Source of the DNA: an uncultured bacterium
GTDB taxonomy: Bacteria; Omnitrophota; Gorgyraeia; Ghiorseimicrobiales; Ghiorseimicrobiaceae
Reading direction: 5' to 3'
Length of the DNA: 64,000 nucleotides
NCBI GenBank assembly: GCA_913009335.1
Contig: CAJVXN010000001.1
Coordinates: 2,844 to 66,843, forward strand
In this document: positions 1 through 64,000 of the stretch, one piece after another
How positions within the stretch are numbered: the stretch's first letter is position 1
Layout of the letters: each line of letters opens with the position of its first letter
Made by a program: the position numbers and the translations under genes
The notes under the pieces: model-generated
What the model was told of the DNA's origin: nothing
Database searches by the model: none
What the model saw: only the letters and a program-made list of their open reading frames with translations

Positions 1-843
1 TACGGAGGATTATTTGAAATACTTGAGCCTGATGCCGGCTCAATACGCGGCACAGAAATTGTATGAGGCCCCACGCCAAATTTATCATCCAGATAACTAC
101 AATGCTTAAGCAAGGCTAAAGTCTCAAAACGATAATCATAAAGGCCAAAAAGTACGCCTATTCCGACATCATCAATGCCGGCTGCTTGCGCAACATCAAT
201 AGCGTACAACCTAGCGTCAAAATCACTCTTCGGACCGGAAGGATGCATAAATTTATACGTTCCCCCATGGTAGGTCTCCTGAAATATCTGATAAGTACCA
301 ATACCTGCTTTTTTTATCTTTTTAAACCCTGAATATTCTAGCGGCGCGACATTTATATTTACCCTGCGGATTTCACCTTTGGATTTATTAATACTATAGA
401 TTGTTTTAATTATATCTGCTAAATAATCAGCATTAATGTTATTATCCTGTCCTGCTACAACCAATAAACGCTTATGGCCTTCTGAAATTAAAAACTCGAC
501 ATCCTGTTTAATTTCGTCAGTGTCTATTAACTTACGCTTAAGCGTCTTGTTTTTATTTCTAAATCCGCAATAAAGACAGTTATTAGTACAAAAATTTGAG
601 ATATACAGGGGTGCAAAAAATACCAGGCGCCTTCCATAGATTAACTCTTTTATCTTACCTGCCGCACTAAAAAGCTCGGAGAGGTATTCATCCCGCGTAC
701 AGCTTAAAAGCATAGCTGCCTCACGGATATCTAACCCTTTTAGTGAGAAAGCCTTATTTATTATTTCTCTAAAAGAAACAGGAGAAAACTTCGTATTATG
801 AATTATTCCTAAGATCCCCTGCTCGTCAATAAATGATTTCATT
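1..843 (-). CDS. Radical SAM enzyme, ThiH/HydG (tyrosine lyase) family; N-terminal ~281 aa only, the C-terminus lies outside the window
   Basis: I translated the reverse complement myself. It gives ...RRLVFFAPLYISNFCTNNCLYCGFRNKNKTLKRK..., the CxxxCxYC radical-SAM motif in the FxPLYxSNxCxNxCxYCGF context typical of ThiH/HydG. The ATG is at 843-841 and is preceded by an AT-rich spacer. It sits immediately upstream of a HydE-like gene. Confidence 0.5.
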
Positions 844-850
844 ATAATTA

Positions 851-2149
851 TTATTGCGCTCCGATATCAGTAGGTGCCCGGCCCAGGCGATATAACAGCT
901 TAAGGCTACGGGCAATCTGGGTCTCTACTTTTATATTGCGACTCCTGCGATTAGGATAAATATCATAAAGCCTGCGAAAATCTATTGGGGTAACATTAAT
1001 CATCAATGAATTAGCCCCGGCACTTAGGGCTTTTTCTTTAGCGGGTTTAGCTAAAGTCTCGGTTGCTGTTGTAACCAATATACGCGACTTCTTATCTATT
1101 ATGCGGGCAAGAGAAATCACCCTTAGCATTTTAGCCAATCGTATTTTCTTTAAAGAAGCCAATGGAGTATCCAGATGGGGTATTAAAGGACCGAATGAAT
1201 ACATCTCAGGCTTAAGTTTTTTAGTTAACTTAATATTATTTAGAATATCGGTATCGGTCTCATTGGGAAGACCGACTAAAAATCCTGTTGCAACCAAATA
1301 GCCTATATTCTTTAATGATTTTATAAGTTTTAACCTGTCTTCTAATTTTTTTTCCGGCCGCAGCGCCGAGTATATTTTAGGATTTGCACTTTCAAATCTT
1401 AAAAGCGCGCCTCGCACTCCAGCGTCAAAAAATGCCTGATAATCAGATTCAGATCTCTCTCCTAAGCTTAAAAAAATCAATACCGCGTATTTCTGCCTTA
1501 TTTTTCTTATAATTTCTAATACGCGAGCTTTAGTATAATAGGCATCCTCTCCAGCCTGTAATACCAGCACCTTAAATCCGCGCGAATTTACCGCGTAATC
1601 TACTGCCTCTAAAATCTGGTTTAATTTTAAACGATAGCGCTTTAATTTTTTATTGCTCTTTCTAATACCGCAATAAAGACAATCCCTCACGCAATAATTA
1701 GATATTTCTATTATTCCATGAATACAGCATGAGTTATCTATATATTTATTCCGTATTCTATTGGCTAGTTGTTGCGAAAATTTTCCCTCATCGCTACTTA
1801 CTCCATTTAATAAATATAAATAATCAGTTACTGACAACCTGCGTTTTTCATCAATCTTCTTAATAATAGCATCATAAGGCTTAGAAAGCCTAAGCCCTGA
1901 ATAACTTTTATTAATAAGGCTTTCGTCTTGATTTTTTAATTTACTAAACAGAACCTTCCATGTTTTTAATATGCTCTGCGCTTGAAGATGCGGTATTTTG
2001 CGTATTGCCATGCCCGCCTGCACATAAACATAATCTCCGATATCAAAATCCAATAAATCCTTCAGGACTTTCCTTTTCTGGCCGAAATACTCAACAGTAG
2101 CAAATCTTTCTTCTATCTTTATAACCCTGGCGGGTATTGCGTAACACAC
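851..2149 (-). CDS. HydE-like radical SAM maturase with an N-terminal HypC/HupF-like domain (fusion protein, 432 aa)
   Basis: The N-terminus reads MCYAIPARVIKIE...VEYFGQKRKV...DIGDYVYVQAGMAI, the HypC signature (MCxAIP with Cys2; the position of the conserved His is a Gln). Residues ~90-432 match the HydE/BioB family: IIEISNYCVRDCLYCGIRKSNKKLKRYRL, VLVLQAGEDAYY, GPLIPHLDTPLA. This resembles Thermotoga HydE as I remember it. Confidence 0.6.
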   Translation of the reverse strand: MCYAIPARVIKIEERFATVEYFGQKRKVLKDLLDFDIGDYVYVQAGMAIRKIPHLQAQSILKTWKVLFSKLKNQDESLINKSYSGLRLSKPYDAIIKKIDEKRRLSVTDYLYLLNGVSSDEGKFSQQLANRIRNKYIDNSCCIHGIIEISNYCVRDCLYCGIRKSNKKLKRYRLKLNQILEAVDYAVNSRGFKVLVLQAGEDAYYTKARVLEIIRKIRQKYAVLIFLSLGERSESDYQAFFDAGVRGALLRFESANPKIYSALRPEKKLEDRLKLIKSLKNIGYLVATGFLVGLPNETDTDILNNIKLTKKLKPEMYSFGPLIPHLDTPLASLKKIRLAKMLRVISLARIIDKKSRILVTTATETLAKPAKEKALSAGANSLMINVTPIDFRRLYDIYPNRRSRNIKVETQIARSLKLLYRLGRAPTDIGAQ

Positions 2150-2338
2150 AAGAAAATTCCTCCTAATTTTCGCAGTCCCCAGCGATTAGATTTCGAAGAA
2201 ATCTGCAGGGGGATTAAATTATTCCAACAAGAAAATTCCTCCTAATTTTCGCAGTCCCCAGCGATTAGATTTCGAAGAAATCTGCAGGGGGATTAAATTA
2301 TTCCAACAAGAAAATTCCTCCTAATTTTCGCAGTCCCG
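2148..2338. repeat. 79-bp tandem direct repeat, ~2.4 copies, between the hydrogenase endopeptidase gene and the HypC-HydE gene
   Basis: The unit acaagaaaattcctcctaattttcgcagtccccagcgattagatttcgaagaaatctgcagggggattaaattattcca starts at 2148, 2227 and 2306. The first two copies are identical. The third diverges after ~32 nt. Confidence 0.9.
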
Positions 2339-2347
2339 ACGCGGGGT

Positions 2348-2800
2348 TTAATTTAGGATTTTTGTTATCTGATTAAGAACACCGGGAAAGCTTGCTTTAA
2401 CCTCGCTTGATAAATCATTGCAAAGAAGCAGATTATTCGGCTGGATACCAATAACATAAACTTTATTACGTATATCCAACATTTTATATAGTTTCAAAAA
2501 GTCCAACAATGAAAGACTGTGAGTCGATAATCTATTTTTAACAGTACCGGAATTTAAATCTTCTAAATAAAATCCTTTAACACTACCCGCGGGAGCACCA
2601 AAATCAGCTGCGTCAATTATAAATGTATAGAGATACTGCTTTATATAATTTAAAATATCTATACTCTGAGTGGAGAATTCAAAAAAATCAAAATCTTTAT
2701 TATTTAATTTATTTTTTAAATAAGCTAAGGCCTTAATCCCTACTCCGTCATCGCCCCGTAAAGTATTACCTACACCGGCAACCAAATACCGTTTAGACAA
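2348..2800 (-). CDS. [NiFe] hydrogenase maturation endopeptidase (HycI/HoxW/HybD family)
   Basis: LVAGVGNTLRGDDGVGIKA N-terminal motif. DAADFGAPAG and STHSLSL motifs. 150 aa. It overlaps the large-subunit gene by 8 nt. Confidence 0.8.
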   Translation of the reverse strand: MSKRYLVAGVGNTLRGDDGVGIKALAYLKNKLNNKDFDFFEFSTQSIDILNYIKQYLYTFIIDAADFGAPAGSVKGFYLEDLNSGTVKNRLSTHSLSLLDFLKLYKMLDIRNKVYVIGIQPNNLLLCNDLSSEVKASFPGVLNQITKILN

Positions 2801-4181
2801 ACTCTACCTCCAAGAGATGTGTCGAACAAGATATGCACGGGTCATATGCGCGGGCGAGCATCTCAAGATTTAGCTGTATTTCTTTTTTGGTTTTAGAAGG
2901 AAAAAGCTGAGGAACGAGTTCTTTCATGTCATTCTCTAAATTAAACAAGTTCTGTGCGGTAGGAATAATGCAGTTAGCGTGAGTAATTATACCGTTTTTA
3001 TCAACTGTATAATCATGATATAGGGTTCCGCGCGGTACCTCTACCGCACCCACCCCTCTGCCGGGCTTTACCTTAATTGGACGCTTCTTAACACTCGGCC
3101 AAGAAGTAACCAAACTTTCTTTTTCATTCAACCCCTTATCCAGTAATTCATCAATAATCTTAATCGACTCTTCCAGGCAATGCCTCCACTCAACAAGCTG
3201 TGCCACAGTATTTAAATAAGGATTATGAGATGGAGCAGAAAGACCTAAGCTTTTAGCTGCTTTTTTTGCCGCAGGATGAAGAAATTTATAGCTGTTATTA
3301 AAACGGGCAAGGGCTCCCACAGCATAAGACTCATCCTTAATAGAGGCAAATTTAGCCGTAGAGTAATCGCGAATAAATTCATTAACTACATTTAGATATT
3401 TCTGCGGATCAGTATTTTTCTTTGTTGAACTTACGTAAATATCACCGTCTAAATAAGCATAAGTTCCCAACTGTTTTAAAGAGACATACTGGGTGGGACG
3501 TATAAATTTCGGAAACTTTAATGTTTTGAATACCGCTACTGTCGCTTCGTAATCAACCCGAGAATCCGTCATCATTTTACGGAGTTTTAATAATGTCTTT
3601 TTAGCGGGCAGTTTGGTAAGCCCTCCGATGACAAAACTTATTGGGTGCACATGCCTACCGGCTAAAACATCACTGGTATAATCAGACATCTTCTTCATTC
3701 GTAAAGCAATTTCAATAACACTACGGTGAGTTTTAATCAAAGGGAATATACTATTTACGCCCAATAAATCAGGGGCAATTAAAATATAAAAATGTAATAC
3801 ATGACTGTCCATTGTCTCGGCATGCAATAACAATTGACGCAAGAGCTTAGTCTGCTTACTTACTTTAACACCCAGCGCAGCCTCTCCTGCCTTGATAGAA
3901 GCCAGGGTATGGCCGCAAGCGCAAATACCGCAAATACGACTGGTTATATGCTGCGCCTCATAAATAGAGCGGCCTACCAGCATAGACTCAAAAAATCGGG
4001 GCGATTCAATTACTTCAAAGCGACAATCAAGAAGCTTACCGTCCTTGACCTTAACCATAATATTGCCGTGTCCCTCTACGCGGGTTAAATATTTTACCTC
4101 TATATCCATATTACTCTTTGATTTCTTTAACATACTTTTTCTCCACAGCTGTATATAAAGTAAATTTATCAATAATCTCAT
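2793..4181 (-). CDS. [NiFe] hydrogenase large (alpha) subunit, group 3 (3b-like); the real start is probably the internal Met near 4109 (MDIEVKYLTRVEGHG)
   Basis: N-terminal RICGICACGHTLAS (RxCGxCxxxH) and C-terminal DPCISCSTHLLEVEFV (DPCxxCxxH plus a cleavable tail). Confidence 0.85.
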   Translation of the reverse strand: MRLLINLLYIQLWRKSMLKKSKSNMDIEVKYLTRVEGHGNIMVKVKDGKLLDCRFEVIESPRFFESMLVGRSIYEAQHITSRICGICACGHTLASIKAGEAALGVKVSKQTKLLRQLLLHAETMDSHVLHFYILIAPDLLGVNSIFPLIKTHRSVIEIALRMKKMSDYTSDVLAGRHVHPISFVIGGLTKLPAKKTLLKLRKMMTDSRVDYEATVAVFKTLKFPKFIRPTQYVSLKQLGTYAYLDGDIYVSSTKKNTDPQKYLNVVNEFIRDYSTAKFASIKDESYAVGALARFNNSYKFLHPAAKKAAKSLGLSAPSHNPYLNTVAQLVEWRHCLEESIKIIDELLDKGLNEKESLVTSWPSVKKRPIKVKPGRGVGAVEVPRGTLYHDYTVDKNGIITHANCIIPTAQNLFNLENDMKELVPQLFPSKTKKEIQLNLEMLARAYDPCISCSTHLLEVEFV

Positions 4182-4872
4182 TCACATCTAAACCGTAATT
4201 AGCAAGAATATCATTTTGCGCATCATTTGCGGGATTATCAATAAGCCCGCGGCAACCATAACATATATTGCCATTATTAACGCACCATGAGTTGCATCCG
4301 GCACGGGTAACAGGCCCCATGCAATTTTGTTCTTTTTGGTATAAACATACATTCTCGTTCATCTTGCATTCAACGCATACCGGATAATTCGGCACATCAT
4401 ACTTCTTTCCTAAAAGTAAACATTTAAATACCTCTGCCACTTCATTTGGATGCACAGGACATCCGTGTATATAATAATCAACTTTTATGACCTGATCAAT
4501 CGGCTTAACAGCTATGGTTTTAAACTTATCTGCCTTGTCTTTATATACACGCATTAAAGATATGTTTAAAGGCGTTCGGTTCTTTATCGCGTTTACCCCG
4601 CCGATAGTAGCGCAGGCACCAAGAGCTATAACAACCTTTGCCTGCTTTCGTATCCCGGTTATACGTTTAATATCATGCTCGGTTGAAATCGAACCCTCAA
4701 TAACAGCAATATCATAATCATCGCGAGGTTCACTCATTGCCTCGCGAAAATTTACTATCTCTATATGTTCAAGTATATCAAGAAGAACTGTATTAAGATT
4801 AACTATCTGCAGCTGACAACCTTCACAATCGGTAAAATCAAAAAAAGCGACTTTTGCCTTACTCTTTTTCAA
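4111..4872 (-). CDS. [NiFe] hydrogenase small (delta) subunit, group 3
   Basis: FDFTDCEGCQ N-terminal Cys pair. GACATIGG. C-terminal Cys cluster for a 4Fe-4S. 253 aa, typical of the short group-3 small subunit. Confidence 0.8.
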   Translation of the reverse strand: MKKSKAKVAFFDFTDCEGCQLQIVNLNTVLLDILEHIEIVNFREAMSEPRDDYDIAVIEGSISTEHDIKRITGIRKQAKVVIALGACATIGGVNAIKNRTPLNISLMRVYKDKADKFKTIAVKPIDQVIKVDYYIHGCPVHPNEVAEVFKCLLLGKKYDVPNYPVCVECKMNENVCLYQKEQNCMGPVTRAGCNSWCVNNGNICYGCRGLIDNPANDAQNDILANYGLDVNEIIDKFTLYTAVEKKYVKEIKE

Positions 4873-5720
4873 AATGCTTCCTCCATATTCCTGATATCAC
4901 TATATTTAAATACCGGTCCATTTTGACAAACATAGACACCGTTTATCTGACAATGACCGCATTTACCCAGGCCGCATTTCATTCTACGCTCAAGAGAAAC
5001 AATTATCTGTCTATCGGGAATTTCTTTCTTGAGTAATTCTTTGATTACGAACTTATACATCAAAGGAGGCCCAACTACTACCGCATACGTACGCATAGGA
5101 TTTAAATTAACGCCGGGAATAAGCTCAGTTATTAAACCAATATTCCCCTGCCAGTCAGGATCAGCTCTATCTACGGTACATCTAAACAAAATATCTAAGT
5201 GCCTGCCCCACTGGCCAATCTCATTATTAAATAACATATCCTTGGGACTCCTGCATCCTAATAATATATTTACAGCTCCGAAATCTTTACGATGATACAT
5301 GATATAGCGTATCAGACCTCGTAAAGGGACAATACCTAATCCTCCGGCAACAATCAAAATATCATTGCCAAAAAAATTCTCTACAGGAAAACCCTTGCCA
5401 AAAGGACCGCGCACACCAACTACATCCCCTTTTTTAAGATTATGCAAAGCGCTGGTTAACGTGCCTACATTTCTTACGGTTATCTCAAAATACCCCTTAT
5501 CAGTAGGTGAGGAGCATATTGAAATAGGCGCCTCCCCCCTACCGAACATCGAAATCTCGGCAAATTGTCCGGGCATATAATTAAAATCTTTATTATTCTT
5601 TTTCAATCTTAGGCGAAAAAGTTTTTCCAGATTTGTATACTGCTTAACCATGATAATCTCGGCCGGCATTGATCTATAAGGTGAATAGGGTAGTATTTTT
5701 TTAAATTCCGATTGAAACAT
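4869..5720 (-). CDS. Hydrogenase gamma subunit: FAD/NAD(P)-binding oxidoreductase with C-terminal 2Fe-2S (sulfhydrogenase HydG / PyrK-like)
   Basis: Ferredoxin-reductase-type fold motifs (GGLGIVPL) and C-terminal CGLGKCGHCQ. 283 aa. Confidence 0.7.
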   Translation of the reverse strand: MFQSEFKKILPYSPYRSMPAEIIMVKQYTNLEKLFRLRLKKNNKDFNYMPGQFAEISMFGRGEAPISICSSPTDKGYFEITVRNVGTLTSALHNLKKGDVVGVRGPFGKGFPVENFFGNDILIVAGGLGIVPLRGLIRYIMYHRKDFGAVNILLGCRSPKDMLFNNEIGQWGRHLDILFRCTVDRADPDWQGNIGLITELIPGVNLNPMRTYAVVVGPPLMYKFVIKELLKKEIPDRQIIVSLERRMKCGLGKCGHCQINGVYVCQNGPVFKYSDIRNMEEAF

Positions 5721-6753
5721 TTCTATGCTCTCTGATTAGGCTATTTACGGTCTCAGTCAAATTTATTTCTGCCATACAAGTACGACTGCACCTGCCGCAG
5801 CCAGTACAAAAATAACGGCTAAATTTATCTATAGGATACTTAAATTTACGATAATAGCGGTGTCTTTGACGGGCGGATCGACCCGGCCTAAAATCTTCCC
5901 CTCCGGCAACCTTGGCAAAATCATCCATCTGACATGAGTTCCAAAGCCGATAACGCAAACCATCATTAAGATTAAGGCTTACTTCATCCAAAACATCAAA
6001 ACAGTAACATGTCGGACATACAGCCGTACAATTCCCACACCCAACACACCTTTTACCTACATCTTTCCATATCTCACTATCATACAACTTAGAAAATACA
6101 GCATAAAGTTCAGTAAGACGCCCGATAAACTCTTCCTTAAATATTTTCTCTTTTTTCTTGCGTACTGCATCCAATAAATACCTATCGGCGGAAATGCATT
6201 TCTTTATATAGCTACGCTGCCGTAAGATGCTCTCGGCTTTTGCGGAATTAATATGGATTATATATTTATTCCCGACATCCGTAAGCATGATGTCGTATCC
6301 CCCCTTAGGCACGTGATTCCCCATAGATACACAATTTGCATATTTATCACAAGGAGTAAGACATTCAATGCCGACAGTAGTCATGCGGTCCTTACGATTG
6401 ATATAATTGGCATCTAAAGGCTCCTGGCGAAACACTACATCCATACACTGAATACCTGCTATATCACAAGTATGCACGCCAAATAATACGAATTCTTCAA
6501 ATTTACGTATTGCTTTTGCGGTCTTAAATGGTTTTATTTTAAACTTTAATAGTCGTTCCTTTTGTGGAAAATAATATTTTTTAGGCGGAAGTATTGTAGA
6601 AATATAATTTAGATCGAGCTCCTTAACGTCTTTAATCGGCCGAAATACATGCCTGCCATCTTTTTTCTTGGGCCCATAGAGCTTACCGTGATCTTCTAAA
6701 GATTCAAGCCACCGATTAAAATCTTTCTTACTTATCTTTGCGTATCTTTCCAT
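5701..6753 (-). CDS. Hydrogenase beta subunit, Fe-S protein (sulfhydrogenase HydB-like)
   Basis: CVGCGNCTAVCPTCYC and CTGCGRCSRTCM 4Fe-4S motifs. 350 aa. It is the first structural gene of a beta-gamma-delta-alpha operon. Confidence 0.7.
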   Translation of the reverse strand: MERYAKISKKDFNRWLESLEDHGKLYGPKKKDGRHVFRPIKDVKELDLNYISTILPPKKYYFPQKERLLKFKIKPFKTAKAIRKFEEFVLFGVHTCDIAGIQCMDVVFRQEPLDANYINRKDRMTTVGIECLTPCDKYANCVSMGNHVPKGGYDIMLTDVGNKYIIHINSAKAESILRQRSYIKKCISADRYLLDAVRKKKEKIFKEEFIGRLTELYAVFSKLYDSEIWKDVGKRCVGCGNCTAVCPTCYCFDVLDEVSLNLNDGLRYRLWNSCQMDDFAKVAGGEDFRPGRSARQRHRYYRKFKYPIDKFSRYFCTGCGRCSRTCMAEINLTETVNSLIREHRNVSIGI

Positions 6754-6762
6754 TTTTTTAAA

Positions 6763-7008
6763 TTAGCTTAGTTCATAGCTGTCAAAGCTAAGAGGTGCGC
6801 CGATTTCTGTTTCTTTTATTTCAAGCTTCACATCTTTCCAAGGCGTATTTTTTATAAACTGATAAAAATGCTCTTTAAAACGATCTCTCTTGATGCCGCC
6901 AAACAAAGAAAGTGCTACAACTATTTTTGAAACCCTGGATACATCATCTAAAGCTAGCTGCTTAGCAACTTTGTTCAACAAATCTTTTATTAAATTACTT
7001 TCATGCAT
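6763..7008 (-). CDS. HypA-like protein (N-terminal Ni-binding domain only; the Zn-finger domain is absent)
   Basis: It starts MHESNLIKDLLNKVAK..., matching the HypA/HybF MHE(L/M)S N-terminus. It is only 81 aa and has no Cys at all. Confidence 0.45.
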   Translation of the reverse strand: MHESNLIKDLLNKVAKQLALDDVSRVSKIVVALSLFGGIKRDRFKEHFYQFIKNTPWKDVKLEIKETEIGAPLSFDSYELS

Positions 7009-7070
7009 ATAATACCTATTTAATTTTAAGATTTAATTTTACCACAAATTAATTGTTTTGCAATAGTTAT

Positions 7071-7088
7071 TTGTGAAAATTATCACAA
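7071..7088. promoter_or_regulatory. Putative Rex operator upstream of the hydrogenase operon
   Basis: TTGTGAAAATTATCACAA against the Rex consensus TTGTGAAnnnnTTCACAA (one mismatch). It sits 63-80 nt upstream of the hypA-like start in an AT-rich promoter region. Rex is encoded at 34748-35383. Confidence 0.55.
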
Positions 7089-7135
7089 TCATTAATTTTA
7101 AAGCTTTTTTTCACTCACTCGCCAAGAAAACTCCC

Positions 7136-7720
7136 TTACTCTTCCCCCTTAAATTTTTCATAATCCTTTTCAGTATTTATGTTTGCAAATGACAGTCCCT
7201 GCGGGTCAAAATGCGATACCTCATCGTGCTTAATTTTTTTAATTTTTACCCCTGTGAGGAAATCCGTCAATTTAAAATTATTTTTTTCGAACTGACGCTT
7301 AATAGAACTAATGCAACTTTTTGAATAAAAGGCATAAAGAGGCTCAAGCTTCCGCCTAAATTCCGGCACAACCACATCATAATCTTTTATATAATTCCGC
7401 ATGTATTCTATTAATAAAGTATTTACATGCGGCATATCTGAGGCGATTAGAAAATTATACTGACCATCTGAATTTATTAATGCAGAATATATTCCCCCTA
7501 GGGGCCCTTTATCCAACGCAATATCTGAAAATAACCGCACGCCTAATGCTTTGTAGCGTTCTAAAGAATTAGTAATAATAATAAGATCATCGAATACAGA
7601 CTTTAATTCTCTTATCTGTCTTTCAATAATAGTCTCACCATTTAAATTTAGCAATCCTTTATGGGGAACAAACCTAGTCCCTTTCCCCCCGGCAAGTATA
7701 GCTGCGGTCACCTTCATCAC
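7136..7720 (-). CDS. mobA: Molybdenum cofactor guanylyltransferase
   Basis: AAILAGGKGTRF NTP-transferase motif. 194 aa. It lies inside a Moco cluster. Confidence 0.75.
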   Translation of the reverse strand: MMKVTAAILAGGKGTRFVPHKGLLNLNGETIIERQIRELKSVFDDLIIITNSLERYKALGVRLFSDIALDKGPLGGIYSALINSDGQYNFLIASDMPHVNTLLIEYMRNYIKDYDVVVPEFRRKLEPLYAFYSKSCISSIKRQFEKNNFKLTDFLTGVKIKKIKHDEVSHFDPQGLSFANINTEKDYEKFKGEE

Positions 7721-7870
7721 ACTAAATCCTTTATAATAATTAATAATTGTTACAGGTAATATTTAAGGTGTTACAGCTCCTGACAAAATTCATCTTATCC
7801 ATAGAGATAGGCCATCCTAATACCTTTACTCAGCAGGGTAGGCCTTACCCGTTCTGTTTAGGGAAGGGCC

Positions 7871-9148
7871 TTAAGGGATGGGCCTTATAAGCTGGACCTT
7901 AATCGTATCGCCTTTTTTAATCTTTGTAACATTCTCTGGTATAACTGCTATCCCATCTGCTAAAACAAGAGATTTCAATATTCCTGATCCTTGAGGACCG
8001 GTTAGTCGAGCTAAAATTTTACCATTATTAGTCTCTAATTTTACTCTTAAAAAATAGCATAAATCTTTTTTCTTCTTAATTGTCTCCTGCGAGACCGCAT
8101 AAACTTCACAATGCCGGAAGTTTTTTACTCCGCAGGACCACATTATTGCCGGACGCACAAATTCTTCAAAACAAATAAGGCTGGATACGGGATTCCCCGG
8201 CATACCAAATATTAAAACTTTCCCTAACACAGCAAATAATAAAGGTTTTCCAGGGCGCATCTTAATACACCAAAATTTAATATCGGCGCCTAATTCTATT
8301 AAGACATCTTTAACGAAATCGTAATCACCAACCGACACCCCTCCGGAAATAAGCAGCATATCGAGGTTTAAACTTATCGCCTTTTTAATCTTAGCTCGAA
8401 TTTTTAATCTTTTATCGCGAACAATACCTAAATTAACAGGCATGCTCCCACAATCTAGAACCGCGCTATAAAGACTATAGCCGTTAGAATTACGTATTTT
8501 ACCGATAGCCAAGGGCTTTCCCGGATCAACTAATTCATCGCCTGTTGAAAGAATACCTACTACTAATTTCCTATAAACGCATACCCTGGTCAAGCCTAAG
8601 GCAGCAAACATTCCTACATCCGATGGCCCAATTTTTTTACCTTTCCTTAAAACCGTATCTTTCTTTTTTATATCCTCTCCTGCATATCTTACGTTTTCCC
8701 CTTTTTTGGGCTGATGTAAAATTTTAACATGCTGCACGTCCATCTCCATAGTCTCTTCTACTTTCACTACAGAATCAGCTCCTAGAGGAAGTGGCGCTCC
8801 CGTCATTATCCGGATTGCCTGATTAAATTTTATTTTTTTCTTAGATACGACTCCTGCGGGAAGATCATCGATTATTTCAAATATCTTAGGATTGCTTTTT
8901 GATGCGCCTTTTGCGTTTCTTGAATTAATTGCAAAACCATCCATAGCTGAATTATTAAATGGAGGAATATTGATTTTTGACTTAATATCATTTGCAAGAA
9001 TTCTACCGAAAGAAGGTAAAATAGCTACCTTCTCTGATTTTACCGGGTTCATATTGGTACGTATAATACTCATTGCCTTTTTAACATCTATCATTTTATA
9101 TTTTATTCTCCATATCGTTTTGCAGTTTCTCAATTTTAACAATCCCAA
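7871..9148 (-). CDS. moeA: Molybdopterin molybdotransferase (start is probably the internal Met near 9094)
   Basis: GADSVVKVEE, ISGGVSVGDYDFVKD and GMPGNPVS MoeA motifs. Confidence 0.8.
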   Translation of the reverse strand: MGLLKLRNCKTIWRIKYKMIDVKKAMSIIRTNMNPVKSEKVAILPSFGRILANDIKSKINIPPFNNSAMDGFAINSRNAKGASKSNPKIFEIIDDLPAGVVSKKKIKFNQAIRIMTGAPLPLGADSVVKVEETMEMDVQHVKILHQPKKGENVRYAGEDIKKKDTVLRKGKKIGPSDVGMFAALGLTRVCVYRKLVVGILSTGDELVDPGKPLAIGKIRNSNGYSLYSAVLDCGSMPVNLGIVRDKRLKIRAKIKKAISLNLDMLLISGGVSVGDYDFVKDVLIELGADIKFWCIKMRPGKPLLFAVLGKVLIFGMPGNPVSSLICFEEFVRPAIMWSCGVKNFRHCEVYAVSQETIKKKKDLCYFLRVKLETNNGKILARLTGPQGSGILKSLVLADGIAVIPENVTKIKKGDTIKVQLIRPIP

Positions 9149-10280
9149 ATATAAATAAATAAGAAAAAATCAAACCTATCGCAAAACCGATTGCTATAGA
9201 TTTTAATGCAAGAGTTGTAGCTGCGGTTAAAAACATTACAAAAAAATCTGTTTTACTTACCATGTCTCGACTCACCACTGCTAATTCAAAACCTGCAAAC
9301 AATAAAAGTATCCCTAAGACACTTACTGGATATGCTGAGAATATTTTTAAACAGGCGGCCCCGAATAATAAACCTACAAATATCTTAACAATACCAAGCA
9401 AAAATACACTTCCCCCCGTTCTAGCCCCAAATCTATATTGTGCCGCTAACCCTCCTGCGCCATGGCACATGGGCATTGCTCCGAACCAACATCCGATTAA
9501 ATTCATAAGCCCAACACTAATAGCAATCCCCCTGGGATTAACCCCTTTCTTAGGAAAAAGATCCCATGATAAAGCACAAACAGCAATTACCGAGTTTAAC
9601 AAAGTTAAAGGAATCTGTGCAATCGATGCCCTCATTACCCCTACAATAAAGTCGCTTTTCCCGGGAATTATAAATCTTGGAACAGCAAACCCGATATTCA
9701 ATTCCTTAAAGATGTGGGGAGATTTTAAAAAAACCAGTATAATACCTAAACCACATACCACCAGCGCTCCCGGAAAACGCTTACTGAATAAAAACACAAG
9801 AACCAATAACATGGATATTATACCGATAGAGATACTATCATAACCAAAAAAGGTATTAGTATTAGCTACCATCTGTATCCCTGTAATAACTAATTTTAAT
9901 CCCAAACCTAACTGCAGACCCCTTACTACGCTCTTAGGTATCATCTTGTTAAGGTGTGAAATTATATTTGTTATTCCCAGTAAAAACACTACAAAACCGG
10001 TAACTAGCCCAGCAGCGAATATTTGATTAGGAGATAATCTTTCTGCGATGGCAATAATTGCAATTGCCTTCATCGGTTGTACAGCTATAGGTATGCCAAA
10101 TAACATAGCACTCAAAACACTAAACAATCCAGAAAATATTAAAATATTTGCCGGGCTAAGACCGCAGACTGTAACCAACCCCACAAATAGAGGAATAAAT
10201 ATACCCATATCACCCAAGGAACCTGCAATCTCGGATATATTAAATTTAAATGATTTTATATTATTATGAATGAAATTCAT
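9096..10280 (-). CDS. MOT1-family (SulP-related, no STAS domain) anion permease, putative molybdate transporter
   Basis: About 11 TM helices. SLGDMGIFIPLFVGL resembles the GDLGTxIP signature of MOT1 molybdate transporters. The gene is embedded between moeA and mogA. Confidence 0.5.
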   Translation of the reverse strand: MNFIHNNIKSFKFNISEIAGSLGDMGIFIPLFVGLVTVCGLSPANILIFSGLFSVLSAMLFGIPIAVQPMKAIAIIAIAERLSPNQIFAAGLVTGFVVFLLGITNIISHLNKMIPKSVVRGLQLGLGLKLVITGIQMVANTNTFFGYDSISIGIISMLLVLVFLFSKRFPGALVVCGLGIILVFLKSPHIFKELNIGFAVPRFIIPGKSDFIVGVMRASIAQIPLTLLNSVIAVCALSWDLFPKKGVNPRGIAISVGLMNLIGCWFGAMPMCHGAGGLAAQYRFGARTGGSVFLLGIVKIFVGLLFGAACLKIFSAYPVSVLGILLLFAGFELAVVSRDMVSKTDFFVMFLTAATTLALKSIAIGFAIGLIFSYLFIFGIVKIEKLQNDMENKI

Positions 10281-10298
10281 TCTTTGACTAAAAACTAT

Positions 10299-10811
10299 TT
10301 AATGTTCTCTTCCAAGAATCATATCTAAGCCATGGGGTAATTCTTCTATAATCGCCTCCAAAGACTCCTTCGCGCCCTTAGAACTACCGGGAAGATTAAT
10401 TATAAGAGTATTCTCTCGTAATCCAGCAACACCCCTTGAAAGCATTGCCCGTTTAGTAATATGCAGACAGCTAACTCTCATTGCTTCCGATATCCCCGGA
10501 ACCTGTTTATGAACAATTTCCAAAGTTGCCTCGGGAGTAGAATCCCTTGGCCCCAACCCCGTTCCCCCGGTGGTAAATACAACATCTAACTTAAGGTTAT
10601 CAGAATAATGAATAAGTTTTTCTTTAATCATGTCAGGCTCATCAGGCACTATTTCATATATTGCAAGTTCATAATTTTTTGACTTTAAAATTTCTAGAAT
10701 AATCTTACCGCTCTTATCCTCCCTCTCCCCTTTAGAGCATTTATCACTTATAGTTAAAACTCCCGCTTTATACATTTGATTCCCCTTTTTTCTGAGTAGC
10801 AACAATCTCAT
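10299..10811 (-). CDS. mogA: Molybdenum cofactor biosynthesis protein MogA/MoaB
   Basis: TTGGTGLGPRDSTPEA motif. 170 aa. Confidence 0.8.
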   Translation of the reverse strand: MRLLLLRKKGNQMYKAGVLTISDKCSKGEREDKSGKIILEILKSKNYELAIYEIVPDEPDMIKEKLIHYSDNLKLDVVFTTGGTGLGPRDSTPEATLEIVHKQVPGISEAMRVSCLHITKRAMLSRGVAGLRENTLIINLPGSSKGAKESLEAIIEELPHGLDMILGREH

Positions 10812-11229
10812 CTCCTGGCCTTATGACTCCTGCCTTTAAAACAGTCGCAAAAATACCTTCAGTAGGCATAACACAGTCTCCCGCCTGATAATAAATAGCA
10901 CATCTTGTGTGACACTCTTTACCTATCTGGCTTATTGCTAAAACAGCATCTTTACCTATCTTTACTCTATCTCCGATATTAAGCGTTAGAAGATCAATGT
11001 CTTTTGTTGTAATATTTTCAGCAAAATCACCAGGACCTACATCAAGCCCTTTTTTTCTTATCTTTTCTATAGACTCAATAGCTAAAAAACTTACCTCTCG
11101 GCCACTCCCGGCATGAGCGTCATTTAAAACCCCAAAGTTTTCGCGCAATTCTACCATTGGCACGTTTTTCTTTTTAACGCCTTTACTTTTTGAAATTGAT
11201 GTTGCGATTATTTTTCCTTTTATCATCAT
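10768..11229 (-). CDS. MOSC-domain protein
   Basis: About 150 aa with a beta-barrel-type sequence and a conserved Cys (GKECHTRC). Moco neighbourhood. Confidence 0.5.
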   Translation of the reverse strand: MMIKGKIIATSISKSKGVKKKNVPMVELRENFGVLNDAHAGSGREVSFLAIESIEKIRKKGLDVGPGDFAENITTKDIDLLTLNIGDRVKIGKDAVLAISQIGKECHTRCAIYYQAGDCVMPTEGIFATVLKAGVIRPGDEIVATQKKGESNV

Positions 11230-11282
11230 GTTATATTTGCTTATATCTTATCTTCTATCCATATGGATAAGTCTACTACAAT

Positions 11283-11645
11283 TTATTTATTAAGACCTCC
11301 CAGAATATCATCAACCCAAGATAGTGACGCCATGGCTCTGGGCCAGCCAATAGTAGTAATAGCTAAAATCGCAGCATGGTAGATTTCTTCATCGCCTATT
11401 CCCGCTTTTTTACATTTACGGACATGAGAATGCACCCCGCCCTCAAGACCTGCCCCAATAGCAATGCCCAGCTTAACCAACCTCTGCGCGCGCTCATCAA
11501 TAGCGCCGACTCCTCTGACAGACTCTCCTAACTTTGTATAACTTTCCCAAACTTGCGGATATTTCTTAATGACTTTTTGTAAAAATTCAGGTAATTCTTT
11601 ATTCATCTCTGCCTCCTCAATGAGTACACGATTTACGGAATGCAA
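11283..11645 (-). CDS. Carboxymuconolactone decarboxylase / AhpD-like family protein
   Basis: 120 aa. A helical AhpD-like core (GGVHSHVRKCKKAGIGDEEIYHAAIL). Confidence 0.5.
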   Translation of the reverse strand: MHSVNRVLIEEAEMNKELPEFLQKVIKKYPQVWESYTKLGESVRGVGAIDERAQRLVKLGIAIGAGLEGGVHSHVRKCKKAGIGDEEIYHAAILAITTIGWPRAMASLSWVDDILGGLNK

Positions 11646-11739
11646 ATCGTAAGTACGAATTGATCCCGCCGAATATTTAAAAATTATCGTAGAAAATTTT
11701 CAAATAGATTATGAGGCGGGGTAACATTCAATTGCCTTA

Positions 11740-12666
11740 CTATCCCCCAACACTAGACATATATACCCCTGATTCCTCCCAGCTAGTATAATCAATAGCA
11801 TCCTTTGTAGACATTAAATTTTTTATCTTGGCCTTAATAAAGCTATCTTCTACACCGCTTCTTAAGAAATCTCTCAAAGATACACCCTTAGGCTGATAAA
11901 GACATAATTTTAACTCCCCTATCGCAGTTAACCTTAAACGTGAGCACATTCGGCAATTTAAGCTATGTGTCTTTATAAACCCGATTATTCCATCACTATA
12001 TCGATAATATTCTGCTGGCCCTAAATTCCGGTATCCTATCCATTCAAGGCCAAATTTACTATGACAAATATTTCTAACTTTCTCAATCGGCACAAAAAAA
12101 CTTTCCTCCCATAAAGGGGTAACCTTCATAAATTCAATAAATCTTAAAATCAAATTATTCTCCTGGGCAAAATTAACAAAATCAACTATCTCATCATCAT
12201 TAACCTGCTTTCTTACTACTACATTTAGCTTTACAGTATTAAAAAGCTTTCGAGCGCGATTAATACCATCTAGAACCTGACCAAGAAGATCTTTTCCTGT
12301 TATTGACTTAAACCGCTCTTGTCTAAGAGTATCCAGGCTTATATTCATGCTTTTAAGTCCTGCATTTTTTAAATCTTTTACATAAGAAGAAAGAAGGATT
12401 CCGTTAGTGGTAAGGCAGATTTCTTCTAAACCATCTATTTGGCTAATATTTTTCACTAAATCCACTATACCTTTTCTTACTAAAGGCTCCCCTCCGGTAA
12501 GACGTATTTTTTTTATACCTAAATCAGCGAAGATTTTTAAAAACCGCAATATCTCTTCAAAACTAAGTATCGCCTCATGCGGCTGAGTAACAATTCCTTC
12601 CTTAGGTATGCAGTATCCGCATCTTAAATTGCAACGGTCAGTAATAGAAAGTCTTAAATATCCCAT
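11740..12666 (-). CDS. moaA: GTP 3',8-cyclase (radical SAM)
   Basis: LRLSITDRCNLRCGYCIP. C-terminal Cys motif for the second cluster. 308 aa. Confidence 0.85.
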   Translation of the reverse strand: MGYLRLSITDRCNLRCGYCIPKEGIVTQPHEAILSFEEILRFLKIFADLGIKKIRLTGGEPLVRKGIVDLVKNISQIDGLEEICLTTNGILLSSYVKDLKNAGLKSMNISLDTLRQERFKSITGKDLLGQVLDGINRARKLFNTVKLNVVVRKQVNDDEIVDFVNFAQENNLILRFIEFMKVTPLWEESFFVPIEKVRNICHSKFGLEWIGYRNLGPAEYYRYSDGIIGFIKTHSLNCRMCSRLRLTAIGELKLCLYQPKGVSLRDFLRSGVEDSFIKAKIKNLMSTKDAIDYTSWEESGVYMSSVGG

Positions 12667-13368
12667 TTATACTCGTTTTTTATAAGTAAATTTAGAAAAA
12701 ATTACTCCCATCTCATACAATAAAATCAGGGGCAGGGCCATTAATACTTGAGTAACAACATCCGGAGGAGTCATAAGTGCTGCAGCGATAAAAACCAACA
12801 CGATCGCTTCTCTCCTTCTTGCTGCTAAAGTAGCTGGGGTAACTATCCCAACTTTAGTTAAAAAAATAAGGGCTATAGGTAACTGAAACACGATAGCAAA
12901 CGCAAAAGATAGGCTTGCTACAAAAGAGATATAATTACTTATGGAAATCATGGGAGTCAAAAAATCAGTCTCAAAACCCAAAAGAAACTTTACCCCCAAA
13001 GGTGTAATAACAGAATATCCGAATATCAACCCTGATGCAAAAAGAAGAAAAGAAACTGGACCAAAAAAGTAAATAAGTCGTCGCTCATCAATCATCAACC
13101 CCGAAGAGATAAATTTCCAAACCTGATAAAGTATAAAAGGCGACGAAATAATTAATCCTACAAACAATGCGATCTTTATATTGGCAATGAATGCTTCTTG
13201 AGGAGCAATAAATACAAGCTTACCAGCGGGTTTTATCAAAGAAGGCAAAATTTTATCACTAAAGCTATAGATAGCTATCGAACAAATCACCAAAAAAATT
13301 AAGGACCTAATAATACAACTCCTTAATTCATCTAAATGCTCGACTAAAGATAGTTTTTCATCTTTCAT
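12667..13368 (-). CDS. tatC: Twin-arginine translocase subunit TatC
   Basis: Six-TM protein. HLDELRSCIIRSL N-terminus typical of TatC. Confidence 0.8.
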   Translation of the reverse strand: MKDEKLSLVEHLDELRSCIIRSLIFLVICSIAIYSFSDKILPSLIKPAGKLVFIAPQEAFIANIKIALFVGLIISSPFILYQVWKFISSGLMIDERRLIYFFGPVSFLLFASGLIFGYSVITPLGVKFLLGFETDFLTPMISISNYISFVASLSFAFAIVFQLPIALIFLTKVGIVTPATLAARRREAIVLVFIAAALMTPPDVVTQVLMALPLILLYEMGVIFSKFTYKKRV

Positions 13369-13403
13369 CTATAATAAAATTAAATACTTGCAACAAAATA
13401 TAA

Positions 13404-13586
13404 TTATTTCTTTTTTTCTTCGTTGGTTGCGTCTTTAATATCATCTTTAATTTCTTTAGCCCCCTTCTTAAACTCCTTAATCGAGCGACCCAAAGCACGG
13501 GCAATCTCAGGAAGACGCGTTGCTCCAAATAATACCAGGACTATCAACAAAATTACAATAAGCTCTCCCATCCCAAACCGAAACAT
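13404..13586 (-). CDS. tatA: Twin-arginine translocase subunit TatA/E
   Basis: MFRFGMGELIVILLIVLVLFGATRLPEIARALG: a TM helix, an FG hinge and an amphipathic helix. Confidence 0.8.
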   Translation of the reverse strand: MFRFGMGELIVILLIVLVLFGATRLPEIARALGRSIKEFKKGAKEIKDDIKDATNEEKKK

Positions 13587-13696
13587 AATACCCTCCTATG
13601 CTAAAATTACAGTGTTTTTATAATAATTAAACCATTACATAATAAAATTCAAAATAAATAGTTTGTATCAGGAATAAAAAAGAGAGGCAAAAACTA

Positions 13697-14314
13697 TTAA
13701 TAACCAGAATTACACCTACTTGTAAGATTTCTCTGGTCTTCTTCAATAAATGATCTTGTAAGTCGGGCTAATTTTCTATAAAAGGCCTGATGAGCACCTG
13801 CTTCTACGCTAGCAGTAAACTTATTCACCCATCTACCAAGGTGCATACCCAAAAAAGATGCCTGCTTCTGACAATAACCAAAAGCAGTATTAGAATCCTT
13901 ATTTTTCATCGATTCTGCCTCTCTAAAAATAAGCAAATACATGAATTCTAATTCTACGGCAATATGGTCAGGTGCCTCCCTTACAGTAATATCTAAGCCT
14001 TCTTTCCTGTACCACTTTTTTACATCCATAGTTGAGTCACCCATAATTCTTCTTGCGCCCTCAAGATAAACCGACCCATAAGGGGGTGCGAGTAACTTGT
14101 ATGGCCCGAGGAAAAGTTTTGAGTAATCAATTTTTAACGATACGATGTCATCTACCTCTGGAATATTCTTGATAACTTCCAGAGTCAAGCCATTTTGTGA
14201 TTCTTTAAATGCTTTTAATGCTCCGATCAACTTCTCATCCGGGGCGTAATAGCAATCTGACAATAACTTATATAAATCAGACCTCACATTGTCACAAACT
14301 AAATCATTCTTCAT
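13697..14314 (-). CDS. TorD/DmsD/NarJ-family redox-enzyme maturation chaperone
   Basis: KLFLGPYKLLAPPYGSVY and EAPDHIAVELEFMYLL motifs. It lies directly downstream of the Mo-enzyme catalytic subunit. Confidence 0.7.
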   Translation of the reverse strand: MKNDLVCDNVRSDLYKLLSDCYYAPDEKLIGALKAFKESQNGLTLEVIKNIPEVDDIVSLKIDYSKLFLGPYKLLAPPYGSVYLEGARRIMGDSTMDVKKWYRKEGLDITVREAPDHIAVELEFMYLLIFREAESMKNKDSNTAFGYCQKQASFLGMHLGRWVNKFTASVEAGAHQAFYRKLARLTRSFIEEDQRNLTSRCNSGY

Positions 14315-16896
14315 TAAAGTTTTACTATTTTAACCCTAGTCAAGGCATAAAATGCCGAAGACCCGCTCAAACGGTCATAATCGGCAGGAATAATAGTATT
14401 GTTATTCCCTCCTCTTGCAACCTTGCCAAACTTTTTAGCGGCTACTTTCCCATAAGCCCAATGTCCTTGCCCGTAACATTTTGCAACAGTTCCGGGACGC
14501 ACGCCTTCCCATAACTTTGCCGTACATTCAATCTCGCCAATTTTAGAAATCAGTTTAATTTTATCTCCGTTTTTTATTCCTACCTTACTAGCATCAACGG
14601 AATTTATCTTAGCTACATCATCCCAAGCCTCATCTCCCGGATCAATATCTTTCAACTCCTGATACCAAGTACAATTTGCGGACCTACCTTCTCTATTTAG
14701 GCGGGATTTGTAATCTACAAGCTGAAAAGGAAACTCACTCTTCCTCCCCCAGACAAACGGCTCTTCATAATGAGGCATAAATGCTTTATCTCCTCTAGCT
14801 TGATATTTACAAAGACTCATAATTTTATCAATACTTGTTTTATATTTCTCTGCGTGTTGAGTTAAAGCTGCCTTCAATGTTTCACTATAAAACTCGAACT
14901 TTTTTGTTTTAGTTTTCATCTTCCCCCATCTTGCCCTGTAATGATAAGGATCTGAATTCCAAACACCCCTAGCGGTAAAGTCTTTCCAGCCGCTTAATTT
15001 ATCACCGCCTTTATATTCCTTTGGATCCCAAAGGTTCCTGGTAACATACTTAAGAGCATAAAGAGCAAACTCTTTTTCGTTGGCTGGCGATTTACCAGTT
15101 TCAGGATCTTTGTATTCCATGTAATGCATGAGAAGATTATCAAATCCCCTATCGCTAAGTTTTTCAGCAAGTAACCAAGGAATCTCGGATTCATCTGTTC
15201 GAATATCCCATACCAAATCAGTAACAGGCTTAAGCAGAGTAACATGGCGATACGCGTTTCCGTGTGATTTAACATAACCCCATTTCTCAAACATATGATG
15301 CGTAGAAGGTAAAACTATGTCCGCAAACCAGGTAAATTCAGCGGCATGTGTGGTAATATGTACGGTAAAAGGGATTTTGCTTAAGGCTTTTTCCCAACGT
15401 TCAGTTCCAGGACAGGAAAAAGGAAAATTATTCATATAGGCAATGACTACCTTTATTTCGTTAGGATCCTTATCCAATATCGCATCTGCTACTCTATTAG
15501 TAACAACCCCACTACCAGGCTTACCTTTTTTCAAAGCAGGAAACTCTTTTGTACCTCTATGATCCATCTTCTTATGCTTTTTCCCTTTTTTGGCAATCTC
15601 GTCCATAAATGAATCGGGCTTGGGGAATTTCCCTGTATACTCCTTATTAGCCTTAAGAGTCCCCCCTAAATTATCTACTGATCCTACTAGCCCATTGAGC
15701 GCATGTGTCGCCATGGCCCCATAACATCCTCTAACCTGCATAGAAGGACCACCGCCAACCCAACAAATAGCATGCGGGGCAGCTTTGGCAAAGCCTATAG
15801 CTACTCTCTTTATCTGTTCGACACTTATCCCTGTTATTTTTGCTGCCCATTCCGGCGTCTTATCTTTTAATTCAACATTCCACCATTTAATCAGTCCATA
15901 CGTATATTTCTCCTGAAAAGTAAGTTTTTTATTAACTTCTCCCTTTAGAGTAAATTCTTCGAGGATTCTTTTTTTCGGTATAAATTCTTTCACAGGAGAA
16001 TCCTTATCAAAATCTCCAACGAAATCTTTATACCATAAGCCATTAGTAAGGATAACATGAGCGAAGGCCGATGCCAAAGCTCCATCTTCTCCGGGCTTAA
16101 TCGGCAACCACTCATCAGCCTTTGTAGCTGTAGCTGAAAATCGAGGATCTACAACAGCAACTTCTGCCCTATCAAGCATATCTCCCCATTCACTTAGATA
16201 ATAAGAAACCTGCCGATTAGCAGAAACAGGATCAGCGCCCCAAAGAAGCACATATCTAGCATTCTTAATATCATATTGCCGATAACCCCATAATCCTTCG
16301 GTATAATAAGATCCGAATTTTTCCGCCTCAGCACAAATTGCACTATGAGAAATATTATTGGGAGAGCCGATGATTTTAGTCATGCGGTCATAGATAATAT
16401 CGCGCATATAAGAGTATCTTCCCCTCATAAGCATATACTTGTGTGTTTCATTATTATTCCTGAGTTCCATTATTTTATCTGCTACAGTATTAAGAGCCTC
16501 ATCCCAAGATATAGGAACAAATCCAGGATCTTCATTTCTACCTTTCTTAGGATTAGTCCTTTTCATCGGTAATTTGATCCTATCCGGGTCATAAACTTGC
16601 TGAAGAGCCATATGGGATCTTGGACAGCTTGCTTTTCCGTTTACCTTTGAGTTTGCGTTTCCTCTAACTTTAACAGCTCTACCATCAACTACATAAACCT
16701 CCACAGAACACCAGGAAGTACATCCCTGACAAGTAGTTGCCTTCCACTCACCGGAAGCTGCAAATAAAGGCTTATCCGTTGCAGCAAAAGCCCGCAAAAC
16801 AGGTTTAAGATTATAAGCAACTGTTGCTACTACTCCGGTAGCTGCTGCAGTTTTCATAAAAGCTCGACGACTCAATTTTTTCTTCGCAATATCCAT
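14314..16896 (-). CDS. Tat-exported molybdopterin oxidoreductase catalytic (A) subunit, Psr/Phs/Ttr/Arr-like clade; substrate unknown
   Basis: Tat signal LSRRAFMKTAAATGVVA. N-terminal C-x2-C-x3-C-x~30-C 4Fe-4S motif (CQGCTSWCS...CPRSH). 860 aa. Confidence 0.75.
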   Translation of the reverse strand: MDIAKKKLSRRAFMKTAAATGVVATVAYNLKPVLRAFAATDKPLFAASGEWKATTCQGCTSWCSVEVYVVDGRAVKVRGNANSKVNGKASCPRSHMALQQVYDPDRIKLPMKRTNPKKGRNEDPGFVPISWDEALNTVADKIMELRNNNETHKYMLMRGRYSYMRDIIYDRMTKIIGSPNNISHSAICAEAEKFGSYYTEGLWGYRQYDIKNARYVLLWGADPVSANRQVSYYLSEWGDMLDRAEVAVVDPRFSATATKADEWLPIKPGEDGALASAFAHVILTNGLWYKDFVGDFDKDSPVKEFIPKKRILEEFTLKGEVNKKLTFQEKYTYGLIKWWNVELKDKTPEWAAKITGISVEQIKRVAIGFAKAAPHAICWVGGGPSMQVRGCYGAMATHALNGLVGSVDNLGGTLKANKEYTGKFPKPDSFMDEIAKKGKKHKKMDHRGTKEFPALKKGKPGSGVVTNRVADAILDKDPNEIKVVIAYMNNFPFSCPGTERWEKALSKIPFTVHITTHAAEFTWFADIVLPSTHHMFEKWGYVKSHGNAYRHVTLLKPVTDLVWDIRTDESEIPWLLAEKLSDRGFDNLLMHYMEYKDPETGKSPANEKEFALYALKYVTRNLWDPKEYKGGDKLSGWKDFTARGVWNSDPYHYRARWGKMKTKTKKFEFYSETLKAALTQHAEKYKTSIDKIMSLCKYQARGDKAFMPHYEEPFVWGRKSEFPFQLVDYKSRLNREGRSANCTWYQELKDIDPGDEAWDDVAKINSVDASKVGIKNGDKIKLISKIGEIECTAKLWEGVRPGTVAKCYGQGHWAYGKVAAKKFGKVARGGNNNTIIPADYDRLSGSSAFYALTRVKIVKL

Positions 16897-16983
16897 ATCT
16901 CTTCTCCCCTCCCCTTAAAAACTCTTTCGATATATTACATCTTAAGTGATACCAGAAAACTTAGAAAAAATACAATACTTTCT

Positions 16984-17877
16984 CTATAGACTCCCTACAG
17001 ATTTTTTATATACAGCAGGATTATAATTTCTTACGTAAAATACCTTGGGTTCTGTCCCCAGGTGTTCCTTAAGCCGCATTGGGCGATATTTTCCAATAAC
17101 CTGATTTACTTTGCTATTAGGATCATTTAAGTCTCCGAATATCCTTGCTTCGGCTGGACATCTCATTACACAATAGGGTAACTTTCCTTTCTTTACTCTA
17201 TGGTCGCAAAAAGTGCATTTCTCTACAATACCTTTACGCCTTAAACCAGAACCCTTCTTATTTTGTTCTCTATCCGGATTATAATAAGGAACCACCCTCC
17301 CCTTCACATCCTTACTAACATCCTCTGGCGAATCAGTACAACCTTTTATCAAAGCTTTTCTATCTCTCCAAAACCGATGAGTTTCTTCTTCGTTAAAATA
17401 AATTACCCCCTCATACGGACAAGCCTCCATACATGCTAAGCATCCTATGCAAAGCTCTGGCTCTTGGGCAACTATATCACCATCTGCTTTATGCCTAGCT
17501 GATGTTGGACACACTTCCACGCAGGGCGGCTTTTCACAATGATTGCATAATGTCGGTATATAATCATATCTAACATTGGGGAATTTACCTGCTGTAGTAC
17601 TTTTCTTGTAAGACCAAGTCGCGCCCTCCTGTAAATTGTTTTCATTTTTGCAAGAAATTATACAACCCCCGCATCCGGTGCATCTTTGAAGATCCAATAC
17701 CATTGCCAAGCGTTTCCCAGATAAGGGTTTTTTATCGGCAAAAACTTCTTTTGCGCTCATTGCTCCCGCTACCGATACAGCTACGGCCCCGCTCATCTTT
17801 AAAAAATCTCTTCGCGAAACTTTCTTTTTTTGCAGGATATTGCCTGCAGCATTCTTTTTATTTTTTATCTTAAGCAT
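16984..17877 (-). CDS. Tat-exported 4x[4Fe-4S] ferredoxin-type electron-transfer (B) subunit
   Basis: Tat motif VSRRDFLKMSGAVAVS. Four CxxCxxCxxxCP-type clusters. 297 aa. Confidence 0.75.
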   Translation of the reverse strand: MLKIKNKKNAAGNILQKKKVSRRDFLKMSGAVAVSVAGAMSAKEVFADKKPLSGKRLAMVLDLQRCTGCGGCIISCKNENNLQEGATWSYKKSTTAGKFPNVRYDYIPTLCNHCEKPPCVEVCPTSARHKADGDIVAQEPELCIGCLACMEACPYEGVIYFNEEETHRFWRDRKALIKGCTDSPEDVSKDVKGRVVPYYNPDREQNKKGSGLRRKGIVEKCTFCDHRVKKGKLPYCVMRCPAEARIFGDLNDPNSKVNQVIGKYRPMRLKEHLGTEPKVFYVRNYNPAVYKKSVGSL

Positions 17878-17969
17878 ACCTCCCCCTATCGTTATAAACC
17901 AATAAGCAGCCTATTGAAAACCAGGCTACTTATTGGCCATTAATTGATATCTTGCGATTATATTAAACA

Positions 17970-19244
17970 CTAAAACTTAAATATCAAATCTGTCTGTATT
18001 ATCTGATCGTCTGATTTATTTCCCGTAATAACTTCGGTATTGTAGTAATCAACGGAAAAAGTAAGATTATCAGCAAGACCGTAGTCAAAAATAAGTTCCC
18101 AACCCTTGGCATTGGTTTTGGCGTCGTTGAAATCGCCATCGGGAAAAACATCTACCATGGCATCAGCCGCCAAACGGGAATATTGGCCAAGCAGTCTCCA
18201 TTGGCCTTTCTTTTTGACTTTTGATTTACCAAGCCAAGCTCCAACTCTCCAGGCCTCATTGCTCCTGCTTACAGCAGTATTTTCAGCAAATTCTGCAAGC
18301 AGACCAGCGGGAATATCAATGATACCAAAGATGTTCGACGATGAAAATTTCAACGCAGGACTAATAATTCTATAATCGTATCGTAGATTTGTTCCTACGG
18401 TTGTATTTGTGCTGGGTAAAGTACTAAGAACAGTCCCCTCTACGGATTTAAAATTATAGAATGCCAGACCCGTTTTTAACTTAGCATCCCAATCTTTGAT
18501 TTTCGTCTCTGTCCCCGCCTGCGCGATAAAAAGATGGGGATCTCTTGCAGTAGAAGATAAGTTTTCCAGAGGAAAGTATCCTCCAGCAAGAAATACTTTA
18601 GTAGGATTGGCCTCAAATGAATTTAGCTTATGGGTTAATTTAACAACAGCTCCTTCAAACCTTATATCAGAATCCCAAAGCATATCGGTATGGAAAAACG
18701 GACTCTTGAATTTACCGCCGATAAGATATAGCCAATCCCTAGGTTCATATTTCACATATGCATAATCAAGATCGAAATTCTTAGTCGAGAATGAATCATC
18801 CAGCGTCTGGTTGGTAGATGTTATACTTGAACCTCCTGTAGCCAGGCCAAAACCCAACTTAACCTGATCATTGACTTTTGTCGTAGCGCCCACGCGAAAA
18901 CGTAGTCTCTGGCGGTTATTGTCCTTCCCCGGAGCATTAGATTCAGCCTCATTTCTTAATCTCAGGTCGCCTTTAAATTTAAAATCCTTAATCCAGCTCG
19001 GCACTTCTTTTTGCTTCTTCTCAAGATTTGTTACTCTTGCTTCTAAACCTTTTGGGGTAGGTTCTGCCTTTTTTTCAATCTCAGCCCTCAACCCATCTAC
19101 TTCTTTCTGGCTAATAAGTCCTTTTTTAATTAATAGTTTCAGCATAATTTCGCTTGTTTGATCAGCAGAGCAAACAGAAGCTAAGCTAAAAATAATCCCA
19201 AAAGATAACAATAATACCAAACATGCTTTTATTGTTTTCACCAA
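17970..19244 (-). CDS. Outer-membrane beta-barrel protein (putative porin) with an N-terminal coiled-coil
   Basis: Signal peptide ending ASVCSA. Alternating amphipathic beta-strands. C-terminal ...TDLIFKF (terminal Phe). Confidence 0.5.
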   Translation of the reverse strand: MVKTIKACLVLLLSFGIIFSLASVCSADQTSEIMLKLLIKKGLISQKEVDGLRAEIEKKAEPTPKGLEARVTNLEKKQKEVPSWIKDFKFKGDLRLRNEAESNAPGKDNNRQRLRFRVGATTKVNDQVKLGFGLATGGSSITSTNQTLDDSFSTKNFDLDYAYVKYEPRDWLYLIGGKFKSPFFHTDMLWDSDIRFEGAVVKLTHKLNSFEANPTKVFLAGGYFPLENLSSTARDPHLFIAQAGTETKIKDWDAKLKTGLAFYNFKSVEGTVLSTLPSTNTTVGTNLRYDYRIISPALKFSSSNIFGIIDIPAGLLAEFAENTAVSRSNEAWRVGAWLGKSKVKKKGQWRLLGQYSRLAADAMVDVFPDGDFNDAKTNAKGWELIFDYGLADNLTFSVDYYNTEVITGNKSDDQIIQTDLIFKF

Positions 19245-19289
19245 TCACCTCCCTTTTTTACGTTTCTAATTTTTCCGTTATGGATATAT

Positions 19290-19325
19290 AAAAAAAAGAC
19301 ACTTATGCATTGATAAGTGTCTTAA
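19290..19325 (-). terminator. Rho-independent terminator after the octaheme cytochrome gene
   Basis: An 11-bp perfect stem, aagacacttat/ataagtgtctt, with a 6-nt loop. On the minus strand it is followed by an 8-nt U-run. Confidence 0.7.
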
Positions 19326-19434
19326 TGCGCTTTATCCTAGAAAGATATTTTTCTGTCATATCAATTATTTGCTTCGTGAAAGATATCACTAAATTTCTAT
19401 GCGTTTATTTTACCACTCTACTCTATGCTGTCAA

Positions 19435-20853
19435 CTATTTTTTATCGTTTTCTGATTCCAATGCCTTTATTCTTCTGCGCATTTCTATATCATTTATCAT
19501 CGTACCGAGTTTATTCATGATTGCATCAACCGCGCCATTCCAATGTGTCCAATCCGGACCCATCATGCTTGCCCCCATCCGCCAACGCCTGCCATCGTGG
19601 TGCCAAACTAAATAATGCATTATCTCCGGAGTCTCATCAAGAGGATTACTCTTATCTATCAATCCCTCTTCGTATGCCTCAGCAAGCAAATTATCCGTAT
19701 ATTCCCAAACCATATTATAATCACTTACAACTTTATCAAATTCAATAAAATAGTTATCCGCCCATTGCCGAGAATGGCATTGATAACATATTTTTTTCAT
19801 TTGGGCCCTTCCCTTTTCTGCTTTCTTTCTATCCGGAATCCTTTCTGTTACAATATCAACCTCATCCGGCCCCTTCCATTGAGGCACTGATTTCTTAGGC
19901 TGAAGCTCCCAATATAATCTCTCGCTAACATTATGCGTTGAGGCAACTACCCCGCCGAATCCACTCATATGACAGACAGCACATGTGGGTGCCGCCGCAT
20001 CTTCAGGTCTCCATTCATCAACAGGAGCAGTCCAATTCCATTCCTCTCCAGATGCTGCGTAGATATTACCATGCTTAGATTCCTCATATATCTCATGCTG
20101 AGGGTGATCAGGTCCAAGATGACATTGTCCGCATACCTCAGGCTTGCGAGCCTCGGCAACACTAAATTTATGCCTGGGGTGACAAGCCGTGCACGAACCC
20201 ATGCTTCCATCGGGATTTATCCTGCCGACACCGGCATTAGGCCATCCCTTTAATTTACCGTCACCTTCCGCGACAATAAAACTCCCGTGGCATTGAATAC
20301 ATCCCAAATTTACATTGTTATGATGATACTGAGGATCATCCAAAAAACCGATTTTTTCCAGAATACCGCTATCCGGAAAAAGAGGCGATAGAGTAGTTTT
20401 AGCCATTCTTTCAGGATCTAATTTTTTCGCTGTTTCCTGCTTTAAAGGGTCAAGCTGCATTTCTTTTGCTTTTACATAATATGGTTTTAAAGGACCCATG
20501 AACGCAGCCCAGACATGTTTACTTTTGGCGTATTCCTCAACCTCCTTAGAATGACATTGCGCGCAAGTTAACGGAGAAGGCACAGCCGTTATCTTAAAAC
20601 CGTTATGCTCATACCCTGAAGGATCATTTTTTTTAGCCTCATGACAGGTAAAACATCCTACATCCATAGCGCTATGCTTACTCTCTTGCCATTGTTTGAT
20701 AATGCCGGGTGTAACATCAGCATGACACTTAACGCATGAATCTTTAACCTCCTCTGCAAAAACAATATTGAATGGTAAAAAGACAATAAACATAAATAAT
20801 AAACTAGAGATTTTTATTTTATAGACAAGCTCCAAAACCCCTCTCAATAACAT
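19435..20853 (-). CDS. Octaheme c-type cytochrome (HAO/OTR-like multiheme family)
   Basis: Eight CxxCH motifs (CVKCH, CFTCH, CAQCH, CIQCH, CTACH, CGQCH, CAVCH, CYQCH). N-terminal signal peptide. 472 aa. Confidence 0.7.
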   Translation of the reverse strand: MLLRGVLELVYKIKISSLLFMFIVFLPFNIVFAEEVKDSCVKCHADVTPGIIKQWQESKHSAMDVGCFTCHEAKKNDPSGYEHNGFKITAVPSPLTCAQCHSKEVEEYAKSKHVWAAFMGPLKPYYVKAKEMQLDPLKQETAKKLDPERMAKTTLSPLFPDSGILEKIGFLDDPQYHHNNVNLGCIQCHGSFIVAEGDGKLKGWPNAGVGRINPDGSMGSCTACHPRHKFSVAEARKPEVCGQCHLGPDHPQHEIYEESKHGNIYAASGEEWNWTAPVDEWRPEDAAAPTCAVCHMSGFGGVVASTHNVSERLYWELQPKKSVPQWKGPDEVDIVTERIPDRKKAEKGRAQMKKICYQCHSRQWADNYFIEFDKVVSDYNMVWEYTDNLLAEAYEEGLIDKSNPLDETPEIMHYLVWHHDGRRWRMGASMMGPDWTHWNGAVDAIMNKLGTMINDIEMRRRIKALESENDKK

Positions 20854-21835
20854 AATCGGCTAAATCGCCTAACGCATCACGATAACTGGAGCGAGAAAGC
20901 TTACCTAAGCTGTGTTTTGATTTATTAATAGAGGACAAGGCTTCTTCTTTTGTTTTTATAAATATTGCACTATCCTTTATCTTGTCTTTTATCTTATCCA
21001 TTATTTCTTTACTAATATTACGTTTGGCTAAATGCTCTTTAAGTTCTTTCCTGTCTTTAGCAGCCAGCGAATTAAATAAATCATAAAGCGGAAGAGTTAT
21101 TTCTCCTTGCGCGATATCCTGCCCTCCAGACTTACCTAATATAGACTTAGCAGCTATAATATCTAAATAGTCATCGACAACCTGAAAAGCAATACCAAAA
21201 TTTACTCCGTAATTATTTAAGGCAGTGTATTTCTCCTTATCGTGATTACCAGCAATAAGCGCGGCACCTTTACAACAGGCCGATATCAATGCTGCTGTTT
21301 TTTTATTAACTATTACCATATACTCTTTTTGCGGAAGGTCAAAATTATCTCGTTCGAAAATCTGAAAAAGCTGGCCCTCGCACATTGCCCTCGCGGCCAC
21401 TGCGACACAGCCTAAGACATCCGGATGCCCGCATTTCGCGACCAGTTCAAACGCCTTTGTGTAGATATAATCCCCAAATGCGATAGAGACATCTTCGCCC
21501 CACTTTGCGTGTATTGTTTGTTTATTGCGGCGCGTTAAAGAGTTATCAATAATATCATCATGTATAAGGCTCGCGGTATGTATAAGTTCGATTGCCGCTG
21601 CCATGCGAATCAATAAACTTAAATCTTTTGATTTTAATTTTCCGTTTGCTGCTGCGTGCGCTGAAAGCATTACCAGAGCCGGCCTAAGACGCTTGCCTCC
21701 CCAGCCCAATAAATAATCATTAATCCGGCATAATGAATTATATTTTGTGTTAAGATGACTCCTTAAGAGATCTTCTACTCTACAAAGATCTTCTGTAATC
21801 GGCTGGTAGATATTTTTCAGCTTTTTCATCTTCAT
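20819..21835 (-). CDS. Long-chain polyprenyl diphosphate synthase (IspB-like)
   Basis: LIHDDIIDNS (first DDxxD) and DDYLD (second) motifs. 338 aa. Confidence 0.75.
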   Translation of the reverse strand: MKMKKLKNIYQPITEDLCRVEDLLRSHLNTKYNSLCRINDYLLGWGGKRLRPALVMLSAHAAANGKLKSKDLSLLIRMAAAIELIHTASLIHDDIIDNSLTRRNKQTIHAKWGEDVSIAFGDYIYTKAFELVAKCGHPDVLGCVAVAARAMCEGQLFQIFERDNFDLPQKEYMVIVNKKTAALISACCKGAALIAGNHDKEKYTALNNYGVNFGIAFQVVDDYLDIIAAKSILGKSGGQDIAQGEITLPLYDLFNSLAAKDRKELKEHLAKRNISKEIMDKIKDKIKDSAIFIKTKEEALSSINKSKHSLGKLSRSSYRDALGDLADYVIERGFGACL

Positions 21836-21921
21836 GCTATTCAGAGGAATGTACCTTCCTTTCCCTTGAAGGAAGGGTGCTATTCAGAGGAATGTACCTT
21901 CCTCTCCATTAAAGGAAGGGT
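21836..21921. repeat. Two tandem 43-bp direct repeats, each forming a hairpin, filling the MenA-IspB intergenic gap
   Basis: gctattcagaggaatgtaccttcctttcccttgaaggaagggt and gctattcagaggaatgtaccttcctctccattaaaggaagggt. Each has an accttcc/ggaaggt stem. Confidence 0.8.
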
Positions 21922-22847
21922 GCTATCCGATCCAGAATAAAACCAAGGCTTAAAACAATACCTATAATAAGATGTAATTTTATTGTTGCGGCGTTTGAAA
22001 AGAGTAATCGTTGAGTATTATTAAAATTTTTTGATACATTTTTTGCAGCTTTATAGGCTAAAGGAATAGTAAAAAGTGAAAACAGGCAATATGCGGGAAT
22101 AATTTTATAAATTACAGTGAGAAGAATAAAGGAATAAGTTAAAATCAATAAAATTTGATACAGATAAACTGCTCTTGCCTTTCCCAGTAAAACAACTACA
22201 GTATTCTTGCCTACCGCCTTATCTGCCTGATAATCCGGAAACTCATTAATATAAAGGATTAGGAGCACTAGAATACCGATAGGGACCGCGCTTACAACCG
22301 GCACCATACCTAATGTTTTTGCCTGGACATAATAACTACCCAAAACAACAAGCGGGCCAAAACATAAACCCACAACTATCTCTCCCATTCCACGATAGCC
22401 TATCTTCAAAGGAGTCGCAGTATAGAAAATTGCCATGGCGACACCGGCTAAACCCAAGAATAGAACCACATTGGTTTTAAGCTGAAAATTAAGATACAAT
22501 CCAATAATACTTCCGAGGAAAAAAGATAAAAACGCAAACAAAGAAACATTACGGGGAGACATTTGGCCGTCCTGGATAACACGGCTTCCTCCGCTAAAAG
22601 GAGTAAAATTCAAATTCGCTTCATCATTGCCGCTTTTATGATCAAAATAGTCATTAATAAGATTTGTACCTATATTAATAGCAGCAATACCTAAAAGAAC
22701 AAGGCAGAAAAAATACCAGTTAAATAATCCGGTTTTATACCAGGCAATAACCGAACCAAGTAAAACTGGCACAAGCGTCGCAGTTAAAAAAGGAACCCTT
22801 GCTGCTTTTAGATAAATTGATATCCGACTAAAATTAAGCTTGCTCAA
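21909..22847 (-). CDS. UbiA-family prenyltransferase, MenA-like (1,4-dihydroxy-2-naphthoate polyprenyltransferase)
   Basis: NDYFDHKSGNDEA Asp-rich motif. About 9 TM helices. Adjacent to the polyprenyl synthase. Confidence 0.65.
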   Translation of the reverse strand: MSKLNFSRISIYLKAARVPFLTATLVPVLLGSVIAWYKTGLFNWYFFCLVLLGIAAINIGTNLINDYFDHKSGNDEANLNFTPFSGGSRVIQDGQMSPRNVSLFAFLSFFLGSIIGLYLNFQLKTNVVLFLGLAGVAMAIFYTATPLKIGYRGMGEIVVGLCFGPLVVLGSYYVQAKTLGMVPVVSAVPIGILVLLILYINEFPDYQADKAVGKNTVVVLLGKARAVYLYQILLILTYSFILLTVIYKIIPAYCLFSLFTIPLAYKAAKNVSKNFNNTQRLLFSNAATIKLHLIIGIVLSLGFILDRIAPFL

Positions 22848-23391
22848 TTTTTATTGTACCCGTTGGGCAAATATAAGCACAGGCGCCGCAGCCAATGCAA
22901 ACATCGTTAATCTTATCAAAAGGTGTGCCTACTTTTCTATGCAATCCACGCTGTTTAAAGCTTATAGCGCTGACCCCTACAATTTCACGGCAGGCACGAA
23001 CACATAAACCGCAAAGGATACAATTACCTTTATCTTTCGGTTTAATGCGTAACCTGGGTAATCCATATTCTTTAGCAAGCTCCTGAAGCCTTTCTGTCTC
23101 AGGGCTCATGGCTAATAAAAGCTCCATAACGATTTTTCGCGTACGCCTCACCCTCTCGCTATCAGTCTTAATAATCAATCCCTCTGTAACCTTGTATAAA
23201 CAAGAGGCCTGAAGACTAGGCCTTGCCCCTCCTACAATCTCAACAACGCAAAGACGACACGCGCCATAAGGAGATAATTCTTTATGATAACATAAAGTAG
23301 GAATCTTTATACCTGCCTCAAGTGCTGCCTCTAATATACTCTTTCCATCATCTACTTCTAAATTCTTATCATTAATTATAATGTTAACCAT
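22834..23391 (-). CDS. Ferredoxin with an N-terminal 2Fe-2S and two 4Fe-4S clusters, resembling the N-terminal domain of HydA/NuoG/HndD with no catalytic domain
   Basis: CYHKELSPYGACRLC...C (2Fe-2S), CILCGLCVRAC and CIGCGACAYICP. 185 aa. Confidence 0.65.
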   Translation of the reverse strand: MVNIIINDKNLEVDDGKSILEAALEAGIKIPTLCYHKELSPYGACRLCVVEIVGGARPSLQASCLYKVTEGLIIKTDSERVRRTRKIVMELLLAMSPETERLQELAKEYGLPRLRIKPKDKGNCILCGLCVRACREIVGVSAISFKQRGLHRKVGTPFDKINDVCIGCGACAYICPTGTIKIEQA

Positions 23392-23409
23392 GAATACACC
23401 TTTTAGTTT

Positions 23410-23868
23410 TTATTTCTTACAATCTACGCAAGAATCGAAATGATATTTATCATCCCCTTTTTTATAATCATAAACAAACCGTATTGCTGGATAAGCCGTA
23501 ATTAAACTAGCCAGAGTTTCTAAAATATCACCTACGGGCTTAAGATCCGGAGAATTAAGTTTAAAAATTGCTCTTATTATAGTACCCTGTCCCAGTTCTG
23601 AATTTATTTTTAAAGTACCCCCTGTATCCTGGGCTGCTTGAGCAAATAACGAAAGACCTAGTCCAATTCTTTTGCCGTCTTTCGTGGTGAAAAAAGGATC
23701 GAGGGCTTTTTTACGCATATCTTCATTCATCCCCCTCCCATCATCCTTAATAGAGATAATTAGCTCTTCCCTCAACGTATCTTCAAAAACCTCTATACTT
23801 ATATTCTTTGCATCTGCCCGAACCGCGTTTTCTGTTATATCAAGTATATGTAGAGATAAATCCTGCAT
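23410..23868 (-). CDS. Histidine-kinase-like ATPase domain protein (anti-sigma-factor/Ser-protein-kinase type), hydrogenase-cluster-associated family
   Basis: HATPase_c features: DDGRGM, GLGLSL, GTIIRAIF. 152 aa. Confidence 0.6.
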   Translation of the reverse strand: MQDLSLHILDITENAVRADAKNISIEVFEDTLREELIISIKDDGRGMNEDMRKKALDPFFTTKDGKRIGLGLSLFAQAAQDTGGTLKINSELGQGTIIRAIFKLNSPDLKPVGDILETLASLITAYPAIRFVYDYKKGDDKYHFDSCVDCKK

Positions 23869-23874
23869 AAGAGG

Positions 23875-24603
23875 CTAAAAAATAACTTTTCTTCCTTCTG
23901 TGACACTAAGCGCCATTTTAAATTCTGAAAAGCTTAAATCTTCCAATAAAAACTTCGTATGTGCCCTTCCAACATCAGCCAAGAAATGAGCATCCGAAGA
24001 TTTGATAAGCGGCAGATCGTAATTTTTATAATCCGCGACTTTTTCTGAGTTATAATTTACAGATAGCTCCAAAGCATCTAGCTGTAAGCCTTCAGGGATA
24101 AAACCTAATTGACTAATAACGCTGAATGTTTGTTTATCAATATGCGAAGCAATGGCTATACCGCCGAAATCATGAACCAGCTTAACTATCCTTCTTAATG
24201 TTAAATCGGTTGAACCAATCAACAACTTATTATTACTGCCGCCTGATTTATCGTACTCATCCACAATCAATTGTTTCCCGAAGAACTCTTCATTGTTTTC
24301 TCCGGATAAATTTTTATAAACAATATCCTGTATTTGCATTAAGGTTTTGTTCTTATCAAAAAAAGCTAAGATATGTACTTCTTCGGATGAGGTTATCTCT
24401 ATACCCACAAAGACTTTTAGCCCCTCTCTTTCGCCTGCCTTCCTTACAGCAGCTGCGTTCTCTGCTGAGTTATGATCGCAGATTCCAATTACATCCAGAC
24501 CGCGTTCTTTCGCCTGCTTAACAATTGACCTCGGCAACATTTCTAAATCACCACACGGAGACAAACAAGTATGGATATGCAAATCCATCTTAAACTCCTT
24601 CAT
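23875..24603 (-). CDS. PHP-domain metal-dependent phosphoesterase
   Basis: MDLHIHTCLSPCGD N-terminus (the HxH motif of the PHP family). 242 aa. Confidence 0.65.
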   Translation of the reverse strand: MKEFKMDLHIHTCLSPCGDLEMLPRSIVKQAKERGLDVIGICDHNSAENAAAVRKAGEREGLKVFVGIEITSSEEVHILAFFDKNKTLMQIQDIVYKNLSGENNEEFFGKQLIVDEYDKSGGSNNKLLIGSTDLTLRRIVKLVHDFGGIAIASHIDKQTFSVISQLGFIPEGLQLDALELSVNYNSEKVADYKNYDLPLIKSSDAHFLADVGRAHTKFLLEDLSFSEFKMALSVTEGRKVIF

Positions 24604-24650
24604 CCCGTCCGTCCTTCCTAAGCTTATTCCCTCCTTTGGGAAAGGCGGGG

Positions 24651-25004
24651 CTAAGCATTATCTTGGGACCCCTTAATACCCAGAGCATACAACTTACCGA
24701 CTAGTTCAAATGCCGGCATCTTACTTACTAGAATCGGCACATTCTCACTCTCTGCTTTTTTAACAGTATCTTCTTCAGGCTCTCTATTGTTTATCAATAC
24801 AATGCCGGATAGCCCTTTCATGCTAGCCACTGCCACAACATTACTATGAATCTGTAAGGTAATCCATAAATCACCTTCTCGCGCATTAGCTAGCACATCA
24901 CTTAAAAGATCGCTTGCATACCCCCCTGTTACTTCCCTATCTAAATCCGTAGCCGTACCTATTACCTCTAAGCTCATTTTTTCTACTATTTCTTTTAATT
25001 TCAT
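24651..25004 (-). CDS. DRTGG-domain protein
   Basis: 117 aa. DREVTGGYASDLLSDVL matches the DRTGG family. A paralog is at 26190-26543. Confidence 0.6.
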   Translation of the reverse strand: MKLKEIVEKMSLEVIGTATDLDREVTGGYASDLLSDVLANAREGDLWITLQIHSNVVAVASMKGLSGIVLINNREPEEDTVKKAESENVPILVSKMPAFELVGKLYALGIKGSQDNA

Positions 25005-25272
25005 TTTTCACCTCAATGAGTCCGCCATTGAATCAGTGGCGGGCGAATTGATCCCGCCTGTCCCGCGTTTTTTGGCGGGGTTGAGTGTATCAAAATTATC
25101 GCACCCTCTGGAATTTCACTCCGTGAAATTCCGAGGACTTTAGTCCCGGGAATTCTTCTAATTCCACGGGGAGAAAATTTTGATACTTCTTATCCTCTGC
25201 AATTCAGAGAATTGCGAGGACTTAATCCCTGAAATTTCTCCGAAATTTCTAGGGGCGAAACGGGATTTCATT
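25005..25272. repeat. Intergenic structured repeat element rich in GAATT-core hairpins. A related copy in opposite orientation is at 55335-55513.
   Basis: It shares the 22-nt string tccgccattgaatcagtggcgg (as its reverse complement) and a ccgagga(c)tt(t)agtcccgggaatt segment with 55335-55513. It contains gaatttcac-tcc-gtgaaattc (9-bp stem) and gcaattc-aga-gaattgc hairpins. Confidence 0.7.
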
Positions 25273-26193
25273 TTATCCGGCTTTCATATTAATACATATC
25301 TTAAGACGTGTACCTTTACCAACGGTCGACTCTATATCTAATTTATCAGCACATTTTTTAATATTACATAGGCCCATGCCAGCGCCAAAACCAAGATTCC
25401 TGATCCATTCAGGCGCGGTAGAATAACCCGGTTTTAATGCTTGGGCAACATCGGGGATACCCGGACCGGAATCCGTAACATGAATTTGTATCTTATCTGA
25501 CTGCACTCGAACAGATATCTCTCCGCCACTGGTATAAGAAACAACATTTATCTCCGCCTCATATGAAGCAATGGCTGCCCGACGGACAATCTGAGGGTGA
25601 ATACCTAGACGCGTCAACGTTTTTCTTATTCCGCTGGATACCTCACCTGCCCGATTAAAATCTTTACCTTTGACAAAATACTCAAACCTCAAAATGGTTT
25701 TATCAGCTATAATATCTTCAAATATATGACTCGCGCGATAACGATGAATTTCTTCTTCATGATAATCAATCTCTAGCTCACGAAGCAAACTTTCAATAAT
25801 ATCACCTTTAGTAATTACCCCCAGCAATTTACCGGTTGCCCGATCAATCACAGGAAAACGCCCAAACCCTAACTTGTCAAGCTTACCAATCGCATGAACC
25901 AGCGGCTCATCATCATACAGGGTTTTAATCGATCTGGTCATCCTGCTTTCTATGGGGCAATCTTTTCCTCCTTCCGCGAGCCACTTAATAAAATCTTCAA
26001 TACTTATTATTCCTACTAATTTATCATGCTCAACTATGGGTGTACCGGAGATACGATTAGACCTTAGTGTCTCTCCTAATTCGCTCATTAAGATATCCGG
26101 ACTAGAGCGAATTATATCCTTTCTCATAGCATCACGTACCTTTAACTCGTAAACTAATTCCTGAACTTTGGTAATCTTTTTTTCATTATTCAT
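25273..26193 (-). CDS. CBS-pair plus histidine-kinase-like ATPase domain protein
   Basis: Two CBS motifs (GTPIVEHDKLVGIIS, RFPVIDRATGKLLGVIT). C-terminal HATPase (GLCNIKKCADKLDIES). Confidence 0.6.
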   Translation of the reverse strand: MNNEKKITKVQELVYELKVRDAMRKDIIRSSPDILMSELGETLRSNRISGTPIVEHDKLVGIISIEDFIKWLAEGGKDCPIESRMTRSIKTLYDDEPLVHAIGKLDKLGFGRFPVIDRATGKLLGVITKGDIIESLLRELEIDYHEEEIHRYRASHIFEDIIADKTILRFEYFVKGKDFNRAGEVSSGIRKTLTRLGIHPQIVRRAAIASYEAEINVVSYTSGGEISVRVQSDKIQIHVTDSGPGIPDVAQALKPGYSTAPEWIRNLGFGAGMGLCNIKKCADKLDIESTVGKGTRLKICINMKAG

Positions 26194-26543
26194 TTTAACC
26201 CATCACAACTAAGCAAACCTTCTTTATATAACCTGCCGCAACAGGCATACATGGAAAACTCGCTCACTAAAACCGGGATCTCTTTCTCTTGAGCTAATTT
26301 CAAGGTTTTTTCTTGCGGCTTTTTGCCACGCACAAAACAAATCGCAATTACTTCCGCCATCTCCGCGGTACGCACAACCTGAGGATTAGTAAGGCCGGTC
26401 AAAAGTACGGCATCTGCCTTAATAAATGCCAACACATCGCTCATTAAATCAGACCCACAGGCCATTTTTACATCTTTGTCTAAAAATTTGTCTCCGTACA
26501 ATACTTTTGCGTTTAATACCTCTTTTAACTGTTTTAATTTCAC
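26190..26543 (-). CDS. DRTGG-domain protein (paralog)
   Basis: 117 aa, collinear with 24651-25004. Confidence 0.55.
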   Translation of the reverse strand: MKLKQLKEVLNAKVLYGDKFLDKDVKMACGSDLMSDVLAFIKADAVLLTGLTNPQVVRTAEMAEVIAICFVRGKKPQEKTLKLAQEKEIPVLVSEFSMYACCGRLYKEGLLSCDGLK

Positions 26544-26688
26544 CCCGTCCTTCCTTTCTAAATTTTATACTTCACTTAAAATTATATTTATACCCGCTCT
26601 ACCTTATTTATCGCTCTACTTTAAGAAGGGCGGAATGAACCCAGTCCTTCCTTCTCAAGCTTATCCCATCCTTTAGGAAGGGCTGGGT

Positions 26689-28500
26689 TCATTTTGAATA
26701 CGCAGCTCCTATCTTACAGACTTTTACACAGATACCGCATTTAGTACATTTATTTAAATCTATTTCGTGCGGTTTTTTTACCATACCGGAAATTGCATCA
26801 GCAGGACATTCACGCCCACAAAGCGTACACCCCGTGCATTTATCAGCATTAATATAATACCTTACTAACGGTTTACATACCCCCGCGGGACACTTTTTAT
26901 GTTTTATATGATCCAGAAATTCATCGCGGAAATGCCGCAGAGTGCTTAATACCGGATTTGGCAGAGTTTGGCCCAGACCACACATTGAAGCATCTTTTAT
27001 CGCAATACAAAGCTCCTCTAAATAATCTAAATCTGACTCCTCTCCCTCTCCGTTAGATATTTTATCAAGAATTTCAATAAGTGTTATTGAACCTTCCCGG
27101 CAAGTAGAACACTTCCCGCAAGATTCATCACTTGTAAATGTGAGAAAAAACTTTGCGATATCAACAATACAGGTATCCTCATCCATTACCACCATTCCAC
27201 CTGAACCCATTATAGCTCCCACTTCCTTAAGACGTTCATAATCTACGGGAAGATGGAGAAGACGCGCGGGAATAAACCCTCCGGATGGACCTCCGGTCTG
27301 AACCGCTTTAAGCTTTTTATTATTAGGTATACCAGCGCCAATATCATAAACTATCTCGCGTAAGGTTATCCCCATGGGGACCTCAACTAATCCGGCATTA
27401 TTTACATTGCCGGCAAGAGAGAAAACTTTTGTCCCACGGCTTGTCTCTGTGCCTATCTGAGAAAACCACTTAGCCCCCCAACTTATTATCATGGGAACAT
27501 TGGCCCAGGTCTCTACATTATTAATATTAGTAGGGGCTCCCCAGAGACCGGATTGCGCAGGAAATGGAGGTTTCTGTGTTGGTTCAGGAACTATACCTTC
27601 CAAAGAATGAATCAAGGAAGTTTCTTCTCCGCAAACAAAGGCACCCGCACCCTCAAAAATTTCAATATCAAAACTAAAATCACTACCAAATATATTTTCT
27701 CCTAAGAGGCCATATTCCTTTGCAAGCTTTATCGCAGTCTTCATCCTGGCGATAGCTAATGGATACTCAATTCTTAAATATATATATCCATCCGTTGCCC
27801 CCATGGCATATCCACCTATGCACATACCCTCAATGATAGAATGCGGATCAGCTTCAACTATGCTCCTATCCATAAAAGCGCCTGGATCTCCCTCATCAGC
27901 ATTACATATAACATAACAACGAAGATTTTTGCTTTGTTTTCTTTTCTCTAATACCTGACTGCGGCATATATCCCATTTTTTACCTGTTGGAAATCCAGCA
28001 CCGCCTCTACCGCGCAGGCCCGCATCGGTAATTTCCTTTATTACGTCTTCAGGGCTCATACCGGTTAAAACTTTTGCCAGCGCTTTATAACCATCATTAG
28101 CGATATATTCATCAATGCTTTCGGGGTCTATTATACCGCGATTCCTTAAAGCAATAAGTCTCTGATCCTTAAAAAACGGAATATCACTTATTTTAGGAAT
28201 AGGGATATCTTTTCCTTCGGGCACATACATAAGCTCCTTTACCGGCCTACCCTTTAAGAAATGTTCCTGGACTAAATTGGGAATATCTTTCTCTTGTATA
28301 TATTGGTAGAAGATACCGTCAGGCTGGACTATAAGTATCGGCCCTTTAACACAAAGACCGCTTGCTCCAGTTTGTACAACTAAAACATCATTTTCAAGGC
28401 TCTGTTTTACGATTTCAGCCTCAAGGGCATTCTTTATTTTTAATGCACCATTAGATATACAATTGGTACATGTGCAAATCATTGCATGTAAACGCTGCAT
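26689..28500 (-). CDS. NuoF/HydB/HndC-like NADH-binding flavoprotein with an N-terminal thioredoxin-like 2Fe-2S domain and C-terminal 2x[4Fe-4S]
   Basis: GRGGAGFPTGKKW (NADH/FMN site). SLBB. CGKCSTCREG (N3-type cluster). C-terminal CTGCTLCGRECP and CTKCGICVKVC. 603 aa. Confidence 0.8.
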   Translation of the reverse strand: MQRLHAMICTCTNCISNGALKIKNALEAEIVKQSLENDVLVVQTGASGLCVKGPILIVQPDGIFYQYIQEKDIPNLVQEHFLKGRPVKELMYVPEGKDIPIPKISDIPFFKDQRLIALRNRGIIDPESIDEYIANDGYKALAKVLTGMSPEDVIKEITDAGLRGRGGAGFPTGKKWDICRSQVLEKRKQSKNLRCYVICNADEGDPGAFMDRSIVEADPHSIIEGMCIGGYAMGATDGYIYLRIEYPLAIARMKTAIKLAKEYGLLGENIFGSDFSFDIEIFEGAGAFVCGEETSLIHSLEGIVPEPTQKPPFPAQSGLWGAPTNINNVETWANVPMIISWGAKWFSQIGTETSRGTKVFSLAGNVNNAGLVEVPMGITLREIVYDIGAGIPNNKKLKAVQTGGPSGGFIPARLLHLPVDYERLKEVGAIMGSGGMVVMDEDTCIVDIAKFFLTFTSDESCGKCSTCREGSITLIEILDKISNGEGEESDLDYLEELCIAIKDASMCGLGQTLPNPVLSTLRHFRDEFLDHIKHKKCPAGVCKPLVRYYINADKCTGCTLCGRECPADAISGMVKKPHEIDLNKCTKCGICVKVCKIGAAYSK

Positions 28501-28648
28501 AACTTATATCCTCTAATGACGACACAAGTTATAAAGCTATAAACTATATAACTTGTACGTCGGAATTAGACCCTTGACATCTTTGATGTCAAGGGTAAGT
28601 TCGGACAGACACCTTACGTCATTAACATTCCGTAAGCTGTGCCCTCAC
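28501..28648. repeat. Structured intergenic element (three hairpins), paralogous to 29057-29176
   Basis: Shared segment cgtcggaatt(a/g)(g/a)acccttgacatctttgatgtcaagggta with a perfect 11-bp palindrome cccttgacatc/gatgtcaaggg. Flanking hairpins acaagttata/tataacttgt and cttacg/cgtaag. Confidence 0.75.
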
Positions 28649-29056
28649 TTACAGCACTCTCTCGCTGCCGACTGCCAAGGCGTATTCTTTAACAATATTT
28701 CCGCCAATTACGTGTTTTTCTAAAATTTCTTTAGCCTTATCAGGCGTTAAATCTACGTATTTAACCGGCGGTTCATTCTTCATTTCAACTGTTACCATAG
28801 GTTCACGACTGCAAAACCCCGCACAGCTGGACAATGTTAAAATCACATCTTTTAAATCGCGCTTTTCAATTTCTTCCATAAGGGCGGTCATAACAGTTCT
28901 AGCACCTGCGGCAATTCCACATGTACCCATATGCACAATCACTCTTGCGCGAGACTCTCCCTCGCGCAGATTTATTGTTTTCTTCATCTTCGCAGCTATC
29001 CTATCTAAATCTTCCGGTTTTAATTTTGGCATAATTAACTCCTTCAATGACGACAA
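28649..29056 (-). CDS. HndB/NuoE-type thioredoxin-like [2Fe-2S] ferredoxin (small)
   Basis: 135 aa. HMGTCGIAAGA...SSCAGFCSREP Cys pattern. Confidence 0.6.
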   Translation of the reverse strand: MSSLKELIMPKLKPEDLDRIAAKMKKTINLREGESRARVIVHMGTCGIAAGARTVMTALMEEIEKRDLKDVILTLSSCAGFCSREPMVTVEMKNEPPVKYVDLTPDKAKEILEKHVIGGNIVKEYALAVGSERVL

Positions 29057-29176
29057 AGGTTATGGAGTTAAAAACGACATAACTTTTGCGTCGGAATTGA
29101 ACCCTTGACATCTTTGATGTCAAGGGTAGATTCAGCCAGCAAGCTTACGAAGCGAAATCGTTCGTAAGCTTGGGCT
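29057..29176. repeat. Structured intergenic element (three hairpins), paralogous to 28501-28648
   Basis: Same conserved palindrome. The third hairpin is caagcttacgaa/ttcgtaagcttg, a 12-bp stem that compensates for the cttacg/cgtaag stem of the other copy. Confidence 0.75.
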
Positions 29177-30130
29177 TCATTTATACTTCTTTAAAACGTC
29201 ATCTACCTTGCTTATTTTCACATATCCATAAATATCATCATTAACAGATACTGCCGGTGATTGACCACAACAACCAATACAGTTAACCGTATCAAGGCTA
29301 AAGTTCAAATCTTTTGTCGTCTCACCGACTTTTATACCTAATTTATTCTCTAAAGAATGTAATATTTTATTTCCGCCTTTAACATAACAAGATGTCCCCA
29401 TGCAAACCCTAATAATATTTTTGCCTCTTGGCTTAAGGCTAAAAGCATTATAAAAAGTAGAAACGCGAAATACATGCGTAAACGGAAGTTCCATAAGCTG
29501 CGATACATACCAAAGGACATTTTCAGGAAAATAACCATAGGTACGATCAATTTCCTGTAAAATAAAAATAAGAGCTCCCTTGGTATTCCTGTAAGCATCA
29601 ACCATCTCTTCAACTCTGGACTTTTCTGACTTATCAAGTTTGGTCACAAATCGCTCATCATCTTCTGCTTCTTTCTTTAAATCAGTTATATTAAATATCC
29701 ATCTTAGTTTAGGATCATAGCTACGGTTCTTTACTATATTTCTAATAGTAGTTAAATAATCCGGGATGTATATATTGATATCATTTTTTACCTTAACCTG
29801 ACAAGCAAGACGCATATTATCATGTTTTTCCTCGCGGCTCATAAATATTTCCTCGGTAGGAAGTATTTCACCGCCGCCGTTTAATACTTTTATCTTGCAA
29901 TACCCACAAGTTGCTTTACCACCGCAAGAAGATGAAACATTTATATCATTCGCGGTAAGATCGGCAATTAAATAATTCCCGCCTTCAACAACAAACTCCT
30001 TCTCCTGGTCTTCCTGCTTAACGGTTATCTTACATTCACCATAATTAATAAGCACGCGGTCGGCGATGGTAAGCAAAACCGTTACCACGAGAAGAATCCC
30101 ATTCATTACTATTACAGGTAAAAAATTCAT
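29177..30130 (-). CDS. Membrane-anchored fusion: NqrF-type plant-like 2Fe-2S ferredoxin domain plus NuoE-type thioredoxin-like 2Fe-2S domain. It occupies the RnfB/NqrF position of the operon.
   Basis: N-terminal TM helix. SSCGGKATCGYCKIKV...LACQV (NqrF/ferredoxin 2Fe-2S). C-terminal RVCMGTSCYVKG...CIGCCGQSPAV (NuoE motif). 317 aa. Confidence 0.6.
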   Translation of the reverse strand: MNFLPVIVMNGILLVVTVLLTIADRVLINYGECKITVKQEDQEKEFVVEGGNYLIADLTANDINVSSSCGGKATCGYCKIKVLNGGGEILPTEEIFMSREEKHDNMRLACQVKVKNDINIYIPDYLTTIRNIVKNRSYDPKLRWIFNITDLKKEAEDDERFVTKLDKSEKSRVEEMVDAYRNTKGALIFILQEIDRTYGYFPENVLWYVSQLMELPFTHVFRVSTFYNAFSLKPRGKNIIRVCMGTSCYVKGGNKILHSLENKLGIKVGETTKDLNFSLDTVNCIGCCGQSPAVSVNDDIYGYVKISKVDDVLKKYK

Positions 30131-30154
30131 AATAAATAAACTTTGATAAGGAAA

Positions 30155-30742
30155 CTATTGAATCCTGACCATCCCTCCAAAACCTAAAAACGCTAAAGCA
30201 ATAATTCCCGCGATAATCATGATAATGCCCGGGCCGCGAAGCCCCTTAGGAATATCTGAAACTAATCTTAATTTTTCATTTATCGCTGCAACTATCAAGA
30301 TTGCCAGCATCCAGCCTACGGCTGAACCAAAAGCAAAAACAATAGTGGCTAAGTATGAATAGCTTCTTAGCACCATAAAAAGGGAGACTGCCAATACTGT
30401 ACAATTTACGGTTATCAGCGGAAGAAAAATCCCGAAAGAAGCCTGCAAAACGACAAAAAATTTCTCCATAATCATCTCAACCAGCTGAACGCTTGCGGCA
30501 ATAACAATGATAAAAACGATATAGTAAATAAGCTCACATCCTGCCGGAACAAGAATTAAATGATAAATAGGCCAGTTAATAGCTGCCGTAAGCGTTACTA
30601 CAAAAATTACGGCAATACCCATACCAAAAGCAGTCTTAAAACTTTTAGATAAAGCTATAAAAGGACACATGCCTAATAAATAGGTAAGCGCAATATTATG
30701 CGTAAAAACAGCAGCAATAAAAATAGTTAATAAATTACCCAT
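30155..30742 (-). CDS. rnfA: Rnf/Nqr complex subunit A (RnfA/NqrE family)
   Basis: 195 aa, six-TM, polar Cys in TM (GCELIYY). Operon position. Confidence 0.7.
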   Translation of the reverse strand: MGNLLTIFIAAVFTHNIALTYLLGMCPFIALSKSFKTAFGMGIAVIFVVTLTAAINWPIYHLILVPAGCELIYYIVFIIVIAASVQLVEMIMEKFFVVLQASFGIFLPLITVNCTVLAVSLFMVLRSYSYLATIVFAFGSAVGWMLAILIVAAINEKLRLVSDIPKGLRGPGIIMIIAGIIALAFLGFGGMVRIQ

Positions 30743-30744
30743 AA

Positions 30745-31374
30745 TTATTCCTTGGACTCAACTCCTGCGATAGTTCTTGTTATCCACAAATAAATACTCA
30801 ATACAAAAAATGCCCCCGGAGCCATAGCCATCATTACCCAATTTGTCCAACCATCAGGCATGACCCTAAAACCTAAAATAGTACCAAAGCCTAGCGACTC
30901 GCGCACAATAGCAATAATCACCAGTGTATACGAATAGCCCAATCCAACACCCAATCCATCCATCATAGAATGCGTTATTTTATTCTTACTGGCAAAAGCC
31001 TCGGCTCTTCCCATGATAATACAGTTGGTAATAATAAGCCCGACATAAGGACCGATAGCTTCACGTATTACAGGATAAAAAGCCTGCAGGAAACGGTCTA
31101 CAATAATTACAAAAGAAGCAATGGCTATCATGTAAGTTATAATACGCACACGAGCAGGTATAAAATTCCTTAAAGCGGAGATAGTAAGAGCCGTAAAGAT
31201 TAAAACAAAGGTAACGCCGGCACCCATAGCAATGGCATTTTCTACTTTATTTGTTACGGCTAAACCGGAACAAATACCTAAAAGCATACAAAAAACAGGA
31301 TTATCGCGCCAAAGGCCAATCATCATAACCTTAAACCCTTTCGCGCGTAGAAGTTTTTTTATGTTCTTTGCCAT
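30745..31374 (-). CDS. rnfE: Rnf/Nqr complex subunit E (RnfE/NqrD family)
   Basis: 209 aa integral membrane protein, paralogous fold to subunit A. Operon position. Confidence 0.7.
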   Translation of the reverse strand: MAKNIKKLLRAKGFKVMMIGLWRDNPVFCMLLGICSGLAVTNKVENAIAMGAGVTFVLIFTALTISALRNFIPARVRIITYMIAIASFVIIVDRFLQAFYPVIREAIGPYVGLIITNCIIMGRAEAFASKNKITHSMMDGLGVGLGYSYTLVIIAIVRESLGFGTILGFRVMPDGWTNWVMMAMAPGAFFVLSIYLWITRTIAGVESKE

Positions 31375-31377
31375 ATT

Positions 31378-31950
31378 CTAGTTTTCCTTAATAAGTGCTA
31401 AATACTCTCCCACCTGATTATTTATTAATTCTTCAAATGCCTTACTCGTCATTGTAGCTCCTGTAATCGCATCCACTTCATTTTCTGCCTTTGCCTTACC
31501 ATGAGGCACAATTTTTAAAGCTGGGAATACTTTTTTACCCTGAAACTTAGCTAAGTATTCTTCTTCGCTAATCCTGCCCCCTAAACCGGGAGTCTCCTCC
31601 TGATGTATAATAGTTATCCCTTTAATACTTTCAAAATCCGGATTAAAAGCAATAATTCCTTTAATCGGACCCCATACACCCGAACCCTTAATTCCAAATG
31701 CAACCTCCCTTGAGAGAGATAGATAGAATTCCTTATTTTCTTTTTGTACTACTTCAATATTATCAGAGAATATATCCTCTAAGTTTTCCTTGGTGTAAGA
31801 AATATCAAAAACATCAAGTACGCTTCTCTTCTTCTTAAGCTCCTCATTCTTTTGGATGATGGGAGTCGTATAATGATTAATCGCAACAAGCAACGTAGTA
31901 AAGAAGCTTCCCAGAAGTACAACGAAAATGATAATTTTTAATACTTTCAT
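31378..31950 (-). CDS. rnfG: Rnf/Nqr complex subunit G (RnfG/NqrC), FMN-binding
   Basis: N-terminal TM anchor. DAITGATMTSKAF (covalent-FMN Thr motif). 190 aa. Confidence 0.75.
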   Translation of the reverse strand: MKVLKIIIFVVLLGSFFTTLLVAINHYTTPIIQKNEELKKKRSVLDVFDISYTKENLEDIFSDNIEVVQKENKEFYLSLSREVAFGIKGSGVWGPIKGIIAFNPDFESIKGITIIHQEETPGLGGRISEEEYLAKFQGKKVFPALKIVPHGKAKAENEVDAITGATMTSKAFEELINNQVGEYLALIKEN

Positions 31951-31955
31951 TTATA

Positions 31956-33053
31956 TTAGGTGGTTGGTTTTAATTTACCAGTTACCTTCTTAGGTTCTTT
32001 ATATTTTACTGCAAGCACAACATGATCAATTAAAGGCGCAAAAGCATTCATTAAAAGTATGCTGAACATAACCCCTTCAACATAACCGGAAAGCGCACGA
32101 ATTAAAACTGTTAATAATCCTAGCAATATCCCCCCTACCCATTTCCCTTCCTTGGTAAAAGGTGAAGTTACCGGATCAGTAGCCATAAACATCGCGCCAA
32201 AAAGAAGCCCGCCGGTTAAAAGCTGAAAACTTGGCGGTGCAAATTTTAGGGGTGCTAAATTATTGCCGATAAGTGAGAATATAGCTACCGAAGCTAAATA
32301 GGAAAAAGGTATGCGCCAATTAACTATACGTGTTATAATCAAAAATATTCCGCCGAGAATTATTCCCAACCTAAAGACTTCACCGATACATCCCCCGCTA
32401 AACCCAAACAGTAAATCACTAAATGATGCTAAGACATTCTCACTACGAAAAGCATTTAAAGGTGTCGCAGCTGTTATGGCATCCACGCCAAATTTACTAA
32501 ACCCCCCTAAACCCCCGATATAAGGCTTGGGCCAACCTACGGTCATTATCAAAGGAAAGCATATAGTTAAAAAAATCCTGCCGACAATCGCCGGGTTAAA
32601 TATGTTTTTACCTGTTCCGCCAAATACTTCTTTTCCAAAAAATACACCAAACATAACCCCAAGGGCTACAACCCATAAAGGAATAGACGGCGGAAGCAGT
32701 AACGGAAAAATTAATCCCGTAACCAAAAATCCTTCATGTATTTCTTTCTTTCGCGCAACCGCAAAAGCAACTTCTACCACACCGCCGGCTATATAAGAAA
32801 CAAGTATGACTAAGATCACACGCAGTCCCCAAAAATAAACCGCTGCAGCTACAGCAGGAAGAAGAGCAATAATCACAAAACTCATATAACGTTTTATATC
32901 AAGATAATCGGTTATGTGAGGAACCGTATTTAGCTCATCCGTGCCAAAAAGAGCTCCATCCAGAGCAGTTAATACCGGTTTAAATTTACTTAGAAATTTA
33001 TTCTTCTCTACTAGCTTAAAACTTATATCCAACGCCTTACGGACTATCTTCAT
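31956..33053 (-). CDS. rnfD: Rnf/Nqr complex subunit D (RnfD/NqrB)
   Basis: 365 aa polytopic membrane protein. GGLLFGAMFMATDPVTSP conserved region. Confidence 0.7.
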   Translation of the reverse strand: MKIVRKALDISFKLVEKNKFLSKFKPVLTALDGALFGTDELNTVPHITDYLDIKRYMSFVIIALLPAVAAAVYFWGLRVILVILVSYIAGGVVEVAFAVARKKEIHEGFLVTGLIFPLLLPPSIPLWVVALGVMFGVFFGKEVFGGTGKNIFNPAIVGRIFLTICFPLIMTVGWPKPYIGGLGGFSKFGVDAITAATPLNAFRSENVLASFSDLLFGFSGGCIGEVFRLGIILGGIFLIITRIVNWRIPFSYLASVAIFSLIGNNLAPLKFAPPSFQLLTGGLLFGAMFMATDPVTSPFTKEGKWVGGILLGLLTVLIRALSGYVEGVMFSILLMNAFAPLIDHVVLAVKYKEPKKVTGKLKPTT

Positions 33054-34555
33054 AATTTAGTAGTTATTCCTTTGTATTCTTTAAGCCCTTTTAACTTAAA
33101 ATGCGGTAAAATGCTGCTCGACCGTTCGATTCCCTCCATGGCCAATTTTTTCTCGCCTTCTTTTATAAGTTCAAGAAGGGGAATTTTCGAAGGACACACA
33201 TAGCTGCATAAACCACATCCAATACAATTAAAAATCTTAAATCTTACTAAAGAATCATCGATTATATTATTTTTTACATACTTACCCAATAAATGCGGAA
33301 TTATCTGCACAGGGCAAACTTCTTCGCAATAATTACAGCTTATGCATGGCCTCAGTTCTCCGTGAATATTCGTATCCAGGGTCTTATCACAAAACGGAAA
33401 AACACTTGATGCAAACGTATTAGAATAAGCATCGCGCTTAACGCCCAAGCGAAGGAATGAGAAAAACTCTCTCTTATTATTCTCCGGCAAAGCAATAATC
33501 TTAGAAGTTGCCTTAGTTACAGGTAAAGATAAATCTGTAAGTTTATCACCCACAAGTGTATTTTCTAAAACAATTCGCGAACTTACATCAGTTCTTAAAT
33601 AAGATTTAAGAATATCCGCTATAGGCGTACCTATCCTCACCTTCAAATGCGGCGTATCATTAAACCCCGGTCCGCAGATGGCAATAGTACGCTCAATTAA
33701 AGGCTTCCCTTTTACTACTGCCTCATATACGGAAAGTATTGTCTGAGCGTTTAAAACAATTACCCCGAGATTAGCGGCATAATAGCCAAATGGAAACTTC
33801 TCACCCAAAACAGTCGCAACAAGCATCTCATCATACCCCTGAGGATACTTTGGCTCTAAAGAAATAATATTGATAAAGCCATATTGAGAAACAGCCTCAG
33901 ATAACTTTTCATTAATCTGCATATCAGTCTTACTTAAGGCAAGGTAAATATTAGCCTGAGGCATAAAAGCATGCAAAATCCGTAATCCTTCTATGTAATC
34001 TAAAACCCTTTTTTCGCCCAATAATAATTCTTGAGAAAGATTATAAACGTCAAATCCGATTGCAGGAACAATAATACTTCTAACATCTTTAGGGGTAATG
34101 ATTGAGCTTTTAAATTTTGTGGGAATTCCTGATTTATCTAAAGAAGTTACGCCAGCTAAATACAATATGCTTTCAATTTCCTCATTTTTTAGTTTCGCCC
34201 AATCAGAAGTAAACCCTTTAACTTTTTTACAATCATCTGCTTTATCTTTCCGGGTAGATATTCTTACTATTTGAGTTTCATGCCCCAAATAGTTTGAAAG
34301 CTTTATTTCTTTAACTACCCCAGATACAGATGCATGCACAGGGCTTGAGACATTTGAATCATCCCTTCCGATAATCTGTCCTGCGACTACAATATCACCT
34401 TCCTTTACCAAAGAAACAACACCCATCCCAAAACCTTGCTTTAAAGGAATAAGCACTTCATTAGGAATATCTTGCGTAGTCAGCATATCACGCGGACAAC
34501 CCTCAATTCGCCTGAAACGATACCCGCCCTTGAATGTATATTGTTTTTTCTTCAT
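33050..34555 (-). CDS. rnfC: Rnf complex subunit C-like (RnfC/NqrA family) with C-terminal 2x[4Fe-4S]
   Basis: N-terminal barrel-sandwich domain (SSPVHASVSGVVKEI). C-terminal CISCNYCEEVCP and CIGCGLCSYVCP. The expected GGAGFP NADH/FMN glycine motif appears as CGPGFNDTP. 501 aa. Confidence 0.6.
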   Translation of the reverse strand: MKKKQYTFKGGYRFRRIEGCPRDMLTTQDIPNEVLIPLKQGFGMGVVSLVKEGDIVVAGQIIGRDDSNVSSPVHASVSGVVKEIKLSNYLGHETQIVRISTRKDKADDCKKVKGFTSDWAKLKNEEIESILYLAGVTSLDKSGIPTKFKSSIITPKDVRSIIVPAIGFDVYNLSQELLLGEKRVLDYIEGLRILHAFMPQANIYLALSKTDMQINEKLSEAVSQYGFINIISLEPKYPQGYDEMLVATVLGEKFPFGYYAANLGVIVLNAQTILSVYEAVVKGKPLIERTIAICGPGFNDTPHLKVRIGTPIADILKSYLRTDVSSRIVLENTLVGDKLTDLSLPVTKATSKIIALPENNKREFFSFLRLGVKRDAYSNTFASSVFPFCDKTLDTNIHGELRPCISCNYCEEVCPVQIIPHLLGKYVKNNIIDDSLVRFKIFNCIGCGLCSYVCPSKIPLLELIKEGEKKLAMEGIERSSSILPHFKLKGLKEYKGITTKL

Positions 34556-34613
34556 ATTATATGTTTAGCCCCGATAAACTTTAGCTACACAAACTACAAA
34601 ACCTAACAAGCGA

Positions 34614-34703
34614 TTGTACTGCGTTTCGCACAGCACCCCACTGTATTTACCCAATGGTTGCACTGCGCTTTACGCAGCACCCCACTGTATTTATCTAATG
34701 GTT
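34614..34703. repeat. Two tandem ~44-bp direct repeats with internal palindromes, between rex and rnfC
   Basis: tgtactgcgtttcgcacagcaccccactgtatttacccaatggt and tgcactgcgctttacgcagcaccccactgtatttatctaatggt. The second contains ctgcg-cttta-cgcag. A Rex-box-like TTGTTAAATAGCTCACAG (3 mismatches) follows at 34701-34718. Confidence 0.7.
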
Positions 34704-34747
34704 GTTAAATAGCTCACAGTGAAATCAATCACGACCTTAGGAAAAAA

Positions 34748-35383
34748 TTAACTTTTTGATTTAGTTAAAAAATAGGCTAATCTCTCAAGCTCGATTGAAA
34801 GATCTATATTAAGCAGACCTACCGAAGGCGGAACCTGTGGTCTGATAGGAGCAAAATTAAGTATAGCTTTGACTCCGGATTTTATTAAAATATTTATTAC
34901 CTCCTGCGCGCCTTCACCGGGTGTGGCAACAATACCAATGGAAATATTACGTTCCTTTACAGTATTTCCTAATTCACTAATATCCTGTATCTTAATTCCT
35001 TCCAACGTCTTACCAACTCTACGCAAATCATTATCAAAGGCACAAATAATCTTAAATCCTTGTTTCTCAAATCCTTTATAAGAAAGCAAAGCTGTGCCTA
35101 AATTACCAACACCGGCTAAAACAACATCCCAATTTTTATCCGTACCAAGAATTGATAAAATAGCTTTTTTTAATGCCTCAACCTCATACCCCTTACCGGG
35201 TGTACCAAATTGGCCAAAATAGGTTAAATCACGTCTAACTTGAGCAGCCGTAAAGTTAGTTAATTTCGAAAGCTCATCAGAAGAAACATAATCTTTACCG
35301 CGCGATTCTACTAAAACCCGATAATACAACGAAAGTCTCGGAACTGCTGCTTGAGGAATTTTATTAATCATATAGAGACCCAT
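34748..35383 (-). CDS. rex: Redox-sensing transcriptional repressor Rex
   Basis: N-terminal winged helix (IPQAAVPRLSLYYRVL). Rossmann NADH-binding GVGNLG. 211 aa. Confidence 0.85.
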   Translation of the reverse strand: MGLYMINKIPQAAVPRLSLYYRVLVESRGKDYVSSDELSKLTNFTAAQVRRDLTYFGQFGTPGKGYEVEALKKAILSILGTDKNWDVVLAGVGNLGTALLSYKGFEKQGFKIICAFDNDLRRVGKTLEGIKIQDISELGNTVKERNISIGIVATPGEGAQEVINILIKSGVKAILNFAPIRPQVPPSVGLLNIDLSIELERLAYFLTKSKS

Positions 35384-35429
35384 CCTTTAAAGGTATTAGG
35401 ACGGTCTATCCCTGTGGATAAGGAAATGT

Positions 35430-35447
35430 TAGTTAAATGTTTCACAA
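35430..35447. promoter_or_regulatory. Possible Rex operator upstream of rex (autoregulation)
   Basis: TAGTTAAATGTTTCACAA. The right half-site TTCACAA is perfect and the left half has 2 mismatches. It sits 47-64 nt upstream of the rex start. Confidence 0.35.
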
Positions 35448-35581
35448 ATACTAATATGTTACTACTATACTAAAATAATTTTGATTGTCAAGAAAAATCT
35501 GCTGGCTGGCGATTAAATTTTTACTTGATGCCGCAAATACTTTTGGGGCGCAAGAAAAAAATACCTTAATCGAAGCTGAAT

Positions 35582-36214
35582 TCAAGAATGTGACTGAATC
35601 AAACTTTTTAAATCCAATGGTAAAGCAGAATAAAAACTTAACTTTTTTTTAGTTACCGGATGAAAAAATTCCAGGCGGCTTGCATGAAGAGCCGTGCGCT
35701 TAAATTTAATCTTAAAATCACGCCTATAGGCAAAACGCCGCTCCCCTAATAAAGGATGCCCAATCTGCTTAAAATGAATCCTTATCTGATTAGTCCTGCC
35801 CGTCTTAGGCAAAACATGCACTTGAGCAAAATCCTTAAACTGATTTATCACGCAATAGTGAGTTTCGGCAAGCCTTAAAGGATCTCGCAGATCACGCCTA
35901 ATATAGCTTTTAATCTCTCCGGTTTTCTTAGGTACCCCGCGCACAAATGCAATATACTCTTTTTTTACTTTTCTCTTACGGAAATCATCCATCACTGCCT
36001 GCTGGATTTTTTTACTCTTCGCATAGATAATAAGGCCCGAAGTATCCCTATCCAGGCGATGACACGGATAAAGCCTTATATTTTTTTTGTTTAAATTCTT
36101 ATTTAGAATAGAGGTGAGTGTATTTTTTTCTTTCCTAGGAGTAGGTACGGTAAGAAGTCCGGAAGGTTTATCTATAACTAAAATGTAATCGTCTTCGTAG
36201 ATAGTTTGAATCAT
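35582..36214 (-). CDS. RluA-family pseudouridine synthase
   Basis: HRLDRDTSGLIIYAK catalytic-Asp motif. 210 aa. Confidence 0.8.
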   Translation of the reverse strand: MIQTIYEDDYILVIDKPSGLLTVPTPRKEKNTLTSILNKNLNKKNIRLYPCHRLDRDTSGLIIYAKSKKIQQAVMDDFRKRKVKKEYIAFVRGVPKKTGEIKSYIRRDLRDPLRLAETHYCVINQFKDFAQVHVLPKTGRTNQIRIHFKQIGHPLLGERRFAYRRDFKIKFKRTALHASRLEFFHPVTKKKLSFYSALPLDLKSLIQSHS

Positions 36215-36504
36215 TATTTAACTAATAAAAAATAATACAGGCTTTATACATAAACACCTTAGGAATTTTTTGCCCATTTTAGATAAGTAAAAACAGTCTT
36301 ATGTTTTTAAACGAACTTGCAATTTAGTCAGGAGTCGCAGGTCTTTTAAGGAATACTTCTTGGATGAAAAAGACAAGAAAGACGCCAGCCGCATGTTTGA
36401 CCCCGACGGTACCGTCGGGGGAGTTCGGTGGCGCTTAAAATACCGAGAAACTGACGTGAAAAATTGCAACTTGAGCGAAAAAATATAAGACTGTTTTATC
36501 GAAA

Positions 36505-38616
36505 TTACTTAACTAAGCTATTAGCTACAACAAACGAAGCAAAAACGATAGAAACCATAGACATTAATTTTATTAGAATATTTAATGACGGACCGGATGT
36601 ATCCTTAAAAGGGTCTCCTACTGTATCTCCCACCACAGTTGCCTTATGCTCAAAGGATCCCTTACCTCCGCATTCTTTACATTCTCCGCCTTCAATATAT
36701 TTTTTGGCGTTATCCCATGCTCCTCCGGAATTCGCCATCATAATTGCCAAAACAAAACCGCAGACTAAGGATCCGACAAGAAGTCCTACCTCTGCTTCAA
36801 TACCGATAAAAATACCGACAATAATCGGAGCAGATATCGCAAGAAGTGCAGGCAAGATCATTTCTTTCTGAGCGGCTGCCGTTACGATATCAACGCATCT
36901 TGCGTAATCAGGTTTGGCCTTACCTTCCATCAAACCCTTAATTTCCTTAAACTGACGCCTAACCTCCATGACAACTTTACTGGCTGCCCGACCAACTGCT
37001 CCCATAGTAAGCGCTGAAAATAAAAACGGCAGCATTCCTCCTATAAATAACCCACAGATAATCCGCGGATTCATAAGCGATAAATCCATTTCTTTGCCCA
37101 ATATGCCAATTTGTTCTTTATAAGCTGCGATTAGCGCAAGAGCAGTTAAAGCAGCTGAGCCAATAGCAAAACCTTTACCGGTTGCAGCCGTTGTATTACC
37201 TAATGAATCCAAAGCATCCGTTCTTTTTCGTACTTCTTTACCTAATCCGGACATCTCAGCATTTCCTCCGGCATTATCAGCCACGGGTCCATAAGCATCT
37301 GTGGCAAGAGTTATACCTAACGTAGAAAGCATGCCTACTGCCGCGATACCCACACCATAAATGCCCATATTAAAATTAGATGCCCCTCCTGATAAATAAA
37401 AACTAAGAAGAATTGCTATAACTACAACAATAATAGGAATAGCCGTCGAAAGCATACCCACACCGAGCCCGCTTATAATAACAGTTGCCGGGCCGGTTTT
37501 CGCGCTAAGGCAAATTGAACGGGTTGGAGAATACTTAGCGGATGTAAAAAATTCCGTAGATAACCCAATTAAAAGACCGGTAACAAGACCGGATAAAACA
37601 GCCCAATAGACACCCATATATTCAACACCTAAGGTAAATTTAATAATAAAATAGGATACAACTGCCATAATAAATGCCGCAGAAAATACACCCCTTCTCA
37701 GCGCCCAAAGAAGAGTCCCCTGGTCTGCTTTCTCTCCGGAGCGCACAAAGAAAGTACCGATAATTGAAGCGACTACACCGACTGAGGCCATAACCAAGGG
37801 AATTGTAACACCCTTTATGCCTAAGCCCGCAGCCACTGCTAAAGCCATTGTCGCAACTATTGAACCTACATAAGACTCATATAAATCCGCACCCATACCT
37901 GCGACATCTCCAACATTGTCTCCTACATTATCCGCAATAACCGCGGGATTCCTAGGGTCATCTTCAGGTATACCGGCTTCGATTTTTCCTACTAAATCCG
38001 CTCCCACATCCGCAGCCTTAGTAAATATACCCCCACCTACTCTGGCAAAGAGAGCTTGCGCGCTCGCGCCCATACCAAAACATAGCATAGTCGAAGTAAT
38101 TACCCCTATTTTATCTACCCCTATTGGTAAAGGATTTTTAGTATAATACCAATCAAGTAAAAAATACCATATACTCAAATCCAAGAGCCCTAACCCAACA
38201 ACTACCAAACCCATAACAGCCCCGGATGAAAATGCAACTGTCAATCCGCTATTTAAACTTTTCTCTGCTGCGCATGCGGTGCGGGCACTGGAATTTGTAG
38301 ATACCATCATGCCGATATATCCAGCAAGCGCGGAAAAAAATCCTCCGGTTAAAAAAGCAAAAGGAACAAAAACCGGAAGATAATCATTTAAGGAAAGTGC
38401 CAGTAAAATTAAAAATACGACACCGAAAAACAAAGACACGCCTAAATATTGACGCTTAATGTATGCTTTTGCGCCTACTTTTACGGCATTGGCAATCTCC
38501 CGCATTTTTTCAGTGCCTTCACTAAATCTAAAAATTCTAAACGAAAGGTATGCGGCAAATAATAATGCTAATGCCGAACCTATTGGCGCAAGATACAAAA
38601 TATTAAGCTTAAACAT
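36505..38616 (-). CDS. hppA: Membrane-bound proton/sodium-translocating pyrophosphatase
   Basis: [22 protein letters not shown] and other PPase signatures. About 16 TM helices. 703 aa. Confidence 0.9.
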
Positions 38617-38640
38617 CTATTTTTCCTCGTAAGCTTTCTA

Positions 38641-38678
38641 TAAAAATCCCGTCCGCCAGCGATCCTTGACGGACGGGG
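38641..38678 (-). terminator. Rho-independent terminator downstream of the 38705-39421 gene
   Basis: Stem cccgtccg/cggacggg (8 bp), followed on the minus strand by AUUUUUA. Confidence 0.6.
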
Positions 38679-38704
38679 TGAATATTAAACCAATTAATTT
38701 TTAC

Positions 38705-39421
38705 TTATTTTTTCTTTAATTTCTCAACTGCTTCTGTTACCATTTCACCTACTAAATCCTTACAACCTAAACCAAACGCCAAAGCAAGCCCCAAACCTAA
38801 AGCTGCAAGAATAATAGTTATCAAGGTGTTAATAACCGCAGCTCCAATATTAAGCTGCTCCAAAGCAATAACTGATGCAAGAACAATAATAATAACTTCA
38901 ACTATTTTAGCCAGTAGTTTTGCTTGGTCAATTCCAGCGTTAGCTGCGGCTGTTTGAACTGTCGCAGATAAAAAAGTTGCCACAAACATACCTAACGCTA
39001 ATACGATTATAGCAATAATAACATTCGGTATATAAAGTATAATTTGATTCAGTAGATCTGCTGCCATAGTTAGGCCCACGGAATTTACAGCCACTACTAC
39101 CACAATAAGTAAAACCAGCCAATAACATATTGCGCCTATTAATTCGGCCAGTGTAAACTTAATTCCGCCTCTAGCTAAAAAAGAGTTTGCCCCGATTTGA
39201 TCGGCAATTGAATCAATCTTAATAAGCTTAAGCAGCCTAGTAATTAGACGCTGGATAAACTTTGCGATAAGCCAGCCGATAACAAGAATAATAATTACCA
39301 GGACAAGATTACCTAACAATACACCAATGCGGCTAAGTAAATTACTTATGGGTTCGAACAAAACCGTTCTCCACATAATACTCCTCCTTTCAATGAACGC
39401 ATAACTTACGAACATAAACAT
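38705..39421 (-). CDS. Integral membrane protein with conserved TM-helix repeats (mechanosensitive-channel-associated type). The start is probably the internal Met (MWRTVL).
   Basis: A highly hydrophobic multi-helix protein with a short charged C-terminus. No catalytic motifs. Confidence 0.35.
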   Translation of the reverse strand: MFMFVSYAFIERRSIMWRTVLFEPISNLLSRIGVLLGNLVLVIIILVIGWLIAKFIQRLITRLLKLIKIDSIADQIGANSFLARGGIKFTLAELIGAICYWLVLLIVVVVAVNSVGLTMAADLLNQIILYIPNVIIAIIVLALGMFVATFLSATVQTAAANAGIDQAKLLAKIVEVIIIVLASVIALEQLNIGAAVINTLITIILAALGLGLALAFGLGCKDLVGEMVTEAVEKLKKK

Positions 39422-39498
39422 GTGAGTAAGTTATATGCGTGAATTGATCCCGCCAACGGCGGGATACATTCCATTCAGTAACAGCACATAATAACGAA

Positions 39499-41115
<1,617 letters not shown>

Positions 41116-41181
41116 TTAAAATATCATACATGCAAACAAGTGTCAACACATTTTGCATATATTAGAGCAAATTTTATTTTT

Positions 41182-42879
41182 TTAAGTCTTTTTCTTCTCA
41201 ATCCGTATAAGAGTATCCACGATTTTTTTATCAAAATGCGCGCCCGCTTCTTCTTTTAATATTTGAAATGCTTTTTTCTTCGAAAATGCTTTTCGATAGG
41301 GCCTATCAGATGTAAGAGCCTGATATGCATCGGCGATTGCAATAATGCGGGCACACAACGGGATCTCTCCGTTTTTAAGATGTGACGGGTAACCCATCCC
41401 ATCCAATCTCTCGTGGTGATGAAGAACTATAGGCACAACGTCTTTTAAAAAATGTACGGCACGAATAATCTCGGCCCCTATCTGAGGATGTGTCTTAATT
41501 ATTTTGTATTCTTCGGGAGTAAGCTTACCTTTTTTTCGCAGTATCTCATCACTTATGCCGATTTTACCTATATCATGCAAAACAGCGGCCTTCTCCAGAT
41601 TATCTAAGATATTTTTATTTAATCCTATTTTTTTACCTATATCTGAAGCAATGGCGATCATTCTATCTGCATGCTCGGCCGTATAATAATCTCTCGCCTC
41701 AAGAGACTTAGAAAAAGCATACATCGACTCAAGTACCGCCTGATCAACCCGTTGCCCTAATTTTGTTATTTTCCTCTTAAGAATCTCTACTTCTTCCTTG
41801 TAATTTATCTTCCCGGATCTTTTCTTCTTATCTTTATATAGAGCACTAAAAACTGCTGTACGATTTCCTCCAGTCTCTTTAGCACGTTGCAGCGCCTTAT
41901 CTGCGGCATCAAATATTTCCTTTGTCTCGGTCAATTTACTCTCTCGGGAAAATTCTGATATACCAATACTGACTCTAATCTTAATAGATACATTACCTAT
42001 TTTAAAAATATGTTTATTTACTTGCTCTATTATTCTATTGGCGGTATTTAAAGCATTTCTTTTAGTAGCCTGCGGCATAACAACAACAAACTCTTCTCCG
42101 CCGTATCTTGTTAAAGTATCGCTCTTACGCAGGAGATTCTTAATGAAACCGGAAAGCTCCAATAGAACCCTATCTCCGATCTGATGCCCATATACATCAT
42201 TTATAGATTTAAAATAATCAATATCAATAATCAAAAGCGAAAGGGAAAAATAATGCCTTTTGCAAAGTTCAATTTCGGCTGATAATCTATCCATAAGATA
42301 GCGATAATTATAAAGTCCCGTGTGAGGATCCCGCAGCGTTAGCTCTTTTAATCTCTGCATATACCGCCTGCTCTCATCCTCTATTTTTCTACTCTCTGTA
42401 ATATCCCTTGAAATATGAACAATGGCTTTTATTTTTTTCCTGCTATCAAATACGGGATAGGTAATTACTTCTGAAAAATAAGGCTTACCCTTTCCATCAT
42501 AATGTGTATGCTCAGCCCTGGCAACTTCACCGGTTTTAATAGTTTCCTGCATCGGGCATGTATCCTTCGGAGGCATACATGGTGAGCTTCTTTTATGGGT
42601 GATTTCATAGCACTTTTTACCCCTGATATCTTTTAATGAAAACCCTTCCTTTTGTAGGTATTTCTTGTTTGCGGTAAGTATTGAATAATCACAAGGATCT
42701 ATAACTATTAATATATCAGATATGACATCGATGATATCGCGGAAAAGCGCCCTATCAAGCTCCATATCGAGCTCATTAGACTTACCAGCATTAATCGCAA
42801 ATCCATAACCGTTTGCGGCCAATGAAGTCTTTTTCTTGCATTGTTTAACTTTTTTATTTTTGGTTTGCTTTTTTTTCAT
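41182..42879 (-). CDS. PAS-GGDEF-HD-GYP signalling protein (c-di-GMP cyclase/phosphodiesterase)
   Basis: RYGGEEF (GGDEF). HD...HHHERLDGMGYP (HD-GYP). The N-terminal PAS-like region carries several Cys (CYEITHKRSSPCMPPKDTCPMQ). Confidence 0.8.
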   Translation of the reverse strand: MKKKQTKNKKVKQCKKKTSLAANGYGFAINAGKSNELDMELDRALFRDIIDVISDILIVIDPCDYSILTANKKYLQKEGFSLKDIRGKKCYEITHKRSSPCMPPKDTCPMQETIKTGEVARAEHTHYDGKGKPYFSEVITYPVFDSRKKIKAIVHISRDITESRKIEDESRRYMQRLKELTLRDPHTGLYNYRYLMDRLSAEIELCKRHYFSLSLLIIDIDYFKSINDVYGHQIGDRVLLELSGFIKNLLRKSDTLTRYGGEEFVVVMPQATKRNALNTANRIIEQVNKHIFKIGNVSIKIRVSIGISEFSRESKLTETKEIFDAADKALQRAKETGGNRTAVFSALYKDKKKRSGKINYKEEVEILKRKITKLGQRVDQAVLESMYAFSKSLEARDYYTAEHADRMIAIASDIGKKIGLNKNILDNLEKAAVLHDIGKIGISDEILRKKGKLTPEEYKIIKTHPQIGAEIIRAVHFLKDVVPIVLHHHERLDGMGYPSHLKNGEIPLCARIIAIADAYQALTSDRPYRKAFSKKKAFQILKEEAGAHFDKKIVDTLIRIEKKKT

Positions 42880-42897
42880 AATAAAATAGATTGCGCC

Positions 42898-43086
42898 TTA
42901 CGGATGATTAAGCCTGAACCATTCACACGTAAAACACTTCTTAATACCTTGTTTATTCACTCTCCCGCAGTATCCAGAAGCAACATGCCAGCAAGGCTGT
43001 CCGGACTTAAAAGCAGGACAGCTATTCCTCGTCTCCAGACTACACTGCCAATACTCCCAGCATTTCTTTGCATCTTTATTAGGCAC
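42898..43086 (-). CDS. Small Cys-rich protein (62 aa), paralog of 53203-53463
   Basis: CWEYWQC...CPAFK...PCW...C...C..C. Cys spacing and the CWE, CPA(F/Y)K and PCW motifs are conserved with the second copy despite divergent DNA. Confidence 0.5.
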   Translation of the reverse strand: MPNKDAKKCWEYWQCSLETRNSCPAFKSGQPCWHVASGYCGRVNKQGIKKCFTCEWFRLNHP

Positions 43087-44672
43087 TATTTCTTAACTAT
43101 CCTCTTGGGAATCTTAAAAACAAACTTGCTGCCCTTACCAATCTCCGACTCTACCCAAACTTCACCTTTATGTGCCTGGACGATAGCCTTAACAACAGAC
43201 AAGCCTAAACCTGTTCCACCTTTCTGACGTGCCTGCTTATCGTATATCTGTTTAAACTTATCAAATATATCCGCTTTTGCATCATCGGAAATTCCCGGAC
43301 CAGTGTCGCTTACTGAACACTCCAGAAAATCTTTTTTTTCTTCAACTTCAATCTTAATCTCTCCGCCCTCAGGTGTAAATTTAACAGCATTAGAGACAAG
43401 GTTTATCATAACCTGTTCTACTTTATTAAAATCAGCGGAAATCTTCAATAAACCTTTAGGCAGTAAAGAACTTACCTTTATCTTTTTCTGTTTAATTAAA
43501 ACTTCAAAATCACTCAGGCAGCGCTGTATAATACTCCCCACATCAACATCTTCAATAGTTAATTCATATAGACCGGATTCAAATTTAGATAAATCCAAAA
43601 GATCGCTTGTTAAATCCAATAAACGATCAGAAGTATTTTTGATTATTTCAAGACATTCTCTCTGGGGCTTATTTATTTCTCCTACTACACCATCTAAAAC
43701 ATTTCCCGCGCTTGCTTTAATTATACTTAAAGGGGTCTTTAATTCATGCGTTGCCATAGAAATAAAATCTGCTTTTATCTGTTCAGCTTCTTTGATTTTA
43801 GTAATATCTTTTAGTACGCAGACAGCACCAACTAATTTTCGCTCATCATCTCTCAATAAAGATACGCTAAGTAAAGCGGACATTATTCCATTACGCCTAC
43901 GTTGAGCAAACTTAAACTCAACTTCCACATCAATAGCATCTTTACCCGATGTAAATACGTCATAAAAATAACATGCATCCTTACATAATGACCCCGAAAA
44001 AACATCGCAGCATTTCTTTCCCAATGCGTTTTTTACCGGTATAGTTGTCATCTGCGCCATAATCGGATTATAAGAAGTAATCGTCCTTTCTTCATCAACA
44101 ACCACTAAACCTTCAGCAAGACTAGATAGTATAGTTTCAACTTTTAATCTTTCTAGTGTCGAGCTGTAAAGATGCTTGTCGAGTAATGCTGAAAGTTTGG
44201 ATAAAATCTCAATAGGATCAGAAAGAGAAACCCCCGGAATATCAACATCACTTTTGATTTTACTGTATCTTGCGACAAACTTCTTAACTGTCTTAAGAAT
44301 AGTCTTGGGAGTATTGAAATCTTTAACCATAAACTCATCCGCACCCGTCTCAAGACTCCAAAATTTTTCAGTTTTTCCTTCCGCGCTCGTTAAAATTATT
44401 ACGGGTATATCACAAACACTTACATCATCCTTAAGCAAGCGGCAGACCTGATAACCGTTAACTTTCGGCATAAATATATCCAGGAGTATAGTATCCGGAC
44501 GCTCTAAATACGCCGCCTCTATTGCTTCAATACCGTTTGAAGCGGTCAGCGTAACATATCCGGCGCCCTGCAAAATAGAACTCAACATGTTTCTTACTGT
44601 AGGACTATCATCGGCGATTAAAATTTTACTTTGACTCATTTCGGTCTCACCGTCTCGATATTTTTCTTGCAT
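43086..44672 (-). CDS. Hybrid sensor kinase: N-terminal receiver + PAS-like + HisKA + HATPase
   Basis: REC (ILIADDSPTVRN...ILLDIFMP). HisKA (ATHELKTPLS). HATPase (GGTGLGLSVVK). Confidence 0.8.
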   Translation of the reverse strand: MQEKYRDGETEMSQSKILIADDSPTVRNMLSSILQGAGYVTLTASNGIEAIEAAYLERPDTILLDIFMPKVNGYQVCRLLKDDVSVCDIPVIILTSAEGKTEKFWSLETGADEFMVKDFNTPKTILKTVKKFVARYSKIKSDVDIPGVSLSDPIEILSKLSALLDKHLYSSTLERLKVETILSSLAEGLVVVDEERTITSYNPIMAQMTTIPVKNALGKKCCDVFSGSLCKDACYFYDVFTSGKDAIDVEVEFKFAQRRRNGIMSALLSVSLLRDDERKLVGAVCVLKDITKIKEAEQIKADFISMATHELKTPLSIIKASAGNVLDGVVGEINKPQRECLEIIKNTSDRLLDLTSDLLDLSKFESGLYELTIEDVDVGSIIQRCLSDFEVLIKQKKIKVSSLLPKGLLKISADFNKVEQVMINLVSNAVKFTPEGGEIKIEVEEKKDFLECSVSDTGPGISDDAKADIFDKFKQIYDKQARQKGGTGLGLSVVKAIVQAHKGEVWVESEIGKGSKFVFKIPKRIVKK

Positions 44673-46180
44673 GCGGCAAGCAAAACTTCGGTTGTTACAT
44701 CCTCTGAAAATGTAATTATTTCATTTTTCGGTTTACTCTCAAGTATATTTATCGCGTTTTTAAATTCTCTTTTTGCTTCCGCATATTTACCCTGACAATA
44801 AAAAATGTTCGCAAGATTAAAATGCGCTAAAACTATTTTCCCATCAATATAGATTACCTTCTTAAACTCTTCTATTGCCATACTAAAATCCTCAAGTTTG
44901 TTGCTAAGAACCCCCATTAGATAATAGGCCTCTATAAAAAGATTATCTGCTTTAATAATTTTTTTTAATTCTATTACTGCCTCTTTATATTTTCCCTGAT
45001 TAGAAAGTATCGTTGCCTTAGCAAAATAAGCCTTAAGAAAATTAGGGTCAGAATTAATAACTCCATTAAATACCTCTAAAGCCTTATCGTGCTCTTTCTG
45101 ATTAAACAACTCAATCCCCTCTTGATAACGGGCCTTCATTGCTTCATGGGATAACTTTTCTTTTTTTGCCACTATTTCTTCTATATCAATAAGAAGATCT
45201 TCGTCTTCATCCGTAGAAATAGAGCCCAGGTCAAGTTCCGGTATGTTGATAAAAGGTTTTTCTGTTTCATATACAGGAACATCTGTAAGTTGTTTTTTAT
45301 ATACGAAAACATGGGGGAATTCTATTGATTTAAATTTAGTTGATATCTGCCATAAGCTTTCAGCCGGACCAATAAACAACGAACCCTGATCGTTTACAGA
45401 TTCATAAAATTTATCGATAATCCGCTTTGTAGTCTCGAGGTCAAAATAAATAAGTACATTTCGGCAAAATATAACATCCACACCCTTCATATATTCTATA
45501 TTAATCGCGTCTTTTGCTAAATTGTGTTCCGTGAATCGAACTAATCTTTTAATCTCATCAGAAACTTCGTATTTATCGTCCCTTTGAATAAAATATTTAT
45601 CTAAAATAGCCGGGCCTAGATTTCGCAATGAACGCCCCTTGTAGAATCCCAGCTTAGCGCGAGAGATGCGTTCGCGATTAACATCTGTTGCCAGTATAGA
45701 TACTGTATGATAATTAGCCTCGGGCATAATCTCTAGGATTTTAATGGCTAAAGAATATGGCTCCTCACCGGTAGAGCATCCCGCGGACCAAATTTTTATA
45801 ACCGGATTATCCAAACCAAGAAAGTTATTCGCAGATACTCTTTTTAAAATATCATACTTACGGCGAATTATCTCCGGCAGGATAAATTCACTAAACACAT
45901 CAAGTTGCGCCGGAGTCCTAAAGAATTCTGTCTCCCCGATAGTTATCGATTCCAAGAGAAGGTGTAATTCAACACGCCCTTCAGAAGAAGAAACTATAAA
46001 ATTATAATATTCATCAAAAGAGGAAAAACTATTTTTAAGGAGCCTTTCCAGTAAAGACATGGCCAGGGAATCTTTTTGATCGTCGCTAAAATATATACCG
46101 CTTTCATCAAGGATAAGTTGACGAAAGAACTTAAAACTATCATTGCTTAAATTGTGACCATCTAAAGAAGATCTGCGCAT
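44636..46180 (-). CDS. cheR: Chemotaxis methyltransferase CheR with C-terminal TPR repeats
   Basis: CheR N-terminal and SAM-binding domains (IWSAGCSTGEEPYS). TPR region. 514 aa. The annotated start overlaps the upstream kinase, so a later Met is likely. Confidence 0.8.
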   Translation of the reverse strand: MRRSSLDGHNLSNDSFKFFRQLILDESGIYFSDDQKDSLAMSLLERLLKNSFSSFDEYYNFIVSSSEGRVELHLLLESITIGETEFFRTPAQLDVFSEFILPEIIRRKYDILKRVSANNFLGLDNPVIKIWSAGCSTGEEPYSLAIKILEIMPEANYHTVSILATDVNRERISRAKLGFYKGRSLRNLGPAILDKYFIQRDDKYEVSDEIKRLVRFTEHNLAKDAINIEYMKGVDVIFCRNVLIYFDLETTKRIIDKFYESVNDQGSLFIGPAESLWQISTKFKSIEFPHVFVYKKQLTDVPVYETEKPFINIPELDLGSISTDEDEDLLIDIEEIVAKKEKLSHEAMKARYQEGIELFNQKEHDKALEVFNGVINSDPNFLKAYFAKATILSNQGKYKEAVIELKKIIKADNLFIEAYYLMGVLSNKLEDFSMAIEEFKKVIYIDGKIVLAHFNLANIFYCQGKYAEAKREFKNAINILESKPKNEIITFSEDVTTEVLLAACKKNIETVRPK

Positions 46181-46251
46181 AACTTAAGGCCTAAAAATGT
46201 TATCGGATTAATCTTTTCTAACTATATAGAAAATAAAACAGAGAGCATCAC

Positions 46252-46614
46252 CTAAGGAAGCATACTATTAGCTGCTTCAATTATTTTTAAAGGGTCCGTA
46301 TCTTTAGTAATAAATTTATCTGCGCCGCACTCAAGCCCAAGATTTTTTGAATCACTATCTTGACGTCCGGTAAGCATTATGACTTTTATTTGCTTTAACT
46401 TTTCGTCCTTTTTAATCATTGTGCACACATGAAAACCGTCCATCTTCGGAAGCATTAAATCCAGAAGCATTAAATCCGGCATTTCTTTTCGCGCAAGAGT
46501 TAATGCATCTATACCGTTATCAGAAGTTATAATCTTACATTTATCCGACTCAAGCCCTTTCTTAAGAAGCGCAACTATGGTAGGACTGTCATCTACGATT
46601 AAAACCTTAGCCAT
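46252..46614 (-). CDS. cheY: Chemotaxis response regulator CheY
   Basis: 120 aa receiver. DDSPT...LMLLDLMLPKMDG...K. Confidence 0.8.
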   Translation of the reverse strand: MAKVLIVDDSPTIVALLKKGLESDKCKIITSDNGIDALTLARKEMPDLMLLDLMLPKMDGFHVCTMIKKDEKLKQIKVIMLTGRQDSDSKNLGLECGADKFITKDTDPLKIIEAANSMLP

Positions 46615-47101
46615 TTATCTTCCTCCTTCTTACCTGTAGTAAGTGTTTTATTTCTTTATCGCTTAATACAGATGCTAAATCAAGAACAATGGTCATTTTT
46701 TCATTAATTTTTGCAACACCTGCAATAACATCATTATTTATTTGAGAACTTACAACCTCCGGCGCATTTTCTAATTTTTGCTCATCTAAATCCACCACTT
46801 TAAGCACGCTGTCTACAATAATCCCCAATAACGCATCTTTAATACGTGTAATTATAATACGTGTATCTTTATTTATTTGGCGGCTATTTAAATCAAAATA
46901 TTTACGCAGATCAACAATCCCTATAATGTGACCCCGTAAATCTATAACCCCTTCGATAAATTCCGGTGTTTTAGGCACCGGAGAAATCTCGCGAAACATC
47001 AAAACTTCCCTTACGCACTTTACATCTACAGCAAAATGCTGCCCACTCAAAGTAAAAACAACTATGTTAATTTTCTTTTCATCTCTTATCAAATCACTCA
47101 T
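46607..47101 (-). CDS. cheW: Chemotaxis coupling protein CheW
   Basis: 164 aa CheW-like domain (FTLSGQHFAVDV). Confidence 0.8.
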   Translation of the reverse strand: MSDLIRDEKKINIVVFTLSGQHFAVDVKCVREVLMFREISPVPKTPEFIEGVIDLRGHIIGIVDLRKYFDLNSRQINKDTRIIITRIKDALLGIIVDSVLKVVDLDEQKLENAPEVVSSQINNDVIAGVAKINEKMTIVLDLASVLSDKEIKHLLQVRRRKING

Positions 47102-47112
47102 TACCTTTTGCC

Positions 47113-48174
47113 TTATGTTGAGCGCGATACCATATCAATAATTGCTTCAGCTATTAATTCAGGAGGCAGCACTTTATCTATATTCCCTGCCTCGATTGCT
47201 TCTTTGGGCATACCATAAATAACACAGGATTCTTCATTCTGGGCTATGGTTCTTCCGCCTAATTGTTTAATCGTTTTGATACCCGAAACTCCATCTTTAC
47301 CCATCCCGGTTAATATTACGCCTATTGTTTTACTACCATAATTCTTAGCCGCAGACTCAAATAAAACATCGGCAGAAGGTTTAAAATGTCCGCACGGAGC
47401 ATCATCGGTAAGCCCGATTATTCCTTCTCTATATATTACCATGTGGGTATCCGTAGGAGCTACATAAGCCGTACCCATTTCAAGTTTTTGGTTATCCCGG
47501 GGTATTTTTACTTCCAACGGGCAATTTTTAGATAACCACTCCACAAAACCTTCATCAAAACCCCTGGCAATATGCTGAACCACTAAAATAGCAGCAGGAA
47601 TGCTAGGAGGAATTTTCGCTAAAATTGAAGCGACTACCTGTGGGCCGCCGGTTGAGGCTGCGATTACTACAATATTGTTAAAAGTCGTACTTTCAGATAC
47701 CCCTTCTATTATTTTTTTCAGACTAGATGGTTTCGGCTTAATCTGTAATTTTGCCAGAGGATGCCTAATTACTTTTATTTTCGATAAAAGTTTTATCTTT
47801 TCGATAAGATCATCGACTCCATCATTCCCTGTAGAATCTTGCTCAAAATTTGTCTTCTCTAAAACATCCAAGGCGCCAAACGATATTGCCTGGAAAACTT
47901 TATTTTTCTTTCGCGAATGTGAAGCAGTTAAAATAAGAATGGGCGTGGGGCGATATGCCATGATTTGTTTTGTAGCCTCAACTCCATCCATATCAGGCAT
48001 CATAATATCCATGGTTATGATATCCGGCTTAAGGTCCATAGACATCTTAATACCTTCTCTACCTGTTACGGCTACACCAACTACTTTTAATTCTGGATCA
48101 GAATCAAAAATCCTGGTTAAAATTTTTGATACCAAAAGAGAATCTTCAACTATAAGAAGTTTAATCAATTTCAT
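47113..48174 (-). CDS. cheB: Chemotaxis methylesterase CheB (receiver + methylesterase)
   Basis: REC domain plus esterase with AASTGGPQ and GMGKDG motifs. 353 aa. Confidence 0.85.
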   Translation of the reverse strand: MKLIKLLIVEDSLLVSKILTRIFDSDPELKVVGVAVTGREGIKMSMDLKPDIITMDIMMPDMDGVEATKQIMAYRPTPILILTASHSRKKNKVFQAISFGALDVLEKTNFEQDSTGNDGVDDLIEKIKLLSKIKVIRHPLAKLQIKPKPSSLKKIIEGVSESTTFNNIVVIAASTGGPQVVASILAKIPPSIPAAILVVQHIARGFDEGFVEWLSKNCPLEVKIPRDNQKLEMGTAYVAPTDTHMVIYREGIIGLTDDAPCGHFKPSADVLFESAAKNYGSKTIGVILTGMGKDGVSGIKTIKQLGGRTIAQNEESCVIYGMPKEAIEAGNIDKVLPPELIAEAIIDMVSRST

Positions 48175-48219
48175 CTATCCTTCCCATTACTTAACAATAC
48201 AGAAAATAATACTTAAATA

Positions 48220-49512
48220 TCAAGTGTTACTAATTTCCTCATCGAGGTTAAATTTACTTATCGTTTCTTTAAACGTCTCTGACATTTTTTTCAATTGAAG
48301 ACAACTACCCGCTATCTGTTTAGCTGCTACAACAAACTGCTTAGTGACCGTATCCATATTTCTCATTGCCTCAGCTACCTGGCTTGAAGCGCTTTTTTGC
48401 TGCTGGGTAGCCAGAGAGATTTCTTTAGACATCTTGGCCGTATCATCTACCATGGTCAACCCCTCAGATACACCTCGCGTGGAATCTTCTATACCCATAA
48501 CAACGCTATTAGTCTCTGCTTGAATTTCACCGATTAACTGCCTTATCTCTTCAGTCGACTCAATAGAACGCTCAGCTAGTTTTCTCACCTCATTGGCAAC
48601 AACTGCAAAACCCCTACCGGCTTCGCCTGCGCGGGCAGCTTCAATAGCAGCGTTTAGAGCGAGAAGATTTGTCTGGCCCGACAAATCATCAATCATTGTT
48701 GTGATTTTTCCTATAGCGTATGATTTCTCACCTAGAGAAAGGATTTTCTTTGCCGCCTCGGAAACCTTAGTATTTGCCTCTTTCATTTCAAGAAGTGTTC
48801 TTTCCGCAGCTCGGGTTACATTATAAGCATTTTCCGCAATACTTGATGCGGTACGAGAAAGCTCTTCCATAGTACTACTGGTCTCTGTCACAGCAGACGA
48901 TTGCTCAGCTAACCCTACACTCTGCTGCTCTGTGGATGATCTAATCTGTGAAGCTTCTTTGTTTAACTCTAACCCTGCATCGCGAACCTGTTTAATTAAT
49001 TGACGTAAATTTCTAATCATTCGGTTAAAAGATTCTGCGAGAGGCTGCAAAACAGGAACAACTTGCGTATCTACCTGACGCGTTAAATCATTATTACTAG
49101 AGGCTGCTACCGCGGTCTCTATAAGTTTACTGATACCGCCTTCTAACTCTTTTTTTTCCTTAACCGCAGCGCCTTCTTCCATTCTCTTATCAATTATCAT
49201 TTCATGCATAACATTAACTGTATCATTAAAGCTAACCGCGAATTTTCCGAATTCATCATTAGTTTTAATATCTAGAACAAGATCATAATTCCCCATACTT
49301 AATCCTCGGGATGTCGTCAATATAACACTTAGCGGCAACACCACCTTTTTAATCATGCGCCAAGCTATGAAAATAAATAAACACACTATGAGTAATTGCG
49401 CGATCAGTTTTATGCTTATATGGATAGCTAAGAATCCTATACCTAAAACTCCCATAACACTCATAATAACACTACCAGCAGTTATTAGGATTAATTTATA
49501 TTTTAGCGACAT
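48220..49512 (-). CDS. Methyl-accepting chemotaxis protein with a TM hairpin and HAMP but no periplasmic sensor domain
   Basis: Two N-terminal TM helices, HAMP, MCP signalling domain ([24 protein letters not shown]). 430 aa. Confidence 0.85.
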
Positions 49513-49564
49513 CTTTAAACCCCCGTTTAATATAAACCTTTTTTTTATTTAAATACTATATTTT

Positions 49565-51868
49565 TTATCCTATCAACCCTTGGATGGTATCAATAAGGTT
49601 TGACTGGTCAAACGCAGTCTTAACAATATAAGCCTGAGCCCCCACCTCTATTCCGCGCCTTTTATCTTCTTCTTTTGCCAACGCGGTAACAAATATTATA
49701 GGGATTCCCTCATAGCGTTCATTTTGCTTAAATGTCTTACAAAATTCAAAACCATCCATTCGAGGCATCTGAACATCACAAACTATTAAATCGTATTTTG
49801 CCTGCGCTAATTTATCCAAACCTTCTAATCCGTCTATAGCCGTATCTACTAAATACCCCTGAACCTCCAAAATACTGCGCTCAAGCTCCCGAGTTGTTAA
49901 AGAATCCTCAACAACCAATATTCTCTTCTTGGTTTTTCCTTTTACGCTCGGTACTCTTTCCTGCGCAGGCGCGGCAGTAGATAAACGACTGGATATTATT
50001 AAATCCGCAACATCTAAAATAACCACTACCTCCCCCGTGCCCAACACTGTTGCTCCGGAAACATTTCTCACCTTCCCTAAATGAACACCTAGATTCTTGA
50101 TAAAAACTTCCTGCTCCCCTATCACACCATCTACGATAAACCCAACTCTTTTATCTAAAGATTTAACTATAATCACGGATAATGTTTTACTTTGTTTAGC
50201 GTTTTTTTCCTCAACAATAGGCGCAATTCCCAAGATATCCCCTAGACGCGATAATGAAACTGCATGATCTCTTACTTGAGTTACCAATTTATTCTCTACC
50301 GTTGAAATACTATCTGCCTTAATCTCTAGGGCCTCTTCTATTGAAAGCATAGGTACTGCGCATATTTGATTGCTCACGTTAATCAGAAGCACATCAATTA
50401 TCGCGATAGTAAGCGGAAGTTCTAAGATCATTAAAACTCCCTTGCCTTTTTCTGACTCAATATGAACCTTCCCTTTTAACTTATCTATCTGATTTTTAAC
50501 TACATCTAATCCTATGCCTCTTCCGGAAATATCCGTAATAATAGGAGAAGTAGAAAACCCGCTCTTAAAAATAAAAGCGTATATTTGCTCATCATTCATG
50601 GCGCTGAGTTCTATCTCTGAACACAAATTCTTTTTAATAATTATCTGCTTAATTTTATCCAAATCCAACCCTTTACCGTCATCGTATATACGAATAACTA
50701 CCTGCCCTCCCTCCTGCGAAGCAGAAAGTTCTATAGTTCCTTCTTCATTTTTACCAAGCTTACGCCTTGCAAGAGATGTCTCAATACCATGGTCAACACA
50801 ATTACGTAAGATATGAACAAGCGGAGATTTTATACCTTCAAGCACTTTTTTATCTAATTCAGTTTCTTCACCCTTAATCACCAAATTAACCTTTTTCGCC
50901 TGCTCATACGCGATATCACGGACTAGACGCGGGAATTCATCAAAGATACTAGAACAGGGAAGCATCCGCATTTCTTTCATCCGTTCCTGCAATTCATCAA
51001 CTACCGGATCAGTGTGTATGGCTTCATTGGAAATATTTTCAAAAATATCCAGCATTTCCTCTTTTATCTTCTCAGCATCAACGTTACACTGATGCAGCGC
51101 CTCCAAAGCATAATCAAAGCTTGCGCTTTCACAAAAATCATCGTTATTTTTAAACTCTTCGGAAAATGCAGCCAATCTTCTCTGGAAATTTTTTGTCAGC
51201 TTATTAATTTTTTTCAGGGTAATTATTTTTTGAGATGCTTTAATTTTATTTATCACCATCTCCCCTAATAAATTAAGCAACTTATTTATACGAGACAAAG
51301 GCACACGTATATATTCCTCTGAAGGAGATGTAAAAAATTCTGAATCGCTAGCTGTTATAGCAACTGCGGATTCTACCTGAGGAGGGGGGATAGATTCAGC
51401 AGGAGAAGCAGCATTCTCTTCTTTTTTCTTAGCTTTTCGGGAAGATTTTTTAGATTTTTTTTCCGGAATACTTACATCTTGCGGCAAGCACAATTCTAAA
51501 TTACTACATATAGAGGAAACGTCAATAGTTACTTTTTTATTTCCGGCAATACTACTTACAGTACTCTTTATAGAATCTAAAGCCTCAAAGATGATACTTG
51601 CTATTTTGGGAACAAATTTTAAACGCTTATCCGTTACCGCGCTAAAGATATCTTCTATGCGATGAGATATTTCCTGTATCTCAAAAAAACCCATCATTCG
51701 AGCGACACCCTTTAACGTATGGGCCGTACGGAATAAATCCTTAATCAAATCAAAATCATCAGGTTTCTTCTCCAGGCGGACTAAGCCCTTGCTTAATTTA
51801 TTCAGGTGCTCATCAACCTCTGCTTTAAATGTAGCAAAAAATTCTGAACGATTAAAATTACCGGCCAT
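49565..51868 (-). CDS. cheA: Chemotaxis histidine kinase CheA with C-terminal receiver
   Basis: Hpt (HTLKG), HATPase, CheW-like domain and C-terminal REC (ILVVEDS...DVQMPRMDG). 767 aa. Confidence 0.85.
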   Translation of the reverse strand: MAGNFNRSEFFATFKAEVDEHLNKLSKGLVRLEKKPDDFDLIKDLFRTAHTLKGVARMMGFFEIQEISHRIEDIFSAVTDKRLKFVPKIASIIFEALDSIKSTVSSIAGNKKVTIDVSSICSNLELCLPQDVSIPEKKSKKSSRKAKKKEENAASPAESIPPPQVESAVAITASDSEFFTSPSEEYIRVPLSRINKLLNLLGEMVINKIKASQKIITLKKINKLTKNFQRRLAAFSEEFKNNDDFCESASFDYALEALHQCNVDAEKIKEEMLDIFENISNEAIHTDPVVDELQERMKEMRMLPCSSIFDEFPRLVRDIAYEQAKKVNLVIKGEETELDKKVLEGIKSPLVHILRNCVDHGIETSLARRKLGKNEEGTIELSASQEGGQVVIRIYDDGKGLDLDKIKQIIIKKNLCSEIELSAMNDEQIYAFIFKSGFSTSPIITDISGRGIGLDVVKNQIDKLKGKVHIESEKGKGVLMILELPLTIAIIDVLLINVSNQICAVPMLSIEEALEIKADSISTVENKLVTQVRDHAVSLSRLGDILGIAPIVEEKNAKQSKTLSVIIVKSLDKRVGFIVDGVIGEQEVFIKNLGVHLGKVRNVSGATVLGTGEVVVILDVADLIISSRLSTAAPAQERVPSVKGKTKKRILVVEDSLTTRELERSILEVQGYLVDTAIDGLEGLDKLAQAKYDLIVCDVQMPRMDGFEFCKTFKQNERYEGIPIIFVTALAKEEDKRRGIEVGAQAYIVKTAFDQSNLIDTIQGLIG

Positions 51869-51877
51869 CTTTTTAGA

Positions 51878-53029
51878 TTACTCCCTATCGCCCATATCTT
51901 CTTTAAATTTATTTACAGATTTTTTAAGATCAACAGCTAATTCATTTAACTTTTGCGCACTGGAAACAGACTGCTTGGCTGACACAGCAAATTGCTTTGT
52001 TACTGTATCGACATTTCTCATTGCCTCCGCTACCTGACTTGAAGCGCTTTTTTGCTGCTGGGTAGCTAAGGAGATTTCTTTAGACATTTTAGCTGTATCC
52101 CCTACCATACTTAACCCCTCGGATACACCTCTGGTAGACTCCTCTATCCCCATAACAACACTATTTGTACCTGCCTGGATTTCATTGATTACCTGTCTAA
52201 TCTCCTCAGTCGATTCGACGGAACGTTCTGCCAACTTACGTATCTCACTTGCTACTACGGCAAAACCCCTGCCGGCTTCACCCGCGCGGGCAGCTTCAAT
52301 AGCAGCGTTTAAGGCAAGAAGATTTGTCTGGCTGGATAAATCATCAATCATTGCGCTAATTTTTCCTACAGTCTGCGATTTCTCCCCCAAAGCAAGAATC
52401 TTTTTAGCAGCATCAGTAACTTTATTATTTGCCTCTTTCATCTCAAGAAGTGTTCTTTCCGCGGACCTGGTTACATTATAAGCATTTTCCGCAATACTTG
52501 ATGCCGTGCGGGAAAGTTCTTCCATAGTAGTTGAGGTCTCCGTAACGGCTGAAGACTGCTCCGCAGCTCCGGAAGCCTGATCTTCTGTTGTAGCCATTAT
52601 CTGAGCAGCGCAAGAAGTAATCTCCAGGCTTGCCTGACGAATCTGATGCATTAGCTCCTTAACAATAGACATACGCTTAACTGCTGCTCCTTCTTCCATC
52701 CTCTTTTCAATAAGCATTTCATGGATAACCTCAATTGCCTGATTAAAACTTTTAGCAAATTTACCAAACTCATCATTGCCCTTTATATCCAAAACAAGAT
52801 CATAATTACCGTAACTAATACCCTTAGCCACAATTATCAAGGTATCCAAAGGAGCAAGCAATTTAGCAATAACGAATCCACTGATAATCAGCGAGACAGC
52901 CACAAATAATACCACATAAAGCAATTTTTGCAGAGGGCCCAACCCTAAAGAGCTAAGCCAGGATATGCCAAATACCAGTAAGATTACAAAAACCCCTACC
53001 AGTAAAAGCAATTTATACTTTACCTTCAT
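51878..53029 (-). CDS. Methyl-accepting chemotaxis protein, paralog of 48220-49512 (signalling domains ~88% identical)
   Basis: Same architecture. A near-identical MA domain means an ~800-bp dispersed DNA repeat. Confidence 0.85.
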
Positions 53030-53202
53030 TTATCCCTCCCTTTATCAGTATATAGCTTATATAAACACACACAAAATAAATAAGCAGATACGCACACTTC
53101 ACCTCTCTAAGATAAACTATTTTTTATCTACTTATTTTATTAGAGCACTTTATGATGTAATAAAATTAGGCTGTCCCGTTATTATTTTACAACAAATATA
53201 TT

Positions 53203-53463
53203 TTACTGAGTAATTTTTATATCTTCGCCCTTGCCGTGATCTTTGTAAACTTTACAAATCTTACAAACACTGACGTCTACTCCGCTTTCACCCTTACAAA
53301 TCGTACCTTTAATAACCCAGCAAGGATACTCTTGTTTTTTATACGCGGGACAACTCGGCGCACCTCCGGGTTTAACCTCACAGCCTCTTACTTCCCAACA
53401 AGCAGTTTTATCAGTCCAAAAACCCTTTCCTTTTGATAAAGCCATTTTCATTCCTCCTTTCAA
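53203..53463 (-). CDS. Small Cys-rich protein (86 aa), paralog of 42898-43086
   Basis: CWEVRGC...SCPAYK...PCW...C...C..C. It is the first gene upstream of the MCP. Confidence 0.5.
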   Translation of the reverse strand: MKGGMKMALSKGKGFWTDKTACWEVRGCEVKPGGAPSCPAYKKQEYPCWVIKGTICKGESGVDVSVCKICKVYKDHGKGEDIKITQ

Positions 53464-53522
53464 TAGTCTCCTGTATTTTAATCACACCTAAAAGATACAT
53501 ACCAGGAGAATTACACGTTTCA

Positions 53523-54107
53523 TCATTTAAACGCAAGTATTTTTTCCACATTCAGAATCGCAAAGAAAATATTTTTCAACTTACAAACCCCTACGATATA
53601 TTCCGCCCTCGAGGGATCCAAAGTCTCCAGCGGCGGGTCAATCTTACTTAGCTCAATCTCCATGGCCTTAGGAGTTCTATCTACTACAATAGTTGTTTCA
53701 AATTCTCCTGCCTGAATAACTAAAATATGGCTTTCCTTTGTCGTTGGAACGGGGCTAAGCCCAAGTAATTTTCTTAAATCTGTAACCGAAACAATATTTC
53801 CCCGTAAATTTACTATTCCGGCAATATGCAGTGGCGCGCACGGTAAATAAGTAATAGTCGAAAGTGCAGACACATCCTTTATTTTTGAAATTTCAACCCC
53901 GTACCACTCATTACCTAAAACAAAACTAATAAATTGCAGTTTGGACTTCTTAGGCTTGCCCCCTTCTTCGTAAAGATCAGGGATTAATTCTACGCCGGCC
54001 TCAAGTACCTGCTTTTTTTTTATTTGCTTCTTTGACTGTTTAGACATAATAACGTAATATAAAATTATTACTACTGTTAAAATACCACAAAAAATATATA
54101 AAGGCAA
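53523..54107 (-). CDS. CheW-like protein with an N-terminal transmembrane anchor
   Basis: N-terminal TM helix (LYIFCGILTVVIILYYVIM) followed by a CheW domain (EWYGVEISKIKDV...VNLRGNIV). Confidence 0.65.
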   Translation of the reverse strand: MPLYIFCGILTVVIILYYVIMSKQSKKQIKKKQVLEAGVELIPDLYEEGGKPKKSKLQFISFVLGNEWYGVEISKIKDVSALSTITYLPCAPLHIAGIVNLRGNIVSVTDLRKLLGLSPVPTTKESHILVIQAGEFETTIVVDRTPKAMEIELSKIDPPLETLDPSRAEYIVGVCKLKNIFFAILNVEKILAFK

Positions 54108-54112
54108 TATTT

Positions 54113-54988
54113 TTATAACCTTTCCGGCTCCATATGGATAATTACATCCGTTACACCGAAAATATTCTTTTTTATTTGTCCTTCTATTTCGTAGCTTATT
54201 TTATGAGCATATTTCATATGCATATCAGGCCTTACCTCAACATGCAGATCCACATGCACATCATCGCATCTGCCGCGTGTTCTAATTTTATGAACACTTG
54301 ATACTCCCTCAATGCCTAAAACCAATTTTTCAATCCGCTCAGCATCTACAGGAGCAGTATCACAAAGAACAGATGAGCTTTCTTTTAAGATTTCAAATCC
54401 GGTATAAATAATAAATATAGCAATAATAATAGCAGCTATTGGGTCAAGTAAAGGCCAACCGAATTTGACAGCAACCAAAGCAAAAATTACTGAAATTGAA
54501 GTAAATATATCTGCCCGCGTATGCATAGAATCCGCTATCAAAATATCACTGTTTAGCTTTTTCCCTGCGCGATATTCGTATAACATAACAGCAAGATTAA
54601 TTATCAAAGTAGACAGCATTACAACAAAACTTAAAATAGTCACATTAGGCGACGCATCCTGGCTAAAACGCATAACACTGGAATAAACTATTCGAATAGA
54701 AACAAGAAATAATAAAAACGCAATACCTAAAGAGGCAAATGTTTCATATTTTTTGCGGCCATAAGGATGAGTCTCATCCCTTGGACGGGAGGCGAGCCAT
54801 ATGCCGAACAAACCGATAATGTTTGATGCCCCGTCGGCAAATGAATGATAGCCGTCGGCAACCATAGCATTGCTCATTATGATATATCCGCAGACAAGCT
54901 TAGCAAAAGATACCAACCAGTTTAAGCCTAATATATAAACAAGTATAGCTCTTATACGCTGCGTTCTATGTTGTTCTTTTGGATCCAT
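54113..54988 (-). CDS. Cation diffusion facilitator family metal efflux transporter
   Basis: Six TM helices. HSFADGASN and HTRAD motifs. C-terminal cytoplasmic domain. 291 aa. Confidence 0.75.
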   Translation of the reverse strand: MDPKEQHRTQRIRAILVYILGLNWLVSFAKLVCGYIIMSNAMVADGYHSFADGASNIIGLFGIWLASRPRDETHPYGRKKYETFASLGIAFLLFLVSIRIVYSSVMRFSQDASPNVTILSFVVMLSTLIINLAVMLYEYRAGKKLNSDILIADSMHTRADIFTSISVIFALVAVKFGWPLLDPIAAIIIAIFIIYTGFEILKESSSVLCDTAPVDAERIEKLVLGIEGVSSVHKIRTRGRCDDVHVDLHVEVRPDMHMKYAHKISYEIEGQIKKNIFGVTDVIIHMEPERL

Positions 54989-55334
54989 ATTTACTTATTA
55001 GATTATCTATTTCCTTAAGAGGGAAAGGTTTCCTTAAAAATACATCTATGCCGGCTATCTTAGCAAAATCTTCTTTAATACCACTATAACCGGAGACCAT
55101 AATCAATACGGCCTGCGGATTTTCTTTTTTAATAATCCGAATTAAATCGACCCCGGAAAGACGCGGCATATCACAATCAAAAAAAATAATACCGTAATTA
55201 GCTTTTTCAAGATAATATTTAGCCTCCTCTCCGTCAAAAGCAACAGTTACCTGATATTTATTCTTTTTTTCTAAATACTTTTTTATATCAAGACAATACT
55301 GCCTATCATCATCAACAAATAAAATTTGCATCAT
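54966..55334 (-). CDS. Single-domain response regulator (receiver)
   Basis: MMQILFVDDD...IFFDCDMPRLSG...K. 122 aa. Confidence 0.7.
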   Translation of the reverse strand: MMQILFVDDDRQYCLDIKKYLEKKNKYQVTVAFDGEEAKYYLEKANYGIIFFDCDMPRLSGVDLIRIIKKENPQAVLIMVSGYSGIKEDFAKIAGIDVFLRKPFPLKEIDNLISKYGSKRTT

Positions 55335-55513
55335 CTTTATTAACTCCCTTGCTTAAGCATCCGCCACTGATTCAATGGCGGATAAGCTTTAGGATCCCCG
55401 AGGAAATTTTAAAATTCCCGGGACTAAGTCCTGGAAATTCAAAAGAATTTCTCAGGGAAATTCGGACAGATAAGTTATTCCTGACTATCGGTAGACATAA
55501 CTTATGTCCTCAT
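55335..55513. repeat. Intergenic structured repeat element, a copy of the 25005-25272 family in opposite orientation
   Basis: Contains ccgccactgattcaatggcgg, the reverse complement of ccgccattgaatcagtggcgg at 25020. Also cccgggactaagtcctgg-type palindromes. Confidence 0.7.
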
Positions 55514-56296
55514 TTATTTTTTTTCGCTTTTGTATAAATCAAAGGCTGCCTTTACCGAAAGCTTATTGTGAACAATTTCCCTTACTGCCTTTATCATTCC
55601 TTGCGGACAATCAGACTGAAATATATTACGGCCCATATCCACGCCTATGGCCCCTTCATTAACCGCATTATAAGCTAACTCCAACGCTTTCTTCTCTTCA
55701 ATCTTCTTACCTCCGGCAATAACAATAGGGACGGGGCAATTTTTAACTATTCTGTTGAAATTATCGCAATAATATGTCTTAACAATATGTGCCCCTAATT
55801 CTGCGGCAATACGACAACACAACCCCAGATAACGTACGTCGCGAGCCATCTCTTTTCCTACAGCCGTAACCGCTAAAACAGGAATGCCATACTTTTCTCC
55901 CGCATCGACAAGCCTGGACAGGCTTGTTAAAGTTTCTTTTTCATAATCTGAGCCTACAAATATAGAAAGTGCTACAGCTGAAACATTCAGCTTGATAGCA
56001 TCTTCCATAGAAACCGTTATATTCTCATTGGCCAGGGATTTTCCCACTATACTTGTACCTCCGGAAACGCGTAGTACAATAGGAATATCGCTCTTCGGCG
56101 CGACAGAAGTCCTTAAGACACCCCTAGTAAGCATTAATGAATCAGCGTAAGGAAGAATAGGCTCAATGGTCTTTGCCGGATCCTCCAAACCAGAAGTAGG
56201 ACCTAAAAAATAACCATGATCCACTGCCAGCATTACCGTACGATTTGTATCCGGTTTAATTATTCTACTGATTCGATTTTCCATTCCCCAATCCAT
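55514..56296 (-). CDS. DhnA/archaeal-type class I aldolase family (FBP aldolase / ADH synthase / LsrF-like)
   Basis: 260 aa. VMLAVDHGYFLGP N-terminal motif. TIM-barrel aldolase features. Confidence 0.55.
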   Translation of the reverse strand: MDWGMENRISRIIKPDTNRTVMLAVDHGYFLGPTSGLEDPAKTIEPILPYADSLMLTRGVLRTSVAPKSDIPIVLRVSGGTSIVGKSLANENITVSMEDAIKLNVSAVALSIFVGSDYEKETLTSLSRLVDAGEKYGIPVLAVTAVGKEMARDVRYLGLCCRIAAELGAHIVKTYYCDNFNRIVKNCPVPIVIAGGKKIEEKKALELAYNAVNEGAIGVDMGRNIFQSDCPQGMIKAVREIVHNKLSVKAAFDLYKSEKK

Positions 56297-56352
56297 GTCT
56301 TTCTCCCTTCGGTCGAAAAGTTTACTGTTGACTGTTTACAGTAAACTATTTT

Positions 56353-57381
56353 TTACTCTTGTGGTTTAATTATTATTTTTACTGATTCTTTCGCCTGACT
56401 CACTAATTCAAACCCCAAACCCGTATCTTTAAGAGGCAGGCGGTGTGTAATCATCTTATCCAAATTAAGCTTTCCCTGTTTTATTAAATCTAGCGCATCA
56501 ATATGATCCTGCGGGCTGCCCGCATAAGAAGATACCAGCTTTCTTTCATGCCGCCAAAAAAGCTTGTTTACAGAAAAAGGTATAATTTTATCTTTATCCG
56601 TAGGAGCAAAAAAGATAATAGTTCCTGCCCTATCTACAGAATCAAACGCCTGGCTAATCGCAGATGGATTACCAGTACATAATATCACAACATCAGCAAG
56701 CCTGCCATGATTAACCTGACATAATGCATCAGGCGCATAGTCAGAAGCATTAATTACAAAATCAGCCCCCAGCTCTTTTGCTTTCGCAAGACGCCAATTC
56801 GATAAATCCGTGGCAAAAACGCAACCTGCGCTGTTTATTTTTGCCAAATGAATATGCAGCAGTCCCGCAATACCACTACCGATGACTAAAATGGTTTGCC
56901 TAGATTTTATACCGGCTACTTTATGCGCCCGTAATACACAAGCAAGCGGCTCAACAAAAGTCGCATCATCAAAAGAAACCTCATCCGGCAAAATAAAAGT
57001 GCCGTTTCTTACATTTACCCCTGGCAGCCTTACGTACTCAGAAAATCCTCCGGGATCAAAATTAGTCTTACGCAATGTATCGCATACCGTATGATATCCA
57101 TTCTTACAATAATAACAGTTATTACACGGTACGTGATGCGCGGCAACCACCCTATCCCCGAGACTAAACCCTCTAACTTCACTCCCCTTCTCAACAACGC
57201 TAGCAGAAATTTCATGCCCCAGGACTAAAGGAACACGATTTAATCTATACCACTGCATTACATCACTACCGCATATACCGGATGACTCAACACGCAAAAG
57301 AAGCTCATCCTTGCCTATTTTAGGCAAAGGCTGCTCTTTGAGACGTAAATCAGAATTACTATAATACATTATAATACGCAT
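56353..57381 (-). CDS. Zinc-dependent medium-chain alcohol/polyol dehydrogenase
   Basis: GICGSDV catalytic-Zn motif. Structural-Zn Cys cluster (CNNCYYCKNGYHTVC). Rossmann GSGIAG. 342 aa. Confidence 0.75.
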   Translation of the reverse strand: MRIIMYYSNSDLRLKEQPLPKIGKDELLLRVESSGICGSDVMQWYRLNRVPLVLGHEISASVVEKGSEVRGFSLGDRVVAAHHVPCNNCYYCKNGYHTVCDTLRKTNFDPGGFSEYVRLPGVNVRNGTFILPDEVSFDDATFVEPLACVLRAHKVAGIKSRQTILVIGSGIAGLLHIHLAKINSAGCVFATDLSNWRLAKAKELGADFVINASDYAPDALCQVNHGRLADVVILCTGNPSAISQAFDSVDRAGTIIFFAPTDKDKIIPFSVNKLFWRHERKLVSSYAGSPQDHIDALDLIKQGKLNLDKMITHRLPLKDTGLGFELVSQAKESVKIIIKPQE

Positions 57382-57396
57382 AACTAACTTTAAATT

Positions 57397-57954
57397 TTAA
57401 TAATTTTTTGAAGAAAGCTTATTATTTAAAACCTTGATTAACAAATCTCTTTCTTCCCTATCCAGCTTGACGGTTGCCTGATTAAAATGGTCAACGCGCT
57501 CCTTCTGTTCAAGGAAAAATATTATATCGGGAATCAATCTAAGGCCATCCTGAAGAATCGCCCGTAACTTCGAACAAGTCGGCAAATCCGGCTGGGGATC
57601 ATTAATTCTAATAATTTCATTCCTCAACCGCTCCAATTCCTTAACCCAATCTCCAAAATTATTCTCTAACTTTGTATAATAATCGGCATCACCGACTACC
57701 CACAGTTTAATATATTCAACATCTTCACTGCTCATAGGATCATCTGTTCTGAGCTTATTTATAATCTCACTAATTCTATCTTCTGTAGTTTCTTGAATAT
57801 GCTCCCGCAAAGTCCTTTCAAACTCATCAAATACTCCGGCAATTCTTTCATAAGAACCTATATCGGGCCTCTCCTCTAATTTGCCAAAACCCTGATCAAG
57901 TTTCAGATATAAATCTTTAATCTCACTCATGAGACCTCCTGGTATAATCCTCAC
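57397..57954 (-). CDS. Hypothetical acidic protein
   Basis: 185 aa ORF with coding-like composition. No recognisable motifs. Confidence 0.35.
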   Translation of the reverse strand: MRIIPGGLMSEIKDLYLKLDQGFGKLEERPDIGSYERIAGVFDEFERTLREHIQETTEDRISEIINKLRTDDPMSSEDVEYIKLWVVGDADYYTKLENNFGDWVKELERLRNEIIRINDPQPDLPTCSKLRAILQDGLRLIPDIIFFLEQKERVDHFNQATVKLDREERDLLIKVLNNKLSSKNY

Positions 57955-58257
57955 ACTATACTTTAGTATGAGTTCTTTGTTAATAATGTTAAAATAAAAG
58001 GGTAATCCTTTTTCAGTTGGGAGACAGCTTGCATTCCTCCTTAAGACTTCTTTTTAGAAGATCTTTGAATAAAGAGTGCTGCTTCCCGCGGTTGTGCCTG
58101 CGAATATTTATTTAGGATCCTAAGGGGCTCTGTTGATACAAAGCTACCTTTTATATCCCAGGCTATATTTAGGCAAAGCCTGCCGGAAAACACTCCCATA
58201 ATCTGAAAAAGAACTACTCTTAACAACTTTTTATTTATCAAAAGGAGGGCTGATCTT

Positions 58258-59478
58258 ATGAACTATCTTGGTATCGATATCTCAAAATCAACCGCCCGTT
58301 GTGTCATTATCAATAATGACGGCGAAAAAAGCGTAAAACCGTTTACGCTTAAAAACAACAAACACGAATTCAATGAACTTATTGAACGTTTAAAAAAACA
58401 TGATCTAAACTATGAAAATCTGCTTATCGGCATTGAAGCCACCGGTATTTGGTGGGAAAACATTTATTGTTTTCTAACTGAACAAAAATTTAAAATAGTT
58501 GTTCTTAACCCCCACCAGACAAACAAGTTTAGAGAAGCTTTGCGTAAAAAAGCAAAAACCGATGATATTGACGCTTATGTTATTGCCGGGCTTATGCGTT
58601 CAAACGAATACGCTCAAAGCTTTGTGCCTGAAGAAGCTGTTCAAATCCTAAAGGATTTTACTAAACTCAGATACAGGCTTATCAAAGATCAAAAAGACTA
58701 TCAAAGACAGGCATTAAGCTTGCTGGCTTTGGTTTTTCCTGAATATGAACAAACAAAACTAAAAAAACCTTTTGGTATTGCCGCGGCCGCGATTCTTAAA
58801 AAGTTCTCTACCGCAAAACATTTGGCTGAAGCAAAACCTAAACATATTGAGAAAATCGTTCGCTCAATCAAAGGCAATAATTTTAATATCAAGGAAATAA
58901 TACATCTTATACAAACAGCTAAAGACTCTATATATTCCGGCAGAGCTGCTTACGCTCGAGCCTTAAATCTTAATATTATGATAGAACAGGTTCAAAACAT
59001 AAATAAATCTATTGATGAACTTGATAAGGAAATCGAAAATATTCTCTCACCTAAAGATGATAATGAACCCTTTGATTTCCCAGGCGGCAATTTACTCTCT
59101 ATCCCTGGTATAGGGCTAAAAACTATTGCCTCTATTATCTCTGCTGTAGGTATTGATGGCCAATCTTTTAAAGATTCTAAAAAAATTATCGGATATATAG
59201 GATTTTATCCTAAAATCTATCAATCCGGTGAAACTTTAAAAGCAAACAAGATAGCTAAACGCGGCCCTTCATATTTACGTTCCGCTTTATACATAGCTGC
59301 TGTTGCCTGCGTTAAGCATAATGCTGAATTTAAAGCGCTATATCATAAAAAACGATCTCAAGGTAAAGCCGGTAAACAAGCTTTAATCTATGTCGCTAAA
59401 AAACTCGCGCACTTATGTTTAAGCATGCTTAAAAGCGGTGAATTGTATCAACCCCAAAGAGTTTTTATGCCTGTTTAA
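58258..59478 (+). mobile_element. IS110-family transposase gene (insertion sequence; element boundaries not resolved)
   Basis: MNYLGIDISKSTARCVII (DEDD-type N-terminus of IS110/IS116/IS902 transposases). The C-terminal domain carries GIGLKTIASIISAVG. It is the only substantial plus-strand gene in the window. Confidence 0.8.
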
Positions 59479-59588
59479 TTGTCAATGAACGTTCTTTGAA
59501 AATTTGTTATTTTTTACTTTATTCTTTATAGGATCTCTTTTTAAAAACCCGTTAAAACAATAAATATTAATTTTACAGGACCTTTAAA

Positions 59589-60530
59589 TTAATAAGCAAA
59601 TTTAAAAATGTAGAAAATATATCCCGCATATATACTAAAAAACAATAATCCTTCTAATCTTGTTAATTTTAATCTTATTTTAAAAAATAAAAGCAGAAGT
59701 AACGTAACGCCAATCACAACAGGCATTGTTATCATTTTAATCTGGTTATCTATATCTAATGGTCGAATCGAAGCAGAAACTCCAACAACTAATAAAATAT
59801 TTAATATATTGGCTCCGATTACATTACCTACTGCCAACTCACCCATATTCTTAATACTGGCAACTATAGCAGTGGATAATTCAGGGAGCGAAGTCCCCAC
59901 AGCAACAAGAGATAAACCAATAACAACTTCAGGAACCTGTAAAAATCTGGCAATACTTACTCCGCTCGGTATTATCGCGTACTTAGCAGCAATTATAACA
60001 CCGATTGCGCCTATTGCAAACTTTAGAATATCCTTCCCCGCGGTATGAACTGGAGAATTATCCTTCTGATATTGTTTTTTATTTTTAAATTCTCTTAAAA
60101 TAATATAAACAAAAAATACCACCAGGAGTGAACATAAAAGTAACCCATCCAGACGGCTAATTCTATTATCGGAAATAAATATACAGAGAATAAAAAGTAT
60201 GAAGATTAAGAAAGGAAGTTCTTGCCTTATTATTCTAGAACCAATATTAACAGGCCTAATTACAACGGCTATTGCTAATATTAAACCAATATTGGCCAGG
60301 CACGACCCTAAGGCATTACCAATAGCCATGCCCTCTATACCGGCATAAGAAGATATCGCGGATACTGTAAGCTCCGGAGCGGTTGTTGCCAAACTTACAA
60401 TTGTAAGTCCAATTACAATCCTGGGGATTTTAAAAATATAAGCTATTCCCTCAGCGCCGCTGGTAAATAAATCAGCGCTCTTTATAATTATGAGTACCCC
60501 AATTACAAAAATTAGTATATCTTTATACAA
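59589..60530 (-). CDS. Sodium/calcium exchanger (CaCA, YrbG-like) family membrane protein
   Basis: Two internally repeated alpha-repeat regions (GNALGSCLANIGLILA / GNVIGANILNILLVVG). 313 aa. Confidence 0.7.
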   Translation of the reverse strand: MYKDILIFVIGVLIIIKSADLFTSGAEGIAYIFKIPRIVIGLTIVSLATTAPELTVSAISSYAGIEGMAIGNALGSCLANIGLILAIAVVIRPVNIGSRIIRQELPFLIFILFILCIFISDNRISRLDGLLLCSLLVVFFVYIILREFKNKKQYQKDNSPVHTAGKDILKFAIGAIGVIIAAKYAIIPSGVSIARFLQVPEVVIGLSLVAVGTSLPELSTAIVASIKNMGELAVGNVIGANILNILLVVGVSASIRPLDIDNQIKMITMPVVIGVTLLLLLFFKIRLKLTRLEGLLFFSIYAGYIFYIFKFAY

Positions 60531-60899
60531 AACAGCTTAAATCTTCCCTTTATGGCAGGATTGAATAATAAAAGCGATTAGCCACATACTAACCGCAACT
60601 ATTCATACTGCAACATCTTACAATATAACCATTTTTGTGTCAAGAAATTAAGGAATAACTGCTTTTTTTAATCAATATTTTGCAAGACAGCATCTCTCAG
60701 CTTAAACCCGAATTATACAATAGATCGCAGAATTCGACGTAACCTCTTAAGCCATCTTGCCTTTCAAAAAGCCTCGCCGTACCATAAAGGTATGCCTGCG
60801 TTTTCTTCAAGGCAATCTAACCCAATATGTTACGTCTCGGTTCTCACATCTATTGCACGATTCGGGTTAAAAAAAGGAAGCCGGAAGCACTGAGCTCTC

Positions 60900-63059
60900 T
60901 CATCTGACTTTAAAGGTAATAATTATTTTCGTTCCTTTACCTTCCTTACTTTTTACTTCTATTGAAGCGTTATGCATATCAATTATATTCTTAACAATTG
61001 AGAGCCCCAAACCCGTACCTTCCCCCGCTTTCTTTGTGGTAAAAAACGGATCGAAGATTATCTTTAGCTTATCTTTAGAAATGCCTAAACCCGTATCTAC
61101 GATTTCTACAGTCACAACCGTCTCGTTGGACTTAAAAATATTCTGCCCTTCACTACCCAGTTTAGTCTTGGAATCTTTAAGCTTTGTTTGGTAAGTCCTC
61201 AAGGAAAGCTCTCCCCCTTCGGGCATAGCATGACAGGCATTTATTAAAACATTAACGAATACCTGTTCCATCTTACTTCTATCCGCGAGCACCTTTGGTA
61301 AATCACTCGCGAATTCCTTAGTAAGCTTTATTTTTTTCAACTTGACTCTATGCTGCACCAATACCAACGAATTCGCTACAATACGATTTATATCTTCGCC
61401 TTTAATCTTCAACTCCTGAGACCTGGAAAAATTAAGAAGCGTACATATAATAGTATCGGCTCTTTCAACGCTATCTTTTATCATTCTAAGAGTCTCAAGC
61501 GCTTCTTTATTTTTCATCGGAGATAAAACTCTATCCAGGTAATCCACCCCCTGTAATATTATGCCCAAAGGATTTTTTACTTCGTGAGCTATCCCACTAG
61601 CCATTGTGCCAATTGCTTTCATTTTCTCGGACTGAATAAGCTGAAAATGGGTTTTTTTAAGTTGAGCGTATGCCTCCTGTAGATGTCTCATTACCTCTAA
61701 GGTTTCTTCCTGGGATTTAGTTACCTCCTCTGTACGCTGCTCTACCCTTTTCTCCAAAGTCTTTGACCATGACTCAATCTCGTTATTAGCTCTAATAAGT
61801 TGTTTTTGTTTATTTTTTATGTTCAGCACCATGGCGTTAAAAGAAGCAGCTAGCTCACCGACTTCATCTTTTGATGCAACATCAATATTAGTATCCAACT
61901 CCCCCTCACTTATTCTCACCGTAGCATCTTTTAATTTCATAATAGGGGCAGAAATTGAACGGGCTATAAAAAAACCTATAAAAATAGCCAATACTGTCAC
62001 AAGAAACGCTGTAATTAATAAAATATTCCTTAATCGCAGACTGGCTGCAAATACCTTCTCCGTATCATGCTGAATTACTAAAATCCAGCCCAGGCCTTTA
62101 AAATTACGATAACCCCCTGAACGCGCATAGACAAAAAGCCCTTCTTTATCGTGTCTTGCGTCAATTCCTATATCATAATACAGATGATTGTATCCTGATC
62201 GCTTAAAATTATCAATAAATAATACCCCTGATAAATCTTTAAAAAAAACATTGCCCATTGTTGAATAAATCGACCGTCCGTCTTTGGTTAATAAATCAAA
62301 GCGCATATCCAGCAAATCGCCATAATCTTTATAAATACTCTGTTCATTGCGGTATTTTTTAATCTCACCTTTCTCTAATTCTACCAGAATATCAATGACT
62401 CCCCGAACATCTAAAGAAGCCTTGATTATACCTAAAAAATTTCCCGCATCATCATCTACTCTTACGCAAATATCTATGGAATAAACTTTCGCGTTTTCAT
62501 CATATGCTACATCTGCGATATAAAATCCGTCTTTTCTTGCCATACGCCACCATTCTTCATCAGCCTGCATGTAATCAGTAGTTTTTTGTGTCTGCGCGCA
62601 ATTTGCCCCATATTTATTTGTCGCAAAAACCTCACTAAAAAGATGATATCCGTATTCTTCCTGACGAAATCCCACAAAATTCCTTCTTAGTTTCTGCGAT
62701 AATGGATTATTTATCAAATTCTGTATAAACGGCGCAAGTTCTTTGCTGTCTCTATCTATCCATTGGGTATCTATTCTATCTATATAGCTCGCAATATCAT
62801 CCAGCTTTTCAAACTCCCTATTGGAATTAATAATAGTTTTACGCAAATCTAAATTTTGCCCATAGCGCTGTACTAAAATAAGCTTATCGTAAATATACCT
62901 ATCAATTATATCCAACAATCCGTCCGCCAGCTCCGCGGAATGTACCCCGATAGTTTTCTCTAGGGCCTTTTGGCTTGCTCCGCTAGAAAAATAACCCATT
63001 ACAAGAACTAATAGTGATATCACTAAAAATGACAATGTTAATTTAACGATTATTCTCAT
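60900..63059 (-). CDS. Sensor histidine kinase with a large periplasmic (Cache-like) domain, HAMP, HisKA and HATPase
   Basis: TM1 at residues 7-25. ~320-aa extracytoplasmic region. TM2. HAMP. HisKA (HEVKNPL). HATPase (GTGLGLSIVK). Confidence 0.8.
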   Translation of the reverse strand: MRIIVKLTLSFLVISLLVLVMGYFSSGASQKALEKTIGVHSAELADGLLDIIDRYIYDKLILVQRYGQNLDLRKTIINSNREFEKLDDIASYIDRIDTQWIDRDSKELAPFIQNLINNPLSQKLRRNFVGFRQEEYGYHLFSEVFATNKYGANCAQTQKTTDYMQADEEWWRMARKDGFYIADVAYDENAKVYSIDICVRVDDDAGNFLGIIKASLDVRGVIDILVELEKGEIKKYRNEQSIYKDYGDLLDMRFDLLTKDGRSIYSTMGNVFFKDLSGVLFIDNFKRSGYNHLYYDIGIDARHDKEGLFVYARSGGYRNFKGLGWILVIQHDTEKVFAASLRLRNILLITAFLVTVLAIFIGFFIARSISAPIMKLKDATVRISEGELDTNIDVASKDEVGELAASFNAMVLNIKNKQKQLIRANNEIESWSKTLEKRVEQRTEEVTKSQEETLEVMRHLQEAYAQLKKTHFQLIQSEKMKAIGTMASGIAHEVKNPLGIILQGVDYLDRVLSPMKNKEALETLRMIKDSVERADTIICTLLNFSRSQELKIKGEDINRIVANSLVLVQHRVKLKKIKLTKEFASDLPKVLADRSKMEQVFVNVLINACHAMPEGGELSLRTYQTKLKDSKTKLGSEGQNIFKSNETVVTVEIVDTGLGISKDKLKIIFDPFFTTKKAGEGTGLGLSIVKNIIDMHNASIEVKSKEGKGTKIIITFKVR

Positions 63060-63113
63060 TATGCGTATTTAGACCTTTCTGTAAAAGGTATTACGAAAGT
63101 CTATCCATCTAGA

Positions 63114-63977
63114 TTAAATAATTTTTATTCCGCCAATAAAAACACTAACGGCAATTACAAAAGAAATAAAGCTCACCATAAATGCTCTTAATCCATTACG
63201 CGTAAATAAAAGCCGTGAATCAGCATTAAAACCAATTGCTGCCATGGCTATGCTCCACATTATGGTTAACGCTATTTTAAATACAGGACCCAATGTGCTG
63301 GCGATATTGGGAACAAAATTAAATATTAATCCTGCTCCTAAAAAAGCCCATAAATACCAGGGGACATGAAACTTCCCCTTTACAAAGCTAGCAAATAACG
63401 GTATTAAAAACAATAAACCGACATATCTTAACGCTTTTACGGAAATCGCAATACTTTGAACTTCCCCGGGTAAATTCGCAACAGATGCCTTTACAAACCC
63501 GGTAAACTGCAATACGGATCCGGAAAAAAATCCGTAGTTTGCGCCTTCTATTTTAAAATAAAATCCTACTAAAGGCATCAAGATAAATAATCCGATTAAC
63601 GCGGATATAAAAACACTTATCAAGCTTATTGAAACATCATCCGCAGACGCATCTATAGCCTTAGAAGTTATGGCAATTGCCGAAGCCCCGCATATAGTAG
63701 AACCGGCAGCAATTAAATAACCTGTTTTCTCATTAAGTCCGAAAAGATTTGCCAACAGGAGTGATGAAATTAGATATATTAAAAACACAATAAACAGCAT
63801 AAAAATAAAATTCGTATCAACTGTCATGAATCTGGAAAAGTTCAAGTTTACCGCACCGTAGAATATCACACCTACAGGGATAAATAATGAAGGAGCAATG
63901 TTAAATCCAGCTATTGTTTCATCTTTGAATTTTATGAATGACCTGCAAATTACACCTATGATAAGCGCTATAAACAA
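63114..63977 (-). CDS. Polytopic membrane protein, possibly YeiH/UPF0324-type transporter family (N-terminus may extend beyond the annotated start)
   Basis: About 9 TM helices. AGSTICGASAIA motif. Confidence 0.35.
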   Translation of the reverse strand: MFIALIIGVICRSFIKFKDETIAGFNIAPSLFIPVGVIFYGAVNLNFSRFMTVDTNFIFMLFIVFLIYLISSLLLANLFGLNEKTGYLIAAGSTICGASAIAITSKAIDASADDVSISLISVFISALIGLFILMPLVGFYFKIEGANYGFFSGSVLQFTGFVKASVANLPGEVQSIAISVKALRYVGLLFLIPLFASFVKGKFHVPWYLWAFLGAGLIFNFVPNIASTLGPVFKIALTIMWSIAMAAIGFNADSRLLFTRNGLRAFMVSFISFVIAVSVFIGGIKII

Positions 63978-64000
63978 GGGATCTAAAATAGGTAATTTTA

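Follow-up and report, generated by a model that had tools for sequence, protein, structure and literature searches.

One gene in the 64-kb stretch of DNA that we analyzed (the window) encodes a HypC domain and a HydE radical-SAM domain in a single polypeptide. It is adjacent to a gene for HydG and to the genes of a [NiFe] hydrogenase. HypC belongs to the Hyp system for [NiFe] hydrogenases and HydE to the Hyd system for [FeFe] hydrogenases, and this raises the question of which hydrogenase the fusion protein helps to mature. The answer that we favor as fairly likely, judging from sequence and gene order, is that the fusion and its neighbor HydG act as one module in the maturation of the [NiFe] hydrogenase whose genes lie directly upstream.

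Results

The fusion gene is part of a [NiFe] hydrogenase operon

The operon is comprised of genes for a short HypA, the β, γ, δ, and α subunits of a group-3b-type [NiFe] hydrogenase, HycI, HypC–HydE, and HydG, in that order on the minus strand (Table 1). The profile matches agree with the members named in the original prediction, which had put HydG upstream and the hydrogenase genes downstream of the fusion. Because all of the genes are on the minus strand, these two positions are reversed.

Table 1. Features of the hydrogenase operon in the window, from its first gene to its last.
Feature	Coordinates	Strand	Evidence and remarks
Short HypA-like protein	6763..7008	-	Pfam HypA 34.1 bits, profile positions 1-69 of 112; operon's first gene
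Hydrogenase beta subunit, AsrA/ShyB-like, iron-sulfur	5701..6753	-	Pfam Fer4_22 104 bits
Hydrogenase gamma subunit, FAD/NAD-binding and [2Fe-2S] domain	4869..5720	-	NAD_binding_1, FAD_binding_6, DHODB_Fe-S_bind
Hydrogenase delta (small) subunit	4111..4872	-	Oxidored_q6 103 bits; sulfhydrogenase HydD/ShyD 177-186 bits
[NiFe] hydrogenase alpha (large) subunit, group-3b type	2793..4181	-	Pfam NiFeSe_Hases 131.8 bits
HycI/HyaD-type maturation endopeptidase	2348..2800	-	PF01750 51 bits; TIGR00072 112.8 bits (cut-off 47.45)
79-bp tandem repeat, 2.4 copies	2148..2337	.	Spacer between HycI and fusion; Tandem Repeats Finder 100% matches, score 380
HypC domain of fusion, aa 1-75	1925..2149	-	PF01455 62.3 bits; TIGR00074 50.3 bits
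HydE domain of fusion, aa 95-432 and stop codon	851..1867	-	TIGR03956; CX3CX2C motif is CVRDCLYC
HydG, N-terminal 280 aa only	1..842	-	TIGR03955 297.9 bits vs ThiH 206; truncated by window end

The top matches of the alpha subunit are ShyA/HydA sulfhydrogenase alpha subunits (244-270 bits). Its translation contains both nickel-iron binding motifs, RICGICACGH and a C-terminal DPCISCSTH that is followed by a short extension, and its real start may be downstream of 4181. The beta subunit has sulfhydrogenase ShyB as its top NCBIfam match (246 bits, under the equivalog cut-off) and the gamma subunit matches PRK08345 hydrogenase gamma (289 bits). The HypA-like protein is 81 aa long, has MHE at the N-terminus, and contains no cysteines and hence no zinc domain. 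This short form of HypA is found again beside the fusion in at least 12 related loci.

Each copy of the tandem repeat between HycI and the fusion gene includes an AGGAGG ribosome-binding site and the opening bases of the fusion gene. The repeat showed no gain in folding over shuffled sequence (z = -0.27) and had no matches in Rfam. The orthologous spacer in locus L001 is just 27 bp.

Searches of the 64-kb window for an H-cluster domain, HydF, HypD, HypE, and HypF found none of these, in agreement with the earlier statement that the window lacks an [FeFe] catalytic subunit. NuoE/NuoF-type genes, which are typical of [FeFe] hydrogenase loci, are present in the window.

The fusion protein has HypC and HydE domains

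The fusion gene (851..2149, minus strand) encodes a protein 432 aa long with the N-terminus MCYAIP. This open reading frame had been described correctly except that it starts with GTG rather than ATG. In Pfam the protein matches HupF_HypC at aa 1-64 (cut-off 28.5 bits) followed by Radical_SAM and BATS, and in NCBIfam it matches HypC (TIGR00074, cut-off 48 bits) and the HydE equivalog TIGR03956 (275 bits, cut-off 254.6, aa 95-404). Both HypC scores (Table 1) exceed their cut-offs and Cys2 is kept, confirming the earlier description of this N-terminus. The domain also matches HypC from T. kodakarensis (PDB 2z1c). When aligned with E. coli HypC, the fusion has Gln44 at the position of His51, where a Gln had been predicted. 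Across the family this position is never His and is instead Gln, Ala, or Thr.

The radical-SAM part had been called HydE, and the family scores, phmmer searches of the PDB, and Foldseek concur. Against the PDB, phmmer gave 225 bits for T. maritima HydE, 83 for PylB, and 40 for BioB, and Foldseek gave TM-scores of 0.93-0.96 to T. maritima HydE. Assignment to BioB, PylB, or CofG was rejected because the HydE scores lead, with the 275 bits of TIGR03956 compared to 128 for PylB and 95 for BioB in NCBIfam. Residues E148, M316, and M383 align with E58, M224, and M291 of T. maritima HydE, which are implicated in catalysis. The domain lacks counterparts of the auxiliary-cluster cysteines found in T. 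maritima HydE. An AlphaFold2 model predicts a single rigid two-domain body (pLDDT 93.6, pTM 0.92) in which the HypC domain has five strands and a helix at aa 54-79.

The fusion recurs across bacteria and archaea

The original prediction had raised both a search for the same fusion in relatives and the possibility of an artefact. The proteins that we found with the HypC–HydE architecture fall into more than 120 clusters (45-87% identity) and come from at least 518 species-representative genomes. The hosts include Omnitrophota, DPANN archaea, Patescibacteria, Legionellales-like Gammaproteobacteria, Planctomycetota, Nitrospirota, and others. Residues M1, C2, I5, P6, the CX3CX2C motif, E148, M316, and M383 are invariant in this family.

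An error of assembly or annotation, by which hypC and hydE, as two genes, were merged through a frameshift or the loss of a stop codon, has a negligible probability. The perfect 79-bp repeat directly upstream could signal an assembly problem, and the exact protein of the window is on record nowhere else. However, a relative with 98% identity is on record and the frame is unbroken, with an invariant MCYAIP start, in the 518 species genomes, which come from many independent assemblies. This recurrence refutes an artefact. Thus, the HypC–HydE fusion is genuine.

HydG is the partner of the fusion and is repeatedly fused to it

The HydG start is 8 nt past the stop codon of the fusion. The visible part of HydG contains the radical-SAM motif CTNNCLYC and, in LLKHCSY, a histidine that aligns with His265 of the HydG from Thermoanaerobacter italicus (TiHydG), a residue that is a ligand of the fifth ("dangler") iron. 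The gene extends past the window end, so that its C-terminal cluster motif is outside view. Full-length orthologues scored 544-549 bits on TIGR03955 (cut-off 312) and contain the CX2CX22C auxiliary-cluster motif to which the original prediction had pointed; the orthologue in L001 is 456 aa long and scored 549 bits. The histidine matching TiHydG His265 was present in 40 of 40 aligned HydG partners. These partners look catalytically complete. The neighbor had been described as a ThiH/HydG-type enzyme, and it is HydG; a plain ThiH was rejected because TIGR03955 outscores ThiH and the orthologues with CX2CX22C are above the HydG cut-off.

To count linkage we fetched 80 species loci, with ±10 kb readable per gene. 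HydG was present in 44 of them and was the directly adjoining gene in 36. HypC–HydE–HydG also occurs as one polypeptide of 880-946 aa, in at least 17 protein clusters that form at least 4 similarity groups. Each group resembles two-domain fusions more closely than it resembles the other groups of triple fusions, which implies repeated independent fusion. The triple fusion follows 3b genes and HycI in L058, HycI and the short HypA of an Mbh-type cluster in L087 (CP070797.1, a closed 1.5-Mb Omnitrophota genome), and HycI and a DsbD_2-like gene in L091; in L088 and L090 it separates the gamma and delta genes of group 3b. A Legionellales-type relative has a fused HydG, and HydE–HydG fusions were also seen (P0262, P0263).

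These arrangements bear on whether the radical-SAM domain has diverged to another reaction, such as formation of the CO ligand only or modification of the large subunit, with HydG not supplying its substrate. Consistent with divergence, HydG is absent within 10 kb in 36 of the 80 loci, among them the majority of the Legionellales-like loci, the HydE score in the window is barely above the cut-off, and the auxiliary-cluster cysteines are missing. Such a change of reaction is nevertheless highly improbable given the adjacency and repeated fusion of HydG, its fusion in the Legionellales-type relative, and the retention of mechanistic HydE residues.

The module is linked to [NiFe] hydrogenases

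A [NiFe] large subunit or HycI was encoded in 34 of the 80 loci and the linked hydrogenases belong to two unrelated [NiFe] classes, group 3b and Mbh/Mrp-type group 4. Loci L025 and L061 have HydG between HycI and the fusion. [FeFe] HydA was found in three loci (L053, L066, L076), a few genes away. HydG is beside the [FeFe] hydrogenase in L053 and L066, and in L066 it adjoins HydA and not the fusion. Thus, the HydE domain in these three loci may also, or only, serve [FeFe] maturation. Using E. coli HypD, HypE, and HypF as tblastn queries, we obtained no matches in the approximately 1.46 Mb of 89 fetched loci plus the window; the same run recovered HypA, HypB, HycI, and the HypC domain. HydF was likewise not found in any fetched neighborhood (~1.46 Mb). 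In the 80 species loci alone (about 1.4 Mb), the counts for HypD, HypE, HypF, and HydF were all zero. DPANN loci mostly contain the fusion–HydG pair alone, with no hydrogenase genes adjacent.

It could be argued that two independent maturases were fused by chance, with HypC acting in the HypCDEF pathway, HydE and HydG acting with HydF on an [FeFe] hydrogenase elsewhere, and only co-regulation linking them. The three loci with HydA, the position of HydG in L066, and the NuoE/NuoF-type genes of the window point this way. So does the invariance of the residues for the classical HydE reaction. Two of these, the methionines, have been proposed to keep a pair of Fe(I) units in place for dimerization, and that they never vary is more in line with classical HydE chemistry than with a mononuclear product. 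We nonetheless consider chance fusion unlikely. HypD, HypE, HypF, and HydF are missing from all of the fetched loci and the window, whereas hypC, hypD, and hypE are contiguous in E. coli. HydA is near the fusion in far fewer loci than are [NiFe] genes, HydG has repeatedly been fused to HypC–HydE within [NiFe] operons, and His51 of HypC is replaced family-wide. The module is also common in DPANN species, yet at most 8 of 130 archaeal genomes with genes for [FeFe] hydrogenases contain any HydE, HydF, or HydG.

The HypC domain could instead take the place of HydF as scaffold or carrier of the di-iron precursor, allowing [FeFe] maturation without HydF, for example in DPANN archaea. The lack of HydF in the neighborhoods and the solitary DPANN pairs would fit, as would the lack of canonical maturases in most archaeal genomes with [FeFe] hydrogenases, for which an alternative pathway has been postulated. 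However, this is improbable because the adjacent hydrogenase genes are of the [NiFe] type in 34 loci and of the [FeFe] type in 3, the flanking HycI and HypA are both specific to [NiFe] maturation, and matches to HydE, HydF, or HydG are so rare in the 130 archaeal genomes.

Discussion

The original prediction had suggested a hybrid maturation route. Triple fusions inside [NiFe] operons, linkage to two [NiFe] groups, and fetched neighborhoods devoid of HypD, HypE, and HypF lend support to this idea. Based on these results, we infer a sequence of chemical steps for [NiFe] maturation. HydG would split tyrosine and assemble a CO- and CN-bearing iron complex on its own auxiliary cluster. The HydE domain would accept this complex and remove the iron-holding cysteine by radical-SAM chemistry. 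Within one polypeptide, the Cys2 thiolate in the HypC domain would next receive the Fe–CO/CN unit, and HypC would hand it to the apo large subunit. Nickel insertion would be aided by the short HypA and the C-terminal tail would be cut by HycI. Stoichiometry counts against this route: the established product of HydG is Fe(CO)2(CN)(Cys), with two CO and one CN, whereas Fe(CO)(CN)2 is what the [NiFe] site requires.

The module shares features with both known systems. As in the system encoded by E. coli hypABCDE and hypF, its HypC domain is an OB-fold with an N-terminal Cys2, and as in canonical [NiFe] maturation the genes linked to it encode a [NiFe] large subunit, a HycI-type protease, HypA, and in some lineages also HypB; the presumed end product is likewise a large subunit bearing Fe(CN)2CO. 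Unlike canonical HypC, this domain is covalently joined to a radical-SAM enzyme and has lost His51; HypD, HypE, and HypF are missing from all neighborhoods examined, and cyanide would derive from tyrosine rather than from carbamoyl phosphate. Similar to HydG–HydE–HydF, the module has equivalog-level HydG and HydE matches, encoded by adjacent genes, with cluster motifs and mechanistic residues kept, but it has no HydF nearby and its target genes are those of [NiFe] hydrogenases. It also differs from T. maritima HydE in the N-terminal HypC domain and the lack of auxiliary-cluster cysteines. In Chlamydomonas, HydEF joins maturases of one pathway. Like HydEF and the HydE–HydG proteins P0262 and P0263, the module would place consecutive enzymes of one cofactor pathway in one polypeptide; unlike them, HypC–HydE crosses two supposedly separate maturation systems. 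A further point of comparison is HypX, which makes the CO ligand of [NiFe] hydrogenases aerobically; both would be accessory sources of diatomic ligands for HypC-bound iron outside of the core Hyp set. HypX differs in having an unrelated fold and an unrelated chemistry, in which formyl-THF is converted via formyl-CoA to CO, and in acting together with HypCD and under oxic conditions.

The only mention of the fusion that we found in the literature is a single passing remark in a 2026 preprint, one sentence on a HydE-HypC fusion, described as unusual, in Ca. Centrionella anaeramoebae (bioRxiv 10.64898/2026.04.11.717937). Its architecture and operon (HypA, HypB, 3b-type subunits, protease, fusion) are those of the Legionellales-like loci that we fetched. 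The preprint does not discuss the distribution, partner, HydG link, or function of the fusion. The HypC–HydE/HydG module is thus conserved yet essentially unstudied. It probably gives its hosts an alternative way to assemble the iron-carbonyl-cyanide center of [NiFe] hydrogenases and, more tentatively and with a little less than an even chance, it might make HypD, HypE, and HypF dispensable in these organisms.

Gene organization of the hydrogenase region

All genes of the hydrogenase region lie on the minus strand and are transcribed from high to low coordinates. Neighboring genes overlap or are separated by a few bases, the one exception being a spacer between the HycI gene and the gene for the HypC–HydE fusion, and no terminator-like sites were found on the minus strand of this region. 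On these grounds the array from the HypA-like gene to the HydG gene looks like one operon. The fusion ORF starts with GTG, 8 nt after an AGGAGG, and the protein begins MCYAIPARV. The original prediction described the region correctly apart from three points. It had given the fusion an ATG start; it had put the HydG-like gene upstream of the fusion when, by minus-strand transcription, it is downstream; and the HypA-like gene it reported, present in the operon as stated, is a short form without cysteines.

The best NCBIfam matches of the alpha, delta, gamma and beta subunits are all Pyrococcus-type sulfhydrogenase subunits (group 3b) with scores of 177-289 bits that are far under the equivalog cut-offs of 395-880; the 3b assignment is provisional. 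The alpha subunit contains both the L1 and L2 cysteine motifs, RICGICACGH and DPCISCSTH. The short HypA (80-84 aa) keeps the N-terminal MHE nickel-binding start and is devoid of zinc-finger cysteines. The same short HypA adjoins the fusion in loci L048, L051, L053, L061, L062, L069, L075, L085, L087, L088 and L090, and this arrangement recurs across many lineages.

The spacer in the window contains a perfect tandem repeat. With every copy the AGGAGG ribosome-binding site and the first bases of the fusion gene are duplicated, so that decoy starts arise that lead into a mini-ORF of three codons. L001 is the closest relative whose contig extends further, and its orthologous spacer measures 27 bp; the repeat is either a recent duplication or an assembly artifact. 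A regulatory RNA was rejected, as the repeat has no Rfam match and folds no better than shuffled sequence.

Positions of the features described. Window positions are those of the 64,000-nt stretch; L numbers denote loci fetched around relatives of the fusion.
Feature	Sequence	Position	Strand	Remark
HypA-like, 81 aa	window	7008..6763	minus	operon gene 1
beta subunit	window	6753..5701	minus	operon gene 2
gamma subunit	window	5720..4869	minus	operon gene 3
delta subunit	window	4872..4111	minus	operon gene 4
alpha subunit	window	4181..2793	minus	operon gene 5
HycI-type endopeptidase	window	2800..2348	minus	operon gene 6
spacer, 198 nt	window			between HycI and fusion ORF
79-bp tandem repeat	window	2148-2337		2.4 copies, 100% identity; between HycI and fusion gene
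fusion ORF, 432 aa	window	2149..851	minus	
radical-SAM gene (HydG)	window	842..1	minus	off window end; 8 nt past fusion
molybdenum-cofactor and oxidoreductase genes	window	7136-20853	minus	directly upstream of operon
43-bp tandem repeat	window	21835-21926		2.1 copies, 93% identity
genes typical of [FeFe]-hydrogenase loci	window	22834-30130	minus	
triple fusion	L058	10001-12721		directly after 3b genes and HycI
triple fusion	L087	10001-12766		after HycI and short HypA, at end of Mbh/Mrp-type cluster
triple fusion	L088, L090	10001-12646		between 3b gamma and delta genes
triple fusion	L091	2171-4879		after HycI and DsbD_2-like membrane protein; Legionellales-type arrangement

Other genes in the window

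The region directly upstream of the operon contains molybdenum-cofactor genes (MobA, MoeA, MoaB-like, MOSC, MoaA), a MOT1-type molybdate transporter and TatC, together with a Tat-dependent molybdopterin oxidoreductase, its iron-sulfur subunit and a NarJ-type chaperone, and then a putative porin and a multi-heme cytochrome. Beyond it come genes of the kind usually seen at [FeFe]-hydrogenase loci of the bifurcating or sensory type: NuoE-like (containing Fer2), NuoF-like, CBS plus HATPase, DRTGG, PHP and HATPase_c. The last gene of this set encodes a 185-aa Fer2_4/4Fe-4S protein, which lacks an H-cluster domain and aligns only with the N-terminal 204 residues of a HydA. The 43-bp tandem repeat is at the junction of a polyprenyl synthetase gene and a UbiA-type prenyltransferase gene. 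No tRNA genes were found in the 64-kb window. Nearly all ORFs of at least 110 aa across positions 1-64000 are on the minus strand, and GC skew is negative in every 2-kb bin with a steady drop in cumulative skew; this strand bias and skew fit a long co-oriented stretch of one replichore.

Domains of the fusion protein

The N-terminal part of the fusion scores above the cut-offs of both HypC models (PF01455, HupF_HypC, aa 1-64, 62.3 bits against 28.5; TIGR00074, 50.3 against 48), and in a search against solved structures the N-terminus matched Thermococcus kodakarensis HypC. All 102 family members share M1, C2, I5 and P6, and Cys2 is the iron-ligand position. The OB-fold β-barrel and C-terminal helix of HypC are both found in the structure predicted by AlphaFold2, with five strands at aa 5-52 and a helix at aa 54-79 (pLDDT 80-93 for this block). 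The position of His51 in Escherichia coli HypC is Gln44 in the window and Gln in 102/102 aligned relatives; in divergent triple fusions, which also contain HydG, it is Ala or Thr, and it is never His. The fusion therefore lacks the histidine conserved in the HypC family, and a HypD partner was likewise missing at the scale of the locus, hypC and hypD being usually adjacent. Profile scores, the MCYAIP start and the alignment bear out what had been read from the sequence about this domain, namely its family, the retention of Cys2 and the change from His to Gln.

The remainder of the protein is a HydE-type radical-SAM domain. Residues 95-404 match the HydE equivalog TIGR03956 with 275 bits (cut-off 254.6), compared with 128 for PylB and 95 for BioB, and Pfam also finds Radical_SAM and BATS domains. 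When compared with solved structures, this part scored 225 bits with Thermotoga maritima HydE, 83 with PylB and 40 with BioB. The AlphaFold2 model of the fusion, for which 102 relatives served as input, has a pLDDT of 93.6 and a pTM of 0.92 and indicates one rigid two-domain body. The best Foldseek matches of this model were T. maritima HydE entries (TM-score 0.93-0.96, rmsd 1.5-2.8 Å). Family scores, structure matches and Foldseek together rule out BioB, PylB or CofG as the identity of the domain, and the earlier description of a complete HydE-type radical SAM is confirmed by TIGR03956 and by the structure-sequence and Foldseek matches.

The CX3CX2C motif reads CVRDCLYC, and its cysteines are invariant in 102 sequences. 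In T. maritima HydE, recent work implicates E58 and K309 in a radical relay and M224 and M291 in the binding of Fe(I)(CO)2(CN)S intermediates (PMC11826987). In the HydE alignment E58, M224 and M291 correspond to E148, M316 and M383 of the fusion, all invariant, and K309 corresponds to a conserved Arg/Lys position near residue 400. HydE-family proteins are expected alongside HydF and an [FeFe] hydrogenase; HydF was found in 0 loci and HydA in 3/80, with none in the window.

The HydG partner

The 280-aa HydG fragment in the window scores 297.9 bits on the HydG model TIGR03955 and 206 on ThiH, and it falls under the full-length cut-off of 312 solely because it is truncated. L001, whose fusion is 65% identical and which has the same operon, contains a complete HydG of 456 aa with 549 bits on the HydG model and 525 bits over its full length against Thermoanaerobacter italicus HydG (TiHydG). 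The HydG orthologue of a further locus, L029, scores 544 bits on TIGR03955. HydG has a C-terminal CX2CX22C auxiliary-cluster motif that is absent in ThiH. The window fragment runs off the end before this region; the motif occurs in essentially all full-length HydG partners as CTACYRxxRTGxxFMxxAKxGxIxxxC. The C-terminal cluster, which the original prediction had marked for checking in a complete gene, is thus present in orthologues, including that of L001. His265 of TiHydG is the sole protein ligand of the dangler iron, and its equivalent is found in the window fragment (LLKHCSY) and in 40/40 non-redundant partners, the numbering being offset by one relative to the PDB sequence. From these conserved mechanistic residues and motifs, both the HydE domain and the HydG partners look catalytically competent and of the classical type. 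A ThiH in a thiamine context was rejected because HydG scores are higher, orthologues have the C-terminal motif and no thiamine genes are nearby. A genuine ThiH (477 bits) turned up in L069 alone, where it is an unrelated gene.

Distribution of the fusion

An exact-sequence look-up with the window fusion protein returned no identical record. The HypC plus radical-SAM architecture is shared by every one of the best 120 database relatives (45-98% identity). In a scan of one genome per prokaryotic species, 518 genomes encode a relative of the fusion, the closest being from Omnitrophota with 66% identity, which makes this phylum the probable source of the window. Archaeal carriers include Micrarchaeota, Aenigmatarchaeota, Woesearchaeota, Nanoarchaeota and Altiarchaeota. 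Among bacteria the carriers include Omnitrophota, Patescibacteria, Legionellales/Coxiellaceae-like Gammaproteobacteria, Margulisiibacteriota, Brevinematales, Nitrospiraceae, Planctomycetota that include anammox lineages, and others. The same fusion is therefore found in related genomes, as the original prediction had proposed to look for, and its recurrence across independent assemblies rules out a frameshift or stop-loss artifact. The fusion is real and conserved.

Gene neighborhoods

ORF calling covered the window and the first 85 fetched loci; the ORFs were clustered and recurrent clusters annotated. Counts refer to 80 species-level loci, ±10 kb around the gene. We did not take the neighborhood counts of PMC12727194 as a baseline since that study was seeded on Hyp genes too. 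HydG was present in 44/80 loci and was the adjacent gene in 36/80. A [NiFe] large subunit was found in 32/80 loci, HycI in 28/80, one or other of these in 34/80, and any of HydG, large subunit and HycI in 65/80. In L025 and L061, HydG lies between HycI and the fusion. Two kinds of hydrogenase are linked to the fusion, the 3b type and a membrane-bound Mbh/Mrp type with NuoC-like, NuoH-like, MbhD/E and antiporter subunits. HypA was seen in 13/80 loci and HypB in 5/80, all five gammaproteobacterial.

No tblastn match to HypD, HypE or HypF was obtained in 1.38 Mb of neighborhoods with E. coli queries. The same run found HypA, HypB and HycI, and HypC matched in 50 loci; we take these matches to be the fusion's own domain because no standalone HypC ORF was found. 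HypD was absent from the window and from the ±10 kb around the gene in 89 fetched loci. For HydF, a search of the neighborhoods for the motif CxHx(40-60)HCxxC found nothing, and a sequence query was also negative, the latter being the weaker test. An unlikely reading of this last absence is that the HypC domain stands in for HydF in [FeFe] maturation. Such a role would suit the lone fusion–HydG pairs of DPANN archaea and is at odds with the flanking HycI and HypA genes.

[FeFe] HydA was found in 3/80 loci; its reported absence from the window held. L053, L066 and L076 (Omnitrophota-type and Firestonebacteria) have the fusion flanked by a 3b operon on one side and an [FeFe] cluster on the other, and both hydrogenases may be matured by a single maturase set. 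These [FeFe] clusters contain HydA of 542-592 aa, a NuoE-like protein and a response regulator, with Rex in two; in L053 and L066 a longer HydG (504-512 aa type) is found next to them. These three loci, like the fully classical HydE residues, fit the main rival explanation, by which the fusion joins maturases of two separate pathways, HypC working with a distant HypDEF and HydE/HydG with distant HydF and HydA. This explanation is opposed by the ratio of [NiFe] to [FeFe] neighbors, 34 to 3, and by HypD, HypE, HypF and HydF being wholly missing nearby. Moreover, HydE, HydF or HydG occurs in no more than 8 of 130 archaeal genomes with an [FeFe] hydrogenase, yet the module is common in DPANN species.

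Another recurrent neighbor, a membrane protein of 237-239 aa, matches DsbD_2 weakly, falls in no NCBIfam family and is located between HycI and the fusion in Legionellales-like loci (L030, L031, L033, L036, L043, L055, L073, L084 and L091) and upstream of the beta-subunit gene in the Brevinematales loci L048 and L069. Its role may be in metal transport or as an additional factor in maturation. Conserved neighbors in Micrarchaeota that were suspected by size alone to be Hyp proteins proved to be an H+-pyrophosphatase, a CBS protein, ScpA, SepF, Cdc48 and an Lrp-type regulator, and the conserved neighbors in Planctomycetota are ribosomal proteins rather than hydrogenase-related.

Triple fusions

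In L058 (Nitrospiraceae), HypC, HydE and HydG are contained in a single 906-aa protein with 607 bits for HydG and 348 bits for HydE (TIGR03956). With this protein as query, at least 17 clusters were recovered whose members, 880-946 aa long, combine all three parts; those located in L058, L087, L088, L090 and L091 span 881-921 aa. They form at least four similarity groups: Nitrospirota, Omnitrophota, Legionellales-like and a divergent 881-aa group. Each of the first three resembles two-domain fusions more closely than it does the other triple groups; the fourth is about equidistant (41-44%) from two-domain fusions and the other triple groups. This pattern of similarity suggests that HydG was probably fused onto HypC–HydE on several separate occasions. 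The L091 triple fusion is 67% identical to a gammaproteobacterial two-domain fusion. The best 120 matches in a HydG homologue search included no Legionellales-like names; the Legionellales-type triple fusion was found separately.

All triple-fusion contexts examined are [NiFe] (Table), that of L087 being in a closed 1,516,639-bp Omnitrophota genome (CP070797.1). A search of the extra triple-fusion loci apart from L091 found no HypD, HypE, HypF, HydF or HydA. The repeated joining of HydG, HydE and HypC inside [NiFe] operons argues against maturases of two separate pathways.

Searches for relatives also returned HydE–HydG fusions of 833-853 aa without HypC (entries P0262 and P0263), at least one with the classical HydE auxiliary-cluster cysteines, and P0227, a HydG in which about 220 residues are duplicated internally, probably through an assembly error.

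A candidate route for [NiFe] hydrogenase maturation

From tyrosine HydG produces CO and CN, which it builds into Fe(II)(CO)2(CN)(cysteinate). HydE adenosylates the cysteine sulfur of this product and cleaves the cysteine off to give an Fe(I)S(CO)2(CN) unit. According to a 2025 review of [NiFe] cofactor biosynthesis, HypC holds Fe(CN)2CO through Cys2 and passes it on to the apo large subunit. That review contains no HydG or radical-SAM enzymes, regards six Hyp proteins as required and names the anaerobic source of CO as the most pressing open question. In the literature outside subscription journals, the fusion is mentioned only once, in a single sentence of a 2026 preprint that describes a Legionellales symbiont whose closed genome measures 1.52 Mb (bioRxiv 10.64898/2026.04.11.717937); further searches of that literature found nothing on the HypC–HydE module, and a paper on Ace Lake Omnitrophota does not mention maturation. 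Current models explain the finding poorly.

The comparative evidence favors a hybrid maturation route of the kind in the original prediction. In such a route the HydE domain would hand the iron unit to the tethered HypC domain, which would then load the [NiFe] large subunit; nickel insertion by the short HypA and cleavage by HycI would follow. Whether this replaces HypD, HypE and HypF is a matter on which we lean slightly toward doubt. Our proposal, offered tentatively and with rather less than even confidence, is that Omnitrophota, DPANN archaea, Patescibacteria, Legionellales-like symbionts and others may build Fe(CN)2CO without HypD, HypE and HypF: all three ligands would come from tyrosine via HydG, HydE would release the iron unit and the fused HypC would carry it, with the fusion, HydG, short HypA and HycI as the minimal set. 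This route leaves three observations unaccounted for. The HydG product has two CO and one CN and the [NiFe] site one CO and two CN; two dimerization-linked methionines are kept; and 36/80 loci have no HydG within ±10 kb.

Annotation pipelines name such proteins "HydE", "HydG", "biotin synthase" or "2-iminoacetate synthase", so HydE and HydG will mislead when used as metagenome markers of [FeFe] hydrogenase capacity. A conserved module in which HypC is directly coupled to the CO/CN enzymes of the [FeFe] system represents a concrete candidate second route, which a handful of genes would suffice to test. If true, it would link both hydrogenase maturation systems in evolution, offer a far smaller gene set for [NiFe] hydrogenase production in heterologous hosts and explain how very small genomes afford [NiFe] hydrogenases.

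Follow-up and report, generated by a model that had tools for sequence, protein, structure and literature searches.

A zinc-finger-less HypA homologue, conserved in Omnitrophota, is encoded ahead of a predicted group-3b-type [NiFe] hydrogenase

The window, that is the whole 64-kb stretch of DNA that was analysed, carries on its minus strand a co-directional operon with the gene order mini-hypA, the beta, gamma, delta and alpha hydrogenase subunit genes, hycI, hypC::hydE and hydG. The first gene, mini-hypA (6763..7008, minus strand), encodes an 81-aa Cys-free protein (MHESNLIKDLLNKVAKQLALDDVSRVSKIVVALSLFGGIKRDRFKEHFYQFIKNTPWKDVKLEIKETEIGAPLSFDSYELS; from end to end MHESNLIKDLL...SFDSYELS) that corresponds to the nickel-binding domain of HypA only and begins with Met1-His2-Glu3. 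An earlier note on this DNA had placed the ORF at the head of a hydrogenase operon, and both the order of ORFs in the window and the annotation of related loci bear this out. The ATG is the earliest start codon available downstream of an in-frame stop, and the stop codon is separated by 9 nt from the start of the next gene at 6753. This spacing leaves no room for a decayed zinc domain downstream of mini-hypA, which is therefore excluded. Database entries with a protein identical to mini-HypA come from a ‘Candidatus Omnitrophica bacterium’ MAG and from marine metagenomes.

Upstream of mini-hypA there is a 127-nt gap, beyond which lies a mobA-like gene. Within this gap a consensus scan identified a promoter-like element, TTGCAA-16 nt-TAAAAT with a TG-extended −10 (7036..7063, minus strand), situated 28 nt upstream of the mini-hypA ATG. 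The count of promoter-like consensus matches was not above that expected from shuffled sequence, and the element is only consistent with an operon start at this point, being no more than chance gives.

The four genes that follow encode the subunits of a [NiFe] hydrogenase. The beta subunit (5701..6753, minus strand) is a ShyB/HydB-like 4Fe-4S protein containing the Pfam domain Fer4_22, with the sulfhyd_ShyB and HydB models as its best NCBIfam matches, below their cut-offs. The gamma subunit (4869..5720, minus strand) is a ShyC-like FAD/NAD(P)-binding protein with FAD_binding_6, NAD_binding_1 and DHODB_Fe-S_bind domains, and its NCBIfam ranking is led by PRK08345 (‘cytochrome-c3 hydrogenase subunit gamma’), followed by AsrB and, third, ShyC, all of them below their cut-offs. 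The delta (small) subunit (4111..4872, minus strand) contains the Oxidored_q6 domain and is closest to sulfhyd_HydD and ShyD, and the large (alpha) subunit (2793..4181, minus strand) contains the NiFeSe_Hases domain and is closest to sulfhyd_ShyA and HydA, again below the respective cut-offs. Translation of the large-subunit gene revealed the motif RICGICACGH and, at the C-terminus, DPCISCSTH followed by a 7-residue extension, LLEVEFV. The full four-subunit set, both large-subunit nickel-binding motifs (RxCGxCxxxH and DPCxxCxxH) and best or near-best NCBIfam matches, all of them below the equivalog cut-offs, point to a hydrogenase of the group-3b (sulfhydrogenase) type.

Taken at its greatest length, the large-subunit ORF shares 71 nt with the small-subunit gene and is 16 residues longer than the public calls. 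The true start is probably internal, since the public annotation gives a protein of 446 aa that begins 16 codons later. Read from that start, the large subunit has the N-terminal tail MLKKSKSNMDIEVKYLTRVEGHG, which is the presumed chaperone docking site. The hydrogenase genes are followed by a gene for a HycI-type maturation endopeptidase (2348..2800, minus strand; Pfam HycI, E 1.7e-13). In the established pathway this endopeptidase cuts the large subunit only after nickel has been inserted (PMC12134894).

The earlier note had taken the MHE start as the sign of a HypA homologue, while allowing that a profile search might reveal no significant similarity. Alignment to HypA profiles decides in favour of homology. 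The Pfam HypA model (PF01155) scored 34.1 bits against mini-HypA, above its gathering cut-off of 28.9 (E 2.9e-8), with residues 1-69 of the protein aligned on profile positions 1-69 of 112. The NCBIfam hypA equivalog (TIGR00100) scored 20.4 bits against a cut-off of 88.1, a failure that is to be expected because a third of the model, the zinc domain, has no equivalent in mini-HypA. A single-sequence phmmer search of mini-HypA against PDB sequences returned no HypA and only weak chance matches to MoaE and ClpB. When a profile of 108 relatives was used instead, there were three PDB matches in total, all of them HypA chains, including T. kodakarensis HypA (E 4.2e-6) and H. pylori HypA (E 1.2e-4). 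Since the family profile matches HypA chains only, the similarity to HypA is not a chance one.

An AlphaFold2 model of mini-HypA, calculated with the family alignment as input, had a pLDDT of 90.2 and a pTM of 0.80, and the best 12 matches in a Foldseek search with this model were all HypA structures. The predicted topology is a1 (2-17), b1 (26-34), a2 (41-52), b2 (61-67) and b3 (73-80), which makes up the alpha/beta fold of the nickel domain, complete with the closing C-terminal strand of the sheet. As nearly every residue aligns, strand 73-80 must be the equivalent of the C-terminal strand that follows the zinc finger in HypA, which means that the zinc domain has been cleanly excised, with a turn at Gly70 in its place. 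Where ordinary HypA carries its zinc-finger insertion of ~ 35-60 residues, mini-HypA has a 5-residue turn about an invariant glycine.

Domain fission is a frequent event, and in HypA flexible linkers tie the inserted zinc domain to the rest of the protein (PMC7055735). It is conceivable on these grounds that HypA has been split, and that a zinc-ribbon half encoded by a separate small gene, or fused to some other protein, joins mini-HypA non-covalently. The confident model, however, closes the sheet by a tight turn with no need of a partner, and no recurrent small zinc-ribbon ORF (CxxC-X8-30-CxxC) turned up in the window or, at about 22 distinct related loci, within 10 kb of mini-hypA; a separate zinc-finger ORF elsewhere was one of the things for which the earlier note had suggested a check. 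A split HypA is accordingly considered very unlikely.

In order to place mini-HypA in a family, homologue searches of different depth were compared. A word-indexed search yielded 2 proteins only, and it was the exhaustive searches of representatives and with profiles that opened up the family. A phmmer search of 1.84 billion representatives gave 9 relatives, all of 80-88 aa, and a profile search gave 687 proteins, the best 120 of which are nearly all exactly 80 aa in length. The few longer members are gene calls that have been extended upstream. The same truncation recurs across the lineage, the ~ 80-aa architecture being present in hundreds of sequence clusters. The start MHE is found in 108 of 122 family sequences (MHD in three more), 87 of the 122 contain no Cys at all, and a paired CxxC occurs in none. 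Together with the absence of any Cys from the 81 residues encoded in the window, this upholds the statement of the earlier note that the CxxC...CxxC zinc-finger domain is missing.

The alignment of 108 sequences showed Met1, His2 and Gly70 to be invariant (108/108 each), with Glu3 conserved in 104 (and Asp in three more), Phe44 in 105, Gly54 in 104 and Thr55 in 99. In characterised HypA the ligands of Ni(II) are the N-terminal amine, His2 and Glu3 (PMC7055735; PMC12134894), and it would seem that mini-HypA has the same putative site. A different reading is that the nickel domain of HypA has been re-purposed as a nickel-independent holdase, with Ni arriving by another route. Such a role could draw on the HyhL–HypA complex, in which the bound N-terminal tail goes together with an active site that is kept open (PMC12134894), and the loss of the zinc domain and of an additional histidine ligand reported for archaeal HypA could indicate a relaxed nickel chemistry. 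A pure holdase, however, would have no reason to keep the exact N-terminal nickel motif or the precise position of the start codon, and Met1 and His2 are kept in every aligned sequence and an acidic third residue in 107 of the 108. The holdase is regarded as improbable.

Comparison of the window mini-hypA with a relative of 83% identity gave a dS of 0.46 and a dN of 0.084. In three other relatives synonymous differences (pS 0.38-0.43) likewise far outnumbered non-synonymous ones (pN 0.02-0.05). The mini-hypA gene is under purifying selection, with a dN/dS of about 0.05-0.18. This bears directly on the alternative raised in the earlier note that the ORF might be a degraded remnant, to which a pseudogene or a mis-called ORF can be added. 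A short length and a score below the cut-off of the strict NCBIfam hypA model are what might be expected of a remnant; set against this are the length and sequence kept in hundreds of clusters, the selection just described, a fixed adjacency to hydrogenase genes, tight gene spacing, no leftover zinc-domain sequence and a confident fold prediction. A remnant is so improbable that it can be dismissed. As judged from these sequence comparisons, mini-HypA is confirmed as a real, conserved, phylum-wide zinc-less HypA.

The relatives from the profile search that have an organism name at NCBI are all Candidatus Omnitrophica/Omnitrophota. The genomic setting of the family was examined with a locus scan of one genome per GTDB species, based on a 15-sequence alignment that reaches the largest subfamily only. 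This gave 19 loci, of which 15 are titled Omnitrophota/Omnitrophica, three ‘uncultured Planctomycetales’ and one simply ‘bacterium’; the four without an Omnitrophota title are loosely labelled MAGs. At all 19 loci mini-hypA lies directly upstream of the beta, gamma, delta and alpha subunit genes and hycI.

Other subfamilies occupy other positions. One is encoded by the last gene, after hycI, of an operon for an Mbh/Mrp-type membrane-bound [NiFe] hydrogenase. Another lies between hypF(C-terminal part)-hypC-hypD-hypE and 3b hydrogenase genes (loci L010 and L011), at a site after hypE that is the slot where hypA/hypB would normally be expected. One further subfamily is found ahead of a 3b operon and beside an [FeFe] hydrogenase cluster. 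As each subfamily is tied to one hydrogenase operon, whether 3b or membrane-bound group 4, mini-HypA could be an enzyme-specific nickel insertase, similar to the HybF/HypA split in E. coli.

The 80-aa mini-HypA of the Mbh/Mrp operon is encoded at positions 8406-8648 of locus L007 (with counterparts in L008 and L009), where it starts MHESHLIEPIIKGISEHA... and overlaps the end of hycI. At the same locus, 2 kb from mini-hypA and on the opposite strand, is a gene for a 364-aa ParA/Mrp/MinD-family ATPase with CBM48 domains, which might conceivably be a HypB of the archaeal type.

No second HypA-like ORF, no HypB signature motif (ENVGNLVC-like) and no HypB-like P-loop was found in the 64-kb window or within 10 kb of mini-hypA at 30 loci (about 22 of them distinct). 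Extension to the right beyond the window brought in unrelated genes only. These observations have to be weighed against the main rival reading, that of a specialised paralogue; the holdase, the split protein and the pseudogene are minor by comparison. According to the paralogue reading, full-length HypA and HypB are encoded elsewhere in the genome and mini-HypA is an extra, enzyme-specific adaptor that either takes Ni from this pair or is its competitor, and the zinc domain would be dispensable only because the canonical proteins acquire the metal. Well-known paralogues of HypA, among them HybF of E. coli, confer specificity for particular hydrogenases (PMC12134894), each mini-HypA subfamily goes with one type of hydrogenase operon, and only about 20 kb was inspected per genome. 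Against this stand the lack of a full-length HypA or HypB in the stretches searched and the two loci at which mini-hypA fills the hypA slot of a hypF-C-D-E cluster. Moreover, the KO table of Seymour et al. (2023; PMC10066038 supplement), in the part covered here, lists hypA, C, D, E and F for one Omnitrophota genome with hyp genes, genome 231 (Velamenicoccia, 92.7% complete). For that genome the same part of the table shows no hypB KO and a single hypA KO, in which mini and full-length forms are not told apart, and it amounts to one data point. On balance the paralogue reading is possible but somewhat doubtful.

The reading that is preferred here is that mini-HypA is a nickel-domain-only chaperone, with putative Ni-binding activity, that is dedicated to the adjacent hydrogenase, and this is probably correct. 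It is favoured because mini-HypA has kept the whole nickel domain with its invariant N-terminus, and the operon still supplies HycI and a 3b large subunit that ends in a C-terminal extension. Mini-HypA is likely to be a nickel insertase, and independence from a classical HypB GTPase is suggested only. In the proposed mechanism, the ligands of Ni(II) at the extreme N-terminus would be those of characterised HypA, namely the Met1 amine, His2 and Glu3. Mini-HypA would then dock on the N-terminal tail of the unprocessed 3b-type large subunit and pass Ni to the active-site cysteines, after which the co-encoded HycI would cut off the 7-residue C-terminal extension. A parallel for the docking step is found in T. 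kodakarensis, where HyhL, a group-3b large subunit, reaches the nickel site of HypA with its N-terminal tail (PMC7055735; PMC12134894).

Loss of the zinc domain might be expected to have consequences. Roles in structural stabilisation, in pH and nickel sensing in H. pylori and in partner interaction have been ascribed to it (PMC7055735; PMC13202556). In H. pylori, mutation of the zinc-site Cys residues lowered or abolished hydrogenase activity (PMC5557546; PMC7055735), and a 2026 paper describes the HypA zinc site as essential for partner interaction (PMC13202556), so that a HypA without the domain might no longer perform the classical function. The missing zinc-domain contributions fit with the lack of a linked hypB, which suggests a simpler and possibly HypB-independent hand-over. 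Affinity for the metal may also be affected. In the HypA–HypB complex of T. kodakarensis, attributed to Watanabe et al. (2015), the high-affinity Ni site reportedly recruits His98 near the zinc domain. Since mini-HypA has no counterpart of this histidine, in which it differs from archaeal HypA, its affinity for Ni may be only micromolar.

How mini-HypA relates to known proteins can be set out as follows. The HypA proteins of E. coli, H. pylori and T. kodakarensis (PF01155) are 113-139 aa in length, whereas members of the mini-HypA family have 80 aa and no CxxC-Xn-CxxC domain; mini-hypA also differs in having no adjacent hypB and in scoring below the strict NCBIfam equivalog cut-off. HybF is a HypA paralogue that serves hydrogenases 1 and 2 of E. 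coli and keeps its zinc site. Like mini-HypA, HybF is a HypA-family protein that is encoded in a hydrogenase operon and is specific for that enzyme (PMC12134894); it works with HypB, unlike mini-HypA as it is read here, which has no linked hypB. The ‘HypA-like’ proteins of Acetobacterium wieringae were considered as a precedent and rejected, as both CxxC motifs are kept in them.

A precedent for a Hyp factor without its zinc finger is HypF1 of Cupriavidus necator, a naturally N-terminally truncated HypF that has no zinc-finger part and is yet functional. HypF1 differs from mini-HypA in being another protein that acts at another step, the synthesis of the cyanide ligand and not nickel insertion. 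The Omnitrophota HypF of loci L010 and L011 is likewise C-terminal-only. The protein encoded beside mini-hypA at these loci (6198-7337 in L010 and 6440-7585 in L011) has only ~ 380 aa and matches the HypF model, which has 741 positions, at 389-738 only; it has neither the acylphosphatase nor the zinc-finger part. HypF is on this evidence a second Hyp factor in Omnitrophota to have lost its zinc-finger region.

All HypA proteins have a nickel site and a CxxC zinc site according to a review (PMC7055735). By its family profile, motif, fold and genomic context mini-HypA belongs with HypA, and it would work like HypA and yet fall outside this usual two-site definition. Public annotations of the family read ‘HypA’ or ‘Zn finger protein HypA/HybF’, and the latter label is wrong for mini-HypA. 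A search of open-access text for truncated or zinc-less HypA, or for hyp genes in Omnitrophota, produced no description of the mini-HypA family. A phylum-wide family that is under selection and is missing exactly the zinc domain represents a natural experiment, and its existence speaks for a nickel domain that suffices for the core function. What the zinc domain does has long been debated (a structural role, a regulatory one or coupling to HypB), and comparing or swapping domains would put this directly to the test. An 80-residue minimal chaperone also becomes available for biophysics and for heterologous production of hydrogenases. If HypB should truly be absent from these genomes, this would speak for nickel insertion without an NTPase in small-genome anaerobes.

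The distal part of the operon encodes two further maturation-type proteins. Downstream of hycI is a gene for a HypC::HydE fusion (851..2149, minus strand), in which an N-terminal HypC/HupF domain starting Met-Cys is joined to a HydE-type radical SAM protein (Pfam HupF_HypC, Radical_SAM and BATS). The fusion scored 275 bits with the NCBIfam HydE model (TIGR03956; cut-off 254.6), and its N-terminal domain scored 50.3 bits with hypC_hupF (cut-off 48). The last gene (3..842, minus strand), which runs off the window, encodes the first 280 aa of a HydG-type radical SAM maturase, with 297.9 bits to the NCBIfam rSAM_HydG model on the partial protein. The exact HypC::HydE product of the window is not on record in sequence databases, and no description of a HypC::HydE fusion was found in the literature. 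No [FeFe] hydrogenase signature was detected in the 64-kb window.

Of the related loci, 14 reach far enough to be informative; in 10 of these HypC::HydE comes after hycI, and in three of the 10 HydG adjoins it (loci with HypC::HydE were noted as L013, L021-L024, L026-L030, L032 and L033). At all 19 group-i loci, hypD, hypE and hypF are absent within 10 kb, and the two loci that have hypF-C-D-E (L010 and L011) are without the fusion. HypC::HydE and hypF-C-D-E look to be locally mutually exclusive (10 loci against two). As an architecture the fusion is very widespread. Both domains were present in all of the best 120 of 1089 matches to the fusion, and the organism names among these 120 are Omnitrophota, Patescibacteria, Aenigmarchaeota, Micrarchaeota, Planctomycetota, Gammaproteobacteria and Nitrospirota.

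HydG is a tyrosine lyase that produces Fe-bound CO and CN. It is conceivable, albeit unlikely, that many Omnitrophota have a streamlined [NiFe] maturation system encoded within the operon, in which mini-HypA inserts Ni without the HypB NTPase while HydG and HypC::HydE, whose HydE part is an [FeFe]-type radical SAM enzyme, take over from HypD, HypE and HypF the supply of the iron-carbonyl-cyanide unit. If true, this hybrid toolkit would be a mix of two hydrogenase maturation pathways that have been thought separate. The notion that HypC::HydE always stands beside a [NiFe] hydrogenase had to be rejected, as at one Patescibacteria and one Aenigmarchaeota locus no hydrogenase was found within 10 kb of the fusion, and the standing of the hybrid pathway was lowered because of this. 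HypC::HydE may be nothing more than a maturase of the [FeFe] type that bears a HypC-like domain as carrier.

Between hycI and hypC::hydE lies a perfect tandem repeat of 79 bp in 2.4 copies (2148..2337, no strand assigned; TRF, 100% matches, score 380). Each 79-bp unit contains a palindrome, an AGGAGG ribosome-binding site and a start region, and a public annotation of this locus places the start of the gene inside one of the copies, in a different frame. The repeat may have arisen by a recent duplication or serve as a regulatory array, or it may be an artefact of the assembly.

Directly upstream of the hydrogenase operon, at 7136-17877 on the minus strand, is a block of molybdenum cofactor and Tat genes. 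It comprises mobA, moeA, a gene for a MOT1-type molybdate transporter, a moaB-like gene, MOSC and CMD-family genes, moaA, tatC and tatA, as well as genes for a NarJ-like chaperone and for an 860-aa molybdopterin oxidoreductase with a Tat signal and its 4Fe-4S partner. The moeA, moaA and MOSC genes flank the hydrogenase operon in L010 and L011 too. Further along the window, at 23400-35400 on the minus strand, NuoF-like (603 aa) and NuoE-like 2Fe-2S proteins are encoded together with DRTGG, CBS and HATPase regulators, in a cluster with no recognisable hydrogenase catalytic subunit. These genes are followed by those of an Rnf-type complex, with an RnfC-like protein encoded at 33050-34555.

Follow-up and report, generated by a model that had tools for sequence, protein, structure and literature searches.

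A probable Rex operator at the promoter of a [NiFe] hydrogenase operon in an uncultured Omnitrophota bacterium

An 18-bp palindrome at positions 7071–7088 of the window, as the whole 64-kb stretch of DNA analysed here is called, was found in front of a [NiFe] hydrogenase operon and is, as judged by sequence comparison, very probably a genuine binding site of Rex, a repressor that senses NADH. The explanation as a whole, in which Rex would repress the hydrogenase (hyd) operon, control the promoter of its own gene and probably also govern the rnf genes, is given a probability of about 0.8, based on comparisons among related loci and on analogy with characterised Rex systems.

Results

A near-consensus Rex box before the hydrogenase operon

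The sequence TTGTGAAAATTATCACAA, which reads TTGTGATAATTTTCACAA on the gene (minus) strand, is present at 7071–7088 and forms an 18-bp inverted repeat that differs at a single position from the published Rex consensus TTGTGAANNNNTTCACAA (the ROP consensus of Brekasis & Paget 2003 and Ravcheev et al. 2012, as quoted in PMC6391272). The box is located in the 127 nt that separate mobA (stop at 7136) from an 81-aa hypA-like ORF (ATG at 7008), that is, in intergenic DNA in the promoter region of the [NiFe] hydrogenase operon, and lies 63–80 nt upstream of the hypA-like start codon; the original prediction of a one-mismatch box at this place and at this distance from the first gene of the operon is borne out by the coordinates. 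With at most one mismatch to the consensus, it is the sole match in the window, where chance would supply between 0.017 (first-order Markov model) and 0.026 (independent bases) such matches per 64 kb. At a threshold of at most three mismatches, eight matches were observed against 4.45 expected, a count that was reached in 9 of 100 shuffles and hence represents no enrichment. The 5+6+5 core of the box, TGTGA-N6-TCACA, is also a perfect match to the CRP-type core, and as this core fits the Rex and CRP families alike, the link to Rex needed testing.

The target operon (2348–7008, minus strand) comprises, by Pfam assignment, the hypA-like gene, hydB (Fer4_22), hydG (FAD, NAD and 2Fe-2S domains), hydD (small subunit), hydA (large subunit) and the gene of a HycI protease. 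The best NCBIfam matches of the operon are the sulfhydrogenase subunits ShyABCD/HydABGD, all of them under the equivalog cutoffs, and the product is therefore described as a group-3b-like, NAD(P)-linked [NiFe] hydrogenase and not as an orthologue of the Pyrococcus enzymes; as in group 3b, the subunits follow each other as beta, gamma, delta and alpha, and the gamma subunit is of the type that binds FAD and NAD(P). The hyd gene order is kept in at least 60 loci, and the hyd locus of the window is identical to that of the metagenome-assembled genome GCA_011051015.1 (marine metagenome).

Several features of the surrounding genes were also observed. The 81-aa HypA-like protein (6763–7008, minus strand) has an N-terminal MHE motif and zero cysteines, and therefore is without the zinc domain of canonical HypA, a protein of about 113 aa; its homologues head the hyd operon in many Omnitrophota loci. 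A gene at 851–2149 (minus strand) encodes a 432-aa fusion of a HupF/HypC domain with a radical-SAM and a BATS domain, and its counterparts, at 43–46% identity, stand directly after hycI in many relatives. All ORFs of at least 100 aa are on the minus strand except that of an IS110-family transposase (58258–59478, plus strand), and the plus strand of the window contains 15% G against 23% C.

Conservation across related hydrogenase loci

A HydB scan with one genome per species returned 66 related hyd loci (44–86% identity), nearly all of them from Candidatus Omnitrophota. These loci, 688 kb in total, contain 12 boxes with at most one mismatch against 0.16 expected; 11 of the 12 are located upstream of the hyd operon, and the twelfth (locus L035) precedes a second HydB/HydG-like gene pair. 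Boxes at the same hyd position were also observed with two mismatches in L034, L036 and L026 and with three in L063 and L035, and the check on conservation that the original prediction had proposed is answered by the 11 related hyd promoters with at most one mismatch together with about five more at two or three. Among nine lineage representatives, the 14 arm positions of the box are 92% identical and the four central positions 58%, and the 40-nt flanks on either side show an identity of 28–33%, which is the random level for their composition. The box has therefore been kept while the surrounding DNA was fully turned over, and, with flanks about 30% identical, the related loci are not near-identical strains. 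The outer motif positions, a T before TGTGA and AA after TCAC, are likewise conserved at 1.2–1.7 bits. The hyd boxes have in common an orientation-specific asymmetry (TTGTGAT...TTCACAA, with TTGTGAT on the gene-proximal strand), and thus derive from one ancestral operator and did not arise independently.

The box is confined to a part of the loci. Nothing better than four mismatches was detected within 650 nt upstream of hydB in about 45 of about 62 related hyd loci, and hyd regulation is therefore lineage-specific, which agrees with the taxon-specific Rex control of hydrogenases described elsewhere (PMC6391272). The 650 nt upstream of hydB in L003, the closest relative with upstream sequence, contain no box because this region is rearranged, with a 640-aa gene ending 86 nt before hydB and hypA absent. 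Two of the loci (L047 and L049), on contigs assigned to Candidatus Methanoperedens nitroreducens, carry a hydBGDA operon that shares 64% identity with that of Omnitrophota; the presence of hydBGDA in these two archaeal (ANME-2d) assemblies could be due to lateral transfer or to a binning problem.

The Rex protein and the association of the motif with rex genes

The genome that carries the box also has a cognate rex gene, which is located at 34748–35383 (minus strand) and encodes a redox-sensing repressor of 211 aa with the domains of the Rex family, an N-terminal winged helix (PF06971) and a Rossmann NAD(H) domain with its GxGxxG motif (PF02629, CoA_binding). The protein matches the NCBIfam equivalog NF003993 at 245.6 bits (cutoff 217), its alignment with Rex proteins of solved structure (5zz5 at E = 2e-46) covers the full length, and both GVGNLG and QVRRDLTYFGQFG are intact when it is aligned with the Rex proteins of T. 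maritima and Thermus.

The motif is tied to rex genes by position as well as by co-localisation. A Rex-like box starts −63 to −67 from the start codon in all 10 of the rex genes compared (nine relatives and the window). In eight relatives rex itself comes immediately after the hyd operon, and in L063 it precedes the operon by a few kb. When metagenomes were scanned with the window Rex, 80 loci (373 kb) were obtained, in which three boxes with at most one mismatch were found against 0.05 expected, and all three adjoin a rex gene of the clade of the window (L071, L073 and L074). The boxes of L073 and L074 are perfect and precede an operon that encodes a HydB/HydG-like flavoprotein together with a NuoH-like subunit, and that of L071 is identical to the hyd box of the window and precedes a formate/nitrite transporter gene. 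A point against the explanation is that, in the relatives with rex next to hyd, Rex belongs to another clade than that of the window and no box was found upstream of the hyd operon.

Two Rex clades, 35–40% identical to each other, were observed in Omnitrophota. The one with QVRKDFSxFG adjoins the hyd operon (L023, L025, L028, L030, L034, L038, L062, L063 and L066), and in this clade two boxes bracket the promoter of rex itself; the other, with QVRRDLTYFGQFG, is the type found in the window and in L069, L071 and L073–L075, and adjoins rnf or other redox operons. The boxes at L035 5009–5026, L073 4177–4194 and L071 1112–1129 each stand 12–13 nt after an 11–12/12 promoter, and the operon of L073 contains HydB/HydG-like, 4Fe-4S and NuoH-like genes; judged by these sequence features, the three gene sets are candidate further members of the Rex regulon of the clade.

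Promoter architecture

A sigma-70 promoter with an extended −10 element, TTGCAA-16-TGgTAAAAT, is predicted at 7036–7063 (minus strand), beginning 7 nt downstream of the hyd box, and no other intergenic minus-strand promoter match was found in the hyd region; on this promoter model, the box probably covers positions of about −59 to −42 relative to the active promoter. The hexamer GATAAT inside the box was considered as a third −10 candidate and was dropped because the hexamer differs among the relatives, which have GATAAA, GATAAG or GATTAG.

Two layouts were observed for boxes and predicted promoters. In the first, a sigma-70 promoter matching at 10–12 of 12 positions lies upstream, and the box begins 5–40 nt (mostly 12–19 nt) after the −10 hexamer, and hence at or just after the transcription start; this layout is seen at 14 hyd promoters among the relatives, at the second hydB-like operon in L035, at the operon of L073, at the transporter gene of L071 and, within the window, at 19374 and at the rex promoter, which has it in L069 too. 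The hyd box of L035 overlaps the promoter instead. In the second layout the box ends 5–7 nt before the −35 element; five relatives have this arrangement at rex and the window has it at hyd, where it is the only hyd promoter with its box upstream of −35. The position occupied by the upstream hyd promoter of the relatives reads TTGGCG-17-TTTAAA in the window, a decayed sequence in which A2 and T6, the key bases of the −10 element, are missing.

Rescan of the window and a third box

A position weight matrix (PWM) trained on non-window sites only was used to scan the window and gave three matches of at least 15 bits against 0.05 expected per 64 kb: the hyd box at 7071 (26.3 bits), a box at 35430 (18.8 bits) and a box at 19374 (15.4 bits). 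All three are located in intergenic DNA, which makes up 9.3% of the window.

The candidate third Rex operator (19374–19391; TAGTGATATCTTTCACGA on the gene strand) starts 15 nt after a predicted 11/12 promoter (19434–19407, minus strand) and is located upstream of an operon for a porin, a 4Fe-4S protein, an ArrA-like reductase and a NarJ-like protein; the profile score of the ArrA-like reductase, 1252 bits, is below the cutoff of 1600. An 11-bp hairpin followed by a T-run was observed at 19323–19296 (minus strand), between the box and the porin operon, and a transcript from the 19434–19407 promoter would therefore end after about 100 nt and might serve as a small RNA or as an attenuator. On the contigs of four relatives, where the contexts are mostly non-orthologous, the porin homologues are not preceded by a box.

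The rex promoter, rnf and the rex–rnfC spacer

The second PWM match is a predicted Rex operator at the rex promoter (35430–35447, two mismatches; TTGTGAAACATTTAACTA on the gene strand), which starts 16 nt after the −10 hexamer of a predicted 11/12 promoter, TTGACA-16-TATAGT (35464–35491, minus strand). The closely related locus L069, where Rex is 80% identical to that of the window and the synteny HPPase–RluA–rex–rnfCDGE matches, keeps both the rex promoter (TTGACA-16-TATATT, with a gap of 14 nt) and the box, and the 5′ UTR beyond them diverges; the L069 box stands at −114 from the rex start because this 5′ UTR is longer. The box that the original prediction had placed upstream of rex is thus upheld by its PWM score, its position, the 11/12 promoter and its conservation in L069.

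The genes rnfC, D, G, E and A, followed by NuoE-like and NuoF-like genes, are located directly downstream of rex (26689–34555, minus strand). The rnf cluster is without a canonical rnfB, and the genes that come after it encode a protein in which Fer2 is fused to a NuoE-like part, then a short NuoE-like protein, and last a NuoF-like protein whose C-terminal 2x[4Fe-4S] domain resembles RnfB (26689–30742, minus strand). From the rex promoter as far as the NuoF-like gene, no promoter or terminator above chance was predicted, and, given also that the gap between rex and rnfC is 54 nt in relatives, rnf is probably transcribed from the rex promoter, so that a separate rnfC operator is not needed. By this sequence arrangement, the rnf and NuoEF-like genes are probably under Rex by way of the rex promoter. 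The proposal that Rnf–NuoEF is under Rex control accordingly stays plausible through co-transcription with rex, and the box proposed before rnfC is not supported.

This rnfC box, first given as 34701–34718 and really located one nucleotide further on at 34702–34719, lies in the rex–rnfC spacer (34556–34747, minus strand). Neither its quality as a motif, with three mismatches and less than 6 bits, nor its conservation, being absent in L072 and partial in L069, is that of a Rex operator, and it forms part of a stem in a structured insert specific to the window. The spacer measures 192 nt in the window against 54 nt in L069 and L072, the extra DNA includes a tandem repeat of two 44-nt copies (34614–34701), and the spacer RNA is predicted to fold at −66.3 kcal/mol (z = −4.9). 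A weak palindrome at 34717–34734 (7.9 bits) was set aside as background, 2.5 matches of at least 8 bits being expected per 64 kb. Each 44-nt copy carries a small hairpin; the repeat was also considered as a dispersed element and rejected, as no second occurrence was found in the window or in 152 loci. Rfam searches of the whole window at gathering thresholds gave zero matches, and permissive Rfam-type searches on two leaders gave chance-level matches only.

Discussion

Alternative readings of the hydrogenase-promoter box

The central claim of the original prediction, a Rex operator at the hydrogenase promoter, is supported at the sequence level by an island of conservation across at least nine lineages and by a motif tied to rex genes. 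The same island bears on the reading of the box as a functionless AT-rich palindrome. A genome of 2–3 Mb would hold about one chance match with at most one mismatch, and the author of the original prediction probably screened many motifs. The question had to be decided by comparison: the box stands at the same place in at least nine lineages whose flanks are at random identity, the related hyd loci hold 12 boxes where 0.16 would be expected, and the box of the window falls beside a promoter in the intergenic 9% of the DNA, which together make an origin by chance hardly credible. A regulator of the CRP/FNR family might be considered in place of Rex, as the core of the sites of this family is TGTGA-N6-TCACA, to which the box is a perfect match, and as a box at about −59 to −42, centred near −50, would suit an activator. 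This alternative is nevertheless very improbable, because the conserved outer bases agree with the consensus of Rex and disagree with that of CRP (AAATGTGA...TCACATTT), because the motif occurs at a fixed spot upstream of rex and beside rex genes, because the boxes of the relatives downstream of the −10 element are in a repressor position, and because no CRP-type or cNMP-binding domain protein was found among the 60 annotated ORFs of the window.

The position of the box in the window, upstream of −35, is less typical of a repressor and counts against repression, and it raises the reading that Rex binds without acting as a simple repressor, either activating or fine-tuning transcription from about −50 or occupying an ancestral relic of low effect. 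That the window has the only hyd promoter with this arrangement, and that decay has left only TTGGCG-17-TTTAAA of the ancestral upstream promoter, would both fit such a change of role; yet the box of the window still scores 26.3 bits, the characterised Rex proteins in the literature covered were all repressors, and five relatives likewise have a box 5–7 nt before −35 at their rex promoters, which points to a maintained arrangement, so that this reading is considered unlikely, if less so than a site of the CRP/FNR family. Repression by Rex is therefore retained as the preferred reading of the box.

Proposed mechanism

Under Rex repression, at a low NADH/NAD+ ratio the Rex dimer encoded at 34748–35383 would bind 7071–7088 and repress the hypA-like gene, hydBGDA and hycI, by analogy with known Rex proteins; as NADH rises, Rex would be released from its site, so that the NAD(P)-linked hydrogenase would be made and offer an outlet for reducing equivalents as H2. 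From its place upstream of −35, bound Rex might repress by blocking the UP element and the contacts of the alpha-CTD and of sigma region 4, or might stop read-through from the upstream Moco genes. Rex would also control its own promoter through 35430–35447, so that rex–rnf, and probably the NuoEF-like genes too, would be de-repressed with NADH. An extension of this scheme is more speculative and, taken jointly, rather doubtful: in this genome the Rex regulon may reach the ArrA-like operon by way of a promoter under Rex, and the terminated leader of about 100 nt behind that promoter might be an attenuator or a Rex-dependent small RNA, and the lineage-specific Rex regulon of Omnitrophota may have been rewired several times, with the hyd operator moved in this genome from a place after the promoter to one upstream of −35 and one of the two Rex clades attached to hyd.

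Comparison with known Rex systems

Rex operators before hydrogenase genes, rnf and rex are already known, and what is new here is the phylum, Omnitrophota; no mention of Omnitrophota together with Rex was found in the literature searched. Like the ROP sites quoted above, the box of the window is an 18-bp inverted repeat in the promoter of a redox operon, with a cognate rex gene that has its own box; it differs from them in that the host is an uncultured member of Omnitrophota and that the hyd box lies upstream of −35 and not over the promoter core or start. The core is identical to that of CRP/FNR sites, but the box differs from these, in favour of Rex, in its outer bases, in being associated with rex and in occupying a repressor-type position in relatives, and the window is without a CRP-type gene.

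The nearest functional parallel is Caldicellulosiruptor bescii, in which Rex represses the NiFe and FeFe hydrogenase genes and rex, as demonstrated by EMSA (PMC6391272). Boxes likewise precede the hydrogenase genes and rex in both cases, and hydrogenase synthesis would here too be coupled to the NADH/NAD+ ratio; the NiFe enzyme of C. bescii is however membrane-bound and ferredoxin-dependent, and binding there was demonstrated by EMSA, whereas the one described here is a soluble, group-3b-like, NAD(P)-linked enzyme and the evidence comes from sequence comparison only. In Desulfovibrio, Rnf has been predicted to be controlled by Rex (Ravcheev 2012, as cited in PMC4215793), and it belongs to the predicted Rex regulon of Caproicibacterium (PMC9600882). 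The window resembles both in having Rnf in a predicted Rex regulon and differs in that rex heads a probable rex–rnf unit, with an autoregulated rex promoter and no separate rnfC operator.

Significance

Knowledge of Rex itself is unchanged by the present finding. The clade-specific motif and the two promoter layouts can be used for regulon reconstruction in complete genomes. The members of Omnitrophota are uncultured and mostly very small-celled, and their physiology is inferred from genomes alone; for this lineage, the operators described here provide the testable statement that hydrogen metabolism and the exchange between ferredoxin and NAD+ would be tuned to the NADH/NAD+ ratio.

Follow-up and report, generated by a model that had tools for sequence, protein, structure and literature searches.

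Our findings indicate that a gene cluster from an uncultured marine Omnitrophota bacterium encodes an Arr-type dissimilatory arsenate reductase in which arrC has been lost secondarily, the electron donor is encoded elsewhere and a neighboring octaheme cytochrome is independent of the enzyme, a reading to which we assign a probability of roughly 0.8. The locus is a variant of the already known Arr system. Within this reading, the parts that we infer are the catalytic direction, what the porin does and which protein donates the electrons. All features described here lie on the minus strand of the window, by which we mean the whole 64-kb stretch of DNA that was analyzed, and each gene named in the initial annotation of this DNA was recovered in its place on that strand. 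The annotation was also correct that the cluster genes share one strand, but this says little, since the minus strand carries all but one of the ~60 long ORFs in the whole window. The GC skew is negative along the entire window, which also carries an IS110 transposase.

The catalytic subunit, a protein of 860 aa (14314..16896), is on sequence grounds an ArrA-type arsenate respiratory reductase. It matches the NCBIfam ArrA model over its full length at 1252 bits, with PhsA as the runner-up at 249, and aligns end to end with the crystal structure of ArrA from Shewanella ANA-3 (PDB 6cz7; 1086 bits, against 167 for PDB 2vpw), to which it is 57.5% identical over 800 residues. All seven active-site residues of 6cz7 (R165, Y166, H189, S190, C193, K198 and Y210) are kept in the alignment, placing the molybdenum ligand at Cys188 and the arsenate pocket at R160, Y161, H184, S185, K193 and Y205 in the numbering of the window protein. 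The RGRY motif, which marks ArrA where ArxA instead has XGRGWG (PMC6549141), is present and is invariant across the clade. A Tat motif, SRRAFMK, and a cluster motif, C-x2-C-x3-C-x27-C, can be read directly in the sequence, and the protein is accordingly predicted to be Tat-exported and to carry a bis-MGD molybdenum center and the FS0 [4Fe-4S] cluster. The initial annotation had held that the substrate could not be assigned and had recommended an inspection of the active site; with the molybdenum-ligand cysteine and every arsenate-binding residue in place, and the subunit falling within the ArrA clade, a well-characterized one with a known partner set, that view no longer holds. Arsenate is a small oxyanion, so the suggestion that the porin admits a bulky or extracellular substrate is needless. 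The score of 1252 lies below the NCBI curated equivalog cut-off of 1600, which explains why automated pipelines label the protein just 'molybdopterin-dependent oxidoreductase'.

In vitro, Arr enzymes run in both directions, and antimonate can also serve as their substrate (PMC11521347), so the catalytic direction and physiological substrate are what we infer here, and we found no experimental study in the literature of any member of the sub-clade with the B subunit upstream. That the enzyme is instead an antimonate reductase, or an Arx-like arsenite oxidase feeding periplasmic acceptors such as the octaheme, appears very improbable. ArrAB is reported to reduce Sb(V) (PMC11521347), Arx, a close variant, shares the subunit set of Arr (PMC10060404), the ArrA score is under the equivalog cut-off, and a periplasmic couple independent of quinone would account for a dispensable arrC; against this, the arsenate pocket is fully kept, the motif is that of ArrA, the identity noted above is to a proven arsenate reductase, and relatives in the clade have links to ArrX and ArrC quinol oxidases. 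The Desulfobacterota members tie the clade to arsenate: their order is arrA-arrB-arrC-arrD, and the gene in front encodes a binding protein that, among PDB entries, matches the arsenate sensor ArrX best (187 bits). The window itself contains neither an ArrX/S/R arsenic sensor nor ars resistance genes.

The remaining genes of the cluster fit the assignment to Arr. The electron-transfer subunit ArrB (16984..17877) has NCBIfam ArrB as its top match (286 bits), contains the Pfam domains Fer4_11 and TAT_signal, and has 16 Cys in four motifs for [4Fe-4S] clusters. It bears its own Tat signal (SRRDFLK), a feature found in 15 of 15 loci in which arrB precedes arrA and missing in 52 of 53 in which it follows. 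ArrD (13697..14314; PF02613 at 8e-28, with NCBIfam matches to TorD and DmsD) belongs to the TorD/NarJ family of chaperones for Tat proofreading and cofactor insertion; its start shares 1 nt with the arrA stop, and in 68 of 82 loci arrD comes directly behind arrA or arrC. Behind it are TatA (13404..13586; PF02416 at 8e-20), TatC (12667..13368; PF00902 at 2e-65) and MoaA, the first step of Moco synthesis (11740..12666; Radical_SAM and Mob_synth_C), followed by a CMD/AhpD-family protein (11283..11645; PF02627 at 3e-12), a cluster member that the initial annotation had left out and whose homologs lie behind arrD in several Desulfobacterota arr loci. The cluster continues with a MOSC-domain protein (10768..11229; PF03473 at 2e-10), a MogA/MoaB-type MoCF_biosynth protein (10299..10811; PF00994 at 6e-32), a MOT1-type molybdate transporter with 11 hydrophobic segments (9096..10280; MFS_MOT1, PF16983 at 4e-58), the molybdopterin molybdotransferase MoeA (7871..9148; MoeA_N, MoCF_biosynth and MoeA_C, NCBIfam MoeA 375 bits) and the guanylyltransferase MobA (7136..7720; NTP_transf_3 and NCBIfam MobA matches), which makes the MGD form that ArrA needs. 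This Moco set had been described as complete; MoaA, MogA, MOSC, MOT1, MoeA and MobA are indeed there, but MoaC, MoaD, MoaE and MoeB were found neither in the cluster nor among the other window ORFs of at least 100 aa, a length floor above the size range of MoaD (<100 aa). Upstream of arrB is an outer-membrane beta-barrel of the Porin_5 family (17970..19244; PF16930, E=1e-58) with a signal peptide and a C-terminal end reading IFKF, which weakly resembles the OmpM porin barrel (8bys/8bym); Porin_5 genes also adjoin arr in related loci L003, L004, L005, L010, L015, L099, L106, L107 and L160. Farther upstream are the menaquinone prenylation genes, for an IspB-like polyprenyl diphosphate synthase (20819-21835) and MenA (21909-22847); a MenA-IspB pair immediately precedes arr in L003, L004 and L017 and adjoins it in L005 and L010. 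In related genomes, too, arrB-arrA-arrD cluster with porin, Tat, Moco, MOT1 and MenA-IspB genes, so the grouping is not due to chance, and the proposal of a Tat-exported periplasmic A/B molybdoenzyme with its own chaperone, Tat, Moco and porin genes stands.

What sets this locus apart is the loss of arrC. Neither tblastn nor two ArrC profile HMMs, built on 51 ArrC sequences taken from related loci, detected an NrfD/PsrC subunit in the 64-kb window (nothing better than E=0.004), and no NrfD homolog was found in the 10 kb past its right end, so the absence of such an anchor nearby is borne out over this whole span. No other quinol-oxidizing partner was found in the window, leaving the respiratory chain incomplete as seen there. 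ArrA relatives that are 67-79% identical occur in ~290 species genomes, and the clade closest to the window (Omnitrophota, Planctomycetota and others) has the order arrC(NrfD)-arrB-arrA-arrD, to which Porin_5, MenA/IspB, Tat and Moco genes are often neighbors. In these nearest C-B-A-D loci ArrC matches NrfD at 5e-41, and in the closest relatives a 282-aa NrfD-type ArrC sits between porin and arrB, which makes its absence here unusual. Among near relatives with visible upstream sequence, the window alone has the order porin-arrB-arrA, and its porin-arrB junction is identical in independent assemblies. Because the window ArrA is nested within the arrC-bearing C-B-A-D clade in a neighbor-joining tree, the absence of arrC in this genome is a secondary loss. 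Loss or replacement of arrC has parallels: L102 and L107 are B-A loci with porins that are free of both ArrC and cytochromes, and in L025, L043 and L073, elsewhere in the clade, a small diheme cytochrome takes the place of arrC (A-B-diheme-D). More generally, arr clusters often have no ArrC, and in Shewanella CymA stands in for it (PMC2500031, PMC2762525).

The loss could also mark a decaying or non-respiratory remnant, uncoupled from the quinone pool and conserving little or no energy, though we consider this decidedly unlikely. Such decay would agree with the loss of an arrC that every near relative with visible upstream sequence keeps, with the IS110 transposase of the window and with an operon that has no arsenic regulator, where L003 and L004 have a response regulator and a kinase behind arrD. 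On the other side, arrA, arrB, arrD and the accessory genes are full length and intact with invariant catalytic residues, the junction is reproduced across assemblies, other lineages also have ArrC-less loci, and the Shewanella enzymes that have no ArrC are functional.

The octaheme cytochrome c encoded between IspB and the porin (19435..20853) had been proposed as the electron conduit to the enzyme. It is a soluble periplasmic protein of the HAO family, with 8 CxxCH motifs, PF13447 and PDB matches to 4qo5 (193 bits), 6h5l and HAO 1fgj. That it has taken over the electron-input role of ArrC, a multiheme protein now feeding ArrB, is unlikely in our view, though several observations are consistent with it. 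The octaheme occupies the exact spot at which relatives have a gene for a 132-aa secreted Cys-rich protein, its start overlaps the IspB stop, making a common transcript with the menaquinone genes probable, arrC is gone only in this genome among near relatives, and the diheme loci and Shewanella CymA give precedent for a cytochrome-fed ArrAB. However, its signal peptide is cleavable by the Sec route and there is no membrane anchor, so the octaheme alone could not oxidize menaquinol. It also keeps the catalytic Asp-His pair of HAO after heme 6, in a motif (CHLGPDHPQ) common, together with the cleavable Sec signal, to 100+ homologs of a tightly conserved enzyme family (60-78% identity). Close homologs are solitary genes in five of six sampled contexts and lie behind napAGHD in the sixth; none was found in 160 related arr loci, making the adjacency to arr unique to this genome, and the ArrC-less L102 and L107 have no cytochrome at all. 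The octaheme stop, moreover, is separated from the start of the porin gene by a strong terminator-like hairpin with an 11-bp perfect stem followed by U8 (19296..19323; folding of the leader gives z = -2.6, with no match to Rfam families), and directly past the octaheme stop is the best sigma-70-like promoter match of the region, a consensus match only (19407..19434; TTGACA-16-TG-TAAAAT, 11/12). The conduit role is therefore unsupported, and the octaheme is probably an independent nitrite/hydroxylamine-type (N-oxide) reductase of the HAO family, outside the Arr system, whose transcript with MenA-IspB would end before the porin-arr operon.

In the Arr reading that we favor, ArrA would reduce arsenate to arsenite in the periplasm at a Mo-bisMGD center held by Cys188, with electrons passing from the four [4Fe-4S] clusters of ArrB through the FS0 cluster to the active site. 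Both subunits would leave the cytoplasm by their twin-arginine signals, with ArrD and the co-encoded TatA/TatC aiding maturation and export, while MoaA, MogA, MoeA and MobA, together with the MOT1 molybdate permease, would cover part of the cofactor pathway. The Porin_5 barrel most likely provides the passage across the outer membrane, arsenate entering and arsenite leaving. With arrC lost, ArrAB would have to be a soluble periplasmic heterodimer like that of Shewanella, and its donor, encoded elsewhere in the genome, may be a quinol dehydrogenase of the CymA/NrfH type or of another kind, possibly acting via periplasmic cytochromes.

Comparison with known systems places each part of the locus. 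The octaheme shares eight CxxCH motifs, an alignable heme core and a periplasmic signal peptide with the reductive HAO-family octahemes (epsilon-Hao, Kuenenia Kustc0458 (6h5l) and Ignicoccus IhOCC (4qo5)), and the Asp-His pair after heme 6 with HAO and Kustc0458; it belongs to a 460-aa subfamily, is itself only ~30-50% identical, locally, to the solved members, and unlike Kustc0458 has no diheme partner such as Kustc0457. PsrABC and PhsABC have the same A/B(/C) layout of a complex iron-sulfur molybdoenzyme, and the ArrC of the relatives is of the NrfD/PsrC family, but the similarity is distant (PhsA 249 versus ArrA 1252 bits) and Psr always has a C subunit (PMC2500031). [quoted passage not shown] It differs in the XGRGWG of ArxA and in having, behind A, a second B and a C subunit, whereas the window has one B, which is ArrB-like. 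Operons with arrC are arranged as arrCAB/arrABCD (Desulfobacterota and others) or arrC-arrB-arrA-arrD (Omnitrophota and Planctomycetota: L003, L005, L010 and others); an ArrA that is 67-79% identical, together with ArrB, ArrD and the Porin_5, MenA/IspB, Tat and Moco neighbors, is common ground, while the window lacks the 282-aa ArrC, the response regulator, the kinase and ArrX, and has the octaheme in place of the 132-aa gene. ArrAB of Shewanella ANA-3 differs in its A-B rather than B-A-D order and in a downstream-type ArrB with no Tat signal of its own, in not being co-encoded with chaperone, TatAC, Moco, MOT1 and porin genes, and in its association with CymA, of which the window has no CymA/NapC-type counterpart. 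In the molybdenum-ligand Cys, the arsenate-binding residues, RGRY and the FS0 motif the two enzymes are identical, and they share the soluble periplasmic A/B heterodimer, predicted here, and an operon free of ArrC.

On the strength of sequence comparison, the 860-residue molybdopterin subunit encoded here (14314-16896, minus strand) is ArrA, the catalytic subunit of an arsenate respiratory reductase, and not an enzyme of unknown specificity. Its similarity to characterized ArrA is clearly above that to every other DMSO-reductase clade scored with NCBIfam and the PDB. The structure of Shewanella sp. ANA-3 ArrA (PDB 6cz7) is matched end to end at 1086 bits, with 57.5% identity over 800 residues (residues 47-859), against 167 bits for the next family, PsrA (2vpw), and the full-length match to the NCBIfam ArrA model scores 1252 bits, against 249 bits for PhsA. 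That score lies below the curated 1600-bit equivalog cut-off of the model (NF041714), a limit set for naming proteins and not a biochemical property; because of it, a large environmental ArrA clade of approximately 290 species genomes has gone unnamed, its members publicly labeled only as "molybdopterin-dependent oxidoreductase". Assignments as polysulfide, thiosulfate, tetrathionate, selenate or DMSO reductase were ruled out on NCBIfam score. The protein carries a Tat signal whose motif reads SRRAFMK in the sequence, and an N-terminal [4Fe-4S] motif of the C-x2-C-x3-C-x27-C type (C56-x2-C59-x3-C63-x27-C91) with a Pfam Molybdop_Fe4S4 match. An identical ArrA is present on contigs of the Candidatus Omnitrophica MAG GCA_011051015.1 and of a marine metagenome.

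The active site, which the initial annotation had proposed to inspect, retains the molybdenum-ligand cysteine and all six residues of the arsenate pocket. In ANA-3 ArrA we take the ligand to be Cys193 and the arsenate-binding residues to be R165, Y166, H189, S190, K198 and Y210, a list that reportedly goes back to Glasser et al. 2018. When aligned to this list, the window protein keeps seven of seven positions (R160, Y161, H184, S185, C188, K193 and Y205), and one uniform shift of 40 places every listed number on a residue of the expected type. These seven residues are invariant across 21 members of the clade, as is the RGRY motif (R158-G159-R160-Y161 in the window ArrA). The motif is given as (R/K)GRY for ArrA versus XGRGWG for ArxA (PMC6549141), and an Arx assignment was ruled out by the RGRY motif. 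The substrate had been considered unassignable from sequence; the ArrA match, the conserved pocket and the RGRY motif instead point to arsenate, and the evidence is against a reading in which ArrAB acts on a different substrate or runs in the reverse direction.

Every gene named in the initial annotation is present in its place on the minus strand, though this co-orientation carries little meaning because nearly all long ORFs of the window lie on that strand and GC skew is negative throughout. The sole long plus-strand gene encodes an IS110-family transposase (58258-59478), near which another assembly of the same population stops. The ferredoxin subunit (16984-17877, minus), with a Tat signal and four Cys motifs, has ArrB as its best NCBIfam family at 286 bits, below the curated 450-bit cut-off of that model. 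The arrA stop is overlapped by arrD (13697-14314, minus), which encodes a TorD/NarJ-family chaperone, and the genes for TatA (13404-13586, minus) and TatC (12667-13368, minus) lie further along. These are followed 3' of TatC, in order, by MoaA, a CMD/AhpD-like protein, MOSC, MogA/MoaB, MFS_MOT1, MoeA and MobA. The description of a complete Moco set therefore stands only in part, as MoaA, MogA/MoaB, MoeA and MobA are present and MoaC, MoaD, MoaE and MoeB were not found in the cluster or among window ORFs of at least 100 aa, MoaD falling in the size range (<100 aa) outside that scan. The CMD/AhpD-family gene within the cluster (11283-11645) has homologs 3' of arrD in five Desulfobacterota loci (L022, L031, L043, L047 and L064; handles of this form denote related arr loci), which hints at an unrecognized accessory role in the arr system. 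Elsewhere in the window, a gene fusing a HypC/HupF N-terminal domain to a radical-SAM/BATS (BioB/HydE-like) domain (851-2149, minus) is located 3' of the genes for a four-subunit group-3-type [NiFe] hydrogenase (2793-6753), HycI and HypA.

Relatives of this ArrA were found in 291 genomes when each species was represented by one genome, the best 80 of the 291 being 67-79% identical, and a metagenome scan yielded 80 further arr loci. A Desulfobacterota-dominated group (39 loci from the genomes, 46 from the metagenomes) has the order arrA-arrB-arrC-arrD, with an ArrB of 241 aa that has no Tat signal and, as ArrC, an NrfD protein of approximately 370 aa. Upstream of these loci there is often a sigma-54 regulator together with a periplasmic binding protein that finds its best PDB match in the arsenate sensor ArrX (187 bits). 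Desulfobacterota within this ArrA clade thus have ArrX; an ArrX/S/R-type arsenic regulator or sensor, optional in the family, was not found in the window. The second group, which takes in Omnitrophota, Planctomycetota, Calditrichaceae, Brocadiaceae and Alkalispirochaeta, has the order arrC-arrB-arrA-arrD, with a 282-aa NrfD protein as ArrC (5e-41) and an ArrB of approximately 290 aa bearing its own Tat signal. Bacteroidota loci are ordered B-C-A-D. Among the arrB genes of loci L001-L082, the Tat signal is present in all 15 loci with arrB upstream of arrA and in both B-C-A loci, and absent in 52 of the 53 with arrB downstream; there are thus two distinct ArrB export designs inside one ArrA clade. 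Three loci have the order A-B-diheme-D (L025, L043 and L073; Anaerolineae, Saprospiraceae), a diheme c-type cytochrome of 145-155 aa (L025:13277-13744, in coordinates of that locus) replacing arrC between arrB and arrD. An ArrA 69-71% identical to that of the window also occurs, with arrB and arrC, in a member of Candidatus Methanoperedenaceae (L018), a group of anaerobic methanotrophic archaea, and in an anammox-family bacterium of the Brocadiaceae (L016), which implies wide horizontal spread of the clade.

The locus itself has no arrC. In relatives from the C-B-A-D clade arrC lies between the porin gene and arrB, whereas here 92 nt separate the porin stop from the arrB start, and the same junction is found in other assemblies of the population. 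Neither tblastn with 51 ArrC sequences nor two ArrC profile HMMs detected an NrfD/ArrC in any of the six frames of the 64-kb window, and the 10 kb past its right end hold no NrfD and no cytochrome, so that the absence of an NrfD/PsrC subunit noted initially holds for the window and this right flank. A database search with the ArrC of a relative gave no match traceable to the source genome, the one candidate checked (P0247) coming from another sample. In a neighbor-joining tree rooted on Shewanella ArrA as sole outgroup, with ArxA, PsrA, TtrA and SrdA outside the tree, the window ArrA nests in the C-B-A-D clade beside other Omnitrophota, and its nearest relatives carry ArrC. This nesting, taken with the lack of arrC in the window, means that the absence of arrC from the locus is a secondary loss. 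The evidence is against the further reading that the arr operon as a whole is decaying. The 92-nt spacer contains a 14-bp hairpin (17899-17936, minus), which might act in partial termination or as a processing site and so set the ratio of porin to enzyme.

The octaheme cytochrome (19435-20853, minus; an ORF of 472 aa, 466 aa in the public gene call) had been proposed as the route by which electrons reach the enzyme. It belongs to the HAO family, with eight CxxCH motifs and a PF13447 match at 3e-30, and its PDB matches are the Ignicoccus octaheme cytochrome (4qo5), Kuenenia Kustc0458 (6h5l), Nitrosomonas HAO (1fgj) and 4n4j. Its CHLGPDHPQ motif aligns with CHSGVDH of HAO and CHMGPDHP of Kustc0458, so that the Asp-His pair of the catalytic heme is kept; 96 of 120 homologs conserve it. 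More than 100 homologs from many phyla (55-78% identity) have in common the eight hemes, this motif and a cleavable Sec signal. Oxidative and reductive types differ in a Tyr that cross-links the heme, and in the comparison for this residue the C-terminal region aligned to the Ignicoccus protein (IhOCC) only and not to the cross-linked HAOs. In proteins of the HAO family seven hemes transfer electrons and an eighth is catalytic; members in which the Tyr cross-link is missing act as reductases of nitrite and hydroxylamine (PMC8042395). Close homologs are solitary in five of six sampled contexts and lie 3' of napA-napG-napH-napD in the sixth; none of the 160 related arr loci has one. In the window, genes for MenA and an IspB-like polyprenyl synthase lie upstream, the octaheme start overlapping the IspB stop. 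Directly 3' of the octaheme stop is the region's best sigma-70-like site, followed by an 11-bp hairpin and U8, 5' of the porin gene; no Moco or other riboswitch was matched by Rfam in the octaheme-porin leader or the window (gathering threshold, E<=1). The most economical reading of these sequences is that the octaheme protein would be a periplasmic N-oxide reductase in its own right, sharing with MenA-IspB a transcript that ends ahead of the porin-arr operon, and that its adjacency to arr is probably coincidental. Being soluble, it could pass electrons on to ArrB but not take over quinol oxidation from ArrC; with that limit, the lack of homologs in arr loci, and the hairpin-U8 and sigma-70-like site between the two units, it is unlikely to be the electron donor to ArrAB. 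Also improbable is a wider scheme in which, in this Omnitrophota lineage, the soluble HAO-type protein has replaced ArrC and couples arsenic to N-oxide redox chemistry in the periplasm independently of quinones, either as the wire into ArrAB or as a nitrite/hydroxylamine reductase fed by a reversed ArrAB. The system would then belong to a portable island that includes an NADH module (an Nqr/Rnf-NuoEF hybrid) along with genes for menaquinone prenylation, the porin, Tat and Moco.

The barrel gene between the octaheme gene and arrB (17970-19244, minus) encodes a Porin_5 protein (PF16930, E=1e-58), in which a signal peptide and an aromatic C-terminal end (...IFKF) can be read; otherwise it shows weak similarity to OmpM-type porins only. 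In nine of the related loci, which span at least two phyla, a Porin_5 gene adjoins arr. Since the substrate is a small oxyanion, the porin would most simply be an arsenate/arsenite channel. Several of these loci also encode a conserved outer-membrane-barrel-like protein of approximately 225 aa with no Pfam family. It recurs in C-B-A-D loci, often beside Porin_5 (L005:4588-5265, L008, L013, L015, L098, L100, L106 and L107), and is absent from the window. In L003, L004 and L017 the MenA-IspB pair immediately precedes arr, and in L005 and L010 it stands next to arr. Between IspB and porin/arrC, the position held by the octaheme gene in the window, L003 (6368-6766) and L004 encode a 132-aa secreted Cys-rich protein with no Pfam family. 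BLAST found no homolog of it in the window or in loci beyond these two; L017 likewise has a 132-aa ORF at that position, which accordingly shows no detectable relationship to it.

The window also encodes a membrane complex of the Rnf/Nqr type with six genes (26689-34555, minus). Subunits B-E are best matched as NqrB-E and subunit A as RnfC, and the sixth subunit (29177-30130) fuses an NqrF-like N-terminus (TM helix and 2Fe-2S) to a NuoE-like domain; separate genes for a NuoE-like and a NuoF-like protein come next. In five loci (L006, L010, L011, L075 and L106) arrCBAD has a homologous complex directly beside it, which in L010 has IspB and MenA as flanking genes. This suggests that the complex, MenA/IspB, Tat and Moco genes together with arr form a transferable island running from NADH through menaquinone to Arr, a chain that in the window is broken at the step of quinol oxidation. 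In the mechanism we favor, a soluble ArrAB would reduce arsenate in the periplasm, an unlinked donor (a quinol dehydrogenase or a cytochrome) would supply the electrons, and arsenic oxyanions would pass through the porin.

The potential for arsenate respiration can now be assigned to Omnitrophota, in which, to our knowledge, there are no cultured arsenate respirers and which are not listed among arrA carriers in the literature searched. The comparison also defines a sub-architecture, with arrB 5' of arrA, an ArrB that bears its own Tat signal, porins and, frequently, MenA/IspB plus an Nqr/Rnf-like complex, that looks like a transferable arsenate-respiration island. The question from which this work started is mostly deflated, as the enzyme is of a known kind and anchor-less ArrAB was already known. 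ArrC is an optional member of the Arr operon, and two metagenome loci share the ArrC-less B-A-D arrangement with no cytochrome: L102 (MOT1, porin-like barrel, arrB, arrA, arrD, MoeA) and L107 (regulator, arrB, arrA, arrD, Porin_5, small outer-membrane protein). Clusters of arr genes are often without arrC, Shewanella using the tetraheme CymA instead (PMC2500031, PMC2762525, PMC10060404). An ArrC-less locus is thus not unprecedented, and the system described here is a variant of the known Arr, not a new kind of enzyme.
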